DNA of 64,000 nt, taken from NCBI GenBank assembly GCA_016840085.1, contig JAEOTA010000012.1:1-64000 (forward strand), given 5' to 3'. The notes beneath the pieces were generated by a model. It saw only the letters and a list, made by a program, of their open reading frames with translations. It made no database searches and had not been told where the DNA came from. The number at the start of each line of letters is the position of its first letter. Position 1 is the stretch's first letter. The translations under genes and the position numbers were made by a program. This DNA comes from Promethearchaeota archaeon (GTDB lineage: Archaea > Asgardarchaeota > Lokiarchaeia > Sigyniarchaeales > SOKP01). Of this stretch, positions 1 through 64,000 are shown piece after piece.

Positions 1-643
1 AAAAGTTTTCTCGTTGTGTATCATAACCTTCAAGAGATTCTGAACAAGCAAAAAAAGCAAAATGATTTCTTCTCTCACGATATTCTGTTTTATGATAAAT
101 AACTCCATCTTCAATCTCAATTTCACCGATATTAAAATTTCTTTGAAAATTTGTAAAATCATCAATAGCATTCCATAAACAAAACTCAATACAAGAAAAA
201 ATTGAAAGATCAACAGAATTTTTACTATTGTTTTTTAATGTAAGTTGCCAAATCTCTAGATTATCTCCTAAAGGAACAAAATAGCAGATTTTAGCCTCAA
301 TATTTTTATAAATAGAACTAATTATACTATATCCTAATCCATGACGGCAAGTATATTGATCTAATTTTCGACGAGTAGGCTGCCAAGTTGGAGACCAAAA
401 TTCTGATGATTGATTGTCTCTAAGATATAGATATCGGCCCCCAAAATCAATAGGAACATTATTATGATGATATCGTGTTATACGGCGTAATCGTGCATCT
501 TTGTAAAAAGAATATCCGCCAGCAGTGTTGGAGATGATGCCAAAATATAACTCACACCCTAAGTAGTTAATCCATGGAAGAGGAGTATCTGGTCTTGTAA
601 TAACATACTCCTTGTTTTCATCATCAAAATATCCATATTTCAA
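1..643 (-). CDS. cbpA: GH94 cellobiose phosphorylase, 5' part (runs off the window edge; not in ORF track)
   Basis: Hand translation from TTG at 643 (GGTGA 5 nt upstream): MKYGYFDDENKEYVITRPDTPLPWINYLG...FYKDARLRRITRY...FCLWNAIDDFTNFQRN...IYHKTEYRERRNH, typical of cellobiose phosphorylases. Confidence 0.9.
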   Translation of the reverse strand, partial: MKYGYFDDENKEYVITRPDTPLPWINYLGCELYFGIISNTAGGYSFYKDARLRRITRYHHNNVPIDFGGRYLYLRDNQSSEFWSPTWQPTRRKLDQYTCRHGLGYSIISSIYKNIEAKICYFVPLGDNLEIWQLTLKNNSKNSVDLSIFSCIEFCLWNAIDDFTNFQRNFNIGEIEIEDGVIYHKTEYRERRNHFAFFACSESLEGYDTQRENF

Positions 644-750
644 AAAATTCACCTAAATAAATCATATCTTAGAAAAAATGAGAGTGTTTTATTGTTTCAA
701 TTTTTCTCTTTTAATAGAATTTTAAATTTACATTTGGGTCTTCGTTATCT

Positions 751-1551
751 TTAGTCGAATTCCCATTTACGATAAATACTTGGACAACACCCTAATAGAT
801 TTTGAGTGTATGGATGACAAGGATTGAGAAAAACGTCATCCGTTTGACCTTCCTCTACGATACTCCCCTCTTTCATAATTAATACCCGATCTGACATGTA
901 TTGCGCTTGTCCTATATCATGTGTAATAAATATTATTGATATACCTTCTACATAAGTTGTTCCTTCTTTTAATTCTTTGAAAAGGTTTAAAATATCTGCC
1001 CGGGAGCTCGAATCAATCATACTTGTTGGTTCGTCTGCGATTATTAATTTAGGTTTGAATAGTAACGCTCTTGCAATTAAAACACGCTGTAATTGACCTC
1101 CCGAAATTTGGTGTGGAAACCTTCCTAAAATGTCGTCTGTATTAAGCCCTACAATACTTAACGCAGAATCAAGAGCTTTTCTTTTATTGGTAATACCCTT
1201 TAGACTATATTTAAACACTTGATTTAACATATGATCAATTCTATAAAAATAATTAAAAGAACTATAAGGGTCTTGAAAGATCCCTTGAACATTTTTATAA
1301 TAATCTTTCGTTGGGATATCATGGATTTCTTTCCCTTCATAAAATATTTCTCCTTCAGTTGGTTGAATAAATCTTAAAATTAAATTAGCAATGGTTGTTT
1401 TTCCACTTCCACTTTCACCAACAAGAGAAAGAATCTCTCCAGAATATAACTTAAATGAAGCATTTTTAACACCTATTGTCTCTTTGGTTCTTATAAGACC
1501 AGATGTATATTTTTTTGTAAGATTTTGAATTTTTAGTATTTCCTTCATCAT
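751..1551 (-). CDS. ABC transporter ATP-binding subunit, OppF/DppF type
   Basis: Walker A GESGSGKT, signature ISGGQLQR, Walker B IIADEPT, HPYT motif. Confidence 0.92.
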   Translation of the reverse strand: MMKEILKIQNLTKKYTSGLIRTKETIGVKNASFKLYSGEILSLVGESGSGKTTIANLILRFIQPTEGEIFYEGKEIHDIPTKDYYKNVQGIFQDPYSSFNYFYRIDHMLNQVFKYSLKGITNKRKALDSALSIVGLNTDDILGRFPHQISGGQLQRVLIARALLFKPKLIIADEPTSMIDSSSRADILNLFKELKEGTTYVEGISIIFITHDIGQAQYMSDRVLIMKEGSIVEEGQTDDVFLNPCHPYTQNLLGCCPSIYRKWEFD

Positions 1552-1553
1552 TA

Positions 1554-2555
1554 TTAATCACCAACCTCCTCATATAACCAGCATGCTACTGGATTACTAT
1601 TTGTTCTTGGAATGAAAAAGGGGGGATAATTTTCCTTGCATTTTTCTAATCTACTTGAACAGCGTGGATAAAATCTACAACCTTTAGGAGGATTCTTTAA
1701 ATCTGGAGGGATTCCTGGAATTCCCTCTAATTTTGTCTCAGCAGATCCATCAGGATTAAAACATGCTATTGAACACATCAACATTTTAGTATATGGATGT
1801 TGAGGATTATTAATGATATCATCCATACTTGCTTTTTCAACAATTCTTCCCGCATACATTATCATACATGTATTGCATATTTGTGCTAAGACGGGAATAT
1901 CATGAGATATAAATAATATCGTCTCAACAATTCCTATTTTCTTTAGATGTATAAATGTTTCTACTAAAAGTTGTTGAGTAGTAACATCTAATGCACTTGT
2001 CGGTTCGTCTACAATTAAGATAAGTGGATTCCATAGAGTAGATATGCCTACAATGACACGTTGTTTCATTCCTCCACTAAGTTCATGTGGAAATTTATCC
2101 ATAACTGATTTTTCTAAACCTAATTTTTTAAAGTGTTCGGCTACTTGGTTTAAAACTTTTTCTTTATTTTTAGGTTTTATTCCTACGCGTTCCCTCATTG
2201 CATCTAATATAAAATTTCTAATCTTTCTAACTGGATTTAATGAATTCTGGGAAGCTTGAGGTACATATCCCATCACTTTACAGAGAATTTCTTTTCTTAT
2301 AACCTCTTCATCTACTTCATACATTGAAAGATCATTAATATAAACTTGTCCTCCCTCATGTTGCAATAACTGTATCGGTCTTCCTGTTATTAATTCTGCT
2401 AAAGACGTTTTTCCACATCCAGATTCTCCTGCTATTCCCATAATATCCCCCTTATTAACAGATAATGATACTCCATCAACAGCATGAACAATTCCAAACG
2501 TCCCTCTATAATAGCCCTTAAGATCTTCTATTTTAATTACTACTTCTTCTGTCAT
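1554..2555 (-). CDS. ABC transporter ATP-binding subunit, OppD/DppD type (start moved to MTEEVV)
   Basis: GESGCGKT, LSGGMKQR, DEPTSALD, C-terminal GCRFYPRC...VACW; the upstream ATG at 2603 overlaps the previous gene. Confidence 0.92.
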   Translation of the reverse strand: MTEEVVIKIEDLKGYYRGTFGIVHAVDGVSLSVNKGDIMGIAGESGCGKTSLAELITGRPIQLLQHEGGQVYINDLSMYEVDEEVIRKEILCKVMGYVPQASQNSLNPVRKIRNFILDAMRERVGIKPKNKEKVLNQVAEHFKKLGLEKSVMDKFPHELSGGMKQRVIVGISTLWNPLILIVDEPTSALDVTTQQLLVETFIHLKKIGIVETILFISHDIPVLAQICNTCMIMYAGRIVEKASMDDIINNPQHPYTKMLMCSIACFNPDGSAETKLEGIPGIPPDLKNPPKGCRFYPRCSSRLEKCKENYPPFFIPRTNSNPVACWLYEEVGD

Positions 2556-2583
2556 ATTTAATTTTCTTCCTTTTTTTAATATT

Positions 2584-3510
2584 TTATACTTTTCTTTGTT
2601 CAAAGGTCCGACTTAAACTTGAGTGCATTATAAAGAATGATAAATATATTAATATCAAGCAAATTCCCGGAGTTAACCACATCGCATAAAGTCTTCTAGG
2701 ATATATAAAACCCCATTCTACTGCGTGATTCAATAATAAACCTAATGTTAACCAATTTTGTTGTCCCAATCCAATCATTGCTATTGCTGCTTCAGTTATA
2801 ATAGCATTACCTAAAAATATAATAAAAGCCAAAAATACATAGGGTAGTACATTAGGTAAAACTTCTCCAAAAGCTATTTTCGTATCTTTTAAGCCGGACA
2901 TTCTTGCAACTTTTATATAATTTCTTTCTTTTAATGTCAAAACTTGAGATCTAATAGAACGTGCAGCCCAAGGCCAGGTGAATAATGCAATAACTAACAT
3001 CGTTACCCACCATTCACGAATTTGTAAAATGGCCGACATTAATAAGATAAAAGGTATCTGGGGAAATATTAAAGCGATATTCGTAATAAAGGAAGCAGTA
3101 CCATCTACTTTTCCTCCTTTAAAGGGTCCAATTATGCCTACAAATACAGCTATTCCAATGCAAATACCACCAGTGATAAAACCAAATAATAAAGAATTTT
3201 TAATAGCATGCAATAGACGAGTTAAGTAATCCCTTCCATGTTGATCAGTCCCTAAAGGATGTTTTGATGTTGGATCACGAAAATTATCTCTTTCACCGCT
3301 TACCCAATAAACTTTATCAGGATCATTAAAAGGAGGGACCAATGTTAAAATTACAATTATGAGTATTATAATAAAAATAACGAACATCAAAATAAATTGA
3401 ACTTTATATCGATCCATAGCAGCATGATATTTCTCTTTTATGATCTCCTTTATACCTATTTTTTCTAGTTCTTCTTGGTTTTTTGATTCTATTTGTATTT
3501 TTTCCGTCAT
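2584..3510 (-). CDS. ABC transporter permease, OppC/DppC type
   Basis: HPLGTDQHGRD motif, multiple TM helices, EAA-like loop. Confidence 0.9.
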   Translation of the reverse strand: MTEKIQIESKNQEELEKIGIKEIIKEKYHAAMDRYKVQFILMFVIFIIILIIVILTLVPPFNDPDKVYWVSGERDNFRDPTSKHPLGTDQHGRDYLTRLLHAIKNSLLFGFITGGICIGIAVFVGIIGPFKGGKVDGTASFITNIALIFPQIPFILLMSAILQIREWWVTMLVIALFTWPWAARSIRSQVLTLKERNYIKVARMSGLKDTKIAFGEVLPNVLPYVFLAFIIFLGNAIITEAAIAMIGLGQQNWLTLGLLLNHAVEWGFIYPRRLYAMWLTPGICLILIYLSFFIMHSSLSRTFEQRKV

Positions 3511-3512
3511 AT

Positions 3513-4613
3513 TTATGCCTCTCCTTTTCCTCCAACTCGTATTCTTGGATCAAGAGCTACATAACACATATCTATTAAATAATTTCCTAAAACTACTACT
3601 ATAATAGTTATTATAAAAGTTCCAATAATCAAATTATAATCATGATTGTTAAAAGCTTGAAGCATTGTAAAACCTAAACCAGGAAATCTAAAGATTACTT
3701 CTGTAATCAGTGTTGCTCCAATTAGTCCATTAAATCGTAAATTTAATCCAGTAAATTGTGGCAACATACTATTACGATATGCATATTTACGTAATGTATT
3801 ATCCCTAAATCCTAATTTTCTTCCATATGATATGTAATCTTCAGCTTTTTCAAAAGTCATAAGTGAATATGCTCCAGTAGCCCATCCTCCAATATTTGTC
3901 ATGAGTAAAACTAAAAAAGGTAACCAAAAATGATTAAATATCGTAGATATTACATCCCATTCCCATGCCCAAGGGGGTACAGATTCTCCATAAGGGAACC
4001 AGTCTAATTCAACAACAAACAAATCCACAAATACATAGCCCATCCAGAAAAATGGTGCTGTTTGTAATACTATAAAGACATAATAAGAGATTTTATCTCT
4101 TTTTTTTCCAGAATACCCCGCACGGGCTCCAATCCAATTTCCAGAGTAAAAAGTAATTATTAAAACTGGAATAACTAACATTAAAGTAAAGGGAAGTGTT
4201 CTTTCAACTATATTTATTACCGGTTCGAGCCTATATAAAGTAGAATATCCTAAATCAAATTCAAAAAAGAAACTTTTTAAGAAATTAACATATTGAACAT
4301 GCAAAGGATAATTTAATCCTAAATACTCTTCCAACTCCTTTATCTTTTCATCCCATACATGCTGAGGGGTTCCTTGTGGTCTTTGATAAATATATTCTAA
4401 AATATTCCCCTCTACCAGTCTGGGTATCAGAAAAGCCAATGTGAGTGCGAAGAAAAATACAACAAAATAGAAAATTCCTTTTTTTATAGCCATATGTAGA
4501 AAGGAATTTGAAATGAATTTTTTAAAAGTACTTTGTTTTTCGCGTGATTCAGAAAAAGAATCTTGTTCTTCATTTTCTTTTTTCTCTGTTATTCCCATTT
4601 CTGTTAGCTTCAT
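3513..4613 (-). CDS. ABC transporter permease, OppB/DppB type
   Basis: LGLNYPLHVQY, DLGYS, TEVIFRFPGLG, LDPRIR motifs. Confidence 0.9.
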   Translation of the reverse strand: MKLTEMGITEKKENEEQDSFSESREKQSTFKKFISNSFLHMAIKKGIFYFVVFFFALTLAFLIPRLVEGNILEYIYQRPQGTPQHVWDEKIKELEEYLGLNYPLHVQYVNFLKSFFFEFDLGYSTLYRLEPVINIVERTLPFTLMLVIPVLIITFYSGNWIGARAGYSGKKRDKISYYVFIVLQTAPFFWMGYVFVDLFVVELDWFPYGESVPPWAWEWDVISTIFNHFWLPFLVLLMTNIGGWATGAYSLMTFEKAEDYISYGRKLGFRDNTLRKYAYRNSMLPQFTGLNLRFNGLIGATLITEVIFRFPGLGFTMLQAFNNHDYNLIIGTFIITIIVVVLGNYLIDMCYVALDPRIRVGGKGEA

Positions 4614-4736
4614 TATAGTATCATATAGAAAGAAGATTGTTTATATTTTAAAGTTACTCGAATGATTTAAATATTTAATCGTCATAATAAAAGAAAAAAA
4701 AAAGTTATTTATTTTTTAAATTATATGCTTATATAT

Positions 4737-6728
4737 CTATTCCCTCTTTCTTTTTAATCTTACACCTGTTAGTAATATAATAGAAATGAACCCAATCAAT
4801 ACAAATAATTCTAAACCAAACCATGGAATCGCTTCTGATGGTTTTCTGCCTGTGTTTACTAAGTTCAGCATTAATCTTGTTTTCATGACGAATTGATCAT
4901 CTGTCCAAGAGGTAATTATCTGTTGGAAGTCATTATCTTCAGTAGCCCAGCCTGTCCATTGATATTCAGAAACAGCATACCAATATCCATTAACAAAACC
5001 AGGAATTTCTGGAACTTCTTGAGCTATAATTTCTTGCATTCTGTCCAAATGATCTGCATATTCTGTTTCTGGTGCAGCATCTAATAAATTCCATAAGTCA
5101 TTAAATTCATCGTTAACCCAGCTGCTTTGGTTTTTATTCCATAAGTGTTCTCCTCTCAGATAATCAAGAAATCTTGCAGGAGGATCTGCTAACCGATTTC
5201 CAACACAACCCATGGCAAACTCAAATTCTTGATTAGCTATTGAATCTTGATAAACAGTTCCATATTCAACTTCCGAAACTGTTATTTCGATACCTAAATT
5301 ATTTGTTATATCTTCAGTTACATAGGTTGTAAATGCAGTAGCATCAGTCCAACCTGTAGGAGTAATTGCCGTGTAAGGTCCAACAGCAGTTCCATTATAT
5401 GTCCATCCGTCAGTTGCATTACCATCCATAAGAGGAATGCCTTCTAATATTTCTATTGCTTTAGAAACATTTAAATATTTTCTATAGTCTTCAGTAATAG
5501 ATGCATTATAATAGGGCTCATGTAATACACTATTATCATCGAGCCATCCAGGTTTAGCTTGTGTCCAATATCCCGAAGCGGCATCACCTGGAATAGGGTC
5601 ATAATTAATAGCAAATGCTAAGGCTTGTCTGAATTCTGCTATACCTAAAGGTGAATCTGCAAGAAGATGATTAGGAACAAGATTCATAAGAGCACTTGCT
5701 GCTAATTGGTAAGGAGCGTCATGACCATACCAAGTAGTAACATATGATTGGGGGCTACCTTCCTCAGCGTTTTCCCAAACTTCCCAGATGTTAGCATAAT
5801 AACCGCCAAATAAATCTATTGTTCCTTCAATAAAGGCAAGATCTTGTGCGGGATTATCCCAAAATGCGTTAGATGATAAATATTTAGGAATACCACCTTT
5901 TTTGCCAGCATTATCTCTTTGGTCTGCTGCATAATTTGGGAGATCTGTGTAAAGAATATCATGGCCCCACCAATCTTCTCCTCTATACTGATACGCACAA
6001 GTTGTTTCTGCTGCATTTCGATAGACAGGAGCATAAGGACCAGAAATTACTTTCCATTCGTCAGGTGTATCTTCTTCATCAAACCAATCATATTGAAAGG
6101 CTGCGGTTGAGAAATCACCATCATCACTTTCTTCAGCTACAATTTCAGTCCATATATGTTCAGGTACAATTGGAATATTACCTTTCATCCAAACTTCGAC
6201 TTGTCGACTAAATTCAAAACCAGGTTTCATATCAAATCGAACTGTATCAGCATCTACTACAACAAAGTCATCAAATCTTAATGCAAAATCAGTTTCATAT
6301 CTAGCTTGTTTTCCAGCAAGTTCAAAACTATATGCTACATCAGAAGCATTAAGAGGTTGACCATCAGACCATTCAGCATTAGTATTTAGCTCAATAGTAA
6401 CAGAGGAACCATTCGTATTCCAGTCATAGGAAGTACCTATACATGGAATATCTTCTTCACCTAAAGTATTTCTCCCAAATAAGGCTTCATACACTCCTGC
6501 ATCTGTACCTGGGTGTAAACCAGTACTCCATGGTATAAAATTACCTGCACCATTATAACTTCCTGCCATCCACACAGTTTCATGACGAGGTGGGTCTTTA
6601 CTTAGCTGATTGGGAATACCGGAGATTGCTGAGGTAGAAAGCTCATCGGCTACGGTTAAAGGGGTCATTGCTATCGCTACAAATAATAATAAACCTATAA
6701 CGATTGGAAATTTTTTTCCAATTTTCAT
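4737..6728 (-). CDS. Family-5 ABC solute-binding protein (probably oligosaccharide), C-terminally membrane anchored
   Basis: Signal peptide, WSDGQPLNASDVAYSF motif, acidic composition, C-terminal AIPWFG + TM helix + KRKRE tail (Loki-CTERM-like); glycosidase context. Confidence 0.85.
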   Translation of the reverse strand: MKIGKKFPIVIGLLLFVAIAMTPLTVADELSTSAISGIPNQLSKDPPRHETVWMAGSYNGAGNFIPWSTGLHPGTDAGVYEALFGRNTLGEEDIPCIGTSYDWNTNGSSVTIELNTNAEWSDGQPLNASDVAYSFELAGKQARYETDFALRFDDFVVVDADTVRFDMKPGFEFSRQVEVWMKGNIPIVPEHIWTEIVAEESDDGDFSTAAFQYDWFDEEDTPDEWKVISGPYAPVYRNAAETTCAYQYRGEDWWGHDILYTDLPNYAADQRDNAGKKGGIPKYLSSNAFWDNPAQDLAFIEGTIDLFGGYYANIWEVWENAEEGSPQSYVTTWYGHDAPYQLAASALMNLVPNHLLADSPLGIAEFRQALAFAINYDPIPGDAASGYWTQAKPGWLDDNSVLHEPYYNASITEDYRKYLNVSKAIEILEGIPLMDGNATDGWTYNGTAVGPYTAITPTGWTDATAFTTYVTEDITNNLGIEITVSEVEYGTVYQDSIANQEFEFAMGCVGNRLADPPARFLDYLRGEHLWNKNQSSWVNDEFNDLWNLLDAAPETEYADHLDRMQEIIAQEVPEIPGFVNGYWYAVSEYQWTGWATEDNDFQQIITSWTDDQFVMKTRLMLNLVNTGRKPSEAIPWFGLELFVLIGFISIILLTGVRLKRKRE

Positions 6729-6832
6729 TTTTTTTTTCCCAATATTTTTTTTTTTTTATTAAATTAGAATATTCTTTTTTTTTGAAAAAATATGTTTTTT
6801 AAACACTTCATTTTTTCATTTTTTTTTTAGAG

Positions 6833-6854
6833 ATATACTAAAAATATAGTATAT
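6833..6854. promoter_or_regulatory. Candidate operator palindrome ATATACTA-N6-TAGTATAT in the divergent promoter region
   Basis: Perfect 8-bp inverted repeat between the ABC operon and its divergent regulator; related ACTATA-N7-TATAGT at 6902-6920. Confidence 0.35.
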
Positions 6855-7079
6855 TGATTCTATATTTTTCTTTTTTTTTATATAAACTTTTCGGTTTCGT
6901 CACTATAAAATAGATATAGTAATACTAATGTAATAAGGCTGAAGATGTCATTTTATAGGAAATTAATAAAAATAAATTTAAATCTTTAAATATTATCATT
7001 AATGTAAAAAATACTATATTTATAGATTAATTTATATTTTTATTAGATTAAATATTTATTAAAAAGTAGAGGAATAATA

Positions 7080-8477
7080 ATGGAACGAGGATTAACAGAG
7101 GAGGATGCCTCAAAAATAATTTTAGAATCCTATAAAGATATCACAATGGTTTTAAAGGCTACTGGATCTTCAAAACGCCTTGTAATATTGGCATATCTCT
7201 TAAAAGGACCTAAAAGTTTTTCATTTATGTTAGATCGCCTAAAAGTCAAGCGTACTACGATTAATCATCATCTTGATCTACTCTTAAAATCAAAATTAAT
7301 CGAAAAAGAAGAATGGGGAAGATATCAGATAACCGAAGCTGGTATAGAGTTTGTTGTAAGTATAATTAAAGCATATAACATTATTAGTGATAATACTCAA
7401 AATGAACAAGAAAGAATATTGAATGCATGGCCTGAATGGCCAGAATTTTTAAAAGAACCTAGAATAATTAACGAAAATAAGATTAGTATTCCAGCTCTGT
7501 ACGAGGGGGGTTGGAATTCCTACATATCCGCAATCACGGGAGTTCTAAATTTTTTGGGAGATCAACACGATTATGTTTACATAAGCGGTATTACAGGTTA
7601 TTGCTTTCTTGTAAGCATACCTGGAATAATTAGAACATCCCTGATTAAGGAGAACAATTCCGCTGATGTATGGCAAGAAATCCACAGAGGTACTGAATCA
7701 TTTGGTTGGCAATTAAAAAATTGGGAACAAAGGAGAAATAGCCCAGGGAAATGGAATTTAATAGGGGAAGATGTTGAATTAGCATTAAAAGTATTCAATC
7801 AAGTTAAAGAAGTTATTGATAATGATACACCAGTGATATTATTTGGTATTCACGGTGCAGGTTTCGGGATAATTAATGGTTATAGAAATGATAGTTATCT
7901 TGTAAGCAGTTATTATCGAAAGGAAGGGCGGAATGAAGTCCCCATTCGATTTGATCAACTTAGAATACTTGAGAAGTTTATATATTACTATTTCGGAAGA
8001 AAAAAGGAAAAAGAAGAAACAGAAGTTATAGAAAAAAAAGCTTTGGTTCGAGCTTTAAAATTTGCTGAAGGAACAACATATTCTAATGGAGGATACTATG
8101 TGGGTCCTCAAGCATATGATTTCTGGATATATATGTTAGAAAAAGGAAAAGAAGAAAATATAGATAAATTTGGAAATAGCGTTTTGGGAATTTATTATTT
8201 TGATGCAAAAGATGTAACCTCTGAGTATCTAAATCGGTTAGCTCGCAAATATAAAAACACACCTCAGGGATTCAATTTAAGAGAAGCAAGTAAAAATTAT
8301 AGAGATGCTAAAATGCATTTAGAAAAGTTTACTGTCCTCTTTCCATACTTCGAACCAGAGAATAGCAGTCTTACACTAGATAAAAGGAAGAAAGGTGCAG
8401 AAATTCTTAGAAAGGTCAAGATAAATGAAATAGAAGCAATCAACAATTTAGAAAAATCGATAGAAAAATGGACATAA
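7080..8477 (+). CDS. ArsR-family winged-helix regulator with large C-terminal domain
   Basis: N-terminal LKATGSSKRLVILAYL...TINHHLDLLLKSKLIEK...YQITEAG; divergent from the ABC operon. Confidence 0.75.
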   Translation: MERGLTEEDASKIILESYKDITMVLKATGSSKRLVILAYLLKGPKSFSFMLDRLKVKRTTINHHLDLLLKSKLIEKEEWGRYQITEAGIEFVVSIIKAYNIISDNTQNEQERILNAWPEWPEFLKEPRIINENKISIPALYEGGWNSYISAITGVLNFLGDQHDYVYISGITGYCFLVSIPGIIRTSLIKENNSADVWQEIHRGTESFGWQLKNWEQRRNSPGKWNLIGEDVELALKVFNQVKEVIDNDTPVILFGIHGAGFGIINGYRNDSYLVSSYYRKEGRNEVPIRFDQLRILEKFIYYYFGRKKEKEETEVIEKKALVRALKFAEGTTYSNGGYYVGPQAYDFWIYMLEKGKEENIDKFGNSVLGIYYFDAKDVTSEYLNRLARKYKNTPQGFNLREASKNYRDAKMHLEKFTVLFPYFEPENSSLTLDKRKKGAEILRKVKINEIEAINNLEKSIEKWT

Positions 8478-8540
8478 TTATTTTTGTTATGTTTATAGAT
8501 TAAAATAAAAAAAGGCTCTTTAAATTTAGATAATTTGAAA

Positions 8541-9575
<1,035 letters not shown>

Positions 9576-9657
9576 ACATCAGAAAGACAATTTATTTTAA
9601 ATAGTTCATTATAATACTTACCAAGTTAAATCATAATTTTTTATTGAAATTCTACGA

Positions 9658-10650
9658 CTAAATTGTATTGCCTTTAATAAATTCAATTAATTCATCCACT
9701 TTTGCGTAGGCTAAACAAGTAACAGTATCTGCAGCACCATAATAGATAGTAATCCGTCCTGTTTCGGAATCTGTTAGCGCTGAACAAGGAAAAAATACAT
9801 TTGGAACATCTCCAACACATTCATATAGTTTTTGAGGAGACATCAAATAAGGTTTTGTTCTATACAAAATCTTCCAAGGTTTTTCAAGATCTAATATAGC
9901 AGCTCCCATGCTGTAAACAAAACCATTACAAGATGTTAAAACTCCATGATATATCAATAACCATCCAATATTAGTTTCTATAGGGATTGGACCCGCTCCA
10001 ACTTTTGTAGATTGCCAAGTGAAAGGGATAGGCGTCATAACATGACGATGACAACCCCAATGAATCATATCAGGACTTTCACTATAAAATATATCCCCAA
10101 AGGGAGTGTGACCATTATCGCTTGGACGATTTAACATTGCATATTTACCATTAATTTTCCGTGGAAAAAGAACTCCATTTCTATTGAATGGTAAATAAGC
10201 ATTTTCCAACTGATAAAATTTCTCAAATTCTTCCGTATATGCTACACCAATCGTAGGTTGGTGATTATAACCATTACACCAAGTAATATAGTATTTTTCA
10301 TCTAATTTTACAAGTCGGGGGTCATACCCATATTCAAAATTAGCAATCTCAGGATCATCACAAATAAATTTGATTGAATTTTCATCTATTTTCCATGAAA
10401 ATCCGTCATCACTGAATCCTCTATGCAATTTCATTTCTCTACTTTTATGATCTACTCTAAAAACTCCTGCAAATTTATTCTTGTAAGGTATTGCTGCACT
10501 ATTAAAAATACTATTTGATTTTGGAATTAAATCACGGGGAATAATTGGATTTTTTGCGGATCTCCATACAACATTTTCACTATCTGGTGGACGATCTTCC
10601 CATGGAATATTAGAAAGAGATTCTCCTATAATTTTAACTTTATCGTTCAT
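9658..10650 (-). CDS. GH130 beta-mannoside phosphorylase
   Basis: SIFNSAA, YDPR, LPFNRNGVLFPRK, RPSDNGHTPFG, YECVGDVPNVFFP, YYGAAD. Confidence 0.92.
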   Translation of the reverse strand: MNDKVKIIGESLSNIPWEDRPPDSENVVWRSAKNPIIPRDLIPKSNSIFNSAAIPYKNKFAGVFRVDHKSREMKLHRGFSDDGFSWKIDENSIKFICDDPEIANFEYGYDPRLVKLDEKYYITWCNGYNHQPTIGVAYTEEFEKFYQLENAYLPFNRNGVLFPRKINGKYAMLNRPSDNGHTPFGDIFYSESPDMIHWGCHRHVMTPIPFTWQSTKVGAGPIPIETNIGWLLIYHGVLTSCNGFVYSMGAAILDLEKPWKILYRTKPYLMSPQKLYECVGDVPNVFFPCSALTDSETGRITIYYGAADTVTCLAYAKVDELIEFIKGNTI

Positions 10651-11114
10651 TAATTTTTATTCCTCTACAATATAGTCTTCTTTTTTCATAAAATGTATTT
10701 AACATATGTTTGTAACAATGCTTATTGGTTAAAATTAACTTTTTAAATCTGATCAAAGCCAGAGACACGTATTTTTTAGTTTATATATTACATCATAATT
10801 TTTATTATTATGTTACAAATTTAGGTATAATTAATTAAAAAGACTTTTTTGACTTTTTTTCTTATTTAACCTTTCATTTTACAAGTAATTGAATAGATTA
10901 AATTGAACATAATATATCCTTTATGTAAATGCTGTATTCTTTTATTCTCTTGCAACTTTACTATTAATTTAGTAAGTAAAGTTATATAATTTTATAATAA
11001 TACGACACTATCTCTAAATGAAATAATAAGAAAAGGAGATTATCAGCCTATAATAGATGCTTTCTGTCATAAATATTGGTATCTTTCTTATCTTATATCA
11101 TTTTCGAGTTTACT

Positions 11115-12173
11115 CTAAAAATAAGACATATTATTTCTATTAGAAGCGATTCTACGTTGATAGATGAATAAGCAAAATAAATAACTTATCATTCCTGTAA
11201 TAAATCCAAATAGATGAGATATATAATTAATTCTGGGGTCGATGGTATAGACATAGAAAAATATGAAAATAGCAATGTATATTATTAACCAATTATGTTT
11301 TCTCTTTATTAGTAAAATAATAATAAATGCTCCTACTAATCCAAATATTGCTCCTGAGGCACCAGCTGATAATATAGAAGCATGTAATTGAAAAGATATC
11401 AACATGTATACTATATTACCCATCACACCAGAAATAATGTATACTATAAGGTATACAGGTTTAGAAAGAATATTATTAGCCTCAAAATAGGAACCTACAC
11501 AACACAAAAAAAGGGTGTTAATGAATAAAGAGAATCTTTCTAAATGTATAAAGATTGCAGTAAATATTCTCCATACTTCAAAGTTATTTAAAATTTTCTG
11601 TAAATCAAAAAATAAAAAATCTCCTATGTGATATATCTCAATCAAAAGAATATAAATTAAAATATTTATAACGCAAATAAAAATAGTGAGTTTTATTTCT
11701 TTAATTTTTGGAGTATGAATTTGTCTTCTGTAATTATCCAGAACTACATAATCATCATAGTTTTCGTTAAAAAGATATTTTACAACTAATGGATCACCAT
11801 CCCACAGATTTTTTAAAATTTCATCAATAAATACCTTTTTTGCACTCGAATCTCCAACTTCAACTAATTTTCTTAGTAGAGGAAATGATATAGCATATGG
11901 TAGGATTTCTGTATCATAATTATTTCTAATCCAAAATTTCAAAATATTAACAAAATTGTTGAAATAAGCATTATTTGAATCTTTATCAAATTTATTTTCA
12001 ACGTAATTACCTTGAAGGTTAGTTTTCTCTAATTGACTTTTACTTTTTTTTAATATTTTATTTATGAAAGAATATTCAAATTCTTGAAATCTTTCTTCCT
12101 GGATATAAATTGATATTTTATTCTGTTCTGAAGAAACTGTAATATAATCATTAATTATAATTTTTGAGTTCAT
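11115..12173 (-). CDS. Rhomboid intramembrane serine protease with a Lokiarchaeal N-terminal domain
   Basis: WR motif, catalytic GASGAIFG and SHLFG; soluble N-terminal ~150 aa. Confidence 0.85.
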   Translation of the reverse strand: MNSKIIINDYITVSSEQNKISIYIQEERFQEFEYSFINKILKKSKSQLEKTNLQGNYVENKFDKDSNNAYFNNFVNILKFWIRNNYDTEILPYAISFPLLRKLVEVGDSSAKKVFIDEILKNLWDGDPLVVKYLFNENYDDYVVLDNYRRQIHTPKIKEIKLTIFICVINILIYILLIEIYHIGDFLFFDLQKILNNFEVWRIFTAIFIHLERFSLFINTLFLCCVGSYFEANNILSKPVYLIVYIISGVMGNIVYMLISFQLHASILSAGASGAIFGLVGAFIIILLIKRKHNWLIIYIAIFIFFYVYTIDPRINYISHLFGFITGMISYLFCLFIYQRRIASNRNNMSYF

Positions 12174-12470
12174 AACAAGTTTATAATTTAATTTTATTGT
12201 TCATTCCAATTTATGCAAATTGTTAACTTTAATTTATATTTATCTTATCCCCAATTATTATTTTTTGTCCTCAACTATTTTGTTTAATAGCAGAATTACT
12301 TTTTGGTTATCTTCTTACGTTTTCTATAGAAAATCAAGGTTTTTGCAATCATTTTGGATTTCTCAAGAATAATACTCAATGGAATAATGATAATTGAGAA
12401 CTTACAACAATAATTATATTAATAATTTTAGACTATATTGTTTTAAATTAATATAACTAAATTGATTAAG

Positions 12471-12533
12471 TTGCTATATGGATATTTTGATGATGAGAAC
12501 AAGGAGTATGAAATAACAAGACCAGACACTTAG
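12471..12533 (+). pseudogene. 20-codon 5' remnant of a GH94 phosphorylase gene
   Basis: TTG...MLYGYFDDENKEYEITRPDT*; 53/60 nt identical (hand count) to the start of the gene at 643, in inverted orientation. Confidence 0.85.
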
Positions 12534-12698
12534 TATAGCAACGATTAAAAAAATAGCAGGTATTAACCCTATATTTAGCTTAATTCCAAATTGTCTATTT
12601 ATTATAAATAAGAACAATGTAGTGGGATTAGTTAAAAAATTTTCTTTAAAAAATAATCATTTTTCAATAGATTTTCATTAGAGAAACTAGGCTTAGCT

Positions 12699-14087
<1,389 letters not shown>

Positions 14088-14303
14088 TTAATTAGGATTA
14101 TGTATTTAAAGTAAGATTTAAATTTATTTCAAAGATCTAATTGAACTTTTAATAGATTTATTTTTTCTTTATCTAGTCTTTCACCTGTTTTAATTAAAGT
14201 TTCATTTAAATCTAGGACAATTATAATGTTATTAATTCCCATAGGACTGAAAAAACTTCTAAATCATAAAAGAAATATTGTTTTTTCTGATATTGTACTA
14301 CTC

Positions 14304-16844
14304 TTAACAATTCCACCCTTGAACTTTGACTAAGACATTTTCAGTTACACTTTTCTTAGGTATAAAACCATCAATTTTCCTTCTCTCTGATGGTAAAAGA
14401 CTTATGCAATTATCATTCAAGTAGACAGGAGTAATAATTTTTTCAGTTTTTTCACCGATTAGAAAAACTCTGAGAAAAAAAGCAATCGCATCAGAAGTAT
14501 TTTCAAGATCTATAGAGATCTCATATAGCTGCTCACTTTCTTCTATATTAATAGATTTTTTTATTTCAGATTTTGGAAGATTTCGTAAAGCCCTCATATC
14601 AGCATGCTCTTTTAATGGTGTGTAAAACCATTTATCCTTTTCTTCGAAAATATCATTTCTTAATGAAAGCCAGTAAAAGTTCCGACTAATAATAGTTGAA
14701 TCCTCTTCAAGTGTAAGGATTAGAAAATAAACTTTAGAAAGTCCATTGATCTTAGGGATTGAAAAAAGTTCCTTTTTTGAGTATCTATCAATTATTATAT
14801 TGTTTATTGATTGACAAAATTTCTCTTTAAGATCCATATTGAGAATCTTAATTATGGCAGTAAGATTTTGCCTTTTCTGAAGAGTTTTGTTGATGAGAAT
14901 GACCGAGGCGTCATAATATGAGTATTGAATATGAATTGGTTCACAAGCTTTCTTAGAGCCAAAGAAAGCCCCATTAGGATTAAGATAATAATCGTACAAT
15001 TGCCAAATAAGGCTTGGCCAGGGACTGCACATCATCCAACCAATAACTCCAGTTGCTTTAGGAAAATTACTTGCATGAGCTTCATACATTGCTCTCCAGC
15101 ATTCATAAGCTAGTACTTGGGCTGTATTTGCAAAATCTTCTAGATCCATTGTTTTACCATATCGTTTCTCGATTGCTTCTTCAATTATTTTCGTATTGTT
15201 AAACGCACCAAGCCCTGTATGGTAATTCCAAACATCACTTCCAACATGCTTATAACCTTCAGGTAACATCAGCTGTAAACTCTCAAAAGGGGGGATGCAT
15301 ACATCAGGTCCCGTTTCTGTATTGAAACCATCGGCAGCACCTCTTCTTTCTTGTGAGTACCAATAGATTGGGGGAACATATGTATATGGACCAGTCATTT
15401 TTACTCCAGTTTCACCCATTAAGTCAGAAGGACGACTAGACGCGTTTGATATTGCAGGAAGACCAATGTATGTTTCTTCTAATACTTTGAGATAAACTTT
15501 CTCAACTGATTCTGGTGGTGGAAAATCACTTCCATAAAACCACGCAATAAAACTCGGATGGTTTCGTAATCGAAGAATCTGAGACTTTAATGATTCTTCT
15601 GCAATTCTAATATCACCTTTTTTCCAATTTTTCCATTTCTCCCAAAATGAACAGCAGCACCAACCAGCAAGAACAAGAATTCCTTCTTTATCACATAAAT
15701 TCCAGAAATGATCTGTCGCGAGTTTACCCTCAATTCTAATAGAATTCAAATTGAGATTTTTAACGAAAGCCACATCAATTGCATCTTTATCTTTAGATTG
15801 GCGTAACATCATATCTGGAGTCCAAGCAGCACCATATATGAGAATATCATGCCCATTTATTGTAAATATACGTGATCCGTGCTCATTTATAGTAGATTTT
15901 ATGTCTCTTATTCCAAAGATGATTTCCACAGAATCAGAAACCTCATTGTTAATTTTAACTTGAAGATCCAGCTTATATAACTCAGGTAAACCTAGATGAT
16001 AAGGCCACCATACACGAGGGTTATTTATTCTTGTATATGGGAACTCAATCTTCTTCATTTCATTTGGTTTCAAAATAATTTCTTTCCTGAACCTAATTTC
16101 TTCTACTTTTCCTTCGAGTATTGCCTGAATTTCTTCCTTTAGATTATTCTTTAGTTTTACACTTATTATTAAGTCTGCTTCTGTTAATGTTTCAATGTTT
16201 AGTTTGCTCCTCACAAAAGGATATTCCATAGCGACAGGTCCAGTAGAATAAAGAGTTATAGGTTGCCAAATACCCATATCATCATCAGGTGGCAGAGGAC
16301 ACCAATCAACGAAACTTATACTTAGATCGTCCGGATTTGGAGAAAAAATTTCTAAAGCGAGTACGTTTGTTGATTCTTGCTTTATTAAATGTGTTATATT
16401 AAAATTATATTGTCTATATGCTCCAATAACATAATCATTACCCGCAATCCGTTGCCCGTTTAACCAAATATTTGCAGAATAATTTATACCCTTGAAATGT
16501 AGCCAAAATTGCTTATTATTAATATCAATAGAATTTTCTAATTTGAATTCTTTTCTAAACCACCAAGAGCTTCTATAAGGACTATCATCCGGTTTATAAT
16601 GACTTTCGAAGTTCTGAGTTGTTACTTCTTTTTTGTATCCTGCTAATGATTTGAGATTAAGTCTATAATAAGGGTCCTCGATTTTTTTATTCTGTAGAAG
16701 ACCGTTTATTACTGTTGTTGGAATTTCAACTTTATACCAATCTTCTGGGTCGAAATCAATTGTTGAAATTGTTTCACCATGTTTGGATATCTTTTCAGAA
16801 GATTGCATTTGCCATTCTTTATCTAATGATAACTTGATATTCAT
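14304..16844 (-). CDS. GH2 glycosidase, exo-beta-glucosaminidase/beta-mannosidase-like
   Basis: FKGINYSANIWLNG, WWPYHLGLPELY, GWCCCSFWEKW, LRNHPSFIAWFYGSD, WQLYDYY. Confidence 0.85.
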   Translation of the reverse strand: MNIKLSLDKEWQMQSSEKISKHGETISTIDFDPEDWYKVEIPTTVINGLLQNKKIEDPYYRLNLKSLAGYKKEVTTQNFESHYKPDDSPYRSSWWFRKEFKLENSIDINNKQFWLHFKGINYSANIWLNGQRIAGNDYVIGAYRQYNFNITHLIKQESTNVLALEIFSPNPDDLSISFVDWCPLPPDDDMGIWQPITLYSTGPVAMEYPFVRSKLNIETLTEADLIISVKLKNNLKEEIQAILEGKVEEIRFRKEIILKPNEMKKIEFPYTRINNPRVWWPYHLGLPELYKLDLQVKINNEVSDSVEIIFGIRDIKSTINEHGSRIFTINGHDILIYGAAWTPDMMLRQSKDKDAIDVAFVKNLNLNSIRIEGKLATDHFWNLCDKEGILVLAGWCCCSFWEKWKNWKKGDIRIAEESLKSQILRLRNHPSFIAWFYGSDFPPPESVEKVYLKVLEETYIGLPAISNASSRPSDLMGETGVKMTGPYTYVPPIYWYSQERRGAADGFNTETGPDVCIPPFESLQLMLPEGYKHVGSDVWNYHTGLGAFNNTKIIEEAIEKRYGKTMDLEDFANTAQVLAYECWRAMYEAHASNFPKATGVIGWMMCSPWPSLIWQLYDYYLNPNGAFFGSKKACEPIHIQYSYYDASVILINKTLQKRQNLTAIIKILNMDLKEKFCQSINNIIIDRYSKKELFSIPKINGLSKVYFLILTLEEDSTIISRNFYWLSLRNDIFEEKDKWFYTPLKEHADMRALRNLPKSEIKKSINIEESEQLYEISIDLENTSDAIAFFLRVFLIGEKTEKIITPVYLNDNCISLLPSERRKIDGFIPKKSVTENVLVKVQGWNC

Positions 16845-17227
16845 AATTTTATATTCTTTTTTTTTGGATAATTTCTTTTATAGTTTAGTAATCCTTTTGG
16901 GAGGAAAGGGGAATTTATAATATTTAAGGAAAAAATTTTATAGCAGTATCTAAGTATTTATTTTGGTTTTATTTATTTGTTGTGGTCGATAGACCGACAT
17001 AATTCCTGACTTATCCTATCACCCCTAGCTGGATTTAGTAAATATTTAACAATATTATAAGGCTAAACTGTTATTTAAAATACCAAGATTAAAGTTAACA
17101 TTTTTTAAATTCTCTTACTACATGTATCTTTTTTTAGAAGTAAATATAAAAATAAAACGTTGTTTCAAAAACTATTTAAAGTCACAAACTATAGATTTTA
17201 AAATATATAATATTATTGGGATTATAA

Positions 17228-19594
17228 ATGCAATATGGATATTTTGATAATAAGAAAAAAGAGTATTTAATTACACAACCTGATACTCCTCTTCCATGGA
17301 TTAACTACTTAAGTAATGGTAAATATTGTGCTATGATTTCTAATACTGGAGGAGGATATAGTTTTTATATTGATCCAAGAGATCTAAGAATTCTTCGATA
17401 TAGATATAATAATTTACCAGTAGACAGACCGGGAAGATATATCTATATTAGAGATAATCATACTTCAGAATATTGGTCTCCTACATGGCAACCAGTTATG
17501 AAGAGTCTAGATAGTTATGAATGTCGACATGGGTTAGGTTATACAAAATTTTCATCATCCTATCAAGGAATTCATACCGAAATTCTTTATTTTGTACCAC
17601 TGGAGGATAATGTAGAGATTTGGTCTTTAACAGTTCAAAACACATCCTCTGAAAGAAAAGAATTAAATATCTTCTCATATGCTGAGTTTTGTCTTTGGAG
17701 TGCTATATCAGATCAAAGAGATCTTCAATATATTCAAAATGTTGCAGTTGCTAAATATAGTGAAAAGAATAAAGCTATTTTTTATCATCTATTTGATCTA
17801 TCCACCTATGTTGCATTTTTTTCTTCAAATGGTAATATAACAAGTTATGATTGCGATCGTGAAGCATTTATAGGAGATTATCGTTCTGAAGCAAATCCAA
17901 TAAGTGTTGAAAAAGGTAGATGTGGAGATTCTCAAGCTCTTGGGGGAAATCCTATTGCTGCTACATGCAATAAAATTGTATTAAATCCTAATGAATCTAA
18001 AAAAATTATATTTGTTTTAGGAGTTATTAAAGAAAAATCCCAAGCAACACAATTACTTTATAAATATGAGAAATTTGAGAATGTTGAGATTGAATTTTTA
18101 AAAATGAAGGAGGCTTGGGATAATTATCTAAAAAATCTTGTTGCAGAAACTCCAGATAAAGATTTCAATTCCATTATTAATATTTGGAATCCATATCAAT
18201 GTAAAACAACTTTTGATTGGGCGCGTTATGTTTCTTTTTATGAAACAGGAATTGGAAGAGGAATAGGTTTTCGTGATAGCAATCAAGATACTTTAGCCGT
18301 TTGTCATGCTCTTCCAAACCAGGTTCACGATCGGTTAATAGAACTTGCTAAAAACCAATTTGAAAGTGGAGAAGTGTATCATATTTATTTCCCTCTAACA
18401 GGTAAAGGTGGTTATCCCGATTATATTAATCCGATTATGAAATTCTTTGGAGATGATCATTTATGGTTGATTTTTGCTGTTAGTAATTATTTAAAAGAGA
18501 CAGGAGATATGTCAATTTTAGAAGAGAATATTAAATACGTTGAGGGATCTAAAGAAATTTTATATGAACATTTGAAAAGAGCAATACGATTCACAAATAA
18601 TAATACAGGGCCACACGGGTTTCCTTTGATAGGTACAGCCGATTGGAACGATACACTTCAACTCCATGGACCCAATAAACAAGGAGAAAGTGTAATGGTT
18701 GCTATGCAATACCATAAAGCATTATTAGATATAGATGAAATAGCAAAAGAATTCAATCGTAAAAATAATTTTATAGAATATAATAATTTGGCTGATAAAG
18801 TTAAAGAGAATATAAATAAAAATGCCTGGGATGGAGAATGGTATATTCGGGCTTTTGATGACGATGGAGAAGTAATAGGCAGTCAGAATAATGAAGAAGG
18901 TAAAATTTTTCTAAATACTCAATCATGGGCTGTTTTTAGTAAAGTTGCCTCAGAAGAGCGTGGTCTTCAATGTATGGATTCTGTGAGGAATTATCTTAAT
19001 ACTAATTATGGAATTAAATTATTATACCCTCCATATACACAATTTTATCCAAAAATGGGAGGAATATCTACATTTCCACCGGGTTTAAAAGAAAATGCTA
19101 GCATATTTTGTCATACTAATCCTTGGGCAGAAATTGCTGAATGTATCTTAGGTCGAGGTGATATTGCATATGAATATTATAAGAAAATCACTCCAACTAC
19201 AAAAAATAAAATTGCTGAAATACATCAAACTGAACCCTATATTTATTCTCAAATGATCACAGGTAATGATCATCCAAAATTTGGATCTGCGAAAAACTCA
19301 TGGCTTACAGGAACAGCATCATGGACATTGAAAGCTGCAACAGATTGGATTCTTGGGATACGACCACAATTTCATGGTTTGATGATAGATCCATGTATCC
19401 CAAAAAAATGGAATAAATTCAGAGTTATTAGATATTTTAGGAATGCAATTTATGATATAACCGTTCAAAATCCAGAACATTTATCAAAAGGAAATGCAAG
19501 AATAAGAGTAGATAATATTAAACAGGAAAATAATCTTGTACCTATCTTCAAAGATGGTAGGAAACATATTGTTGAGGTAAAAATTGAGCAATAA
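17228..19594 (+). CDS. GH94 glycoside phosphorylase (chitobiose/cellobiose phosphorylase family)
   Basis: GFRDSNQD, DDHLW, ADWND catalytic motif, KENASIFCH, SWLTGTASW. Confidence 0.92.
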   Translation: MQYGYFDNKKKEYLITQPDTPLPWINYLSNGKYCAMISNTGGGYSFYIDPRDLRILRYRYNNLPVDRPGRYIYIRDNHTSEYWSPTWQPVMKSLDSYECRHGLGYTKFSSSYQGIHTEILYFVPLEDNVEIWSLTVQNTSSERKELNIFSYAEFCLWSAISDQRDLQYIQNVAVAKYSEKNKAIFYHLFDLSTYVAFFSSNGNITSYDCDREAFIGDYRSEANPISVEKGRCGDSQALGGNPIAATCNKIVLNPNESKKIIFVLGVIKEKSQATQLLYKYEKFENVEIEFLKMKEAWDNYLKNLVAETPDKDFNSIINIWNPYQCKTTFDWARYVSFYETGIGRGIGFRDSNQDTLAVCHALPNQVHDRLIELAKNQFESGEVYHIYFPLTGKGGYPDYINPIMKFFGDDHLWLIFAVSNYLKETGDMSILEENIKYVEGSKEILYEHLKRAIRFTNNNTGPHGFPLIGTADWNDTLQLHGPNKQGESVMVAMQYHKALLDIDEIAKEFNRKNNFIEYNNLADKVKENINKNAWDGEWYIRAFDDDGEVIGSQNNEEGKIFLNTQSWAVFSKVASEERGLQCMDSVRNYLNTNYGIKLLYPPYTQFYPKMGGISTFPPGLKENASIFCHTNPWAEIAECILGRGDIAYEYYKKITPTTKNKIAEIHQTEPYIYSQMITGNDHPKFGSAKNSWLTGTASWTLKAATDWILGIRPQFHGLMIDPCIPKKWNKFRVIRYFRNAIYDITVQNPEHLSKGNARIRVDNIKQENNLVPIFKDGRKHIVEVKIEQ

Positions 19595-19868
19595 TAGTTT
19601 GTACTCAATTAATATAGAGGCATATTTCTGTGCTGAGGTAGTTGAAGATGAAATTGGAGGTTGTGTGCGGTAAGAAAGATTTGATGAAGAAAAACATGAA
19701 TTTACTGCTTGTTTAGTAAGTGGAAATCCTGTGGAATGTGCTGTGTATATCGCTAAGAGTTATTAAATATAATTTAATCCTTTTCTATTTCTATATGATA
19801 AGAGTTTTTAATTATTCATAATAACAATAATTTTATTTAATCATTCAATTTGTTAACTGTGATTTAGT

Positions 19869-20045
19869 ATGGCAGATAAAGATGCTGTTTTAAAAGTTTT
19901 TAAGAACTCTGATAAGCCTCTTCGTCCGGGAGAAATCGCAAAAGAACTTGGGATTGAATCTAAAGAGATATCTAAATATATCAAAGAATTAAGAGAAGAG
20001 GGGAAGGTTTACTCGCCCAAACAATGTTTCTATGCCTTAAAATAA
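19869..20045 (+). CDS. Small 58-aa winged-helix DNA-binding protein (below ORF-track cutoff)
   Basis: MADKDAVLKVFKNSDKPLRPGEIAKELGIESKEISKYIKELREEGKVYSPKQCFYALK. Confidence 0.85.
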   Translation: MADKDAVLKVFKNSDKPLRPGEIAKELGIESKEISKYIKELREEGKVYSPKQCFYALK

Positions 20046-20141
20046 GTAAATAGAAAAGTTTAATTAACTTTTCAACATTATTTTTTTAAAAGTAGCTAAA
20101 TCCTCAATAATTTCATTAAAAAAAAAGAAAATATAAAAAAA

Positions 20142-20306
20142 CTAATGGATGTAGTTTAGTGGTGTTTTTGATTGTTGTTCTTCCTTCACAAATTTAGTTT
20201 CAAAATTCATATAACCGCAATCTAAACATTTTACAGTTATAGGGGGGAAGTAACTTACCATTTTAGGCTTTTTCTTGGAAGAACAATTGGGGCAACAATA
20301 ATACAT
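20142..20306 (-). CDS. Small 54-aa zinc-ribbon protein (below ORF-track cutoff)
   Basis: MYYCCPNCSSKKKPKMVSYFPPITVKCLDCGYMNFETKF...; CPxC and CxxCG knuckles; GGAGG upstream. Confidence 0.75.
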   Translation of the reverse strand: MYYCCPNCSSKKKPKMVSYFPPITVKCLDCGYMNFETKFVKEEQQSKTPLNYIH

Positions 20307-20550
20307 TCTTCGTAAACCCCTCCAATTTTTATTTTTCTTTTAATAAACACATATGAATTATTTTGGGTTGATTTTTCTTGATAATATTTTTTAAAGTACC
20401 AATAAAAAGTCCAATAATTTAACCCACTTATAATTGCTCTACATGAGCTTTATAAAATTCTATTTTCTATACTGTAAATAATAATTAATCCAAAAATTTA
20501 AGAGATTTAGAATCTTTAAATTTCTAAAAATCTTAACTTGAGAGTTTTTA

Positions 20551-21450
20551 ATGAACAATTTTGTCCAGCCCCTCTCTGATGAGTTTAAAAATATTTTTTT
20601 TATTGAAGGGGAGCAAAATGCAAGATATCCTTATTCTCATTCTTTTTTAATAGAAAATTATTTAATCGACACTGGTATTTCAAATAAAAGAGTAAAAAAA
20701 TTAAAGAGATTATTTCAAATCAATCATGTTTTATTAAGCCATTGGCATGAAGATCACATATCAGGAAATGGTTTGTTAAAAGGTGCAGAATTCTATTGTC
20801 ATAAAGACGATAAACCAGCAATTGAAGATATAGAAAAAATGTTCCCCTATTATAATGTTCAAAATACGACTGCTGGAGAAGAATTTAGGAAGCTACTTGA
20901 AATTTTTGGGATTGAAAATACTCACATTGATAAAACTTTTGAGGACAATGAAATTATTAACATTGGAGAACATTTGAAGTTAAAAGTTATTCATACTCCA
21001 GGCCATACAGCAGGACATTGTGGTTTTTATGAAATAAAAACTCAAATTGCATTCTTAGGGGATATAGATCTTACAAGATTTCCATATTATGCAAATATTG
21101 ATTCAAATTTAATTGATTTTGAGGATTCCATCGAAAAATTAAAAGATTTAGATATTAAGATTGTGTTAACTGGGCATAGAGATCCAATTGAAGGACAAGA
21201 CAATATAAAAGAAGAACTAGATAATTTCAAATCAATAATTCTTAAAAGAGATGAAAGAATATTAGAAAATCTTTCCGAGAAAATACCTATTAATGCAATA
21301 GATTTGAAACATAAAAATTTAATTTACAAGAGATATAATTATGAGAATTTTGAAGTAATCTCTGAGTTAGTAATGATTAAAAAGCATTTTGATAAATTTA
21401 TTATTAATGGTTTAATTGAGCCTAAAGAAAATGGTTTTGTTTTAAGTTGA
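20551..21450 (+). CDS. Metallo-beta-lactamase-fold hydrolase
   Basis: SHWHEDH, HTPGHTAGH, LGD, TGH motifs. Confidence 0.9.
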   Translation: MNNFVQPLSDEFKNIFFIEGEQNARYPYSHSFLIENYLIDTGISNKRVKKLKRLFQINHVLLSHWHEDHISGNGLLKGAEFYCHKDDKPAIEDIEKMFPYYNVQNTTAGEEFRKLLEIFGIENTHIDKTFEDNEIINIGEHLKLKVIHTPGHTAGHCGFYEIKTQIAFLGDIDLTRFPYYANIDSNLIDFEDSIEKLKDLDIKIVLTGHRDPIEGQDNIKEELDNFKSIILKRDERILENLSEKIPINAIDLKHKNLIYKRYNYENFEVISELVMIKKHFDKFIINGLIEPKENGFVLS

Positions 21451-21511
21451 TGGTAATCTTTTCTTTTAGCAAACGTTTTCCTATAAAACATGGTGGGGGA
21501 TGAAGATATAA

Positions 21512-22978
21512 ATGAATACTAAAAATTTAGAGTCATTGAATTTCTTATTCTATCCCCGTAATGTTGCTATTTTTGGGGCTAGTGAAAAATTATGGTATAT
21601 GGTAAAAGGATTTGAAGAACATAATTTTAATAAAAATAAACTATATTTAATTAATCCTTCTAAAGGCGAAATTTTTGGGCAGAAATGTTATAAATCAATA
21701 GATGATATTCCAGATGAGACAATAGATCTTCTGATATTAGCGGTTGGAAGAGATAGATTAGCTCAAAGTCTAAAAGAATTGATAGAACAAAAAGATATCA
21801 AAACAATTCATATATTTACAGCTGGTACAGGAGAATCCGATGAAAAAGGAGTAATAGTAGAAAATGAATTATTTAATATATTTAATAACGAAAACCTTAG
21901 TACCAGGGCAATCGGACCAAACTGTATGGGGGTCTATTCTGTTAAAGGGCATTTAGCTTATGAACCTTTCTTACCAACTGAGCCGGGAAACATATCACTA
22001 GTTTTTCAATCTGGGGATTTACACTCTCAAACGATTAGGATTGGGGCAAGGCGACATAATTTAAAATACTCAAAGGGAGTAAGTATAGGGAATTGTATTG
22101 ACCTTCAAATCTCTGATTTTCTGCAGTATTATAATAATGACGATGATACTGATTTGATTATGGTTTATTTTGAAGGGATAAATGCACATTATCCCAATGA
22201 AGGTAAAGAATTGTTAAAAACTTTAAGAGCCATGAAAAAACCAGTATTATTTATGCACGGAGGGAAGACTTCAAGAGCTCAAAAAGCTGCTTTAACTCAC
22301 ACAGGTTCAATTAGTACAAATCAAAAAATTTGGAAAGCTATTTATAAGCAAACTCCGATTGTTGAAGTTCCTACTTCTCTTGATGATATGATTGATTATG
22401 CATTTATCTTTTATAAGGTAATAAATCGATATAGAGATTCTAAAAATGATAATTATAGAATTAATTATCCAAAAGGAAAAAATGTTTTGTTGATTCTATG
22501 GTCTGGAGGATTTGGAATAATTGATACAAATATGTTAACAGAATTAGGAATGAATATTCCATATTTTGAAGGTGAGATTTTAGAAAAACTGAGAAAGATA
22601 TACCCTATTAAAATAGGAAGTCTTTCCAATCCTTTAGATATACCTTGGGTATCATCTTCTGAGACGTATTTTAAAATTGCTAAAGTGGCAAGCTCAGAAA
22701 ATGTTGATTTAGTTATTATTGAAACTGATATGTGGGAAGAGGAACCACATTTTGATAGATATTATAATAATATATTGGCTATAAGGAAACATGTAGAATC
22801 TTTAGATAAAATTTTCATATTAATATTACCTGAGTATCCTGCTAGACACCGACAGAAGTATTATAAGAAGCTAATAGATGATGATTTTATTGTATACCCC
22901 TCTGTTCGTAGAGCTGCGAAAGCATTTTTGGCGCTATATGATTATGGTAAAAAAATTGAAAACTTAAATAAGAAATAG
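21512..22978 (+). CDS. ADP-forming acyl-CoA synthetase, alpha (CoA-binding) subunit
   Basis: VAIFGAS, IGPNCMG, QSG, VSIGN, AALTHTGS phospho-His motif, NPLD. Confidence 0.85.
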   Translation: MNTKNLESLNFLFYPRNVAIFGASEKLWYMVKGFEEHNFNKNKLYLINPSKGEIFGQKCYKSIDDIPDETIDLLILAVGRDRLAQSLKELIEQKDIKTIHIFTAGTGESDEKGVIVENELFNIFNNENLSTRAIGPNCMGVYSVKGHLAYEPFLPTEPGNISLVFQSGDLHSQTIRIGARRHNLKYSKGVSIGNCIDLQISDFLQYYNNDDDTDLIMVYFEGINAHYPNEGKELLKTLRAMKKPVLFMHGGKTSRAQKAALTHTGSISTNQKIWKAIYKQTPIVEVPTSLDDMIDYAFIFYKVINRYRDSKNDNYRINYPKGKNVLLILWSGGFGIIDTNMLTELGMNIPYFEGEILEKLRKIYPIKIGSLSNPLDIPWVSSSETYFKIAKVASSENVDLVIIETDMWEEEPHFDRYYNNILAIRKHVESLDKIFILILPEYPARHRQKYYKKLIDDDFIVYPSVRRAAKAFLALYDYGKKIENLNKK

Positions 22979-23213
22979 GAAAAAACTAAAACCAATCATA
23001 ACTTTTATGTTCTCCATTCTCTTTCAGAGAGTTGATCCAATTTCTTTATTGAATATTATTGGGTGAATTTTTGTTTTACTTGTTGTGTTTATAATTAATT
23101 AGAATTAAAATTTTAAATTTTAGGGTTAGATGAATAAACTTTATATGTTGAATTATATTGAACAATTCAATTTTATTCAAAAAATAATGGATTTAAAATA
23201 GAGGGATTTTAAT

Positions 23214-23984
23214 ATGGAAGATATTGTGTTATATGAAAAAGAAGGTGATATCGGAAAAATCACTTTAAACAAACCAGAACAAAGGAATCCAATTGATTTA
23301 CTGGTTTTAAAAAAATTGATCGAATATTTTGAATTAAGTGCAAAAAATGACGATGTATGTGTAATTTACAGTGCACATGGTAAACATTTTACTGTTGGAG
23401 CCGATTTAAAATATGGATATGATTTACTATCAAATGAGGAAAGACTCGCTGAAGCTGTTGAATTTCTTGAGTCTTGGCAGATATTAACACGTAAAATGTT
23501 GGCACATCCAGGTATAATTATAGCTGGACTTCATGGTTGGGTTATTGGAGGGGGATTTGAACATACATTAGTTTGTGATTTGCGAATTGCTGCAAGTGAT
23601 ACAAGAATAATGCTACCTGAAGTTGGATTTGGACTTTTCTTTTCGAACGCATCCACTAAATTATTACCAAGAATAATAGGAGAAGCTCGAGCTAAGGAAT
23701 TGATGATTCTTGGAAATGAAATTTCAGCAGATGAGGCATTAAGAATAGGGTTAGTTAATCAAGTTTGCAAACCAGAGGGACTTAAGAGAATCCTCAAAAA
23801 AACAGCTAATATGATTATATCAAGAGATCATCTTGCTCTTAAATATACTAAATCTTTTATAAATGAAAACCAAGATTTAAGTTTCGAATCAGTTTTAGCT
23901 CGAGAATCAATTGCGATGATAACAACAAGCCAATCTGAAGAATTGAATAGACGACTTGAGAGATTTGTAAAAGAAAGAAGTTAA
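23214..23984 (+). CDS. Enoyl-CoA hydratase/isomerase
   Basis: FTVGADL, GWVIGGGFE, CDLRIAA, LPEVGFG. Confidence 0.92.
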   Translation: MEDIVLYEKEGDIGKITLNKPEQRNPIDLLVLKKLIEYFELSAKNDDVCVIYSAHGKHFTVGADLKYGYDLLSNEERLAEAVEFLESWQILTRKMLAHPGIIIAGLHGWVIGGGFEHTLVCDLRIAASDTRIMLPEVGFGLFFSNASTKLLPRIIGEARAKELMILGNEISADEALRIGLVNQVCKPEGLKRILKKTANMIISRDHLALKYTKSFINENQDLSFESVLARESIAMITTSQSEELNRRLERFVKERS

Positions 23985-25180
23985 TATCTTTTATTCAATT
24001 TTTCTAACTTTTTTGCTTTTCTTTTCATTTTAGTTTTCAAAGCTTTTTTAGCATCTTCAACAGCATATAGATATGGGGAAATATTCATTTCGCTTGCTTT
24101 CTGAATTATTTCCATAGTTTTTTCAGAAATTTTAGTCTTGATATATTCAAAAATTTCATCAGTATTTTTAGCTGCTTTACTAATGTAAATAGCTAAAACT
24201 TCTCCAGCATTTACAATAAAATCAGGAAATGCTATAAACTCATATTCATCTAAGGATTCTATTATTTCTTTTTGATATGGTATATTTGCTGCTGGAACAA
24301 TTGCAATTGCTTTAATCATGTCAATATTGTTTTTATTAATTACATCTGGTCGGGCACCTGGAATGATAAACTCAACAGGATATTCTGATGATAATTCAAA
24401 CAATTTTTCTTTAGGGACTTTAATGAGATTTCTACTCTCATAATGATTAACTAGATCATCACCATAATTTAATTTTAATTTTAATAATTCAGCAACATTA
24501 AGACCTTCTTCATCAAAAATAGCTCCATTTATAGTTGAAATCCCGTTCAGTTTAAACCCCAATTCGTCTATAATCATTGCTAACGCTGCTCCAACTTTTC
24601 CAAATCCTTCCAAAATTACACGTGGTTTCTGAGATTTCTCAAGCTTCTTATTTGTCAATTTCTTTAAATTATTATTAATAGTTTCTAAACAATATACTAC
24701 TCCATATCCCGTAAATAATTCTTCTATGGGTACTCCATGTCTAAATAAACCTATTTTTTTAGGAGCTAAATTTGGTAATCCAACTATAGTAAAAATCCTT
24801 AATATATCATTATCATCAGTACCCATATCAGGTCCAGGATAGTATAAATAATTTTTAATAAAAGGTGCAATTGAATCTGCAAAACTCGTAAGTAAAACTT
24901 CTTTTTTTTCTATATCAAGAGGATTTCCCCAAATTCCTGCTTTTGCTCCACCTGCAGGAACCTTATAAGAGCTAAATTTGAATGTCATCGCTCGGGCTAA
25001 TCTTATCATTTCATCAACAGTAATATCTGGAGCTAATCGTACCCCACCAGCTGGAGTTCCATAAGAAGAGTTATCAATAACTAAAATTGCTTTCATATCC
25101 ATGTCAGAATTATTTAAAAATAGAATTTTCTCGGGGCCAATATCATCAAATAATGAAGTATCACTTATCTCAAAATTCAT
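23981..25180 (-). CDS. Glu/Leu/Phe/Val dehydrogenase family protein
   Basis: GGVR, LARAMTFK, GGAKAGI, GPDMGT, EGFGKVG, PDFIVNAG. Confidence 0.88.
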   Translation of the reverse strand: MNFEISDTSLFDDIGPEKILFLNNSDMDMKAILVIDNSSYGTPAGGVRLAPDITVDEMIRLARAMTFKFSSYKVPAGGAKAGIWGNPLDIEKKEVLLTSFADSIAPFIKNYLYYPGPDMGTDDNDILRIFTIVGLPNLAPKKIGLFRHGVPIEELFTGYGVVYCLETINNNLKKLTNKKLEKSQKPRVILEGFGKVGAALAMIIDELGFKLNGISTINGAIFDEEGLNVAELLKLKLNYGDDLVNHYESRNLIKVPKEKLFELSSEYPVEFIIPGARPDVINKNNIDMIKAIAIVPAANIPYQKEIIESLDEYEFIAFPDFIVNAGEVLAIYISKAAKNTDEIFEYIKTKISEKTMEIIQKASEMNISPYLYAVEDAKKALKTKMKRKAKKLEKLNKRY

Positions 25181-25311
25181 GCTAATTCTCTTTCAGATTT
25201 AAATTCAAAATTTAGTAGTTGAGATAATTTAATTTTATCCAATTTGCTTAAATAAATTTCTACCAAATTGAATTTTATAAAGTTTAATATTAATTTCATA
25301 TTTTTATCTTT

Positions 25312-26607
25312 ATGGAACGAGAAGAGCCAGTCTTATTTAATAAATTTCCGAATTTGAAGAAAAAAGTTCCCTGGATTCCAATTCTTACAAATATGCCTAC
25401 TCCCATTGAAAGACTCACTGAGTTAGAAAAAAATTATGATTTAAATGGGGGAGAAATATATATCAAACGCGATGATAAAAATCATCATATTTATGGAGGA
25501 AACAAATTCAGAAAATTTGAATTTATTTTTGGAGATGTTTTAGAAAAAAAGAAAAAAGGTGTAGTGACATTAGGAGGAATAGGCACCAATCATGGAATAG
25601 CTTGTGCTATTTTGTGTAAAGAATTATATAAACCATTGAAATGTGATCTTTTTTTGTTTCCTCAACCAATAACTTGGCATGTACAACGTACATTGTTATT
25701 GGATGATTATTTTGGTGCAAAACTTCATTTTAGCAAGGGTGATATAAGAGCATTTATTAAAACTTTATTTTTTCAAATTAGGCATCCAAAATATTATTTT
25801 ATATTCCCCGGCGGATCCCCTTTGTTTGGTTTTGGAACTCCTTTAGGAGCAGTAGGATTTATTGATGCTATTTTTGAATTAGAAGAACAAATAAAAAATG
25901 GTGAAATTCCAGAACCAGATGCTCTTTTTATTGCGGGAGGATCAACTGGAACTGCAGCTGGTATAGTTGCGGGATGTAAGCTTTTAAATCTAAAGACTAA
26001 AGTATATATTGTAGCTGTTTATGAATATTTTGTCGCAAATCCATCTTCAATTATAAAAAATGCTAATAAAGCTTTAAAATATTTATATAAACGAGATAAA
26101 GATATTCCTAAAATCAAAATCACTGAAAACGATTTTGAATTTATAAAGGGATATTTAGGTTCTGGATATGGAATAAAGACTAAAAGGAGTCAAAAAACAG
26201 TTGATATCGTGTATGAATTAGAAGGAAAAAACAAAGGGTTTATGTTAGAAACAACATATACTGGAAAAACAATGGCAGCGATGTTCGAATACCTTAATAA
26301 AGAGGAAAATAAATCTAAAAAAGTGTTATTCTGGAATACGTATAATTCAAACGATCTAGACAAATATCTTAAGGAAAAAAGTTATAATTATGAAAATCTT
26401 CCTAAAAAATTCCATAAATTCTTTGAAAGCAAAACATTTCAATGCTGGCAAATCACAAATTGCCCTGAAGAAATTAGAAATAAATGTCCTGCTTATTTTA
26501 ATCATGAATATAGATTCTGGAAAGTTACTGATTGTTTACTCAATGAAAAGAAGAGAAAGAAAGCTTATGAAGAATTGAATAGTGTAATTAAATTAGAAGA
26601 GGCTTGA
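25312..26607 (+). CDS. PLP-dependent D-cysteine desulfhydrase/ACC deaminase family protein with a Cys-rich C-terminal extension
   Basis: PTPI, YIKRDD, GGNKFRK, TNH, GSTGTAAG, YTGK. Confidence 0.85.
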   Translation: MEREEPVLFNKFPNLKKKVPWIPILTNMPTPIERLTELEKNYDLNGGEIYIKRDDKNHHIYGGNKFRKFEFIFGDVLEKKKKGVVTLGGIGTNHGIACAILCKELYKPLKCDLFLFPQPITWHVQRTLLLDDYFGAKLHFSKGDIRAFIKTLFFQIRHPKYYFIFPGGSPLFGFGTPLGAVGFIDAIFELEEQIKNGEIPEPDALFIAGGSTGTAAGIVAGCKLLNLKTKVYIVAVYEYFVANPSSIIKNANKALKYLYKRDKDIPKIKITENDFEFIKGYLGSGYGIKTKRSQKTVDIVYELEGKNKGFMLETTYTGKTMAAMFEYLNKEENKSKKVLFWNTYNSNDLDKYLKEKSYNYENLPKKFHKFFESKTFQCWQITNCPEEIRNKCPAYFNHEYRFWKVTDCLLNEKKRKKAYEELNSVIKLEEA

Positions 26608-26613
26608 ATTATT

Positions 26614-27603
26614 TTAAATAATCTCTAATCGTTGCAACAGACCTGTAATTAATATTGGTAATGCTATAGTCGCATCACACCAGACACTAACATGTCTTGA
26701 CTCTTGAGAATATTTACCCCAAGATTTAGCTTCTGAAAATGTGCTTCCTGAAAGTCCCCCATCATATTCTGTAGCAGTGTGTATGCGAACTGAATAATTA
26801 TAACCCATTCTTTCAATTTTATCCATCTCATCGAGCATTGGAAAGATTTGTTGAGCCCAATTTCGTGGAACACCGCCTCCTATTATCAAAGTACCATATT
26901 CTTCCGATTTCCTTATTATATTTGCTAACTTTTTTACATCCTCTAAAATATCAAATTGAAAATCATAACCTTCATAATAAGTATATTTTAATAATTTTAA
27001 AGATAATTCAGAATCAGAGAAAGCAGGCACAAAAATAGGTATGTTCTTTTCAGTAGCCATCGATAAAATTGATCTTTGTTCAATTTTACTCCCAATTTGT
27101 CTTAAAAATTCAGATGGTGTTGTATGAATATTTTTTGTACTGTAAAGAGATTGAATAATTTCAAATAATTTCTTATCGGCAATTGAGTAATTATCCTCTG
27201 GAAGGAAAATGTCATAAATTCGATTTATTCTAAATCTAAACAATTCATCATCATCAACATTAGGACTCCCAACAAAATGTCCAATATTGCAAGCGGCGTC
27301 AACTAAATCATGTGTGATATTGGCACCTGTACTTACTAAAACATCAATTAAATTATATTCCATTAATAATGTTATCAATTCACCCATCCCCGCTGGAACC
27401 AATGCTCCAGAAAGAGTTAACACAGTCAAAATATTTTTATCAGTAACCATTTTGTAGAGAATATCAAGAGCAATACTTAGATTTCTTCCTTGGAAACCAC
27501 AATTTTTTAATCCTATTAAAAGATCATTCACATTTTTTACTTTTTTAGTATCAAAAGGTTTTACTTTTTTTATTAAATAATGTTCTTTTTGATGAGTATT
27601 CAT
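26614..27603 (-). CDS. dys: Deoxyhypusine synthase family protein
   Basis: GFQG, STGANITHD, IGGGVPRN, DGGLSGSTFSEAKSWGK, CDATIALP. Confidence 0.88.
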   Translation of the reverse strand: MNTHQKEHYLIKKVKPFDTKKVKNVNDLLIGLKNCGFQGRNLSIALDILYKMVTDKNILTVLTLSGALVPAGMGELITLLMEYNLIDVLVSTGANITHDLVDAACNIGHFVGSPNVDDDELFRFRINRIYDIFLPEDNYSIADKKLFEIIQSLYSTKNIHTTPSEFLRQIGSKIEQRSILSMATEKNIPIFVPAFSDSELSLKLLKYTYYEGYDFQFDILEDVKKLANIIRKSEEYGTLIIGGGVPRNWAQQIFPMLDEMDKIERMGYNYSVRIHTATEYDGGLSGSTFSEAKSWGKYSQESRHVSVWCDATIALPILITGLLQRLEII

Positions 27604-27937
27604 AAATAAAATTAAATGCTTTAACAGTTTTAAAATAATCTATTTTAATTTTTTTAAAATGTCTTGGAACTATGACATTTTGTCTTAATAATTGCCTTAG
27701 ATCACATATTTAAGGATTAAAACGCTAACATTTCTCTTATTTTATCGATTTAGTTCTTTATAATATTCCTATTTATTATAAAGTGGAAATTTAATAAAAT
27801 ATTTATTAAATAAGTTAAGATTAAGCAATTTAATTATTAAAAATTTGAGTATAGCATTAAGATTTTAAATAAGTTTAAATATAATCATTTATACTAAATT
27901 CTTAATCGAATAATACAAAAGAAATTACGATTAAGCT

Positions 27938-28486
27938 ATGTCTTTAATCCCAAAGAAGGTATTTTTTGTTGAAGGTAAAGGATTTCATAAATCTAAGTTA
28001 GCAGCTTTTGAACAGGCGCTTAGGGACGCAGGAATTGAAAAATATAATATTGTAAATGTTTCGTCAATATTTCCACCTTATTGTATTGAAATTAATAAAG
28101 AAGATGGCTTAAAACAACTTCGACCTGGTCAGATTATATATGCTGTTTTAGCTAGAGTAGATTCTAATGAGTATAATCGCGTAATATGTGCATCTATAGG
28201 TGTTGCAAAACCAGCTGAGAAAAGTCAATATGGATATTTAGCCGAATATCATACTTTTGGTGTAAAACCAGAAAAAGCTGGCGAAACTGCTGAAGATTTA
28301 GCCGCAGAAATGTTAGCAACAACTTTAGGGATTCATTTCGATCCTGATGCTAATTATGATGAAAAGAAAGAAGTATTCAAAATGGATGGAAAAATAGTAG
28401 AAACAAAAAGTATTACAGCATCTGCAACAGTTAGAGACGAGGATGAGTGGGCGTCAGTAGTAGCAGCCGCTATTTTTATACTTTAG
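27938..28486 (+). CDS. pdaD: Pyruvoyl-dependent arginine decarboxylase
   Basis: FEQALRDAGIEKYNIVNVSSIFPP with the S-S self-cleavage site; YGYLAEYH. Confidence 0.92.
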   Translation: MSLIPKKVFFVEGKGFHKSKLAAFEQALRDAGIEKYNIVNVSSIFPPYCIEINKEDGLKQLRPGQIIYAVLARVDSNEYNRVICASIGVAKPAEKSQYGYLAEYHTFGVKPEKAGETAEDLAAEMLATTLGIHFDPDANYDEKKEVFKMDGKIVETKSITASATVRDEDEWASVVAAAIFIL

Positions 28487-28556
28487 ATCTGTTATTCTAA
28501 GAACCAAATAATTATCTAATAGTATATTTAAGAATTTTTTATTTTTCTATTTATTG

Positions 28557-29069
28557 TTATGAATAAATTTCTTTAATTTTTGCTCGACATCTATCGCTTA
28601 CTAAAAGAATAGCGATCGTTGTTGGAGATCCATAATAATTTGATTCTAAATATCCCTTTCCCGGATTAATTAATAAAATTTTTCCTTTATAAATAATACT
28701 GGGGTCATGAGTATGACCATAAATTATTATATCAATATTTTCATTTTTGAATTCAGCCAAAACTTTGTTTTCTATAATCTCCTCTGGACCACCAATTGCA
28801 GGATGAGTAATCCCGATTTTTTTACCAAAAACCTTTAAAATTCTCCTCATCTGGATCTTATCTCTAATACTTTGTGGATCAGCATTACCATATACTCCAA
28901 TAAATCTTTCCCCTTTAGCTTCAATTAAACCATCTAAAACATCCAAAGAAGTATAATCACCAACATGTATAACCCTATCTGAGTCAAAAATTTCTTTTAA
29001 CATATCTTTGGGTAATTCTTCAAAAAACCTAATGTGTGTATCTCCTAGTACTGTTATTTTTATTGGCAT
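28557..29069 (-). CDS. Metallophosphoesterase, YfcE/MJ0936 family
   Basis: GDTH, HVGD, GNAD, YGHTH, NPG. Confidence 0.88.
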   Translation of the reverse strand: MPIKITVLGDTHIRFFEELPKDMLKEIFDSDRVIHVGDYTSLDVLDGLIEAKGERFIGVYGNADPQSIRDKIQMRRILKVFGKKIGITHPAIGGPEEIIENKVLAEFKNENIDIIIYGHTHDPSIIYKGKILLINPGKGYLESNYYGSPTTIAILLVSDRCRAKIKEIYS

Positions 29070-29180
29070 TTTTTTGAATAAAACATTTTTTTAAGAAATA
29101 TCTTTAATGACTTTATTCTTTATAGTAAATAAATTAGTTCTAATTTTAGATAAGGAATTTCATAAAGTTAGGAGATAATT

Positions 29181-30347
29181 ATGGTTACCCAAATAAAACC
29201 AATTAAAACCCCACCTAATCAGGAAGAATTGTCTAGTCGTCTGGAAAAAGTGCGTAGATTGATGAAGAGGGAAAATCTTGATTATTATATTTCTTTTGAT
29301 CCAGTCAACATTTATTATTTAACTAATTTTGCATTTTATGTTCATGAACGTCCTTTTATCCTTATAATACCGATAGAAGGACTCCCCAAAATGTTAATAC
29401 CTCTTTTAGAGAAGGGGCATTTTGAATCTAGAGCACGATGTGAACTTGAGTTTGTAGTTTATTATGAATTCCCAGCACCAAGTAATGAAAACTGGTATGA
29501 TTATTATCAAAAGCTTATTGATAATGATGCTAAAGTAGGAATTGAAGCAGCGATGCCTATAGGGATTGCTAATAAAACTCCAGGAAAGAAAATTGTATCA
29601 GATATTATTGAAGAGGTACGTATTATTAAAACAGATTATGAAATTGGCAGGATCGTTCATGCTTGTAAGGTTGTGAATAAAGGACATAAAGTTTTATTAA
29701 AAAAATGTCGTCCTGGAATTCTTGAATTCACATTATATAAAGAGGTCACTGATGCCATGACCTCTAAGATTGTGCAAGATATCCCTGAAGCTAATTTTAG
29801 AGCAACAGAAACTACAGGTGCTGTATGGCCCCCCTCTGTTTCTCATGATCCTCATTTAATTCCCCATATTTTTGCGCCTATGGAAGAAAGTGGACCACAT
29901 GTGTCCATAGTATCAGCTCAAGTGGATGGGTATGGTGTTGAAATAGAAAGAACATTCTTTTTAGGTTATGTTCCAGAGAAAGCAAAGAAACCATTTGAAA
30001 TTATGTATAATGCTAGAGCATTGGCGTATGATTTATTGAAACCGGGAGTTATCATGAGTGAAGTAGATAAAAAAGTTCGAAAATATATTTCAGAAAATGG
30101 TTATAGGGATTATATTATCCACCGAACTGGACACGGGCTTGGGATCACGGGACATGAAGCACCCTTTCTTGCTGAAGGATATGATCGACTACTTGAGGAA
30201 AATATGGTTATAAGCGTTGAGCCTGGAATATATATCCCTGGATTGGGGGGATTTCGACATTCAGATACGGTATTAATTACAAATGATGGTTATATTAAAT
30301 TAACTAGAGCTCCAGAGTCTCTTGATGAAGTCACAATAAATTTATAA
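29181..30347 (+). CDS. Xaa-Pro peptidase/creatinase (M24) family protein
   Basis: HRTGHGLG, HEAP, SVEPGIY, GFRHSDTV. Confidence 0.88.
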   Translation: MVTQIKPIKTPPNQEELSSRLEKVRRLMKRENLDYYISFDPVNIYYLTNFAFYVHERPFILIIPIEGLPKMLIPLLEKGHFESRARCELEFVVYYEFPAPSNENWYDYYQKLIDNDAKVGIEAAMPIGIANKTPGKKIVSDIIEEVRIIKTDYEIGRIVHACKVVNKGHKVLLKKCRPGILEFTLYKEVTDAMTSKIVQDIPEANFRATETTGAVWPPSVSHDPHLIPHIFAPMEESGPHVSIVSAQVDGYGVEIERTFFLGYVPEKAKKPFEIMYNARALAYDLLKPGVIMSEVDKKVRKYISENGYRDYIIHRTGHGLGITGHEAPFLAEGYDRLLEENMVISVEPGIYIPGLGGFRHSDTVLITNDGYIKLTRAPESLDEVTINL

Positions 30348-30363
30348 TACGAATAAAAAAAAA

Positions 30364-30867
30364 CTATATTTCTTTTATGATTTTATTTAGAGGATTTCTA
30401 TAAGTTAGTTCAGGAATATTCCCTCGAATATAACCAAAAGGTAGAACAGTTAGAAGATAGTCGTTGTCGCCTAACTCTAGTATTTTTTTTGCTTTATCTT
30501 TATTAATTGAACCAATCCAACAAGTGCCAATTCCTAAAGACCAAGCCATTAACATCATATTCATTGAAACTAAGGAAGTATCGATTATATACCATTTATG
30601 ACTTGTCCTTATTTTGCCAATAATTGCTATTGCAATTGGTGCTTCTGCTATAAACCATCCATAACCAGTGGCTCTTGCTATCTTCTTTAAAGTATCCTTA
30701 TTTTTAATTACAATAAACTGCCATGGTTGACGATTTGAAGCGCTTGGTGTCCATCGTCCTGCTTCTAATATCATTTCAATTTCCTTTTCTGGAATAGGTT
30801 TATCTTGAAATGCTCTAATACTCCTTCTACTTTTGAGAAAGTTTAAAAATTCTTTCGGTTCAATCAT
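30364..30867 (-). CDS. Nitroreductase family protein
   Basis: RRSIRAF, TPSASNRQPW, LGIGTCWIG. Confidence 0.92.
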   Translation of the reverse strand: MIEPKEFLNFLKSRRSIRAFQDKPIPEKEIEMILEAGRWTPSASNRQPWQFIVIKNKDTLKKIARATGYGWFIAEAPIAIAIIGKIRTSHKWYIIDTSLVSMNMMLMAWSLGIGTCWIGSINKDKAKKILELGDNDYLLTVLPFGYIRGNIPELTYRNPLNKIIKEI

Positions 30868-30977
30868 ATTAACTACTCTAACTAATCATTAATTGTATTT
30901 AATTTAATAATCATTAAAAATACTCTTTAAATAATATATAAAAATATTCTGCTTGTTCTAAAAATCATCTTAATCCG

Positions 30978-32381
30978 ATGCCTTTAACAGATTTAAAGTC
31001 AAAATATTCACGAAAAGACTTGAAATTTGGTCCAAGAGATAAAGGTGCAAAATTTGTATCAAAATATTATGAAGGGCATCATAAAGAACCGCATGAAGAT
31101 TTTCTATATGGTTTTTTGTGCTTGATTTATGATGGAATTAATCATATTGACGATTTAAAATCAGAAATGAGAGTTTTCTTTATTTCAGCTACAAAGCAAG
31201 TTGTTATTGAGGATAATGATGTTGAAGAATACATTCAAAAGGCCAAACGGAAAAAATTAATTAAAGTAAATGAAAATCAAACAATTGAACTTACTAAAAG
31301 TGGGAAGGAGTTAGTAGAATTAAGTTATTTCTGGAATTTACATACTTCTTATTGGATGAGATTATTGTTTTCTAAAACTTCGGTATTACTAGTATCAGCA
31401 GGTTGTTTAATTATTCTTTCAGTTTTAAAGATTTTAACAGGACTCCAATTAGGCTCTCAAGGAATGTTAACTGAAGGTTTTGAAAACCTAACAGATCTGA
31501 TAAAAGTTGCAATTATTATCATAATTGGATTAAAACTTAAAAATGACAAGTTAGCAAGTATTTTTATTATCTTATTAATGATGATTACGGGGGTCATGTT
31601 GGTTTGGTCTGGAATTGTAAATCTGCTTAACCCAAAATCGATTGTTCCAACTGTACAAGCTTATTCTATTGGTTTTCTTTCTATAGTTTTGAACGTTTGT
31701 TTAATGTATCTCAAAGGAATGGTTGGAAGAACCTCAGGAAACTTATCGCTTCTAAGTGATTCTAAAGATTCTGCATTAAATGTGAAACTTTCTATAAGTG
31801 TTATTATTGGTTTAACGTTTGCAGTTTTTAAAATCTATTACATTGACGCCATTGTTGGAATAATTATCGCGGGTTTTGTATTTAAAGAAGGAATAGAGTT
31901 TATATCAGAACTAATAAAGAAAGAAGAAGATTTTGATATTACCTCTCTGAAAGTGTATGCAGATACTATTTATGAAAATCGCTTAACCGGGTATATTTTA
32001 GGAAGCATTAGAAGAGAAAATCTTACTCGAGAAAAGCTTATTGCTAATTTTTCTAAGGGGTTGTCAAGGGGGCGTCAATACTACGAAGGATTTGCCGACT
32101 TTTTTTATGATGAATTAGGAGCTATAACTGCAGAAAAACATTTAGATAGATTATTAGAAGGAGGATATATTGAAATTTTGCATAATCAATTAGTTTTAAC
32201 AAGGAAAGGACTACGAGCGTTTTATCGTGCTAAAATGAAAGAATTTAAACAAAGATCCGAAGATATTGAGATGACAGGACATAAAATATTTAAAAGCATA
32301 TCTTGTTTTATTTTTATAACTCTTATAGTTTTACTGATAATATATACTCCAGAAATTAATACCTGGTTAGCTAATCTCTAA
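30978..32381 (+). CDS. Cation diffusion facilitator-like transporter flanked by winged-helix-like domains
   Basis: Central TM block with GSQGMLTEGFENLTD, SLLSDSKD and YIDAIVG; N- and C-terminal wing motifs IELTKSG and LVLTRKG. Confidence 0.7.
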   Translation: MPLTDLKSKYSRKDLKFGPRDKGAKFVSKYYEGHHKEPHEDFLYGFLCLIYDGINHIDDLKSEMRVFFISATKQVVIEDNDVEEYIQKAKRKKLIKVNENQTIELTKSGKELVELSYFWNLHTSYWMRLLFSKTSVLLVSAGCLIILSVLKILTGLQLGSQGMLTEGFENLTDLIKVAIIIIIGLKLKNDKLASIFIILLMMITGVMLVWSGIVNLLNPKSIVPTVQAYSIGFLSIVLNVCLMYLKGMVGRTSGNLSLLSDSKDSALNVKLSISVIIGLTFAVFKIYYIDAIVGIIIAGFVFKEGIEFISELIKKEEDFDITSLKVYADTIYENRLTGYILGSIRRENLTREKLIANFSKGLSRGRQYYEGFADFFYDELGAITAEKHLDRLLEGGYIEILHNQLVLTRKGLRAFYRAKMKEFKQRSEDIEMTGHKIFKSISCFIFITLIVLLIIYTPEINTWLANL

Positions 32382-32404
32382 TATATTAATATAAAAAGGG
32401 TTTG

Positions 32405-33676
32405 TTAATCTTTTTCATTACCGTTCTTATATTTGAAATATTCAGATTCAAGATTAGGAAAGAATTTGTTTTTTCTTCCTTCTTTTTTAATATTTATTAG
32501 ATTTAATTCTTTTAATTTGTTAATGTGATAAAGAATCGTTTTATGATCTACTTTAAATTTTTTAGTAATAAGATTGTTCCATATTCCTGGATGATTTTCA
32601 ATCGTTTCCAATACTTCTAAAGTTAGTTTACTTTTTTGAAGTTTTAAATCAATATTAGAAATAGGATTCTTTTGATAATAGGGAAAGTAAGCAATAAAAT
32701 TCCCTATTCGTTTTTTTCCAATGATCTTATACGTTTCCAAAATATCAAGATGCCAAACCAAATTGCCCGCAGCTAATCCTGTTTTACGTAATAATTCATT
32801 GAAATGAACTCCCGGTTCACTCAAAATTAAATCTATAATGTTATTTCTATTTTCATTTTCTAAAACATCATCTAAGGATAATCGATGAGCTCCTTTCTCA
32901 ATCGGAATCGTTCTTGTTTTTAAGTAACGGAAATAGTCCTTTTTTGAAATTAGTATTGCTAATGCTATAATACCAACAATAATTACTGGTATTGTTATAT
33001 ATACCCATGTATAATCATATTCAACAAGTCCAATTTCTATAAGAGTAATATAATAGTCAGTATTTGCATCAATGTTTAAAAGTGAGCTTTCTAAATAACA
33101 TTCTGAATTTGAAGAGTTTATTTTTTCGTAAGTTTCAATTATTTCCCATGCTTCCTGATCCAATTTAAATAGTGCTAATGAATAAGAAGCATCCGAATTT
33201 AACCCATATTGAGAAGTTTTTAGATATTGGATAGTAAGATTGCTAATTGTAACGTTTGATTTGAAATTGAAAACTAAATCATATTGAAATCTAATTTTTT
33301 TTTCTCCTTGTTTTGGATCTTGTGGTTGTTTTATTAAACCAAAATTTTTCAAACTACTCTTAGATGTAATATTTAGAGAAAGTGGATTTTCATTAGTAAT
33401 AACAAAAGAGGTTTGTTTGTTAGCACTTCCATTTTCATATTCTATATAAAGATCTAAAAGGGTATTTGAGGAGATTTCAAACGTAATATTGTTTAAGAAT
33501 TGATACGAGACTCTTTCATATGGCTGAATTCTATCTTCAGTCCAGAATCCAGGAATGTTCTTATTTTTGGCAGCTTTAGCATAACAAATGAAAAGAGTGT
33601 AATTAAATAGAATTAAGAATAAAATAATTGCACAGACAATTTGAGTTTTCCATTTAATAGTATTATAAAAAACCAA
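32405..33676 (-). CDS. Membrane-anchored transcriptional regulator: ectodomain + TM + tandem winged helices
   Basis: N-terminal signal/TM, beta-rich domain, TM helix, LENENRNNIIDLILSEPGVHFNEL...LVWHLDILE and a second HTH TILYHINKLKE. Confidence 0.8.
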   Translation of the reverse strand: MVFYNTIKWKTQIVCAIILFLILFNYTLFICYAKAAKNKNIPGFWTEDRIQPYERVSYQFLNNITFEISSNTLLDLYIEYENGSANKQTSFVITNENPLSLNITSKSSLKNFGLIKQPQDPKQGEKKIRFQYDLVFNFKSNVTISNLTIQYLKTSQYGLNSDASYSLALFKLDQEAWEIIETYEKINSSNSECYLESSLLNIDANTDYYITLIEIGLVEYDYTWVYITIPVIIVGIIALAILISKKDYFRYLKTRTIPIEKGAHRLSLDDVLENENRNNIIDLILSEPGVHFNELLRKTGLAAGNLVWHLDILETYKIIGKKRIGNFIAYFPYYQKNPISNIDLKLQKSKLTLEVLETIENHPGIWNNLITKKFKVDHKTILYHINKLKELNLINIKKEGRKNKFFPNLESEYFKYKNGNEKD

Positions 33677-33762
33677 TTAATATCAATTTCTTATGTTTTA
33701 AATTAAATAAATAAAAATTTTAAAAAAAAAAATGTGTTATTAATAAAATTCATTCATATTAA

Positions 33763-34446
33763 TTATTTCCTTTTCTTAAGATATATTGTTATTCCTAATA
33801 TTACTACAATGCCTACTACGACTCCAACAATAACGTATATCATGGTTAAATCTTCTGATTCAGGGATTAGTACAGTCCATGTTGAAAAATGATTAGTATC
33901 ACAAACTAAATATCCATTTTGTAGTGAAGTTGGAACCGTAACCCATTCTTCAGTACTTTCATCGTAATATGCCCATTCCGCGTTTTGATTTCTGTTATTT
34001 GCTTCTATTTTAAGCTTCGCTTGACAAGAATCATTGCATTGAATTGACACGCAAAATCCCTCTTCATATCTGAAGCGATTTCGATTTCTCACTCGATACG
34101 TATGACCTTTCTGTAATCCAAGTTGGATTTGTTCTTCTGTGCAAGTCATATTCATGTGAAGATCATTTTCTGCATCTATTTCAATTTCAAAATTCTTTGC
34201 TCCAATTTTCATTGCTTCACAACTAATATTTAACTCAATATTAACATTACAGTTAAAAGTTAACCTTGTTCTCTCCCGAAATTGTAATTGAGTTCTGTTT
34301 TCAGCTTGAATTCGAGTTTGAATTGTATCTCCAGGAACATCAATGGGCGATTGCCCATTAGCTGCCATCGTATTCATCGAATAAAATGAAATAAATATTG
34401 AAAGAACTACTACACCAAAAAGTATTTTTTTAAATTTGTTTGACAT
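33763..34446 (-). CDS. Surface protein with signal peptide, HFS motif and C-terminal TM anchor
   Basis: Signal peptide; WAYYDESTEEW...LVCDTNHFSTWTVL; TM helix + KKRK. Confidence 0.8.
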   Translation of the reverse strand: MSNKFKKILFGVVVLSIFISFYSMNTMAANGQSPIDVPGDTIQTRIQAENRTQLQFRERTRLTFNCNVNIELNISCEAMKIGAKNFEIEIDAENDLHMNMTCTEEQIQLGLQKGHTYRVRNRNRFRYEEGFCVSIQCNDSCQAKLKIEANNRNQNAEWAYYDESTEEWVTVPTSLQNGYLVCDTNHFSTWTVLIPESEDLTMIYVIVGVVVGIVVILGITIYLKKRK

Positions 34447-34890
34447 TTTATAAACACCTAAACTTATCTATGGAATAAAAAGGGAATGATATAAAAAGCT
34501 TTGAGGAATAATTTTCCCCATTTGAAAAATAAGATATAAAGATGTTTTGAAAGGCTTTTTTTAATCTATATTTGAGGTATAGTAATGTCAAATTAAATAA
34601 GCATCAAAGTGAAGGTAGTAGAAAGATTTTTAAAATAACAAATAATTTAATGTTATAATATAAAATTCTAATGGGATAAAATAGAATGAAAACACTTCAA
34701 GATTTAGAAACTTATTCCTTTAGCAATTATTTGAAGTCTCATTCTTCATTAGAATTGTGCCCAAGTGTATTAAGCTTACACTTATTATTATTATGAAAAA
34801 CCTTCTTTATTTTTGAAGACGTATCTTTATTTCCTTCATAAAAATAAGAAGGTTATTAACTTTAAAAGAAATTTAAATAGGTTAAATGAA

Positions 34891-36513
34891 ATGAATGAAA
34901 AAAGCGATATTATGGTTTCCGATATGATGGAAAAAATTCGAGGGACATTAATCCTACCCAAAAAAGCATATTTCTTCGATACTACTCTTCGTGATGGAGA
35001 ACAAACTCCAGGAATTAGCTTTCCACTAAAAGAAAAAATATCTATTGCCCAATCATTAAATGAACTGGGTATAGATGTAATTGAGGCAGGATTTCCAGTC
35101 ATTTCACAAGGCGATTTTGAAGCCTGCAAGGAAATTGCGAAACTTGGTTTAGATTCAGAAGTAATAGGATTAGCTCGTATTAAGAAGATTGATATTGATA
35201 AGGTTATTGAAGCAGATATGGATTCAATTCATGTATTTATTGCAACTTCAGACTTACACTTGAAAGAAAAGCTAAAAATGACCAGAGAAGAAGTTGTCGA
35301 TAATGTTAAAGAATTGATATCTTACGCCAAAGAACATTATTCTGAGATTCAGTTTTCAGCTGAAGATGCAACACGTTCAGACTTAGACTATTTAATCAAG
35401 GTTAATCAAACTGCTGTTGAAAGCGGAGCTACTCGAATTAACATACCTGATACTGTTGGAACAATATCTCCAACCGCATTTGGATATATTGTTAGGAAAA
35501 ATTATGAATTATTGCCTAAAGATGTACGGATTGCGGTGCACTGCCATAATGATTTTGGATTAGCTGTGGCAAATACAATAGCGGGATTTGAAAATGGTGC
35601 TTCAGAAGCTCAAACAACAATATTAGGGTTAGGTGAGAGAGCAGGAAATGCGTCGTTTGAAGAAACTGCTATGTCTCTTTATGCGCTATATCAAATCCCA
35701 ATGCAGATAAATACAAGATTGATTTTTCCAACAGCAAAATTAGTTGAAAGCCTATGCGGGGGGAAAGTATCTATTGGTAGATTGACCCCGTTAATTGGTC
35801 AGAATGCATTTGCACACGAATCAGGTATTCACGCTCATGCAATGATTCAACATGCTCGTGCATACGAACCTATAACACCCGAATTAATAGGGATTAGACG
35901 TTCTGACAATGTTGAAGAAATAATTAAACAATCAATAAAATTGGGAAAACATACAGGAGGTCATGCACTTAAAGCAAAATTAGAAGATTTAGGTGTTCAT
36001 ACTACAGACGTTCAATTTTCCAATATTATGGATCATGTTAAAGCTTTTGGAGATAAAGGACATGAGGTAACGGAAGAAGATTTCTATGCAATTTTAAAGG
36101 ATGTTTTCGAAGAACTACCCGAAGAAGATCAATTCGTAAAACTCGAAGAATTAACAGTCCTAACTGGATCTATTACTCCCACTTCTACTGTACGTTTAAA
36201 AATTGATGATAATGGAAATAGTATTGAGAAGGTAGCCTCATCAATAGGAGTTGGCCCTGTAGATGCATCAGTTAATGCTATTATTAAATGTTTTGAGCCA
36301 ATGAGTAAAATTAAGCTATTAAATTATCAAATTGATGCTATAACGGGGGGAACTGAAGCATTAGGACATACTACTATTGAAATAATGGATATAGAAAGCA
36401 ATCACATTGTAAAAACAAGTGCAACTCATGAAGATATCGTGATGAGCTCAGTTTTATCATTACTAAAAGGACTTAACCTTATAGTCAAGAAAAAAAACTC
36501 ATCTAGCAATTAA
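34891..36513 (+). CDS. leuA: 2-isopropylmalate synthase (LeuA/CimA family); start approximate
   Basis: FDTTLRDGEQ, HCHNDFG, GERAGN, HESGIH, C-terminal regulatory domain GVGPVDA; adjacent to leuC/leuD. Confidence 0.85.
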   Translation: MNEKSDIMVSDMMEKIRGTLILPKKAYFFDTTLRDGEQTPGISFPLKEKISIAQSLNELGIDVIEAGFPVISQGDFEACKEIAKLGLDSEVIGLARIKKIDIDKVIEADMDSIHVFIATSDLHLKEKLKMTREEVVDNVKELISYAKEHYSEIQFSAEDATRSDLDYLIKVNQTAVESGATRINIPDTVGTISPTAFGYIVRKNYELLPKDVRIAVHCHNDFGLAVANTIAGFENGASEAQTTILGLGERAGNASFEETAMSLYALYQIPMQINTRLIFPTAKLVESLCGGKVSIGRLTPLIGQNAFAHESGIHAHAMIQHARAYEPITPELIGIRRSDNVEEIIKQSIKLGKHTGGHALKAKLEDLGVHTTDVQFSNIMDHVKAFGDKGHEVTEEDFYAILKDVFEELPEEDQFVKLEELTVLTGSITPTSTVRLKIDDNGNSIEKVASSIGVGPVDASVNAIIKCFEPMSKIKLLNYQIDAITGGTEALGHTTIEIMDIESNHIVKTSATHEDIVMSSVLSLLKGLNLIVKKKNSSSN

Positions 36514-36581
36514 TAAAACCTCTAATATATGTATAAGTTAATCTATGGATTACTATTAAGCAAAGGTAAGGTAAAGAAAAT

Positions 36582-37856
36582 ATGGAGTTAACAATAACAG
36601 AGAAAATTCTGAGAGCCCATTGTGACAATAAGTCTGCTGTTGCCGGAGATTTTATTTTAGCTAATGTTGATAAATGTTTAGCAAATGATATTACTGCTCC
36701 TATTGCAATTGATGTTTTTGAAAAGATAATTAAAGGATCAGAGAAAGGTCTTTTTGATAAAAACAAAATAATTTTGACTCCTGATCATTTTACGCCAAAC
36801 AAAGATATTGCCTCAGCAGAACAGTGTAAAATACTTAGAGATTTTGCTTATAAATATAACATTTTAAATTATTTTGAAGTCGGTCATGGGGGAATTGAAC
36901 ATTGCCTTATACCAGAGCAAGGATTAGTAGGACCAGGAGATGTCTTTATTGGTGCCGACTCCCATACTTGCACATACGGCGCACTTGGTGCTTTTTCTAC
37001 CGGTGTTGGTTCTACAGATTTAGGTGTAGCAATGGCTTTAGGAAAATGTTGGCTTAAAATACCTGAATCAATAAAAATTATTTTTTCTGGCAATTTAAAT
37101 CAATGGGTTTCTGGAAAAGATTTAATTTTATTTACTATTGGTCAAATAGGTGTTGATGGAGCTACTTATAAAGCTATAGAATTCACCGGACATGTTGTTA
37201 ATACTCTATCCATAGATAATAGATTTACGATGTGTAATATGGTAATTGAAGCAGGGGCTAAAAATGGGATAATAGAGCCTGACAAAATTACAAGAGATTA
37301 TCTGAAAGAGATTGGAAATTCTAAATATAAAGTGTATAAAAGTGATAAAGATGCAGAATATATTGATGTTATAGAATTCGAATGTAAAACTATTGAACCT
37401 CAAATTGCTTTACCTCCTTCACCTGAAAATTCAAAACCAATTTCAGAAGTAAATAATATGAGAATAGAAATAGATCAATCTGTGATAGGCTCTTGTACAA
37501 ATGGTCGATTGGAAGATTTGAAAATTGCTGCTAGTATTTTAAAGAATCTCAAAATTCATCATGATGTTAGGTGTATTATTATTCCAGGAACTCAAAATAT
37601 TTATCTTCAAGCATTAAAAGAAGGATTAATAGAGATTTTTATTAATGCTGGCGCTATTGTTTTACCTCCCACTTGTGGTCCTTGTTTAGGAGGGCATATG
37701 GGGGTTCTTGCTGCTGGAGAAAGAGCCATTTCAACAACGAATAGAAACTTTTCAGGTAGGATGGGCCATATAGAAAGTGAGGTATATTTATCAAATCCTG
37801 CAATTGCTACTGCTTCAGCCATTAAAGGATATATTACATCACCAGATTTTATTTAA
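36582..37856 (+). CDS. leuC: 3-isopropylmalate dehydratase large subunit
   Basis: [30 protein letters not shown]. Confidence 0.92.
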
Positions 37857-37866
37857 GGTTGATAAT

Positions 37867-38376
37867 ATGATTGGAAAAGTTATAAAATATGATATAAAAG
37901 ATATAAATACAGACTTAATCATTCCAGCTAGATATTTGACTATGTCTGAACCTGAATATCTAGCTAAACATTGTATGGAAGATTTAGACGCTAAATTTAT
38001 TCATAAAGCAAAAAAATTCGGTTATACAATAATGGTTGCTGGAGCTAATTTTGGATGCGGATCAAGCAGAGAACAAGCACCAATTGCTCTTAAAGCAGCA
38101 GGAATTCAATGTATAATCGCCCCCTCGTTTGCAAGAATATTTTTTAGAAATTCTGTAAATATAGGGGTGCCTATAATTGAATTTAATAAGATTGAGAACA
38201 TAAATACTAATGATGTTTTAGAAATAATATTTACAGAAGGAATCATTAAGGATACTTCCACTAAGAAGGAATATCAAGTAAAAAAAATATCTTCTTTCTT
38301 ACAAGAAATAATATCTGCTAATGGTTTGATAAATTACGCTAGAAGTAAAATTTTGGGGAAATCCATTATTAAATAA
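37867..38376 (+). CDS. leuD: 3-isopropylmalate dehydratase small subunit (start moved to MIGKVI)
   Basis: DINTDLIIPARYL, NFGCGSSREQA, SFARIFFRN. Confidence 0.92.
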   Translation: MIGKVIKYDIKDINTDLIIPARYLTMSEPEYLAKHCMEDLDAKFIHKAKKFGYTIMVAGANFGCGSSREQAPIALKAAGIQCIIAPSFARIFFRNSVNIGVPIIEFNKIENINTNDVLEIIFTEGIIKDTSTKKEYQVKKISSFLQEIISANGLINYARSKILGKSIIK

Positions 38377-38550
38377 AATTAAATGCAAGATATTCTGTGA
38401 AATTCATAAAAAATTCAAATTTATTGAACTTTAAGTTATTTTTATAATTTTGAAAATATTATTAAAGATATTCAAATTAAAATATTATAATTCATCTTAA
38501 GTTTAATTTAATTTGAATTTCAAATTCATAGTATTTATGGAGATAAATTT

Positions 38551-40806
38551 ATGTCTTTAAAAGAATTTACGAAGGAAGTATTCACTCGATATGGTTTTAC
38601 TGAAGAACATATCAATATCTATTTAGTCTATTTAAGAGTTCCACGTGCTACCACTTCTGAAGTGTATATGACTCTTGTTGAAGAGTATGGAGATTTGCAG
38701 TATGAGACTGTGGCAGAAGTCACCAATTGGTTAGTTGAAAAAGGCTTCCTAAAAAAAATTGAAGGAATAGTTGATAGATATATCCCTCTTGAACCTTTCT
38801 TTGAATTATTTACTAATGAATCCGAAATCTTTAGAAATGAAATTGCAAAAATAAAAGATAATATTTTAGGAGATCAATCTAGTCGTTTTGAGAAACTCGA
38901 AGGAATACAAAATAAAAGCCTTCAAGAGATCGAAAAAGCAGTAGATACTCAAATTAAGGATTTTTTCGAAGATTCAGATGCAAAAAATAATACTAAAAAG
39001 AATCGAATTGAACGTGCTACAAATCGATTTACAGAAACTACCAAAGCTCTTGAAAATAATATACATACAATTACGGATACATTAAACGCAAATCTAAAAA
39101 GTATATCTGGATCAAGCGTTAGTAACAATGAAACTGAGATAAATAAAACTAAAGAAAATTTAACTACTTTAATCCAGAATTTGTTGAATGATTTTTCAAC
39201 ACGAGTTGAAAACTTAGATAAAGAATTAAAAATGGATCTTGATGAACATGTAGAAAGGCATAAAAATATTGCAAATCAGCTAAAACCGAAAATGGAACAA
39301 ATTTTAGAGAAATATCTAGAGCGAATGGATAAAGTTGTTACAGATCTAAAAGAAAGGATTTCAAATATATTAAAAGAACATACAACCCATGTTAAAAACA
39401 CTACAGACACCTTACAAATGAATTTAAAAGCTAGTGTTGATGATAGACACAGAACGCTTACTGATCAGACTAATGATTTTAAAAGCATGACTTTAACACT
39501 AATTGACAACTTACTTGAACACGCGAATAGATTTACTGATTTTTCTGAAGATATGGCTAAAAAGGGATTTTTTTGGATGGGAAAAAAGAAAAAATACAAA
39601 GCAAGACATGAAACCACCATACAAAGCATTTTAACTTACACTGAGCCAATGAAAGATGGGTTCATTAAAGTAAGTGACGATTATGTTCAAAATACAAGGA
39701 ATACTACGGATGAAATAAAAACTGACGTTACAAATATAATGTCAACTGAACATGAAAATCTAGCCACTGAAACTAATGATTTAGATTATAAAACTCAAGA
39801 AACTATTGATGCTCAATTAGAAACGTTAGCTACAGATATGGCTGGAGAAGTTGATGATACATTACAAAGTGGTATCAAAGATTGCTCTGATACGACCCTT
39901 AAATTAAAAGATTCTCTAGAGAACTCTCTAAAACAACATCATCGACAATATGATGAAGCCATCACCAATCATAGAGAAGGTTCGTTGAGACACTACACAA
40001 ATTTCGATACTGAAATTAAGAAAATCAATGCTGATTGGACAAGAGAAGTCGATACTAATTTTACTAATGGCAAAAGAGATTGTACAGAAAAAATTAATAG
40101 TGAAATTAGTCTATGGAATACTGAATCGAGAGATATGGACATGATGTTAACTGATATGTTGGGTGGCCACAAATCAAAATATGAGCAAAACGCAAAAACC
40201 CTGCAAAATAGTTTATCAAATACCACTCGGGATACCATTCAAAATGTAAAAGATGCTATTGCCGATTTTACCCTCCAATTTATGAATTCAATTGATGATG
40301 CAACTGAACTGGGTGAAAATGATGAAGAAAAATTAAAAGATATTCATCATGCTTCTAGCTCAATCCCAGAAATATCTAAGGTTACATCTTGGCAGGTAAT
40401 CGGTAGGCAAGCTATGATTAATGCAATGAAAGACGCAATCTATCGAGTCAAATCTTCAATTATCATTGTTACTCCTGTTGTAGTCCCTGAAATCTTACAA
40501 GTTGTTTCTGAATATGCTTTTCAAAAGAAAGCTGCTAGATTTATGCTCACTTCACATTTTGACCTTCAGACTTACTCTGGAATAATTAAAAAAATGCAAC
40601 AATTAGGAAATATACAATTTCGCCAACTGCAGACAGCAGCCGATTTTTACGCCTTAACCCGCGATGCAGAAGAAGTAATACTCTGTCCCCATTCAGAGAA
40701 AGAATCAGAGATGATCGCGGTTGTTTCTAATCAGACAGCATATTCTATTTTGTACAGCCAGTTTATAGGTCCTATTTTTCAAGCGAATAGTAGGCCGATT
40801 AAGTAA
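38551..40806 (+). CDS. TrmB-like winged helix + ~520-aa helical/coiled-coil rod + TrmB/PLD-fold-like C-terminal domain
   Basis: N-terminal YGFTEEHINIYLVYL...LVEKGFLKKIEG...YIPLEP; long helical middle; C-terminal WQVIGRQAMINAMKDAIYRVKSSIIIVTP...TRDAEEVIL. Confidence 0.65.
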   Translation: MSLKEFTKEVFTRYGFTEEHINIYLVYLRVPRATTSEVYMTLVEEYGDLQYETVAEVTNWLVEKGFLKKIEGIVDRYIPLEPFFELFTNESEIFRNEIAKIKDNILGDQSSRFEKLEGIQNKSLQEIEKAVDTQIKDFFEDSDAKNNTKKNRIERATNRFTETTKALENNIHTITDTLNANLKSISGSSVSNNETEINKTKENLTTLIQNLLNDFSTRVENLDKELKMDLDEHVERHKNIANQLKPKMEQILEKYLERMDKVVTDLKERISNILKEHTTHVKNTTDTLQMNLKASVDDRHRTLTDQTNDFKSMTLTLIDNLLEHANRFTDFSEDMAKKGFFWMGKKKKYKARHETTIQSILTYTEPMKDGFIKVSDDYVQNTRNTTDEIKTDVTNIMSTEHENLATETNDLDYKTQETIDAQLETLATDMAGEVDDTLQSGIKDCSDTTLKLKDSLENSLKQHHRQYDEAITNHREGSLRHYTNFDTEIKKINADWTREVDTNFTNGKRDCTEKINSEISLWNTESRDMDMMLTDMLGGHKSKYEQNAKTLQNSLSNTTRDTIQNVKDAIADFTLQFMNSIDDATELGENDEEKLKDIHHASSSIPEISKVTSWQVIGRQAMINAMKDAIYRVKSSIIIVTPVVVPEILQVVSEYAFQKKAARFMLTSHFDLQTYSGIIKKMQQLGNIQFRQLQTAADFYALTRDAEEVILCPHSEKESEMIAVVSNQTAYSILYSQFIGPIFQANSRPIK

Positions 40807-40922
40807 ATATGGCAGAGTAGGTTGACCAAGAAATATAGTTAGTAAAAAAACAATATTTAAAAATTTAATCCTTTTCTCTTTTCTACTTTTTTAATCAATT
40901 GTTTAAGATTACAAATTTTCTA

Positions 40923-41330
40923 TTAAGGTAAAAATTCAATTTTTCTCCTTGGAAAGGATTCATTTTCTAAATGTTCAAAAAATTCTTGTTCAGATAAATA
41001 GACTGCTTTCTTCAATTTATAGCCGTCTCCTGTGTCTTCAAGTTCTTTTAGTGCAACATTATCTAAATATATAATATCACTATGATTAATAATTCCTTGA
41101 TTTACCATTTCTCTCATTATCGAATTTCCATCAGATTGAGTCAGTATAGCTGGTGTTTGATCTAATTTATTTCCGTGAACGATGCCTACTCTTGCCTTGG
41201 TTTCAATAGCACCATTAATTATAACATAATGAACAATGAAAATAATGCAATCGTTTTTTTCACAAAAAAATTTGACCTTTTTGGCGGTGTCTTTTGAATA
41301 GACGAAAAAAATCCAAGATCTTCTCCCCAT
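40923..41330 (-). CDS. Hypothetical protein
   Basis: 135-aa ORF with upstream GAGG; no family recognised. Confidence 0.6.
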   Translation of the reverse strand: MGRRSWIFFVYSKDTAKKVKFFCEKNDCIIFIVHYVIINGAIETKARVGIVHGNKLDQTPAILTQSDGNSIMREMVNQGIINHSDIIYLDNVALKELEDTGDGYKLKKAVYLSEQEFFEHLENESFPRRKIEFLP

Positions 41331-41401
41331 TTATATGCCCTCACTAATTATTTTTTGTCTTTTTTTTTGGAAAAACTATTAATTTGTGAAAAGAAGGTGA
41401 T

Positions 41402-41767
41402 TTAAATCCCATCTATTGAATTTATTATTTCTTCCGAAAGAACTATACTATTCTCACAGAATTTCTTATCTAACATTGTATTTAAGTGATAATCAGCTTT
41501 TACTCGATTATCTCTTAATTTATCTAACATATTTTTTAATATAGTCTCATCAAGCTCATCTAAAACATCAAGAACATCTTGATGTTGACGTTCTTTATCA
41601 AATCTTTTTGCTTTATATCTTATCAAATATTCTCTTGTTGTTAAAAAGGCAGCATAATATGCTCGCCCTATTACAGTTCTGAATTTTCCTTGTTCATCTA
41701 AATTATCGTTATCTTTTATGCTTTTCGCGACATCTAGGAAAATCTCTGGATTAAAATATATTCTCAC
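41402..41767 (-). CDS. HEPN-domain protein
   Basis: GRAYYAAF...H...LRDNRVKADY pattern of stand-alone HEPN proteins. Confidence 0.82.
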   Translation of the reverse strand: MRIYFNPEIFLDVAKSIKDNDNLDEQGKFRTVIGRAYYAAFLTTREYLIRYKAKRFDKERQHQDVLDVLDELDETILKNMLDKLRDNRVKADYHLNTMLDKKFCENSIVLSEEIINSIDGI

Positions 41768-41777
41768 TAAATCTCCC

Positions 41778-42335
41778 TCACATCACGAGTTTTATGAAAA
41801 AATTCCTTTTCAATTCTTTAATTTTTCTGGCACTTTCTTCTGAGCTTATAAGAATCATTGATTTTATTCTACCGTATATTAGAGTATTTATTTTTTTCCA
41901 CAAAAACATTTCTTGATTGAAGGGGATACCTTGAAAGTTTAAATAGAGTACAAGTTTCTCATAATCTGGAATTTCCCAATCTCCTTCAAAAAGAATTGTA
42001 TTTTCCAAACTCACTTTTTCTTGTTCGATAAAATCGTTTAAACTTCTTTCTATTTGACTTATGAATTTCCTAAAAATTGAATTGTGAACGATTAAATTCT
42101 CTACTTTGTTACTAAATTGTAATAATAGTCTTACTGGTGTTTTAACAGTATGTAGAATTTGTTCCCAATAATATATATTTTCCTCAACATCAGGGCTCTC
42201 AATTCCTTTCTTGAAAACATCAACAATTCCCGTAGCATTAGTACCAAATGATAATTTAACACTTGATGTATCATTGTTGTGATAAATTATGGGATTGTCC
42301 AATGATGTTTCCAAATCAGGTTCAATTGATTCCAT
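41778..42335 (-). CDS. Hypothetical protein, probable partner (antitoxin-like) of the downstream HEPN protein
   Basis: 10 nt upstream of the HEPN gene; acidic DWEIPDYEKLVL segment. Confidence 0.5.
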   Translation of the reverse strand: MESIEPDLETSLDNPIIYHNNDTSSVKLSFGTNATGIVDVFKKGIESPDVEENIYYWEQILHTVKTPVRLLLQFSNKVENLIVHNSIFRKFISQIERSLNDFIEQEKVSLENTILFEGDWEIPDYEKLVLYLNFQGIPFNQEMFLWKKINTLIYGRIKSMILISSEESARKIKELKRNFFIKLVM

Positions 42336-42351
42336 TTTTCCTTAAATCTGT

Positions 42352-43239
42352 TTAATTTTCTTTTTCTTCTTTCTCTTCTTTTTTAATTCCTTGGTTAGAA
42401 GGTGTTATAGGAACTCGAACAAGTGCTGGAACTTGTTCTAAAACTGGAGTTTTGGTTACTATCCTTGGTGGATTAAATAGGAAATATAATTCTCTATATT
42501 GTTTACCAATTTCCCAAAGTTCAGAATTGTATTTATTAAAATCCAGACTATCATTAAGATAATTTTTAACAATAAAATTAATATGGACTTCTAAATATTT
42601 TTGATAATCATCTTCATTTATTTCCTCTTTAGAATAGTTTTTTTCAATTACATAGTTGTATAAAATAGACAGTAGTTTAAAATACAAGTAGACCATATTT
42701 TCTTTGAGTGCGCAAGAATGGTTTTTCATTATTCTTATCATTACCCCTAAAACTCCATTTATTAAAGTACTATTTATTTTCTTTAAACTTTCTTTATTTT
42801 CTTCTAAGAATTCTAATATCTTTCTAAAAATTATGCTTGTAAACTCGATATTTTTCATATAAACTTCGGATTCTAATTCATCTTTATGAAATTCATTAAT
42901 TTTTTCTGTAAAATCTTGAAACTCTTGCCACAATCTCTCAATATTAATGCCTTGATAAAAATTATTTTTAATAGATGTAATCGTTTTTTTTCCTATTACT
43001 TTAGCAGAATTGAAAATATTTCTTTTATTTTGAAATATACCGATATAATCATTTGCAATATCCTTAAGGATTGCTGCAATAAGAAATATTTCTTTAGTTT
43101 CAAGAAAAATACTATTTTCCATGAGACGATTGGCAGCAATGTTCATTAAATTAAATTTATCATTTTCAAAAGCTTTTATACAGTATTCTAAATCTTGAGA
43201 AAGAATTTCAATATTTAAGGGATTCTTCATATCTATCAA
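42352..43239 (-). CDS. Hypothetical all-helical protein
   Basis: 295-aa ORF co-oriented and tightly spaced with the HEPN module. Confidence 0.6.
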   Translation of the reverse strand: MIDMKNPLNIEILSQDLEYCIKAFENDKFNLMNIAANRLMENSIFLETKEIFLIAAILKDIANDYIGIFQNKRNIFNSAKVIGKKTITSIKNNFYQGINIERLWQEFQDFTEKINEFHKDELESEVYMKNIEFTSIIFRKILEFLEENKESLKKINSTLINGVLGVMIRIMKNHSCALKENMVYLYFKLLSILYNYVIEKNYSKEEINEDDYQKYLEVHINFIVKNYLNDSLDFNKYNSELWEIGKQYRELYFLFNPPRIVTKTPVLEQVPALVRVPITPSNQGIKKEEKEEKEN

Positions 43240-43612
43240 AAAATAATTATTTTTTTTTTATTTTAAAATTTCTCTCTATTCAGAAAAAAAGGTTATGAAT
43301 AAATAATTTCGCTTTTCTTTATGAAAAAGTTGGTTAATCGATATTGTATTTTTTCTCAATTTTTTATTTATTAAAAAATCAAATTCAAGAATGGTAGAAT
43401 ACCATAAATCTGATTATATATGAAATGATTTCCTTCCTTTTTAGAACCAAAAAAATTGAATAGACTATTAAAGTAAGTATAAAGAGAGAACCAGAAGGAA
43501 AGTTATAAAAGTAATCTATTTGTAATATGGGTACAATTTAAATTTTTATTTTAAAGTAGCTTTAGTGAAATTTCAATTTAAACTGATTATAAAGCTTTGA
43601 GGTAGTAAAGAA

Positions 43613-44080
43613 ATGGTTGAAGAACAAGAAAGAGTCTATTTTCAGGATCAATGGCCTGAAATAGCAACTCAATGTTGGGGTTGTGGAAGAAATAATGAAC
43701 ATGGCTTACAAATCAAGAGTTAATGGGATGGAGATGAAGCAGTTTGTGAGTGGAAAGCAAAAGAATATCATATGGTATTCCCTGGTACTGTAAGTGGAGG
43801 GATTATCGCTTCAATTGTAGAGTGTCATTGTGGTAATACTGCTATTGCTCACTTATATAAAAAAGAGGGGAGAGAACTTGGCGAGGTTCCTTACCCTGGC
43901 ATTGTTAGTGGTACATTAACAGTAAAATATTTGATGCCGATACCTATAAGAAGGCCAATCACATTGCGTGCTAAAGTTGAGGATGCTACCGATAAAAAAA
44001 TTACTGTTTCCTGTTCTGTTTATTCAAGAAATAAATTATGTGCAAAAGGAGAATTAATTGCCATAAAAGTTGGTCGTTAA
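43613..44080 (+). pseudogene. PaaI-family hot-dog thioesterase with an internal TAA at codon 37 (43721-43723)
   Basis: MVEEQERVYFQDQWPEIATQCWGCGRNNEHGLQIKS*WDGDEAVCEWKAKEYHMVFPGTVSGGIIASIVECH... in one frame; TAA lies where Tyr is expected. Confidence 0.8.
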
Positions 44081-44304
44081 ATTAATAATATTTCTTTTTT
44101 TTCATCAGAATTTTAAAATAATTAAGGGATAAGACGAAAGCTAAAATAATTTTATTGGAACTCAAAGGAATTTGGGAAAACTAATAAAAGAAATTGGTTT
44201 TAGAAAAAACCTAAATTTTTAAGACTAGATTAAATTTTCAATCATATTATATGAAAAAAGTCGAAATATGATAAGTTTTTAAAAAAAGAGAGGACAAGAT
44301 TAAA

Positions 44305-45336
44305 ATGCGCGCAGTTATAGTTGAAAAATTTGGCAATATAACTATTAAAGATATCCCTAAACCTTCCCCTGGACATGAAGAAGCCTTAGTTAAAATCTCT
44401 AGCGCAGGTGTTTGCCATTCGGATCTACATCTCGCTTATGGGGATTGGCCCGTAGCAACACCGCCATTCCCTCTGGGGCATGAAGGTATAGGAATAGTTG
44501 AGGAATTAGGTGCTGGTGCTGAGGCTTTTGTGCAGAAGGGCGATAGAGTTATATTGGGTCTGGGTGGAACAGCAGGAGGATATTGGTGTGGAGCTTGTGA
44601 ATATTGCCTTGCTGGAAAACCTATGTTGTGTTTACAGCGTAAGAATCTTATTGGAATATATAGTGAATATGTTTCAATTTGGGCAAAAGCTTTAGTAAAA
44701 TTACCTGATGAAATAAGTGATAGAGAAGTTCCATTAGCATGTGCCGGTTTAACAGCATATAGCGCTATCAAAAAACTTGCTAAGTTTGGAATACCAGCAG
44801 GCAAATTAATTGCTATTATTGGTGCTGCGGGGGGGCTTGGACACTATGCAGTACAGATTGCTAAAGCATTCGGATATAAGGTCATCGGAGTGGATATAGG
44901 CCCTGAAAAATTGGAATTTGTTAAAAAACTGGGAGCAGATCATGCCGTAGAGGTTAGTGAAGCAATGAAGTTCGTTAAGAAGAAGCTTGGCGGTGTATAC
45001 GCAAGCATAGTATTTTCATCAAAAATAGCAGGTTTTGAGCTTGGTTTAAAATTGCTTAAGGCAGGGGGTGTACTTATTGCTGTGGGATTACCTGCCTTTA
45101 AGGAAGGATCGATATCAATAAATCCATTTGAGTTTATATTAAAGGGTTTACATATAGTGGGATCGTTAGTGGGTACTGTAGAAGAAATGAGAGAATTAGT
45201 CCAATTAGCAGCAGAAGGTAAAGTTAAAACTCATATAGGTAGAGTTGCGAATCTTTCAGAATTGAATCAAGTATTTGAGGAATTAGAGCAAGGAAAAATC
45301 GTAGGAAGGGCAATTATTGATAATATCATGGAGTAA
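44305..45336 (+). CDS. Zinc-dependent alcohol dehydrogenase
   Basis: GVCHSDLH, GHEG, CGACEYC, GAAGGLG. Confidence 0.93.
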   Translation: MRAVIVEKFGNITIKDIPKPSPGHEEALVKISSAGVCHSDLHLAYGDWPVATPPFPLGHEGIGIVEELGAGAEAFVQKGDRVILGLGGTAGGYWCGACEYCLAGKPMLCLQRKNLIGIYSEYVSIWAKALVKLPDEISDREVPLACAGLTAYSAIKKLAKFGIPAGKLIAIIGAAGGLGHYAVQIAKAFGYKVIGVDIGPEKLEFVKKLGADHAVEVSEAMKFVKKKLGGVYASIVFSSKIAGFELGLKLLKAGGVLIAVGLPAFKEGSISINPFEFILKGLHIVGSLVGTVEEMRELVQLAAEGKVKTHIGRVANLSELNQVFEELEQGKIVGRAIIDNIME

Positions 45337-45643
45337 TAGAACTTGGTTAATATGGTTTAAGCAGATTTCTATTGCCTAAACTCAATAATTTCAATTTTTT
45401 ATTACTCATCTGATTTTGTAAACATTATTTTCTTATTGGTGCTTGAAAGAATTCATTTTCTTCTAGTTCAACCTCAAGATGAAAGAAAATCCGTATATTC
45501 TGAAAATCCGAGGGATAAATCTACGTAAAAAAATAAATAAAAAAAGTAAATTCTTCTTGGGAATCAGCTCACTCTAAAACAATTTATCGGTAAACTAAAC
45601 CAAAAAAAAAAATATAGAATTAGTTTTAAAAAGACGTATGATT

Positions 45644-45871
45644 TTACAGTGCCTTTAAGGCTTTATCAAGTTCTTCAAGTTGCTCCTTTGAAAATTGTCC
45701 AGGAGCCATCTGTTCAGAATATTCTTGAATCTGGCGTAAACTAAAACCCATAGCCATTTGGGCTTGAGGACTTTCAACGAGCTGTTTTAGGTTTTCTCTA
45801 ATGAACTTTCCAGAAACCTCATCTTCTAAAAGATCACCAAGAGTCATGTCAACATTATACTTATCTGGCAT
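45644..45871 (-). CDS. Small helical hypothetical protein
   Basis: 75 aa, GGAG upstream; TLGDLLED...MGFSLRQI...LEELDKALK. Confidence 0.7.
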   Translation of the reverse strand: MPDKYNVDMTLGDLLEDEVSGKFIRENLKQLVESPQAQMAMGFSLRQIQEYSEQMAPGQFSKEQLEELDKALKAL

Positions 45872-46100
45872 TTTCTATAAACTCCTTCTTATTTACTAAT
45901 ATTAAAGTTTTACTTTAATAGTTGTATTTAATTCGTTAATTGATATAAATTTATTTTAAAGATAGTCTTTAACAAAACTGTGATTTCTCTCTTTTTACAT
46001 TTAAATGCCTTTTAAAAATAAAACTTTATAATCAGAATTTTAAAAAAAATTTAGGATAAACTGAGATCTAAAAAAAATTAATCCCATGTAGCTTTTTTAC

Positions 46101-47396
46101 TTAATCCCATTTTGGTCCACCTGATTTTTCAACTGTGTTGTCATCATCTTCCGAGTGGATTCTCTTTAAGTCAATGTCTTGATATCCTGGGAGAACATTA
46201 AGCATCCGTCTCATAGCAAATTTAATATCTTTAGATGATGCGATGAAACGCCCTACAATTAAAATGTCTGCTCCTTGATTCAAGGCATATGCAGCAGAAC
46301 TTGGCTCAATACCTCCAGCGACAGCGACTAATACTCTATCTCGCCCTGAAGCCTTCTTTTGACTTGCATATAATTCTTTAATTTTCGGTACTAGTGTCCA
46401 TCTCTGCTTTTGCTGAGCGTCAGGGGATAATTTTCCTTCTGTTGACTGTTCAACATCTATAGCTCTATGAATTATAACGACATCCGGAGTTTGCTTTAGC
46501 GAACCCAGCTTCTCTATAGGATTTTGAACTTCCATTGTATCCACGAATGCGTGAATTCCAAGTCGTTGTGCTTCTAAGATAAACTTATCAAGTGAAGCAG
46601 TAGCAGCTAATCCACTTGCTACGACAGCGTCAGCAGTTGCATCAAAGGCAAAATCAACTTCTAATTTTCCTACATCCAATGTCTTTAAATCAGCAACTAT
46701 AAATTTGTCTTTGGCAACATCCCGAATTTGTTTAATCGATTCTACACCATATTTCTTAAGAAAAGGTGTTCCAACTTCAAGTATGATACGATCACTCTTT
46801 GGTAATTCCTTAACAACTTTAATTTGCTTTTCCAAGGCAGGATGATCTAATGCTACTTGTATATATGGTGGACGCCAGAGTCTAGGTACTCGAATCCCCG
46901 CAACTGGGTGTTTTGCGCGGTCTTTATCATAAAATATCTTTTCAATTGGAGGATAATTTTTAAGAGCTCTCTGAATTGCTAACTTTGTAGCACCGTAATT
47001 ATATTGATAGATTTTTCGGTAATCTGTAGCTTCAGGATGTATAAACACACTCACGATTATTACCCAATCATCCAATTTATTCATAGGGATTAAACCTTCT
47101 TCTACGGCATCAGCAATACCTTTTGCTACTGCTGCTTGAGCAGGACCAAATATTTTGTTAGCATCTTCCATATCTGACACAGTGACCTTAGGAACGATCA
47201 AAGAGACTGGTTTGGATAAGAGATTAGGACGTATAGCTCCGAGCAATCCACCGTGACCTTTTGAAGGAGTACTTAACGCATTTGCGAAAGAAATTCCGAC
47301 AGGCCCATCTTTTGAACCAACTATTAAATCTACATGAGCTAGATTGGGAGCTTCTCCGATCAGTGCTTCTCCGATAAAATATTCATTTTTAGCCAT
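46101..47396 (-). CDS. fae-hps: Bifunctional formaldehyde-activating enzyme / 3-hexulose-6-phosphate synthase
   Basis: Fae motifs IGEALIG, AHVDL, FGPAQAAVA, VFIHP, NYGATK; Hps motifs QVALD, EVGTP, ADLKTLDVG, HRAID, VAGG, IVGR. Confidence 0.92.
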   Translation of the reverse strand: MAKNEYFIGEALIGEAPNLAHVDLIVGSKDGPVGISFANALSTPSKGHGGLLGAIRPNLLSKPVSLIVPKVTVSDMEDANKIFGPAQAAVAKGIADAVEEGLIPMNKLDDWVIIVSVFIHPEATDYRKIYQYNYGATKLAIQRALKNYPPIEKIFYDKDRAKHPVAGIRVPRLWRPPYIQVALDHPALEKQIKVVKELPKSDRIILEVGTPFLKKYGVESIKQIRDVAKDKFIVADLKTLDVGKLEVDFAFDATADAVVASGLAATASLDKFILEAQRLGIHAFVDTMEVQNPIEKLGSLKQTPDVVIIHRAIDVEQSTEGKLSPDAQQKQRWTLVPKIKELYASQKKASGRDRVLVAVAGGIEPSSAAYALNQGADILIVGRFIASSKDIKFAMRRMLNVLPGYQDIDLKRIHSEDDDNTVEKSGGPKWD

Positions 47397-47642
47397 ATGA
47401 TTTTCCTTTTTTAATTATAAAATATTTCTTTTTATTAATTTTGGAGAGTTTATTTATTTATAATAATGTATTTTTGAGATAACACTACAATTATCTAGAG
47501 TTAATCTTCTATTAATAAAATTATTGATTGAATTATCCCTTAAATAATAAAAAAGATTTAAAGAAAATTGTGGTAAAAATACCGAAATTCTTTCATTTCA
47601 GAAATTTCATTTTCAATTTTGTTAATTTGAGATATAGACATG

Positions 47643-48770
47643 CTATCTCTTTATCTCCATGATTAAATCGTGTATACGATTAAGTCCTGATGTAAGGTAA
47701 TCTGGGGGTAATCCAAAACTGATCCGAAAAAATTTATCCATACCGAAATGATCCCCGGGTACAATAAAAACGCTTTTTTCCTTACGTAATCGCTCTGCAA
47801 ATTCAGTGGAGTTGATGTCTAAATGATATCGAACAAAAGCAATTGCGGCTGCTTGTGGAGGCACAACACTAAATGTATTTTCATGGTCATCCATCCATTG
47901 TTTTAAGATAGGATATCCTTTACGAATGTAATTACGAGTGCGTTGTATAATACGTGGTCGCACTTTAGGAGAGAGTGCGATTGCAGCAAGTTTGTTTGAT
48001 AACATCGTAGCACTAATGGTAGTATATTCATGCCGTGCCCAAATTTGATCTATAGTATCAACAGGAGCAATTACCCATCCAATACGTAGTCCTGGTAATC
48101 CATACGCTTTACTCATGCTACCAACTGCTACAAGTCTGTCATATCGTCCAAAAAAAGAGGGGGTTTGTTTATCCGTTAAACGTTCAGCGCCGCAGTAGAC
48201 TTCATCAGTTAAAATCCATGCCCTAGCTTGTTCTGCTATATCTATGATTGCTTTCATTTCATTCTCGGTAAGGATGTAACCAGTGGGATTATTAGGATTA
48301 CAAACAGCTATTAATTTGGTATTTCTGGTTACAATTTCGTTTAACTCATCTAGATCAGGTTTCCAACCATTTTCCTCTCGCAGATGGAATGTTTTTAATT
48401 TGAAATCAAAATTCTTAGCAATACCCCAAATTTGCATGTAATTAGGTAGCATAATAACGATTTCATCGCCGGTATTAAGTAGTGTGTGAATAGTGTTATA
48501 ATTAGCTTCAATTGCCCCTGTTGTAACTAAAATATTATTTATGGTAGCACCATCATACAACGCAGCAATATTTTCTCTTAATTCAGGGATACCATTAACA
48601 TATGGGTAGTTAAGATCGGTAGCAAGCAACTGGTCGATATTATTAGGATTATCTGATAATAGGTCGCTGAGCAAAATTGGATGAACACCACTTTCGGATA
48701 GGTTGAATTCAACTTCTTGCTCATACTTGGACATCCAACGTTCCATAAGAAAGGATTGAAATTGTGGCAT
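47643..48770 (-). CDS. Class I/II PLP-dependent aminotransferase
   Basis: CNPNNPTG, DEVY, SMSKAYGLPGLRIGW. Confidence 0.92.
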   Translation of the reverse strand: MPQFQSFLMERWMSKYEQEVEFNLSESGVHPILLSDLLSDNPNNIDQLLATDLNYPYVNGIPELRENIAALYDGATINNILVTTGAIEANYNTIHTLLNTGDEIVIMLPNYMQIWGIAKNFDFKLKTFHLREENGWKPDLDELNEIVTRNTKLIAVCNPNNPTGYILTENEMKAIIDIAEQARAWILTDEVYCGAERLTDKQTPSFFGRYDRLVAVGSMSKAYGLPGLRIGWVIAPVDTIDQIWARHEYTTISATMLSNKLAAIALSPKVRPRIIQRTRNYIRKGYPILKQWMDDHENTFSVVPPQAAAIAFVRYHLDINSTEFAERLRKEKSVFIVPGDHFGMDKFFRISFGLPPDYLTSGLNRIHDLIMEIKR

Positions 48771-48971
48771 TTTATTATCTTTTTTGTTTTGAAATATTAT
48801 AGAGAAATTATGAAATATATAATAAAAGGATCATGCATAGTAGCTTCTCAAAATATCGAATTTCTTTCTAAGGTTTAATAAAGCAGTTTTTTATTAAAAT
48901 TCAAAAATTATAAATAACCAAATTGACATTTATATCAAAGAATAAAAATTAATAGAAAGGGTGAAAATTAA

Positions 48972-49271
48972 ATCACATACACAATAGCAGAAGGTAAATT
49001 CCCTAAAAAACCTGGATATGGTAAAGTAGTAATAGCGTGCAGAAAAGATTTTAGAAATTTTAAAAAAGATAACGGAAATAGAATTGCTCAGTTTATAGAT
49101 GAAAGAATCACACGATTTGCTCAGATGGGTTTGGATCTTAAAGTAATTAATAACCAGAAAGATAATTTAGAAGGTATTAGGAAACTTTTTAGGGAAGGAA
49201 AAGAGGATACAGCATTTTCGTTGTTTTTTAGGACATTTCCAACGTGTTTACCTTATAGAACAAGGCTTTAA
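48972..49271 (+). CDS. Hypothetical 99-aa protein with a probable ATC start (not in ORF track)
   Basis: 100 open codons in AT-rich DNA (ITYTIAEGKFPKKPGYGKVVIACRKDF...); GGTGA 7 nt before ATC; in-frame TAA directly upstream. Confidence 0.55.
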   Translation: MTYTIAEGKFPKKPGYGKVVIACRKDFRNFKKDNGNRIAQFIDERITRFAQMGLDLKVINNQKDNLEGIRKLFREGKEDTAFSLFFRTFPTCLPYRTRL

Positions 49272-49283
49272 TATATAAAAAAT

Positions 49284-49616
49284 CTAAATAACTTCAATTG
49301 AATCGATATTCCAGAGATATTTTTTCAGATCAATTTTAAATTCACCTGAAAACTCAATTCCTTCTAATTCTAACAGTTTTTTTTGATACTGTTTATCCTC
49401 AATTGACGACATAGATAATTTACCATTTGAACTTATGACACGGTGCCATGGCAAATGATATTTCTTACTTGAAGAATGAAGAACCCAAGAAACTTGTCTT
49501 GCGGCTTTAGGATTTCCTGCTATTTTAGCAATAAATCCATAAGTGAGAACTTTACCCTCCGGAATGTTTTTAATTATATTTATAATTCTTTGTGTAAAAT
49601 CACTAGGAATTGACAC
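49284..49616 (-). CDS. Alkyltransferase-like (ATL/YbaZ) protein, MGMT family
   Basis: IPEGKVLTYG, AARQV, and PWHRV (Trp in place of the catalytic Cys). Confidence 0.88.
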   Translation of the reverse strand: MSIPSDFTQRIINIIKNIPEGKVLTYGFIAKIAGNPKAARQVSWVLHSSSKKYHLPWHRVISSNGKLSMSSIEDKQYQKKLLELEGIEFSGEFKIDLKKYLWNIDSIEVI

Positions 49617-49629
49617 TCACCATTTTGAA

Positions 49630-50985
49630 TTATTGCTTATATCTTTCAGTAGATTTTTTTTCAATTTTTTTTGCTGAAGTATATAGTTTTTCTAATTTTT
49701 CTTTCTTTAATTCTTTTGTTTCGAAAATTATATGATTACAATCGTATTTAGCAAAGTTCTTTTCAAATATATTTATTTCAAAATATTCTTTCTCATCCCA
49801 CAAACGAGATCCGGGATAAGGAGTTGCTACAAAGTAATTTATTTCATCTCCCTCATCTAAAGGTAAAGAGTCTATATATTCATTTGTCTGGTAAAAACTG
49901 TTTTTTGTTTCGCCAGGAAGTCCTAATACGAAATATGCTTGAATTGCAATATCGTATTTTTTTAAATTTATAATTCCTTTCTTTACTTGTTCTGGATCTT
50001 GATATTTAAAATTTTTTTTGAGAACTGTTTTATTAGCAGATTCAATCCCAGTTGCAATTAATTGACATCCTGCCTCTTTTAACAAGCGAGCGTCTTCAGA
50101 GTTTATAGTATCTATCCGGAGTTCACAACCCCAAGGTATAGTAATTTCATATTCGACAAACATCTCACAAAAATTTCTAAAAAATTTTCTATTTATGTTG
50201 ATGTTATCATAAAAATTGATATAATTATAAGTTTGTAATGAAAGAATGTCATTTATTTCTGCATATATAGATTCAATGCTTCTAATTCTTGTTTTTTTAA
50301 ATAAATTTTGCCTTGAGCAGAAAGAGCATTCATTGGGGCAACCTCTGTTTACAATGACACTCGCAACAGTATAAAAGTAATTCTCTTGCGATAATTTATA
50401 ACGAGCAGGTAAAGGTAATAATTCTAAGTTTATAGGTTCTTCAGGGAATCCTGTAAATATAATTTTCCCTTTCGAATTTGTATAAGAAATCCCTTTAATT
50501 AAATTAATTTTTTCTTCAAACGTCTCTAACCTTTTTTTTTTAGTAATGTGTTGTTGTAGAATTTTGATGAGACTTAATAAAGAATACTCTGATTCGCCAA
50601 CACAAATAAAATCGATTAATCTTTCTGCTTTTGAGTCATTATTTAAAATTTCTCTATACAAGAAAGATACGTGGGGTCCTCCCATAATTACGTAATTATT
50701 TTGCTTTTGAGATTTTATGATTCTGGCAACATCAAGCGCCATATGAAAAGTATTTGTAAGAGATGTAATCCCAAAAATATTATAACCAGTTATTTTTTGT
50801 CTTATCAGATTTTCAAATTCAGATTTGTTTAAATCTTTAAATTGTTCAAGATCCAAAATATCAACTGGAGTGTTACTTAAATCTAATATCGCTGATAAAT
50901 ATAATAATCCTAAGTTAGGCTCTCTAAAAAAATCAGTTTGGACTTCTGTAGGTTTAGAAGTTTTAGGATTGATTAGTAGAATCAT
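49630..50985 (-). CDS. B12-binding radical SAM protein
   Basis: [38 protein letters not shown]. Confidence 0.9.
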
Positions 50986-51787
50986 CTTGAGTGCTTATTT
51001 CATTGTCTTCAGGTAATTGATCAGGAATTTGAAATGCCTTGGTTAAAGCATTAAAAGAGCCGGGTTTACTAAATTTTTCTTCGTATATTACGGGGATTTG
51101 TGATTCCAATGGGGGAGATTTATCATCTTCGTGTATATATAATTCTATTCCTTGGATTTTTCGATTTTTTATAACTAATCGAGTGGAGTAATTATGATCT
51201 TTGAAAAAAGTAAAACCATTGTTTAAACGTCCTAATTTTATAGGATTAATAACGGTTTTTTCTTCTTTAAGGAAAGTTTCTACGACTTCTTCATCAATAT
51301 ATATAGTTCCCCCGATTATTATGAATCGCCTTATTAATTCTTCTGGTTTGGGAAAACTATTTATGTATTCAATTGCCTTATTTGCTTTAGGGCTTACAAT
51401 CGAGACATCTCTTATAAATCTATCTTGAGTAGGTTTAGAAAAATCACTTTTCTCAATAGGTTTGGCGCGACCTGCACCAAGTGGCTTTTCTAAAATTTCT
51501 TGAAATTCTTGATCATCAATAGAATAAATGTTTAATGGATATACTCTATAAAATAATCTTAATTGTTGCCGAAACATTCCAGCCAAAATACCACCATATA
51601 TTTGAACTATGAAAGAGCTGTGCGAACCATTGAAAGTCCAAATTTTCTTTGTATCATGATCTACCAGCAAATATACCCTCTCTTTACTGGTTTCGTTTAA
51701 AATATCACTTACTATACTCCCTTGATGCACTTCTCTTGTTTCCATAAACGGAAATTCTGTGAGTGTTATAACTTCAAATATCTGCAT
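50963..51787 (-). CDS. Asgard gelsolin/cofilin-like domain protein with a C-terminal extension
   Basis: [22 protein letters not shown]...[12 protein letters not shown]...EFQEIL pattern of single-domain gelsolin-fold proteins. Confidence 0.6.
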
Positions 51788-51962
51788 ATATAGTTATCCA
51801 TTAAATTCTTATATAATTTATAAGGTTATTATCTTTAAAATAAATTTCATAATATGCATCAATTTAGAAAATTAATCTAAATCCTAAAATTCCATAAAAT
51901 TTTTATGAAAATAAACATTTATGGAGTTATTCTTGCTTTTTTAAGTTCAAGTATGATATATC

Positions 51963-52364
51963 GTGTCTTCTGAAAAAATAGTATATAAGTTAAACATCAG
52001 TGGTGGTACTGAAGGACCTGGAAAAGGATTATCCAAGCTTATTGAAATTGATGAAAAAAAATTTCGATTTGAAGGGATGAAAATTGGTGATGTTATTAAA
52101 GGTGGGCTTGTAGGATTTCCTAATTATGAATTCGTAATTACCGGGGGGAGTGACTCATCAGGATTCCCCATGAGGAAGGATGTACATGGCCCTGTTAAAA
52201 AGAAAATTCTTGTTTCTAAAAGAAGTATTGGATTTAAACCTCGAAGAAACGGAGAAAAAAAGAGAAGAACCGTGAGAGGTAATGAAGTAACAAGTGATAT
52301 GACATTAATTAACCTAAAAGTTACAAAATATGGAGAAGCCGAACTTTTTAAAAAAGAAAAATAA
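51963..52364 (+). CDS. rps6e: 30S ribosomal protein S6e
   Basis: ITGGSDSSGFPMRKDV, GEKKRRTVRGN. Confidence 0.95.
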   Translation: MSSEKIVYKLNISGGTEGPGKGLSKLIEIDEKKFRFEGMKIGDVIKGGLVGFPNYEFVITGGSDSSGFPMRKDVHGPVKKKILVSKRSIGFKPRRNGEKKRRTVRGNEVTSDMTLINLKVTKYGEAELFKKEK

Positions 52365-52390
52365 TAATGAAATATTTTCGATGATGCATC

Positions 52391-52573
52391 ATGGTCAAAG
52401 TTAAAAAATGTAGCTTTTGTGGGTACGACATTCCTATAGGTCGAGGGGTAATGTTTATCCAAAAGAACGGTGTAATATATAATTTTTGTACTAACAAATG
52501 TAGAAAAGCATTGTTGGTTTATAAAAAAAAAGCAAGAAAAACTAGATGGACCGCTTATTACGGGAAAGAATGA
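52391..52573 (+). CDS. rpl24e: 50S ribosomal protein L24e
   Basis: CSFCGYDIPIGRGVMF...FCTNKC...RWT. Confidence 0.95.
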   Translation: MVKVKKCSFCGYDIPIGRGVMFIQKNGVIYNFCTNKCRKALLVYKKKARKTRWTAYYGKE

Positions 52574-52598
52574 TTTTTACTTACTCTTTCTAATATTC

Positions 52599-52605
52599 AA
52601 AAAAA
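52599..52605 (-). terminator. U7 tract after the distal copy of the rpoN 3' end
   Basis: A7 on the + strand, 7 nt beyond the TAA at 52613-52615. Confidence 0.4.
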
Positions 52606-52612
52606 GGTTTAA

Positions 52613-52654
52613 TTATTGTAATCGAGGAAATTTAAGTAGTTCATCGATCAGGTC
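52613..52654 (-). repeat. Second, synonymously recoded copy of the last 14 codons of rpoN (DLIDELLKFPRLQ*)
   Basis: Compared with 52736-52777: 8 nucleotide differences in 42 nt, none changing an amino acid. Confidence 0.92.
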
Positions 52655-52785
52655 AAGTTGATCTATATAAATATAGTACTCAAATTCCTTTAGATTAAAA
52701 TAAAACGAATCAGAATCATATTTATTTAATCTAGATTACTGTAATCTAGGAAATTTGAGTAGCTCATCTATTAAATCTACATGAC
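52652..52785 (-). repeat. Long imperfect inverted repeat: the proximal rpoN 3' end (52785-52742) pairs with an antisense arm (52697-52652)
   Basis: Helices GUCA/UGAC, GAUUUA/UAGAUC, AUAGAUG/UAUUUAU, UACUCAAAUUUC/GGAAUUUGAGUA and UAGAUUA/UAAUCUA on the mRNA strand. Confidence 0.8.
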
Positions 52786-52967
52786 TTACACTTATAAGGC
52801 GAAAATGCCTACTAATTTACGATCATGCGTTTACAACAAAAGCGTTCAATACCAAGCTCCTTAAACGCTTTTTCTGAGCTCTCTCCTTTTTCTAAATACT
52901 CTAAATACGGTTCATATACATGGGCTATTAATTTACCACAGGAGAAGCATCTCACAGGTATGATTAT
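52736..52967 (-). CDS. rpoN: DNA-directed RNA polymerase subunit N (Rpo10), interrupted by a 31-nt insert; probable ATA start; not in ORF track
   Basis: (M)IIPVRCFSCGKLIAHVYEPYLEYLEKGESSEKAFKELGIERFCCKRMIV [31 nt] SHVDLIDELLKFPRLQ*; 66 aa once the insert is removed; GAGGAG upstream. Confidence 0.93.
52786..52816 (-). other. 31-nt intervening sequence in rpoN (candidate BHB-type mRNA intron or bypass element)
   Basis: AUUAGUAGGCAUUUUCGCCUUAUAAGUGUAA; carries in-frame UAG UAG, shifts the frame, contains a hairpin, and GUAA is repeated at both junctions. Confidence 0.75.
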
Positions 52968-53098
52968 CGTTAATCTCCTCTATCTATATCAAATTTTCTT
53001 CTCATTTAATAAAATAGATGATCCCTTCTAAAAAAAATTTTTGATTTTTATTTACATCCAATTTTAAAAGGACAAAATACACTCAACATTTAGAACTT

Positions 53099-53938
53099 TT
53101 AAATTTCAACTAAACTACTATTTAAATAAGTCGGAATTATGGTTATTAGATTATTTCTCAAATATATTACTTTTAATGATGTTAAATTTTTAATTGATGC
53201 AGGAAGTGTTTTAAGCTTATTTTTCTCTAAAAATAAGATCTCAAGATTAGATAAATTTCCAATTGCGTCTGTTAGCTCTTGCAAGTGATTATCGTCTAAA
53301 TATAATTTTTTTAAAGAAGTTAGATTTGCTATTAATTTAGGAATATGCCTCAATCTATTGTGATCAAGACTAAGAGATTCAAGATCTTTTAATCCAAAAA
53401 TTGGTTCTGGAATAGAACTAAGACCACAACTATCCAAATTGATATGTTTTACTGAACAAATTTTCCCAGAATCAACGTAATCCCAAAACTGGTCAAGACC
53501 GATAACTCCATGAATAAAGTCCTCGTCATTAGTATTCTTAAGACGTACTAAGTGTAATTTTACACCCGGTTTATGAGCTCGAATCTTATCCCGTAAATCT
53601 TTAAGATAAAACTTTCTCTCTCTTACAAATCTTTTGTCCCATAACCCTTTCTCATGCTCCCATTTTGAAGCGTCAATTATTTTGGTCGTTAAATCATCAG
53701 GGAGAACAGATCCAGTTAAAAGAATAAAATAACCAAGAACAAGGTAAGTCTTCCTTCTTGAAGATCGTCTTTCAACTATTTTCATGATTTTATCGAAACT
53801 ATCTTCAAAAATATCCCTAGTTAATACTCTATCATCATTATGATAGTCTTTTAGATTTATCCCACATGCTTTTATGAAAAAAGATGCAAGGTCGGATTCT
53901 TCGTCTCCTTCCATAATTTCAGCTGTTAATTTTGCCAT
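53099..53938 (-). CDS. Leucine-rich repeat protein
   Basis: About five 23-aa repeats LxxLxLxxNxLxxIPxxIxxL at the C-terminus. Confidence 0.9.
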   Translation of the reverse strand: MAKLTAEIMEGDEESDLASFFIKACGINLKDYHNDDRVLTRDIFEDSFDKIMKIVERRSSRRKTYLVLGYFILLTGSVLPDDLTTKIIDASKWEHEKGLWDKRFVRERKFYLKDLRDKIRAHKPGVKLHLVRLKNTNDEDFIHGVIGLDQFWDYVDSGKICSVKHINLDSCGLSSIPEPIFGLKDLESLSLDHNRLRHIPKLIANLTSLKKLYLDDNHLQELTDAIGNLSNLEILFLEKNKLKTLPASIKNLTSLKVIYLRNNLITIIPTYLNSSLVEI

Positions 53939-54010
53939 AAAAACAACTATAAAATTTTCCTCATTATCAAAATAAAAAAATAAATATTTAAATAGTACAC
54001 ATATTATATT

Positions 54011-54367
54011 TCATTTCCCTAAAAAGTGACTTGTATAAAAGAGCTTAGCTTCATCAAATGTCATACCATCAAACAGATCACTCATTATTTCATCAATTTT
54101 GTTATAAATTTTATAAGTATTTATAGTACTCTCTGAATAACCAAGGTCTCGTAATAAATCTTCAGCAGTATCGCTCTCGATTATTAATCTTTTTGCTCTT
54201 GGTTTATCAAATAACTCAAGTTTTTCAACTCTAATTCCACGCATATTTTTCTCAACAAATCTTTCAACATTCCATTGGTCTACATCTAACTGATCAGCAA
54301 GTTGAATCGTTGTAATAAATCCTTTACTGATATAGGACGAAATTAATGATTTTAGATTTTTGAAAGC
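54011..54367 (-). pseudogene. 5'-truncated HTH-containing gene fragment
   Basis: The frame stays open 41 codons upstream of the listed ATG and includes TTIQLADQLDVDQWNVERFV, but has no canonical start before the in-frame TGA at 54370-54368. Confidence 0.5.
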
Positions 54368-54581
54368 TCATGCACAGTTAGAAGAGACCTATTTTCATAT
54401 TACTGAAACTTACACTTTAGATGATTTTTTACCATTAGCAAAAGCCAAATGTAATAATTGTGGTTATTTTATTATTCAATTGGACAGTTATAATTATTAT
54501 TTAGATAAAGGCGAGTGTCCTAAGTGTTTTTCCAATACCTATTTCAAAATAAATGATGGAAAAAAGGAGATGGTGAACTAA
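54360..54581 (+). CDS. Zinc-finger ORF, probably a 5'-truncated fragment
   Basis: CNNCG...CPKC; no SD or promoter space; abuts the divergent fragment. Confidence 0.5.
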   Translation: MKAHAQLEETYFHITETYTLDDFLPLAKAKCNNCGYFIIQLDSYNYYLDKGECPKCFSNTYFKINDGKKEMVN

Positions 54582-54761
54582 ATGGGATATGAGGGGAGAT
54601 GAAATAATTCTGAAAGAGTTTGCTGTTCAGCCGATTCAATTGAAGCCGTACTTAGCTGTATCTTATCCATGACCACAGGAAAAGGAAAGGTCTTTATCTA
54701 CGAATTTGGCAAGGATGGGAAAATATCGAAATTGCGTAAAATAATCACCATTACAGATTAA
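54582..54761 (+). pseudogene. Probable decayed small ORF (broken frames)
   Basis: GGTGA + ATG GGA TAT GAG GGG AGA TGA; removing one G gives MGYEGDEIILKEFAVQP...; a second short frame MTTGKGKVFIYEFGKDG... follows. Confidence 0.35.
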
Positions 54762-54779
54762 AATAATGAGGGAAAAATA

Positions 54780-54944
54780 ATGAATAGTAATGATATGGAA
54801 TGGTTGAATAGTTTTAGGAAAGAAATATATGTTGAATTCGATCAATGTGGGAATGATCGTCAAAAATTAGAAAAGGTTGCGTCAACGTTAGATGTTATTG
54901 ATCACATAATCAATCATTTTAAGGCAAAATATAATTTAAAATAA
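54780..54944 (+). CDS. Small 54-aa hypothetical protein
   Basis: MNSNDMEWLNSFRKEIYVEFDQCGNDRQKLEKVASTLDVIDHIINHFKAKYNLK; GAGG upstream. Confidence 0.5.
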   Translation: MNSNDMEWLNSFRKEIYVEFDQCGNDRQKLEKVASTLDVIDHIINHFKAKYNLK

Positions 54945-55134
54945 AGTTTATTCTTTAAATTCTAATCAAATCATTAATATAATATTACCTTCTAATTTTT
55001 TTTTCTTTATTTTTGTTTCTTCTTCCGATTAGTATTGATTGGGTTTAATTCTTATTTAGTTATAAGTACCATCTAGCGAGGATTGAACGAAAATTAAAAA
55101 ATCTCACACCCATTTTCATTTATTACTTTTTTTT

Positions 55135-56580
55135 CTAGGTAATCATGTTTTTGTATTTTTCAAGGTCTATATTATATAAAAAAGGTTTAAGATGGTTGTC
55201 CATTAAAACTCTCCGAATAGGTTCAAGTTCAGGATTATTAACAACGTTTTTTAATTCATTCGGGTCATTTTTTAGGTCAAATAGTTCGACAGGTTTTTGA
55301 GTATCACTTTTAACTGTTAATTTATAACGTTCATTTCGAACCATCGAATATCCATATACTTCGCTAAAAATAACTTCCTTAATCTTTTGAGCATTAGGAT
55401 CATTAGGACCATTTTTAATTGTTGGTAAATTTGAAATTCCATTATTTTTCGTTAAAGGTTTTGCATCAGCAATCTCAATCAATGATGCGGCTATATCAAG
55501 ATGATCTGTTAATCCTTGGCATTCCCAACCTTTAATACCTCCAGGAGGTCTAATTATTAAGGGAATTCGTAAAGCTCCTTCATAAAACACTATTTTATGA
55601 CTCATCATATGGTCTCCAAGCATTTCACCATGATCAGAATTATAAATTATCCACGTATTATGTGATAAACCTTTTTCTTCGACAGCTTTGAGAATTTTTC
55701 CTATATATTCGTCGATAAGGCTAATTTTCCCATAATAATAAGTTCGTAAGAGTTGACATTGTTCTTGTCTCATATCATGCAATCCACTCCAAGCTAATAC
55801 CATTTTTACGTAAGAGGGTAGAGGTTTCTGAGGCCATTTAAATATTCCTAATGGCATTTCCTCCGATTTATACATATCTCTATATTTTTGGGGTGAATCG
55901 AATGGATCGTGAGGACCTGGAAAAAGTATTTGAAGGTAAAAGGGCTTTTTTTTAGTATAATTACTTATCCATTCTACTGCGGTACGACCTGTATAACTAT
56001 CTAGATGATCTTCATCAGGAAGTGGGCATGGTGCTAATTCCCAATGTTTACCAGTTCCTCTCGCCCATCCTTTCCAATAATCTACCATATATCTTCTATG
56101 AATTCTTAACAATCCTTTTTTTTCAAGATAATCTGTATATGGTGAATTATGTCTAATTGTCGCAAGAGGTCCAGTAAGTTCATGGATACCTAAAAAACCC
56201 CAATTCTTTAAATCATCCTTTCTTTCATTCGTATGATTCCAATCCTTTCCTTTCGCACCATGAACATAAAGATGGGTTTTACCAATTACGGCAGTATGAT
56301 ATCCTGCATCCCGAATATTACGAACATGACTTCGGCTTAAAGGAGAAGCTTCATTGTTGTTTGTCCAAATACCATGTTCACAGACATATTGACCCATCAT
56401 CATCGAAGCTCTTGCTGGCATACAAAGTGGTGAGTTTGTACAACAATTAGTAAAGTTAACACCTTCAGAAGCTAATTTATCTAAATTAGGAGTAATTACA
56501 GATGGATGCCCAACACATCCAAGTGTGTCACCGCGGTGTTGGTCTGAAAAAATATATATTATATTTGGTTTTTCTGCCAT
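55135..56580 (-). CDS. Sulfatase (formylglycine-dependent)
   Basis: PNIIYIFSDQHR, CMPAR (CxPxR), GKTH, PHDP, SDHGEMLGDH. Confidence 0.93.
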   Translation of the reverse strand: MAEKPNIIYIFSDQHRGDTLGCVGHPSVITPNLDKLASEGVNFTNCCTNSPLCMPARASMMMGQYVCEHGIWTNNNEASPLSRSHVRNIRDAGYHTAVIGKTHLYVHGAKGKDWNHTNERKDDLKNWGFLGIHELTGPLATIRHNSPYTDYLEKKGLLRIHRRYMVDYWKGWARGTGKHWELAPCPLPDEDHLDSYTGRTAVEWISNYTKKKPFYLQILFPGPHDPFDSPQKYRDMYKSEEMPLGIFKWPQKPLPSYVKMVLAWSGLHDMRQEQCQLLRTYYYGKISLIDEYIGKILKAVEEKGLSHNTWIIYNSDHGEMLGDHMMSHKIVFYEGALRIPLIIRPPGGIKGWECQGLTDHLDIAASLIEIADAKPLTKNNGISNLPTIKNGPNDPNAQKIKEVIFSEVYGYSMVRNERYKLTVKSDTQKPVELFDLKNDPNELKNVVNNPELEPIRRVLMDNHLKPFLYNIDLEKYKNMIT

Positions 56581-56767
56581 ATATTAAAACTCTGTATAAA
56601 TTACTTTATAATGATTATAATTAATCTATTTAAATATTTAAATCCAAGAAAAGAAATTATGTAAATGAAAAATTTTATTTTAAACCTAAAATTATCTATT
56701 GTATCATATATCGATGATTTATGAAAATATATATTAGAATTAATATATTTGAAGGAGATGATTTAAA

Positions 56768-57136
56768 ATTTCATATATTAAAATTCAGATTCCTGATAAA
56801 TTGAAAAATCAAATAAAGAATGCTCTAAACACCATAGCAGAGACCAGAGATTCTAAGATTAGAAAAGGAATGAATGAAGTGACAAAATCCATTGAACGAG
56901 TCCAAGCAAAATTTGTTGTGATGGCAGAAGATGTCAGTCCTCCAGAGATTCTCTTCCATATTCCCCTCTTATGTGAGGAAAAGGGGATTCCATACGGTTA
57001 TGTCTCAGGCAAAAAGGAATTAGGAAATTCTGTAAGAATAAACGTTTCTTCTAGTGCTATCGCAATTGAACACGTAGGAACAGGGAATGAAGGAGTCTTA
57101 GATGATGTAATTAAAAAGTTAAAAGAAATAAAATAA
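56768..57136 (+). CDS. rpl7ae: 50S ribosomal protein L7Ae; probable ATT start 11 codons upstream of the listed TTG
   Basis: KGMNEVTKSIER, AEDVSPPEI, LCEEKGIPY; upstream in-frame SYIKIQIPDKL matches the L7Ae N-terminus (SYVKFEVP type). Confidence 0.92.
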   Translation: MSYIKIQIPDKLKNQIKNALNTIAETRDSKIRKGMNEVTKSIERVQAKFVVMAEDVSPPEILFHIPLLCEEKGIPYGYVSGKKELGNSVRINVSSSAIAIEHVGTGNEGVLDDVIKKLKEIK

Positions 57137-57150
57137 TGTGGTGAAGTTAT

Positions 57151-57396
57151 GTGGTTAAACTTGATAAGTCTAAAGGAGTTGTTGTTCAAGATAAATCCAT
57201 TCCTGCCCAAGTAATACAAATTATTGGCCGAACTGGTCTCACAGGTGAAATTACACAAATAAAAGTTCGAATTTTAGAAGGACCAGATAAGAATCGAATC
57301 TTGACAAGGAATGTAAAAGGTCCTATTAGAATAAATGATATTGTAATTTTGAGGGAAGTTGAAAGAGAAGCTCGAAAGATTCGAGGGCGTCGATGA
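57151..57396 (+). CDS. rps28e: 30S ribosomal protein S28e
   Basis: [33 protein letters not shown]. Confidence 0.95.
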
Positions 57397-57646
57397 AATT
57401 AAAGGGATTGACGATTTTATAGACGTTACTAATGTTATTTCTTATTTTATATTGAATTAATTAACAATTCCTTATTTTCTGACTAATTTTTCTAATATTT
57501 TTTTAAATATTTTTTTTTCTCAAATTTCAAAAGGTGTGAAAACATTTAAATAGTATGTTTTTCATATAATGTTTAGAGTTCATAAAGTTTGAAATTTAGA
57601 AAAGATTGGTGAAAAAAAAATTTTCTCAAAAAATCAAACAACTGTC

Positions 57647-59377
57647 TTGGAAGAAAGAGAAGAATTCATCATAATTGATAAGATAACTCGTAAAGAGCAC
57701 CGTCATCTTAGAAAATTATTAATTTTTATTATAATACTTATAATTTCTCTAACTTGTTTACAATTTAATAAAGCTCAAAGTTATAATAATTATGAAAGAG
57801 TTCAATTTAAATCCGCTGGAGCTACTCTCTATGCTAATTTATATTATCCATCGAAAACTTTAACATTTCAAGAAAAACACCCATTAATTATTTATTGTCA
57901 TGGAATTGGGAGCAAAAGGGACTTTGATCTTAGAATTCCATTAGAATTTTTAAAAAGGGGTTTTTATGTAGCGGCACTTGATTATCAAGGTCATGGTGAA
58001 AGTGGAGGAAATATTAATAATATTGACCCTATTACAGGTATTCCCGCTTTAGCTCAAGATTGTTCAAAATTATTAGATAAACTAGAGACAATGCCCTTTT
58101 ATTCAGAAATAGAAAAAAACCAAATTGGTTTAATTGGACATTCGCTAGGTGGAATGGTTGTCCTTATGAATCAAGCTTTAGATTCCCGTTTTAAAGTTTC
58201 AATAGGATTAGCTCCTTTAGTAAAGTTTGAACCACCTAGATTTGGATTTGTCTATAATAAAAATTTCTTGAATTATATTCCTGCTAATTTGTTAAATGGA
58301 GAAAACACTCATAATTTACTAATAATTCATCATGAAAATGATGAGATCTTAGATTTTACTGAAAATGCCCTAAAAGCCCAAGAATTAACAAATTGTACTC
58401 TAATTCCAATTAAAGGATTTTTGATTGGTGGAGCACACCAATTATATTCTGATAAAGTGCTTGTAAAATCAATTAATTGGTTTGAACAACATTTTTTTAA
58501 CTCCGAAATTTTAAACGGTCGAATATACATTACATTCTACTGGAATTATTTTTTAATTATATTTAATATTGCTTTTTTGCTTATAACCGTTATATGTCTT
58601 ACGTCTGTATCAAGCAGTATTTTTTTTAAAAAAGAACGTGAATTTGAAGAGTCAGAATTTAGCGATTATCGTATAGAAACAACCCGTTTTGATAAAAAGA
58701 GACAAATCTTTAAAGTATCTCTCTCTATCGGTGCATTTCTTCTTAATTGGGTAATATTTGAAAGAATTTTTGGATTGGTTGGGATTATTTTTGCTTCATT
58801 AAATATGATTTTTATTTATACACTTATTAAACTAATATTATATATTAAAAAACATAAGTCTATAAGGATAAAACATAGTTTAATCAAAATTGTAAAATCA
58901 CAGCTAAAACTAAAATATATAATCTTTATTTGTATAAGTTCCGCATATTTCATAGCTATTTACATGATCTTTTCATTCTATTATCCATTTGGTTTTATTT
59001 GGCCTTCTAATTTCGTTGTTCATTTTGCTTTAGGATACTTAATTTTCCCGGTATTTTTATCAATAGAAATTTTCTTTAGAAAAATCTTATATCCACAATT
59101 AAATTTCTTAAAATCGAAGGGCTCAAAAACAAAAGTAATCATAACCACAATGGTTTTAGTTCTAATAAGCTTAATGTTTTTAACTAAACGGTTGTCATAT
59201 TTTCCTTCCTTATTATTCACATATCTGATATTTGCAATGGTAATAATTCAAAACGAAAAATTATTTGAAAATATGAAAAATTTTTATCCTGTTGTAATAA
59301 TCTCATTTAGTATCGTTCAAATCTTCTTTGCGGCAGTGATTTCCAATGCAATTGGCATTAGTTTAAGCCTAAACTAA
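57647..59377 (+). CDS. Alpha/beta hydrolase with a C-terminal multi-TM domain
   Basis: HGIG, DYQGHGES, GHSLGG nucleophile elbow; many TM helices downstream. Confidence 0.85.
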   Translation: MEEREEFIIIDKITRKEHRHLRKLLIFIIILIISLTCLQFNKAQSYNNYERVQFKSAGATLYANLYYPSKTLTFQEKHPLIIYCHGIGSKRDFDLRIPLEFLKRGFYVAALDYQGHGESGGNINNIDPITGIPALAQDCSKLLDKLETMPFYSEIEKNQIGLIGHSLGGMVVLMNQALDSRFKVSIGLAPLVKFEPPRFGFVYNKNFLNYIPANLLNGENTHNLLIIHHENDEILDFTENALKAQELTNCTLIPIKGFLIGGAHQLYSDKVLVKSINWFEQHFFNSEILNGRIYITFYWNYFLIIFNIAFLLITVICLTSVSSSIFFKKEREFEESEFSDYRIETTRFDKKRQIFKVSLSIGAFLLNWVIFERIFGLVGIIFASLNMIFIYTLIKLILYIKKHKSIRIKHSLIKIVKSQLKLKYIIFICISSAYFIAIYMIFSFYYPFGFIWPSNFVVHFALGYLIFPVFLSIEIFFRKILYPQLNFLKSKGSKTKVIITTMVLVLISLMFLTKRLSYFPSLLFTYLIFAMVIIQNEKLFENMKNFYPVVIISFSIVQIFFAAVISNAIGISLSLN

Positions 59378-59447
59378 TATTTTAGTTTTAAAATAAATTT
59401 AACTTTAAAAATCTTTCATGATCATGAAATCTGTGACAATTAAAAGA

Positions 59448-60041
59448 TTATTTTTTCTTTTCTAATAATTTACTTAATTCTGCTATTAACCAGCAAAGCT
59501 CATCATATGTAGAAGAGGATTTATAAATTTCTTGAGTTTTTTTCTTAATCTCGTTTTCTGAAACTTTTTTTTTTCCTTTTAAAAAATTTAATTGTAATTT
59601 TGCTAGCTTTCGGCATAAATCTTCATAAGTGTTTTTTTGTTGAGCTAAATTATGAACTGTTATAGTTATTTCAGCTTCAAAATCAGGATCTATTCCAGCA
59701 TCGATAAGTTCCATTGTATCTTCAATATCTATTTCTAATTCGGGTCTCTTATCAATAGAAGCATTTGGTGTTAAACCTTTCTTCAATATATCCATAATTG
59801 CTAAGAATGAGCCATATTCTTGACTCTGATCCATAATCTGAATTTCAACATTTTTTTCTCGCTCATTCTTTAACTTTTCTGCCCTTTTTACACTTAAATC
59901 TTTCTTTTTTTTAGAAGCTTTTACACCAAACCATAAATAGAGATTTCTGAAATCATCAATTAAATACACTTTATTTTCGTTGAAATCAATTTTAGAAACT
60001 TTTCTTAAAGCTCCGTTTTCAGTTACATTAAAAAAAAGCAT
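59448..60041 (-). CDS. Gelsolin-domain protein with a helical C-terminal domain
   Basis: KVYLIDDFRNLYLWFGVKAS...AEKL...IMDQSQEYGSF is a gelsolin repeat; C-terminal repeat TYEDLCRKLA / TYDELCWLIA. Confidence 0.8.
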   Translation of the reverse strand: MLFFNVTENGALRKVSKIDFNENKVYLIDDFRNLYLWFGVKASKKKKDLSVKRAEKLKNEREKNVEIQIMDQSQEYGSFLAIMDILKKGLTPNASIDKRPELEIDIEDTMELIDAGIDPDFEAEITITVHNLAQQKNTYEDLCRKLAKLQLNFLKGKKKVSENEIKKKTQEIYKSSSTYDELCWLIAELSKLLEKKK

Positions 60042-60186
60042 AATTTTTCTTTATTTAATCCTTAATCCAATATAGTAAAACTAAGTAAATTAATATTTTA
60101 AATTTTAACTAAAACCTAAATTTGAATTATTGTGATATTATTTTAGCATAATAAAAAGAAATCTAAATTAGTTAAGGAGTTATCTA

Positions 60187-60396
60187 TTAAATATCCTCCT
60201 CAAAATACCCTAATAACTTCAAATTTTCATATTCGTTATGTAAAAAATCTCTAACAGCATTTCTTATCGCTTCAGATCTACTTGGAACAAGATGCATTTT
60301 TATTAATTTTTGAATATTTTTGTCATAGATTTCTGGGATATTAATGGTAATATTGACCATCTTGTTTATTTTTTTTTTTTGTTTATTCTCTGCCAT
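60187..60396 (-). CDS. Ribbon-helix-helix (CopG-like) protein
   Basis: NITINIP...IQKLI...SRSEAIRNAVRDFL. Confidence 0.85.
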   Translation of the reverse strand: MAENKQKKKINKMVNITINIPEIYDKNIQKLIKMHLVPSRSEAIRNAVRDFLHNEYENLKLLGYFEEDI

Positions 60397-60679
60397 TTAG
60401 CTAGCTCCAAGTGATTTGATTTTTTGTTATTTTATATTTGGAGACAGAAAAGTGAAATATTATCGCAGATATATTCTTTTCCCTTAATCTATTCACTCTT
60501 TTCTAACATTAAATTATAAGAATCTTGAGTATTAATAATTAACTATTAATGGAAATAATTTTGATTGTTTAATTATTTAGATGAACATTTTGCATGAGTA
60601 ATTAATAGGGTGATTGAAAATATTTTATTACACTCATAGAAATTCGTTTAGATTGATAGACTCTTTAGAGTTAGAACAA

Positions 60680-61354
60680 CTATAATCTATCTTCTGAACT
60701 CACATACCTACCACGAGACTCAATAACATCAATATTTTTAATAATCTCATTACATTCATTTGGATTATACTGTTGATACTCTGAGCTATATCCTTCGAGG
60801 AAAGCTTTAAAACAAATCTCATAATCGCTACCGTGGGAAGAAATTAAAACTCTTTTCAAGAGATGCAGATCAACACTTTTGTCTTCAATCATATCAGAAT
60901 ACTCATGCAACCCAAAATCTATTAAAAAAATATCTTCATTATTAGTAATTATAATATTACTTGTAGTTATATCACCATGAACATGTCCATTTTTATGTAA
61001 TAGAGCAATTATATGTCCTATTTTTTTAAAATAGTGTCTTTTTTTAAAATCATCCAATCTAGTTAAAATATCTTTTAATTTGTTACCTTGAATATATTTC
61101 ATAACAATTGTGGAATTATTTGGGTCAATTTCAAATACTTGTGGGACGTTTATTCCGTAATTTTTAACTTTTATTAACGCTCGAGCTTCATTTAAAGTTC
61201 TTGTAGTTCTAATTATCTTATCAAGTTCTTCAATCCGATATTTTTTAGGGATTCTATATTTAAAAATCACTTCTTTATCAAACCAATACCCATAATAAAG
61301 ATTTGCCTCAGCACCTTTTCTTACGATTTTTTCCCTAATCACATCAGAACTCAA
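60680..61354 (-). CDS. bud32: KEOPS kinase Bud32
   Basis: KGAEA, KYRIPKKYR, HGDITTSN, LIDFGL, RGRY. Confidence 0.95.
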   Translation of the reverse strand: MSSDVIREKIVRKGAEANLYYGYWFDKEVIFKYRIPKKYRIEELDKIIRTTRTLNEARALIKVKNYGINVPQVFEIDPNNSTIVMKYIQGNKLKDILTRLDDFKKRHYFKKIGHIIALLHKNGHVHGDITTSNIIITNNEDIFLIDFGLHEYSDMIEDKSVDLHLLKRVLISSHGSDYEICFKAFLEGYSSEYQQYNPNECNEIIKNIDVIESRGRYVSSEDRL

Positions 61355-61360
61355 ATTAAT

Positions 61361-62365
61361 TTAAAACCTCCACGGGATTGATATCTGATCCATTCTTTTC
61401 TTGGGTTTAATAATTGTGTCAGAAATATTATGCCCGTCCTCAGCTTGATATCTTAAAACACCTGTCCATGCGATCATTGCGCCATTATCACCTGCATATC
61501 TCAATGGTACGACTTCAAACCTTGCATTATGCTCCTTACTGATATATTCTATCATGGATTGTAATCTTTTATTTGCAGCAACACCGCCAGTTAAAAGAAC
61601 TTCTTTTTTTTCAGTATGTGCTAAAGCTCTTTCGGTAACTTCAGTTAACATTGCAAAAGCCGTCTCCTGTAAGGAATAGGCTACATCATTTAAATTATAT
61701 TTTTTATCATATTCATCAGATTGCAGCAGATATTTTGCTGCTGTGTACAGTCCAGAAAAAGATAAATCCATACCTTTTACAACATAAGGTAATTGGATAT
61801 AATTCTTAGATTCTAACGCTAATTTTTCTATTTTTGGACCACCAGGATGTTGCAATCCGGCATCTCTAGCAAAAGAGTCAATCATATTACCCACTGCTAA
61901 ATCAAGTGTTTCTCCAAAAATTTGATATCGACTAGATTCATAGGCACTTACAATAGTATTCCCGCCTGAAACATAAAGAGTAAGCGGATCTTTAACTTTA
62001 CACATTAATCTACCAATTTCTATGTGTGCAATACAGTGATTAATTCCAACAATCGGGATATTTAAGAGTTGGCTTAGCATCCGAGCTATTAATGCGCCTA
62101 TTTTTAAAATAGGTCCCAAACCAGGACTTTGACTAAAAGCTATTAGACTAATATCTTTTATTGAGATATTTGCCTCTAATAGAGCTTTATTTATAATCTC
62201 CTTAAAATTCGCCATGTGTTGTTCTCTTACTAAGGCAGGATGTAAGCCCCCCTTTTCAGGAATAAAAGTATCGTTTATGAGACTATATACATTTCCTTCA
62301 AAATCAATTATTCCTACTCCCCATGTATGAGCTGTACTCTCTATACCCAAACACAATTCTTTCAT
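61361..62365 (-). CDS. kae1: KEOPS t6A synthase Kae1
   Basis: GIESTAH, NHCIAHIE, YVSGGNT, VKGMDLSFSG, DNGAMIA. Confidence 0.96.
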   Translation of the reverse strand: MKELCLGIESTAHTWGVGIIDFEGNVYSLINDTFIPEKGGLHPALVREQHMANFKEIINKALLEANISIKDISLIAFSQSPGLGPILKIGALIARMLSQLLNIPIVGINHCIAHIEIGRLMCKVKDPLTLYVSGGNTIVSAYESSRYQIFGETLDLAVGNMIDSFARDAGLQHPGGPKIEKLALESKNYIQLPYVVKGMDLSFSGLYTAAKYLLQSDEYDKKYNLNDVAYSLQETAFAMLTEVTERALAHTEKKEVLLTGGVAANKRLQSMIEYISKEHNARFEVVPLRYAGDNGAMIAWTGVLRYQAEDGHNISDTIIKPKKRMDQISIPWRF

Positions 62366-62481
62366 TTATTTTGCCATAAAATTCTTTTATTGACTTAATA
62401 TCTTTTAATAAGAAAAAATTATGTAGAGAAAGAATAGTAGTAGCTATCGAATTTGCCTTTCTTTATCGAATAAGATTTTTT

Positions 62482-62697
62482 TTAGGTTTCCCTTGATTTT
62501 GTGCGCTTTCGAGGGGCCCTTCTAGCTGTTTTTCCTTTTGCAGCTCCTTTTCGTTTAAACACTGTATAGCCACATTTTCCACAACTCCACCGATCATAAT
62601 GATTTGCAAGGAAAAAACTCGGCCCACACTTAGGACAAGATCGATGAGTCCTTATTAATTTATCTCCTTCCAATTTATAATAATCTGATGCTCCCAT
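62482..62697 (-). CDS. rps27ae: 30S ribosomal protein S27ae
   Basis: CPKCGPSFFLANHYDRWSCGKCGYT. Confidence 0.95.
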   Translation of the reverse strand: MGASDYYKLEGDKLIRTHRSCPKCGPSFFLANHYDRWSCGKCGYTVFKRKGAAKGKTARRAPRKRTKSRET

Positions 62698-62720
62698 GTT
62701 TATATTTACTATATTTAATT

Positions 62721-63074
62721 TTAATATTCAAAAAGATGTTTATAAGGTTCTTTTCTCTTTTTTAATTGATATATTTCAGTTCTCTTATCTTTCTCAAGAT
62801 TACGTACTTGAATATGGAATGGTTCAAAATATTTTAAATCTTTTGAGTTTTCATATATAAAGGCTTTTCCAGCAGTATAGAATGCACCAAAATGAGTATC
62901 AAGTTTTCGTATTATAGTTAATTTTTCTTCCACACCCTGCATGGCTGCAATCTTTTTTTTTACTTCTAATCTATTTGGAGTACTTTCTCCAAAATGATCG
63001 ATTCTAAATTTTAATTCTACTCTATCTATTAAGGGATTTTTCTTTTCCTCAATAACCTCAATATTAATTGACAT
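62721..63074 (-). CDS. rps24e: 30S ribosomal protein S24e
   Basis: NPLIDRVE, STPNR, THFG, conserved position before S27ae. Confidence 0.93.
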   Translation of the reverse strand: MSINIEVIEEKKNPLIDRVELKFRIDHFGESTPNRLEVKKKIAAMQGVEEKLTIIRKLDTHFGAFYTAGKAFIYENSKDLKYFEPFHIQVRNLEKDKRTEIYQLKKRKEPYKHLFEY

Positions 63075-63227
63075 TTTGAACCTTTTAATTTTTATTTGCT
63101 TGATAATTTGAGCTATTCTGTAGATAATTTCTGAACTATAAATTTCAAAAGAATAGATAAAAAATAAAATTTTGCTTTTTACTGAAGGTTAGAATTAGAT
63201 CATTGAGAATAAAATATATCAAAATAT

Positions 63228-63824
63228 TCAATACTTCTCCATTATATCAATGACTTCATGTACTTTTTGCTTAATTTTATCATCAACGTTAACAATTACA
63301 ATTCCTTCTGGAATCATAAAATGTGAGTCAGTAATCGGGGGTTGACCATAAAAAACGAAATGCTTAGTTTGTTCTTCTATAGGAATTTCTAAGACAAGAG
63401 GAAGGACTAATAAATCTTCTTCTCCTTCAATTATTTTAATTAAGGTTTTCTTACCAGATTTAATAACATTTCTAAATAACTTCCAAGAATCTTTATCGAT
63501 AGTACCCTCAGGATTTTTAAATTCAATGATTTTTTCAAAAAATTCTTCAAAAGTAATTTTAATTTGATTTCTTTGGGTCTTCTCATCGATAATACAGATC
63601 TTTACATAATTCTTTAAAAATTGATTAGAGAAGAAATCTTTCGCAACAATATCCCCAACAATATAAAATTCTATTTTTACCCCAGATTTAAGATAATCTC
63701 TAAACATATTTTCTACTTGGGTTATTGTTTCTTCTCGATTTCCAGCGAGTAGTATATCTAAAGGATCTGTAAAATAATGTCTTTGATTATGGGGAATCCG
63801 TAAATTATACTCCATGTAATTCAA
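63228..63824 (-). CDS. DUF359 GTP-dependent dephospho-CoA kinase
   Basis: VGD, IIDEKTQR, NPEGTI, GEEDL, YGQP; conserved position before S24e. Confidence 0.88.
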   Translation of the reverse strand: MNYMEYNLRIPHNQRHYFTDPLDILLAGNREETITQVENMFRDYLKSGVKIEFYIVGDIVAKDFFSNQFLKNYVKICIIDEKTQRNQIKITFEEFFEKIIEFKNPEGTIDKDSWKLFRNVIKSGKKTLIKIIEGEEDLLVLPLVLEIPIEEQTKHFVFYGQPPITDSHFMIPEGIVIVNVDDKIKQKVHEVIDIMEKY

Positions 63825-64000
63825 GGTATTAAAGCAAACAAAACTTAAAAATAATTACCCTCAACTTGATTAATTTAAAGAATTATAGCAAAATGGAGAA
63901 AAAAATTAAAATAAAATATCTTTTCTTTATCTATTTAGAATTAGACAAGATATTAAATTTATTATAGATTAATTTGCGCTCTCTTCTTACATCACGCAAA

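Follow-up and report, generated by a model that had tools for sequence, protein, structure and literature searches.

An orphaned 3' end downstream of rpoN in a Lokiarchaeia archaeon suggests gene-end replacement linked to a LAGLIDADG homing endonuclease

Why should rpoN, a gene present in a single copy in its genome, carry its 3' end twice? In the window (the whole 64,000-nucleotide stretch of a Promethearchaeota archaeon that was analyzed), two 42-nt copies of the rpoN end lie 123 nt apart on the minus strand and differ at 8 nucleotides while encoding an identical 13 residues and stop codon. A direct check of the sequence bore out these figures, which come from a preliminary description of the locus, as well as its statement that a U7 tract (T7 in the DNA) follows the distal copy only; the proximal copy is followed by just a T4-A-T4 run (52705-52697). 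Eight random substitutions were all silent in none of 200,000 trials, and in 11 of 200,000 when a transition bias was included. The rpoN gene itself starts with ATA at 52967, breaks off after codon 49 and resumes 31 nt further on. The longest run identical between the two copies is 9 nt, internal to the repeat, and the homology of the distal copy reaches 2 nt beyond the 42 nt, to 52656. Rfam gave zero matches within positions 44000-64000 of the window, and a scan for sigma-70 promoters and hairpin terminators, with models ill-suited to archaea, gave nothing above chance.

Table 1. Features of the rpoN locus in the window, and further duplicated gene ends in the same genome
Feature	Coordinates	Strand	Basis
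Shine-Dalgarno-like purine run of rpoN	52975..52980	-	Sequence; also in alleles of the genus with a non-ATG start
rpoN (Rpo10, PF01194) exon 1, ATA as initiator	52817..52967	-	PF01194 match, model positions 1-49
Predicted 31-nt bulge-helix-bulge-type intron, apparently part of the incoming block	52786..52816	-	Helices and bulges in 19 alleles; compensatory changes
Putative incoming foreign rpoN 3' end, probable working exon 2, containing the proximal copy (52777-52736)	52736..52785	-	8/42 differences from sister G076; codon choices common to other intron alleles
81-nt spacer without nuclease gene	52655..52735	-	Unconserved; 13 to about 1,560 nt in relatives
Third rpoN tail copy, inverted and decayed, back to back with the distal copy	52657..52704	+	p=0.003 against shuffles; fold z=-5.1; best match to the L070 and L063 tails
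Probable orphaned native rpoN 3' end (distal copy)	52613..52654	-	Matches the single G076 tail at 40/42 nt; downstream flank 95%
T7 tract, native terminator-like run	52599..52605	-	Common to the intron-less sister
rpl24e, convergent neighbor	52391..52573	+	39 nt to the distal copy, about as in G076
Duplicated 3' ends around ordinary cargo	C19:38551-42227, C78:215232-217047, C4:194587-196839, C40:37555-40250, C6, C46, C66, C73

A duplication of this kind could in principle reflect collapsed strain variants or another assembly artefact, the genome being a metagenome bin with 7.6% contamination. This explanation is extremely improbable: one 7.2-kb contig (which may come from the source sample) spans the stretch without a difference, the longest shared run is too short for a mis-join at k=31, and the layout recurs in independent assemblies, namely in 6 other genomes and several metagenome contigs.

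Comparison of rpoN from 48 genomes of the genus indicated which of the two copies is native. The gene is uninterrupted and has a single tail in 38 of these genomes, and carries a 30-31-nt insert at the same codon in the other 10. A second tail lies 55 to 1,599 nt downstream in 7 of the 10 intron-bearing genomes and in 0 of the 38 intron-less ones, counts among which kin are not independent; Fisher tests on genome counts take the genomes as independent and so overstate significance. The closest host, G076, is the sister of the window genome on the host tree, with 94-95% identity in both flanks and an uninterrupted rpoN. Its single tail differs from the distal copy at 2 sites and from the proximal copy at 8, and runs into the same T tract and rpl24e. 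The distal copy was also the nearer one to the closest intron-less host in all 7 duplicated genomes (sign test p=0.016); in G016, for example, it differs from that host at 1 site, compared with 12 for the proximal copy. Because the distal copy matches the G076 tail, and is likewise the host-like one in each duplicated genome, we regard it as the native end that was displaced, and the proximal copy as foreign. At the level of sequence comparison, the distal copy is shown to be the host's own former rpoN tail, now orphaned, and it is this copy that is orthologous to the uninterrupted genes, a point that the preliminary description had left to comparison with relatives. The proximal copy is probably the translated one, which would place the distal copy in the 3' untranslated region.

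The silent differences fit this picture. Working tails of different species in the genus differ by a mean of 7.9 of 42 nt with almost no amino-acid change, so that the 8 differences can be regarded as ordinary divergence of two alleles, each selected in its own lineage. Since they equal the mean distance between working tails, neither deliberate recoding nor ongoing double selection is needed. The suggestion that an element supplied its own recoded 3' end is therefore right in that incoming DNA displaced the native end, and wrong in that this end, as its distance shows, is another species' ordinary allele. The suggestion that both copies have been under protein-level selection likewise holds only for the time when the two copies served as working tails in separate lineages, since orphans decay: residues never seen in the 38 working tails occur in 5 of 12 orphan copies, as compared to 0 of 19 proximal copies. 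Distal copies in relatives thus do accumulate non-synonymous changes, and the view that this copy is kept free of them had to be given up. The orphan in the window has had little time for decay, as only two of its sites differ from the working tail of the sister. In G001 there is no recognizable orphan tail, and the orphan in G030 is a chimera, donor-like on the left and host-like on the right.

The insert that accompanies the duplications has the form of an archaeal bulge-helix-bulge (BHB) intron. In 19 alleles it shows a 6-bp exon helix, 3-nt bulges and a central helix in which three of four positions pair (17 alleles) or all four do (two alleles), corresponding to the relaxed BHB form. Compensatory changes in the exon helix, central helix and inner stem were as high in none of 500 shuffles. 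Predicted cuts after the second bulge base restore the reading frame and yield Ser or Gly at codon 50 in all 19 alleles, these being the two codon-50 residues of intron-less alleles in the genus. EndA, in the region C79:3909-4157, and RtcB are both present in the window genome. We infer that 52816-52786 is an archaeal BHB intron in the relaxed form, and predict that it is spliced. A different intron of 29 nt occupies the same rpoN site in L065, L066 and L084, with the same outer helix and bulge positions and an adjoining nuclease gene.

The 10 intron-bearing genomes are scattered over a host tree built from the neighboring rps6e and rpl24e genes; 10 changes are needed, and a single clade was rejected (p-AU 2e-45). 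Over the 42 nt around the intron, intron alleles differ from each other at 3.7 sites and intron-less alleles at 8.7, a sharing not seen in the remainder of exon 1. Since the splice helix imposes part of this sharing, it counts for less as evidence of transfer. Between the window genome and G024 there is no difference over exon positions 61-147 and the intron, even though their neighboring genes are only about 86% alike, which points to recent transfer. The proximal copy has codon choices common to other intron alleles. In G025 and G072 the intron is present, the tail becomes host-like after a few codons, and there is no duplicate. As judged from these alignments and this tree, the intron and the proximal tail are shown to be a foreign block that has reached many hosts of the genus unrelated to each other. 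Taken alone, the duplicated tail is no more than a passive scar, which dates and orients the intron transfer.

One might instead propose that the duplication arose locally and in tandem in this lineage, or that an ancestor had both intron and duplication and these were lost many times, with both copies selected. Indeed, G024, an outgroup to the window genome and G076, is similarly laid out, and one loss in G076 is formally possible. However, the proximal copy resembles the tails of distant hosts and not that of the sister; sisters have different silent codons across the junction, so that precise losses of the cDNA type did not occur; and recombination between the two tails would leave the intron in place. 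Together with the ten scattered states on the tree, these observations make a history of duplication and loss most improbable.

The preliminary description also raised the possibility that 52777-52655 is a second removable segment, giving alternative terminal exons around an 8-nt micro-exon. In line with this, the 123-nt segment is 41 codons long, its spacer part has no in-frame stop (5% of shuffles), and it folds strongly (z=-5.1) into a long hairpin whose base is near the proposed junction. However, no BHB motif was found at 54 registers, either before or after removal of the first intron, and the hairpin base has 1x1 mismatches where 3-nt bulges would be expected. Spacer length ranges from 13 to about 1,560 nt among relatives, 5 of the 8 short spacers do not keep the frame, no comparable hairpin exists in relatives, distal copies decay, and both products would be the same protein. 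The in-frame join of the two copies is real and uninformative, since any cut between homologous points of a duplication stays in frame. No joint skipping exactly the 123 nt turned up in four DNA contig sets, contigs being assemblies that drop rare variants. With the motif missing at every register, and with spacer length, frame and fold unconserved, we consider a second removable segment very unlikely. Stop-codon readthrough into the open spacer was rejected as well, the open frame being unconserved.

The strong fold is explained by the inverted and decayed third tail that the spacer holds, which pairs with the proximal copy in the long hairpin and has its start at the valine codon where the distal copy also begins. 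A search for inverted tail copies in relatives gave none that was significant (G024, p about 0.06), with no clear counterpart in 18 other alleles. The third tail may stem from a rearranged donor, as an older fragment, or may be the product of fold-back at a break; as for rearranged donors, rpoN is inverted relative to rpl24e in G012 (L039) and G072 (L044). In L094, the spacer between the tails consists of a terminator and the 3' part of rpl24e, so that the copied donor piece seems to have ended inside this neighboring gene.

Longer spacers in relatives carry a gene. In G008, G023, G069, L063 and L064, about 1.5 kb lies between the two tails and includes a single convergent LAGLIDADG gene, which is split in two frames in G023; in G001 the LAGLIDADG gene is broken. 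Intact rpoN-linked nuclease genes occur at L043:2628-4088 (minus strand) and L036:5440-6906 (plus strand). The rpoN-linked proteins (486-494 aa) contain two LAGLIDADG motifs, both with acidic residues, and match LAGLIDADG_3 (PF14528) only in Pfam; the model fold matches bI3, I-DmoI, I-AniI and I-SceI (best E 6e-5; mean pLDDT 69). By its motifs and predicted fold, the cargo in relatives is a LAGLIDADG homing endonuclease. All 6 of the 6 close homologues looked up adjoin rpoN, as do the six best matches in the family (135 genomes). The long spacers are shown, by homology, to hold a two-motif LAGLIDADG gene whose closest homologues are all found beside rpoN. More distant members of this free-standing group are present in 80 of the 135 family genomes, with up to 8 matches per genome and at many loci.

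A nuclease gene lies less than 3 kb from rpoN in 5 of 10 intron-bearing genomes, as compared to 1 of 38 intron-less ones. Three loci (G012, G112 and L068) pair the nuclease with an intron-less rpoN, and the intron is therefore not the only possible protection; the rpoN of G012 faces a 907-aa version of the nuclease. In the window genome there is no nuclease gene beside rpoN. In G024, L070 and L091 the nuclease gene is found on the upstream side of rpoN, and a distance of about 100-130 nt separates the tails, similar to that in the window. Comparison of the 81-nt spacer with the ends of the long cassettes gave best p-values of 0.011 and 0.02 in 23 tests (dinucleotide shuffles), leaving nothing after multiple testing. 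A similarity with z of about 3-3.7 under simple shuffles, initially a candidate trace of a larger deleted element, fell to p 0.01-0.04 under dinucleotide shuffles in these 23 tests and was discarded. Reduction of an element to about 120 nt, as first suggested, may have occurred; no significant match links the spacer with the long cassettes.

The preliminary description had further asked whether larger integrase-bearing elements occupy this site in relatives, where we found the LAGLIDADG cassette. The corresponding scenario, in which an att site in rpoN took up such an element, which brought a replacement end and later shrank, has in its favor a general layout that resembles elements restoring their target gene. 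Phage 21 and e14 in the icd gene of E. coli are elements of this kind; a literature search on that precedent gave nothing relevant. On the other hand, there was no match to an integrase or tyrosine recombinase on the rpoN contigs of five genomes, the cassettes measure about 1.5 kb and contain one nuclease gene only, and orphan left ends vary. The left ends of the repeats in the window share no identical core (2 nt), so that neither hallmark of an integrase-type integrative element, the integrase gene and an identical att core at both ends, was found. The integrase scenario is thus largely refuted, and we give it hardly any credence.

We consider it likely that the two copies are the scar of 3'-end replacement by nuclease homing, as described for the WHO elements of yeast. 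According to this model, the nuclease would cut rpoN alleles that lack the intron, at the intron site (codons 47-52) or close to it, and an intron-bearing donor would serve as the repair template for the break, with the left crossover in exon 1. Should the right broken end pair with the orphan fragment of the donor, the whole block would be copied and the recipient's own tail would become the new orphan; should it pair with the donor's working tail, only the intron would be acquired and no duplicate would arise, which is the state of G025 and G072. The intron would split the nuclease target and thereby protect the new allele, and would be removed from the mRNA by EndA and RtcB. A cut at the intron site fits the left ends of the orphan tails, which begin within about 15 nt of it. 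Each round of homing would renew the orphan with the tail working until then, and the orphan would look selected because it is refreshed in this way. At the rpoN of the window, the nuclease gene may have been deleted or may never have been copied; a short spacer with an upstream nuclease is also found in G024, L070 and L091.

The main rival is the same displacement without a nuclease driver. Here, homology-facilitated illegitimate recombination, a mechanism described elsewhere (PMC5361080), would use conserved rpoN sequence as the homology anchor and make an illegitimate join on the other side, leaving the old tail behind, with nuclease genes as one kind of passenger. The window genome itself provides support for this, since about eight further genes have a second copy of their 3' end located 0.6-3.4 kb downstream, with ordinary cargo in between in which no nuclease motif was seen, and tail displacement therefore does not need a linked nuclease. 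One of these duplicated ends, at C19:38551-42227, has 7 differences and no amino-acid change in the last 14 codons. The short rpoN spacers also differ from each other, and the spacer of L094 is made of donor sequence. However, every long rpoN spacer holds the same nuclease subfamily, which is confined to rpoN; the orphan left ends cluster near the intron site; and all 7 duplications go with the intron. Moreover, illegitimate recombination is orders of magnitude rarer than homologous recombination (PMC5361080), yet the block entered about 10 lineages. We therefore regard a nuclease-free origin as rather unlikely.

Two more distant LAGLIDADG family members are encoded elsewhere in the window genome, each with a displaced gene end. 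The one at C19 (L097:2286-5310) serves as an internal control for the homing model. There, a zinc dehydrogenase gene ends in a foreign working tail, beyond which come an intact LAGLIDADG gene (471 aa) in convergent orientation and then the native tail, now orphaned; identity to the working tail of G076 is 90% for the orphan tail and 77% for the tail in use. No intron was seen near the tail of this gene. At C37 (L098:1706-6906), a 446-aa gene is separated from an orphaned copy of its own 5' end by a LAGLIDADG gene (374 aa) together with one for a radical SAM protein, an arrangement that is a 5'-end version of the tail-displacement layout.

For the homing model, the closest known system is yeast WHO at FBA1, in which the nuclease cuts the sensitive allele, the donor 3' end replaces that of the recipient, and the old end becomes a new fragment that is used as a recombination site (Coughlan et al. 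2020, PMC7282813). Similarly, the working rpoN gene appears to be a chimera of a host 5' part and a foreign 3' end, and the downstream fragment matches the host's own former end in 7/7 genomes. As to the position of the nuclease, a LAGLIDADG gene lies between the new end and the fragment in the five loci with long spacers, is missing from the window, and lies upstream of rpoN in G024, L070 and L091. The rpoN system differs in residing on an archaeal chromosome, in a nuclease gene that is convergent with or upstream of its target, and in a replaced end of only about 17 codons that carries a micro-intron of the protein-spliced BHB type; cleavage by the rpoN nuclease is predicted. No intein or zinc-finger domain was detected in it, so that by analogy it would work like WHO and is not a member of the WHO family proper (HO/VDE relatives), which has such fused domains.

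Free-standing LAGLIDADG genes with duplicated C-termini are also known from fungal mitochondria, at Allomyces atp6, Ophiostoma rps3 and Phlebia atp6/cox2 (PMC4019555) and at Endoconidiophora cob/atp6 (PMC6279837). There, too, the gene lies between its target and a duplicate of the target's C-terminal part, but in organelle genomes and with no BHB intron in the replaced end. [quoted passage not shown] The phage introns are self-splicing group I introns without a duplicated gene end, whereas the rpoN introns are BHB introns of 29-31 nt. The cbf5 pre-mRNA of Crenarchaeota contains a BHB intron of 16-44 nt whose splicing has been shown (PMC2738675); like that of rpoN it is a short intron in a protein gene, with a relaxed BHB motif and too little room to encode a nuclease, but no linked nuclease or displaced tail was reported for cbf5, and rpoN splicing is a prediction. 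Finally, orphan 3' ends at rhs and T6SS loci arise by homology-facilitated illegitimate recombination (PMC5361080). These share with rpoN the C-terminal displacement that leaves the previous end downstream, but need no nuclease and are selected for toxin diversity, whereas the Rpo10 protein is unchanged.

We lean, with some reserve, towards a broader interpretation, in which the free-standing LAGLIDADG nuclease and the 31-nt tRNA-type mRNA intron form a two-part gene drive at an essential gene in Lokiarchaeia: the nuclease would cut intron-less rpoN, the intron would be the mark of immunity, and the orphan tail a self-renewing landing site. If true, this would provide a concrete route for the movement of protein-spliced introns among the protein genes of those prokaryotes that are most closely related to eukaryotes. 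In a 2026 preprint on the tRNA introns of Asgard archaea, no general route of arrival emerged (10.64898/2026.10.13.758758), and the origin of the cbf5 intron was called unclear (PMC2738675). The rpoN locus combines a nuclease and its predicted target of about 20 bp with matched alleles, presumably sensitive or resistant, and with a dated scar, which makes nuclease-driven intron spread testable in vitro. WHO-type end replacement would also be extended to archaea; the literature searched held no paper on an archaeal case, and nothing relevant on Asgard mRNA introns or rpoN-linked nucleases.

The other end of the window gene may have its own history. Within 52932-55120, rpoN has 12-13 differences in its first 33 nt from each of G076 and G024 and there matches L063, L092 and L094, and about 2.1 kb upstream of the gene (an LRR gene at 53099-53938 and small ORFs) is missing from G076 except for an LRR remnant. 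This suggests a separate 5'-end replacement, and a search upstream for an orphan 5' head of rpoN found none. The rpoN starts in the genus fall into two groups, one mostly with ATG and without a Shine-Dalgarno run, the other with ATA, ATT, ATC, GTC, GTT or TTC behind a GGAGG-type run; the start in the window (52965-52980 region) is ATA.

What the first reader, a model, noticed from the sequence alone, without database searches (positions are those of the whole stretch)
52736..52967. Core RNA polymerase gene rpoN is split by a 31-nt insert in a bulge-helix-bulge-like fold: candidate mRNA intron in an Asgard archaeon
Seen: an otherwise intact Rpo10 (CFSCG and CC zinc ligands) is broken at ...AUG AUC GUA A^[AUUAGUAGGCAUUUUCGCCUUAUAAGUGUAA]^GU CAU GUA GAU... 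Unprocessed, it stops at 51 aa (MIVN*) and loses the conserved HVD helix. Removing 52816-52786 restores a 66-aa protein. Hand folding gives an exon-exon helix GCAUGA/UCAUGU, a 4-nt central helix UCGU/GUGU (relaxed: one U.U and two G.U), two 3-nt bulges (AAA and AAG), and an intron stem UUA/UAA + AGGC/GCCU. Established: the archaeal splicing endonuclease EndA cuts after the second nucleotide of each BHB bulge, and cbf5 is the classic mRNA precedent. Applying that rule here excises exactly these 31 nt in frame. Inference: this is an EndA-spliced intron in a core transcription gene, possibly regulatory. The weak central helix is the main caveat.
Basis: partly seen in the sequence, partly recalled or inferred. 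Interest (0 to 1): 0.95.

Follow-up and report, generated by a model that had tools for sequence, protein, structure and literature searches.

The report
Mobile tRNA-type mini-intron splits Asgard rpoN
The only gene for RNA polymerase subunit Rpo10 in this Asgard archaeon is broken by a 31-base insert shaped like a tRNA intron, so its mRNA very probably has to be cut and rejoined, and related species show the insert moving between them as DNA, usually beside a selfish DNA-cutting gene.

Summary
Confirmed. The only rpoN of this Lokiarchaeia (Promethearchaeota) genome carries a 31-nt insert (52816-52786) that stops the protein at 51 aa; cutting by the BHB rule restores 66 aa. Ten of 48 species of the genus have it at the same site (one is 30 nt, in frame, with stops). 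The fold covaries (95% of cells paired, slid controls 29-59%). The genus encodes two-subunit EndA; this assembly holds RtcB and the beta subunit only. Its uS3 and purA carry similar inserts.

Carriers are scattered over the species tree (10 changes for 10 genomes; one clade rejected, p=5.5e-6). A leftover of the host's original rpoN 3' end lies downstream (52656-52613; 7 of 10 genomes). A free-standing LAGLIDADG gene found only beside rpoN flanks 6 of 10 carriers, but not this one, and also two intronless alleles.

Best reading: an EndA/RtcB-spliced mRNA intron spread by nuclease-driven gene conversion. Nothing supports a regulatory role. No spliced RNA was seen. I found only cbf5 published for archaeal coding sequences. 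This scan has already noted the same intron and nuclease link in other genomes.

The parts
52817..52967 (-). rpoN/rpo10 exon 1: codons 1-50 plus one base, ATA start, zinc ligands C7/C10/C44/C45. A mosaic: SD and about the first 9 codons match the LRR-block carrier L175, codons 16-50 match G024.
   Evidence: (PF01194 positions 1-49)
52786..52816 (-). 31-nt BHB intron with two in-frame TAG codons and a frameshift; identical to the intron of G024
52779..52828 (-). Whole hBHBh' motif: exon helix 52828-52823/52784-52779, central helix 52822-52819/52791-52788, predicted cuts 52817^52816 and 52786^52785
52736..52785 (-). rpoN exon 2 (SHVDLIDELLKFPRLQ*), a synonymously recoded foreign copy that came with the intron
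   Evidence: 11/47 differences from sister G067, 5/47 from distant G047
52657..52735 (-). 79-nt spacer between exon 2 and the remnant; in G008, G052 and G023 a convergent LAGLIDADG gene of about 1.5 kb fills this slot
52613..52656 (-). Displaced remnant of the host's original rpoN 3' end (from codon 53 to the stop), continuous with the native intergenic region towards rpl24e
   Evidence: 37/39 identical to intronless sister G067, downstream flank also matches
52971..52981 (-). Shine-Dalgarno GAGGAG ahead of the non-AUG (ATA) start
53099..53938 (-). LRR protein gene, part of an upstream block absent from sister G067 and shared (71-74% DNA identity) with intron carriers G047 and L175
54011..54355 (-). 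C-terminal 114-aa remnant of a nuclease-like gene that is whole (723 aa, GIY-YIG-like middle) in G047
   Evidence: 63% identity; atlas score 0.89-0.90, a lead only
52391..52573 (+). rpl24e, convergent native neighbour (rps6e precedes it at 51963-52364)

Best explanation
The insert is a bulge-helix-bulge intron in the rpoN pre-mRNA. Exon and intron bases fold into a relaxed hBHBh' motif. The two-subunit EndA of this genus cuts after the second base of each 3-nt bulge, RtcB joins the exons, and the 66-aa Rpo10 is translated (fold and enzymes: shown by comparison; cutting and joining: inferred, about 0.88). The intron cannot move by itself. It spreads between species as DNA, by gene conversion of a cassette holding the last codons of exon 1, the intron and a replacement exon 2 (horizontal movement: shown by tree and mosaic pattern, about 0.85). 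The likeliest driver is a free-standing LAGLIDADG endonuclease that lives only beside rpoN: it would break a recipient's rpoN and be copied in with the cassette, with the host's old 3' end left behind as the right homology arm (inferred, about 0.6). In G000 no such gene is left at the locus; intron, replacement exon 2 and remnant are the scar. The stated confidence is for the splicing claim.
For: Same site in 10 of 48 species, always restoring a 66-aa protein at the BHB cut. 94.7% of cells paired, 3 pairs with changes on both sides, slid controls 29-59%. The central helix covaries (UCGU/GCGU, UUGU/GCAU, UUGU/GCAG), as does the outer intron pair (G-C to A-U in G059). The Arg codon that builds the exon helix is CGC in 10/10 carriers and 0/37 intronless genomes. 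G047's insert is 30 nt, in frame, with stops. There is one rpoN only. RtcB is present. The genus has two EndA paralogues; alpha has the Tyr/His/Lys motifs and an N-terminal K-P-R loop like the crenarchaeal loop linked to relaxed substrates. uS3 has 31- and 30-nt inserts and purA a 31-nt hairpin insert in G000, absent in G067 and G013. Mobility: 10 changes for 10 genomes, AU p=5.5e-6. G008 and G052 differ at 22% of ribosomal-gene bases but at 1 of 66 bases around the intron. The remnant's best match is the tree sister in 5 of 7 genomes. All 7 genomes of 135 in the family with a close LAGLIDADG homologue have it beside rpoN.
Against: No spliced RNA or circular intron was observed. The G000 central helix has one Watson-Crick pair, and its first pair is U.U in 9 of 10 species; the MFE fold does not form it. 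The catalytic EndA alpha gene is not in the G000 assembly (found in the nine other carriers). Carriers share one origin and horizontal history, so covariation counts rest on few events. The endonuclease also flanks intronless rpoN in G012 and G236, G236 with a native-looking site, so the intron is not required for its residence. G000, G016, G047 and G055 have no LAGLIDADG at the locus. Some intronless sister pairs also show excess rpoN divergence (G050/G051), so rpoN is exchanged without an intron too.
Confidence: 0.88

Rival explanations
1. Translational bypassing: the ribosome takes off at the Val50 GTA codon and lands on the GTA at the end of the insert, as in T4 gene 60 or mitochondrial byps. 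No RNA is cut.
For: Take-off and landing codons match (GTA/GTA) in 8 of 10 species, and a hairpin with stops lies between them.
Against: The landing codon is ATA in G016 and AGA in G055, and G023 would get Cys51. The codon after GTA is a sense codon. Bypassing does not explain the conserved exon-exon helix (CGC 10/10 against 0/37), the covarying central helix or the two 3-nt bulges.
Confidence: 0.03
2. No processing: the 51-aa product keeps all four zinc ligands and works without the C-terminal helix, or the gene is a pseudogene complemented by an unassembled copy.
For: C7, C10, C44 and C45 are all in exon 1. The assembly is incomplete: it lacks EndA alpha.
Against: Exon 2 is 16/16 conserved in protein in all ten carriers while its synonymous sites vary, and the remnant copy next to it does collect substitutions (G008, G023, G047). 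No carrier has a second rpoN. The fold covaries.
Confidence: 0.05
3. The intron is spliced but spreads by ordinary homologous recombination or as a passenger of other insertions at this hot spot (such as the GIY-YIG-like/LRR block upstream), with no causal role for the LAGLIDADG gene. This rivals the driver step only.
For: G000, G047 and L175 share the upstream nuclease-remnant/LRR block and have no LAGLIDADG there. Both flanks of rpoN take up varied cargo. LAGLIDADG also lies beside two intronless alleles.
Against: LAGLIDADG is beside rpoN in 6 of 10 carriers against 1 of 38 intronless species (not independent). It sits between exon 2 and the remnant in G008, G052, G023 and L119/L140. G008 and G052 share both a near-identical intron region and sister-like endonucleases (72% identity) despite distant hosts.
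Confidence: 0.35
4. The intron is a conserved regulatory device that ties RNA polymerase supply to splicing capacity.
For: It sits in a core transcription gene and carries stop codons, so unspliced mRNA is non-productive.
Against: 38 of 48 species lack it, including the closest sister G067 (4% ribosomal-gene distance), and it is scattered like shuffled labels. Outside this genus it was not found: pattern scan; phylum search, where the five weakest matches I checked were contig ends or whole genes.
Confidence: 0.07

Closest known systems
cbf5 pre-mRNA BHB intron of Desulfurococcales and Sulfolobales (Watanabe 2002; Yokobori 2009, PMC2738675)
   Same: Short (16-44 nt there, 30-31 here), ORF-less intron inside a coding sequence, often with a relaxed BHB, in hosts with hetero-oligomeric EndA.
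   Different: The cbf5 intron was inherited from a common ancestor with some losses, and its splicing was shown. This one is in an RNA polymerase subunit of an Asgard archaeon, is scattered over the tree and moved horizontally with flanking DNA, is one of several such inserts in the genome, and has not been seen spliced.
Collaborative homing: free-standing endonuclease beside an ORF-less intron (cyanophage psbA; T3/T7-like phages; Zeng 2009, Bonocora and Shub 2009, as described in PMC10448857)
   Same: Endonuclease gene outside the intron, next to the host gene; intron and endonuclease acquired together.
   Different: There the intron is a self-splicing group I intron in phage and cutting at the insertion site was shown. 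Here it is a 31-nt protein-spliced intron in a cellular gene, the enzyme is a double-motif LAGLIDADG, cutting is untested, and two intronless alleles also host the enzyme.
Archaeal rRNA BHB introns encoding LAGLIDADG homing endonucleases (reviewed in PMC2738675; I-DmoI from own knowledge)
   Same: EndA-type intron coupled to a LAGLIDADG enzyme for mobility.
   Different: There the gene lies inside the intron and the host is rRNA. Here it lies outside, up- or downstream, and the host is an mRNA.
Asgard tRNA mini-introns (bioRxiv 10.64898/2026.10.13.758758) and the Haloferax HVO_1309 5' UTR intron (PMC7714728)
   Same: Same motif; repeated gains in Asgard lineages; EndA acting on an mRNA in Haloferax.
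   Different: The preprint covers tRNA genes only and found no general arrival route among those it tested (copying, mobile elements, reverse transcription). The Haloferax intron is outside the coding sequence.
Endonuclease genes that insert into a gene and bring a replacement 3' end (fungal mitochondrial atp6 and others; own knowledge, not checked here)
   Same: Duplicated 3' end, foreign functional copy, native remnant left behind the endonuclease gene.
   Different: Here the replacement end also carries an intron.

Membership tests
Archaeal BHB (EndA-spliced) intron | Two 3-nt bulges on opposite strands around a 4-bp central helix, with outer helices | tested here: met
   Geometry holds in 10/10; central helix 3 of 4 pairs in nine species, 4 of 4 in G055, i.e. 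relaxed
Archaeal BHB (EndA-spliced) intron | Cuts after the second bulge base restore the uninterrupted product | tested here: met
   66-aa Rpo10 with Ser or Gly at 51 in all ten
Archaeal BHB (EndA-spliced) intron | Structure kept by covariation, and precise absence in relatives | tested here: met
   3 pairs with double changes, slid controls far lower; 38 intronless species are colinear
Archaeal BHB (EndA-spliced) intron | Host encodes catalytic EndA able to cut relaxed motifs, and RtcB | tested here: inconclusive
   RtcB and EndA beta in G000; alpha missing from this assembly but found in the nine other carriers; alphas inspected have Tyr/His/Lys motifs and a K-P-R loop
Archaeal BHB (EndA-spliced) intron | Spliced RNA or circular intron observed; cleavage by EndA | not testable with these tools
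   No RNA run was listed for this DNA; no assay possible
Collaborative homing pair | Free-standing homing-endonuclease gene adjacent to the intron-bearing gene | tested here: inconclusive
   Met in 6 of 10 carriers (PF14528, two LAGLIDADG motifs); not met in G000 itself, whose two homologues are about 30% identical and lie elsewhere
Collaborative homing pair | Intron and endonuclease move together between lineages | tested here: met
   G008/G052 and G001/G023/L119/L151 share intron type, arrangement and endonuclease clade or high identity across hosts that are not sisters
Collaborative homing pair | The enzyme cuts at the intron insertion site and the intron blocks it | not testable with these tools
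   Remnants begin 6-12 nt past the intron site in 6 of 7, which fits; two intronless alleles host the enzyme, which does not
Group I / group II self-splicing intron | Ribozyme core of several hundred nucleotides | tested here: not met
   The insert is 30-31 nt
Translational bypass element | Matching take-off and landing codons with a stop or unused codon after take-off | tested here: not met
   Mismatch in G016 and G055; sense codon after GTA

The most novel reading that the evidence does not exclude
Lokiarchaeia of this genus must splice essential mRNAs (Rpo10, uS3, PurA) with the tRNA machinery, and at least some of these ORF-less mini-introns spread between species because a free-standing homing endonuclease cuts the intron-free allele and the intron shields the converted one. 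This would be collaborative homing with a protein-spliced mRNA intron in a cellular genome, and a worked route by which introns invade coding genes in the closest prokaryotic relatives of eukaryotes.
Probability: 0.35. Interest if true: 0.92.

Novelty: new variant of a known kind. Interest (0 to 1): 0.8.

Why it matters
The papers I could search document splicing inside an archaeal coding sequence for cbf5 only (PMC7714728, PMC2738675). An intron in a single-copy RNA polymerase subunit, with more in uS3 and purA of the same genome, would make mRNA splicing essential in an Asgard lineage. It would also mean that annotation truncates core genes there. The locus preserves the steps of intron spread (donor exon, displaced native end, intact and decayed endonuclease genes, intronless sisters), which bears on the question left open by the 2026 Asgard tRNA-intron preprint: how such introns arrive. 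It gives two simple bench tests, one RNA for EndA and one DNA site for the endonuclease.

Tried and rejected
RNA evidence: no RNA holder was listed for 52300-53300; this says nothing on expression. Laying four DNA runs gave only contigs, mostly of relatives, and no piece spanning the stretch; one mangrove contig crossed the insert without a listed gap there. Not decisive.
De novo genome-wide BHB scan of G000: 1547 candidates; ORF restoration at the predicted register was no higher than at shifted registers at 15 and 40 aa, and 5 against 0-2 at 60 aa. Too noisy; replaced by direct comparison of uS3 and purA.
Viral carrier: no intron pattern in viral contigs. No integrase-like ORF was recognised near any carrier by eye, so my first idea of a provirus attachment site was dropped.
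Copy of the intron elsewhere in G000: none beyond chance 12-16 nt matches. The two LAGLIDADG paralogues of G000 lie at unrelated loci. No PDB sequence match for the endonuclease. Promoter and terminator scan: chance level. Split rpoN in other families: G087, G139 and G239 are contig ends, G202 and G114 are whole.
Assembly artefact and frameshifting were rejected. The direct repeat GTAA at both intron ends might be a target duplication, but the uS3 and purA inserts show none, so I draw nothing from it.
I did not search protein databases with the joined protein, which has no reference. Bonocora and Shub 2009 was not held and is cited through PMC10448857.

Full report
Observation. The minus strand at 52967-52736 encodes Rpo10, broken after the first base of codon 51 by 31 nt (52816-52786). 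Unprocessed it ends MIVN* at 51 aa; without the insert it gives 66 aa. The assembly (G000; 4.68 Mb, 98.8% complete, 7.6% contaminated) has no other rpoN except a 44-nt copy of the 3' end at 52656-52613. Records carrying the same pattern are titled mostly Promethearchaeota, so this is a Lokiarchaeia-type Asgard archaeon.

Relatives. Of 54 genomes of the genus, 48 have rpoN and 10 break at the same model position. All ten have an insert at the same base: 31 nt in nine, 30 nt in G047, where it keeps the frame but holds stops. That excludes frameshifting. Eight metagenome contigs (seven distinct) add further variants. I did not find it outside the genus. Cutting after the second base of each bulge yields a 66-aa protein with Ser or Gly at 51 in all ten. 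With the BHB structure, 94.7% of cells pair, three pairs change on both sides, and slid controls give 29-59%. The central helix varies in step (UCGU/GCGU, UUGU/GCAU, UUGU/GCAG), although its first pair is U.U in nine. The Arg codon that builds the exon helix is CGC in 10 of 10 carriers and 0 of 37 intronless genomes. These sequences share one origin, so the counts are not independent events.

Machinery. G000 has RtcB and one EndA paralogue, which lacks the catalytic His motif. Most genomes of the genus have two, and the nine other carriers have the alpha form. The alphas I inspected keep the Tyr, His and Lys motifs and have an N-terminal loop with K-P-R, the signature described for the crenarchaeal loop tied to broad substrate range (PMC12397907). 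The missing alpha in G000 is most simply an assembly gap (inference). Prompted by earlier scan notes, I compared uS3 and purA with G067 and G013: G000 has 31- and 30-nt inserts in uS3 and a 31-nt hairpin insert in purA that both relatives lack. Several essential genes here therefore depend on removal of such inserts.

On a tree of six neighbouring genes (45 genomes), the ten carriers need ten changes, as shuffled labels do, and a single clade is rejected (p 5.5e-6). Parsimony cannot tell gain from loss, but the DNA can. G008 and G052 differ at 22% of ribosomal-gene bases and at 33 of 129 bases in the 5' part of rpoN, yet at 1 of 66 exon bases around the intron. G000 and its intronless sister G067 show the reverse: 4% against 26%. 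Seven carriers keep a second copy of the rpoN 3' end downstream; none was seen in about 20 intronless loci checked. Its best match is the host's tree sister in five of seven, including the downstream intergenic DNA, and it begins 6-12 nt past the intron site in six. The remnant is thus the host's old end, and intron plus exon 2 are imported. In G000, codons 16-50 and the intron match G024 (89 of 90 bases over codons 16-45), while the start region matches L175. The gene is a three-part mosaic.

The likely driver. In G008, G052 and G023 a convergent gene with two LAGLIDADG motifs (PF14528) lies between exon 2 and the remnant. G001 has it broken in the same place, G024 has it upstream, and G059 has a fragment on the upstream side of a contig break. 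Five of the eight metagenome contigs carry it. Among 135 genomes of the family, all seven with a close homologue have it beside rpoN. Five of these carry the intron. G012 has a foreign, recoded intronless rpoN, and G236 (another genus) an ordinary-looking one. The enzyme therefore looks like an rpoN-resident homing endonuclease that replaces alleles, and the intron travels with it. Whether the intron also shields the site, as in phage collaborative homing (PMC10448857), is open. G000 itself has no such gene at the locus. Upstream it has an LRR gene and the last 114 codons of a gene that is whole and GIY-YIG-like in G047, a block shared with G047 and L175 and absent in G067. That block may be a second vehicle or plain cargo.

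How it works. Shown: site, fold, covariation, enzymes in the genus, horizontal movement, remnant. Inferred: EndA cuts and RtcB joins (0.88); the LAGLIDADG enzyme drives spread (0.6); the intron blocks its site (0.35). Bypassing fails in G016 and G055. A working 51-aa protein does not explain a conserved exon 2. A regulatory role does not fit absence from 38 species.

What is known. The searches found cbf5 as the only coding-sequence case and the Haloferax HVO_1309 5' UTR intron. Yokobori 2009 also notes predicted, unconfirmed introns in other genes. The 2026 Asgard preprint treats tRNA introns only and found no general arrival route. The library lacks most subscription papers, so priority is not established. 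Earlier notes of this scan report the same rpoN intron with the endonuclease link in other genomes and many other such introns. I had reached this reading before opening them, and they are not independent evidence.

Verdict. A real feature: a new variant of the archaeal BHB mRNA intron, mobile, in a core gene. Splicing is very likely but unseen. Interest 0.8.

Noticed in passing
window 52965-52981 (-) and relatives: Many relatives start rpoN at ATA, ATT, ATC, GTT, GTC or TTC. All 24 such starts have a GAGG Shine-Dalgarno, while 34 of 38 ATG starts have none: apparently SD-led non-AUG initiation alternating with SD-less ATG starts in one gene.
   Followed up: partly
window 53099-54355 (-); G047 L074:12827-15919; G049 C41; G044 C6: Nuclease-like gene (GIY-YIG-like middle, HTH tail) followed by an LRR gene. 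In G049 related sequence lies in a 9130-aa frame followed by the LRR homologue, like a microbial toxin/immunity pair. G000 keeps only the last 114 codons and has three more close LRR paralogues.
   Followed up: partly
G000 C85:~141950-142280 (uS3) and C49:~147250 (purA): 31- and 30-nt inserts in uS3 and a 31-nt insert in purA (central helix GGGG/CCCC), absent in G067 and G013; also a 39-nt difference just upstream of uS3.
   Followed up: yes
G000 C24, minus strand near 121207: 32-nt BHB-like insert whose removal restores a ferredoxin CxxCxxCxxxC motif.
   Followed up: no
G047 L041/L074, about 190 nt downstream of the intron: The remnant there includes the last bases of an intron plus exon 2, so an intron-bearing allele was itself displaced by a later event.
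   Followed up: partly
G012 L091:2957-5692: The rpoN-linked LAGLIDADG domain is the C-terminal part of a 912-aa frame with an N-terminal zinc-ribbon-like segment.
   Followed up: no
G063 C93 (L046): A second, divergent rpoN with a long tail, probably from a contaminating genome in that bin.
   Followed up: no
G000 whole genome: ARAGORN finds only 13 tRNA genes, most with odd introns or implausible anticodons, consistent with heavily interrupted tRNAs.
   Followed up: no
window 54360-54581 (+), 54780-54944 (+): Two small ORFs without Pfam match in the block absent from G067; the first has two CxxC pairs.
   Followed up: no
G050 against G051; G056 against G043: Intronless near-sisters with strongly diverged rpoN DNA (27% in the 5' part against 2% in ribosomal genes for G050/G051): rpoN is an allele-exchange hot spot.
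   Followed up: no
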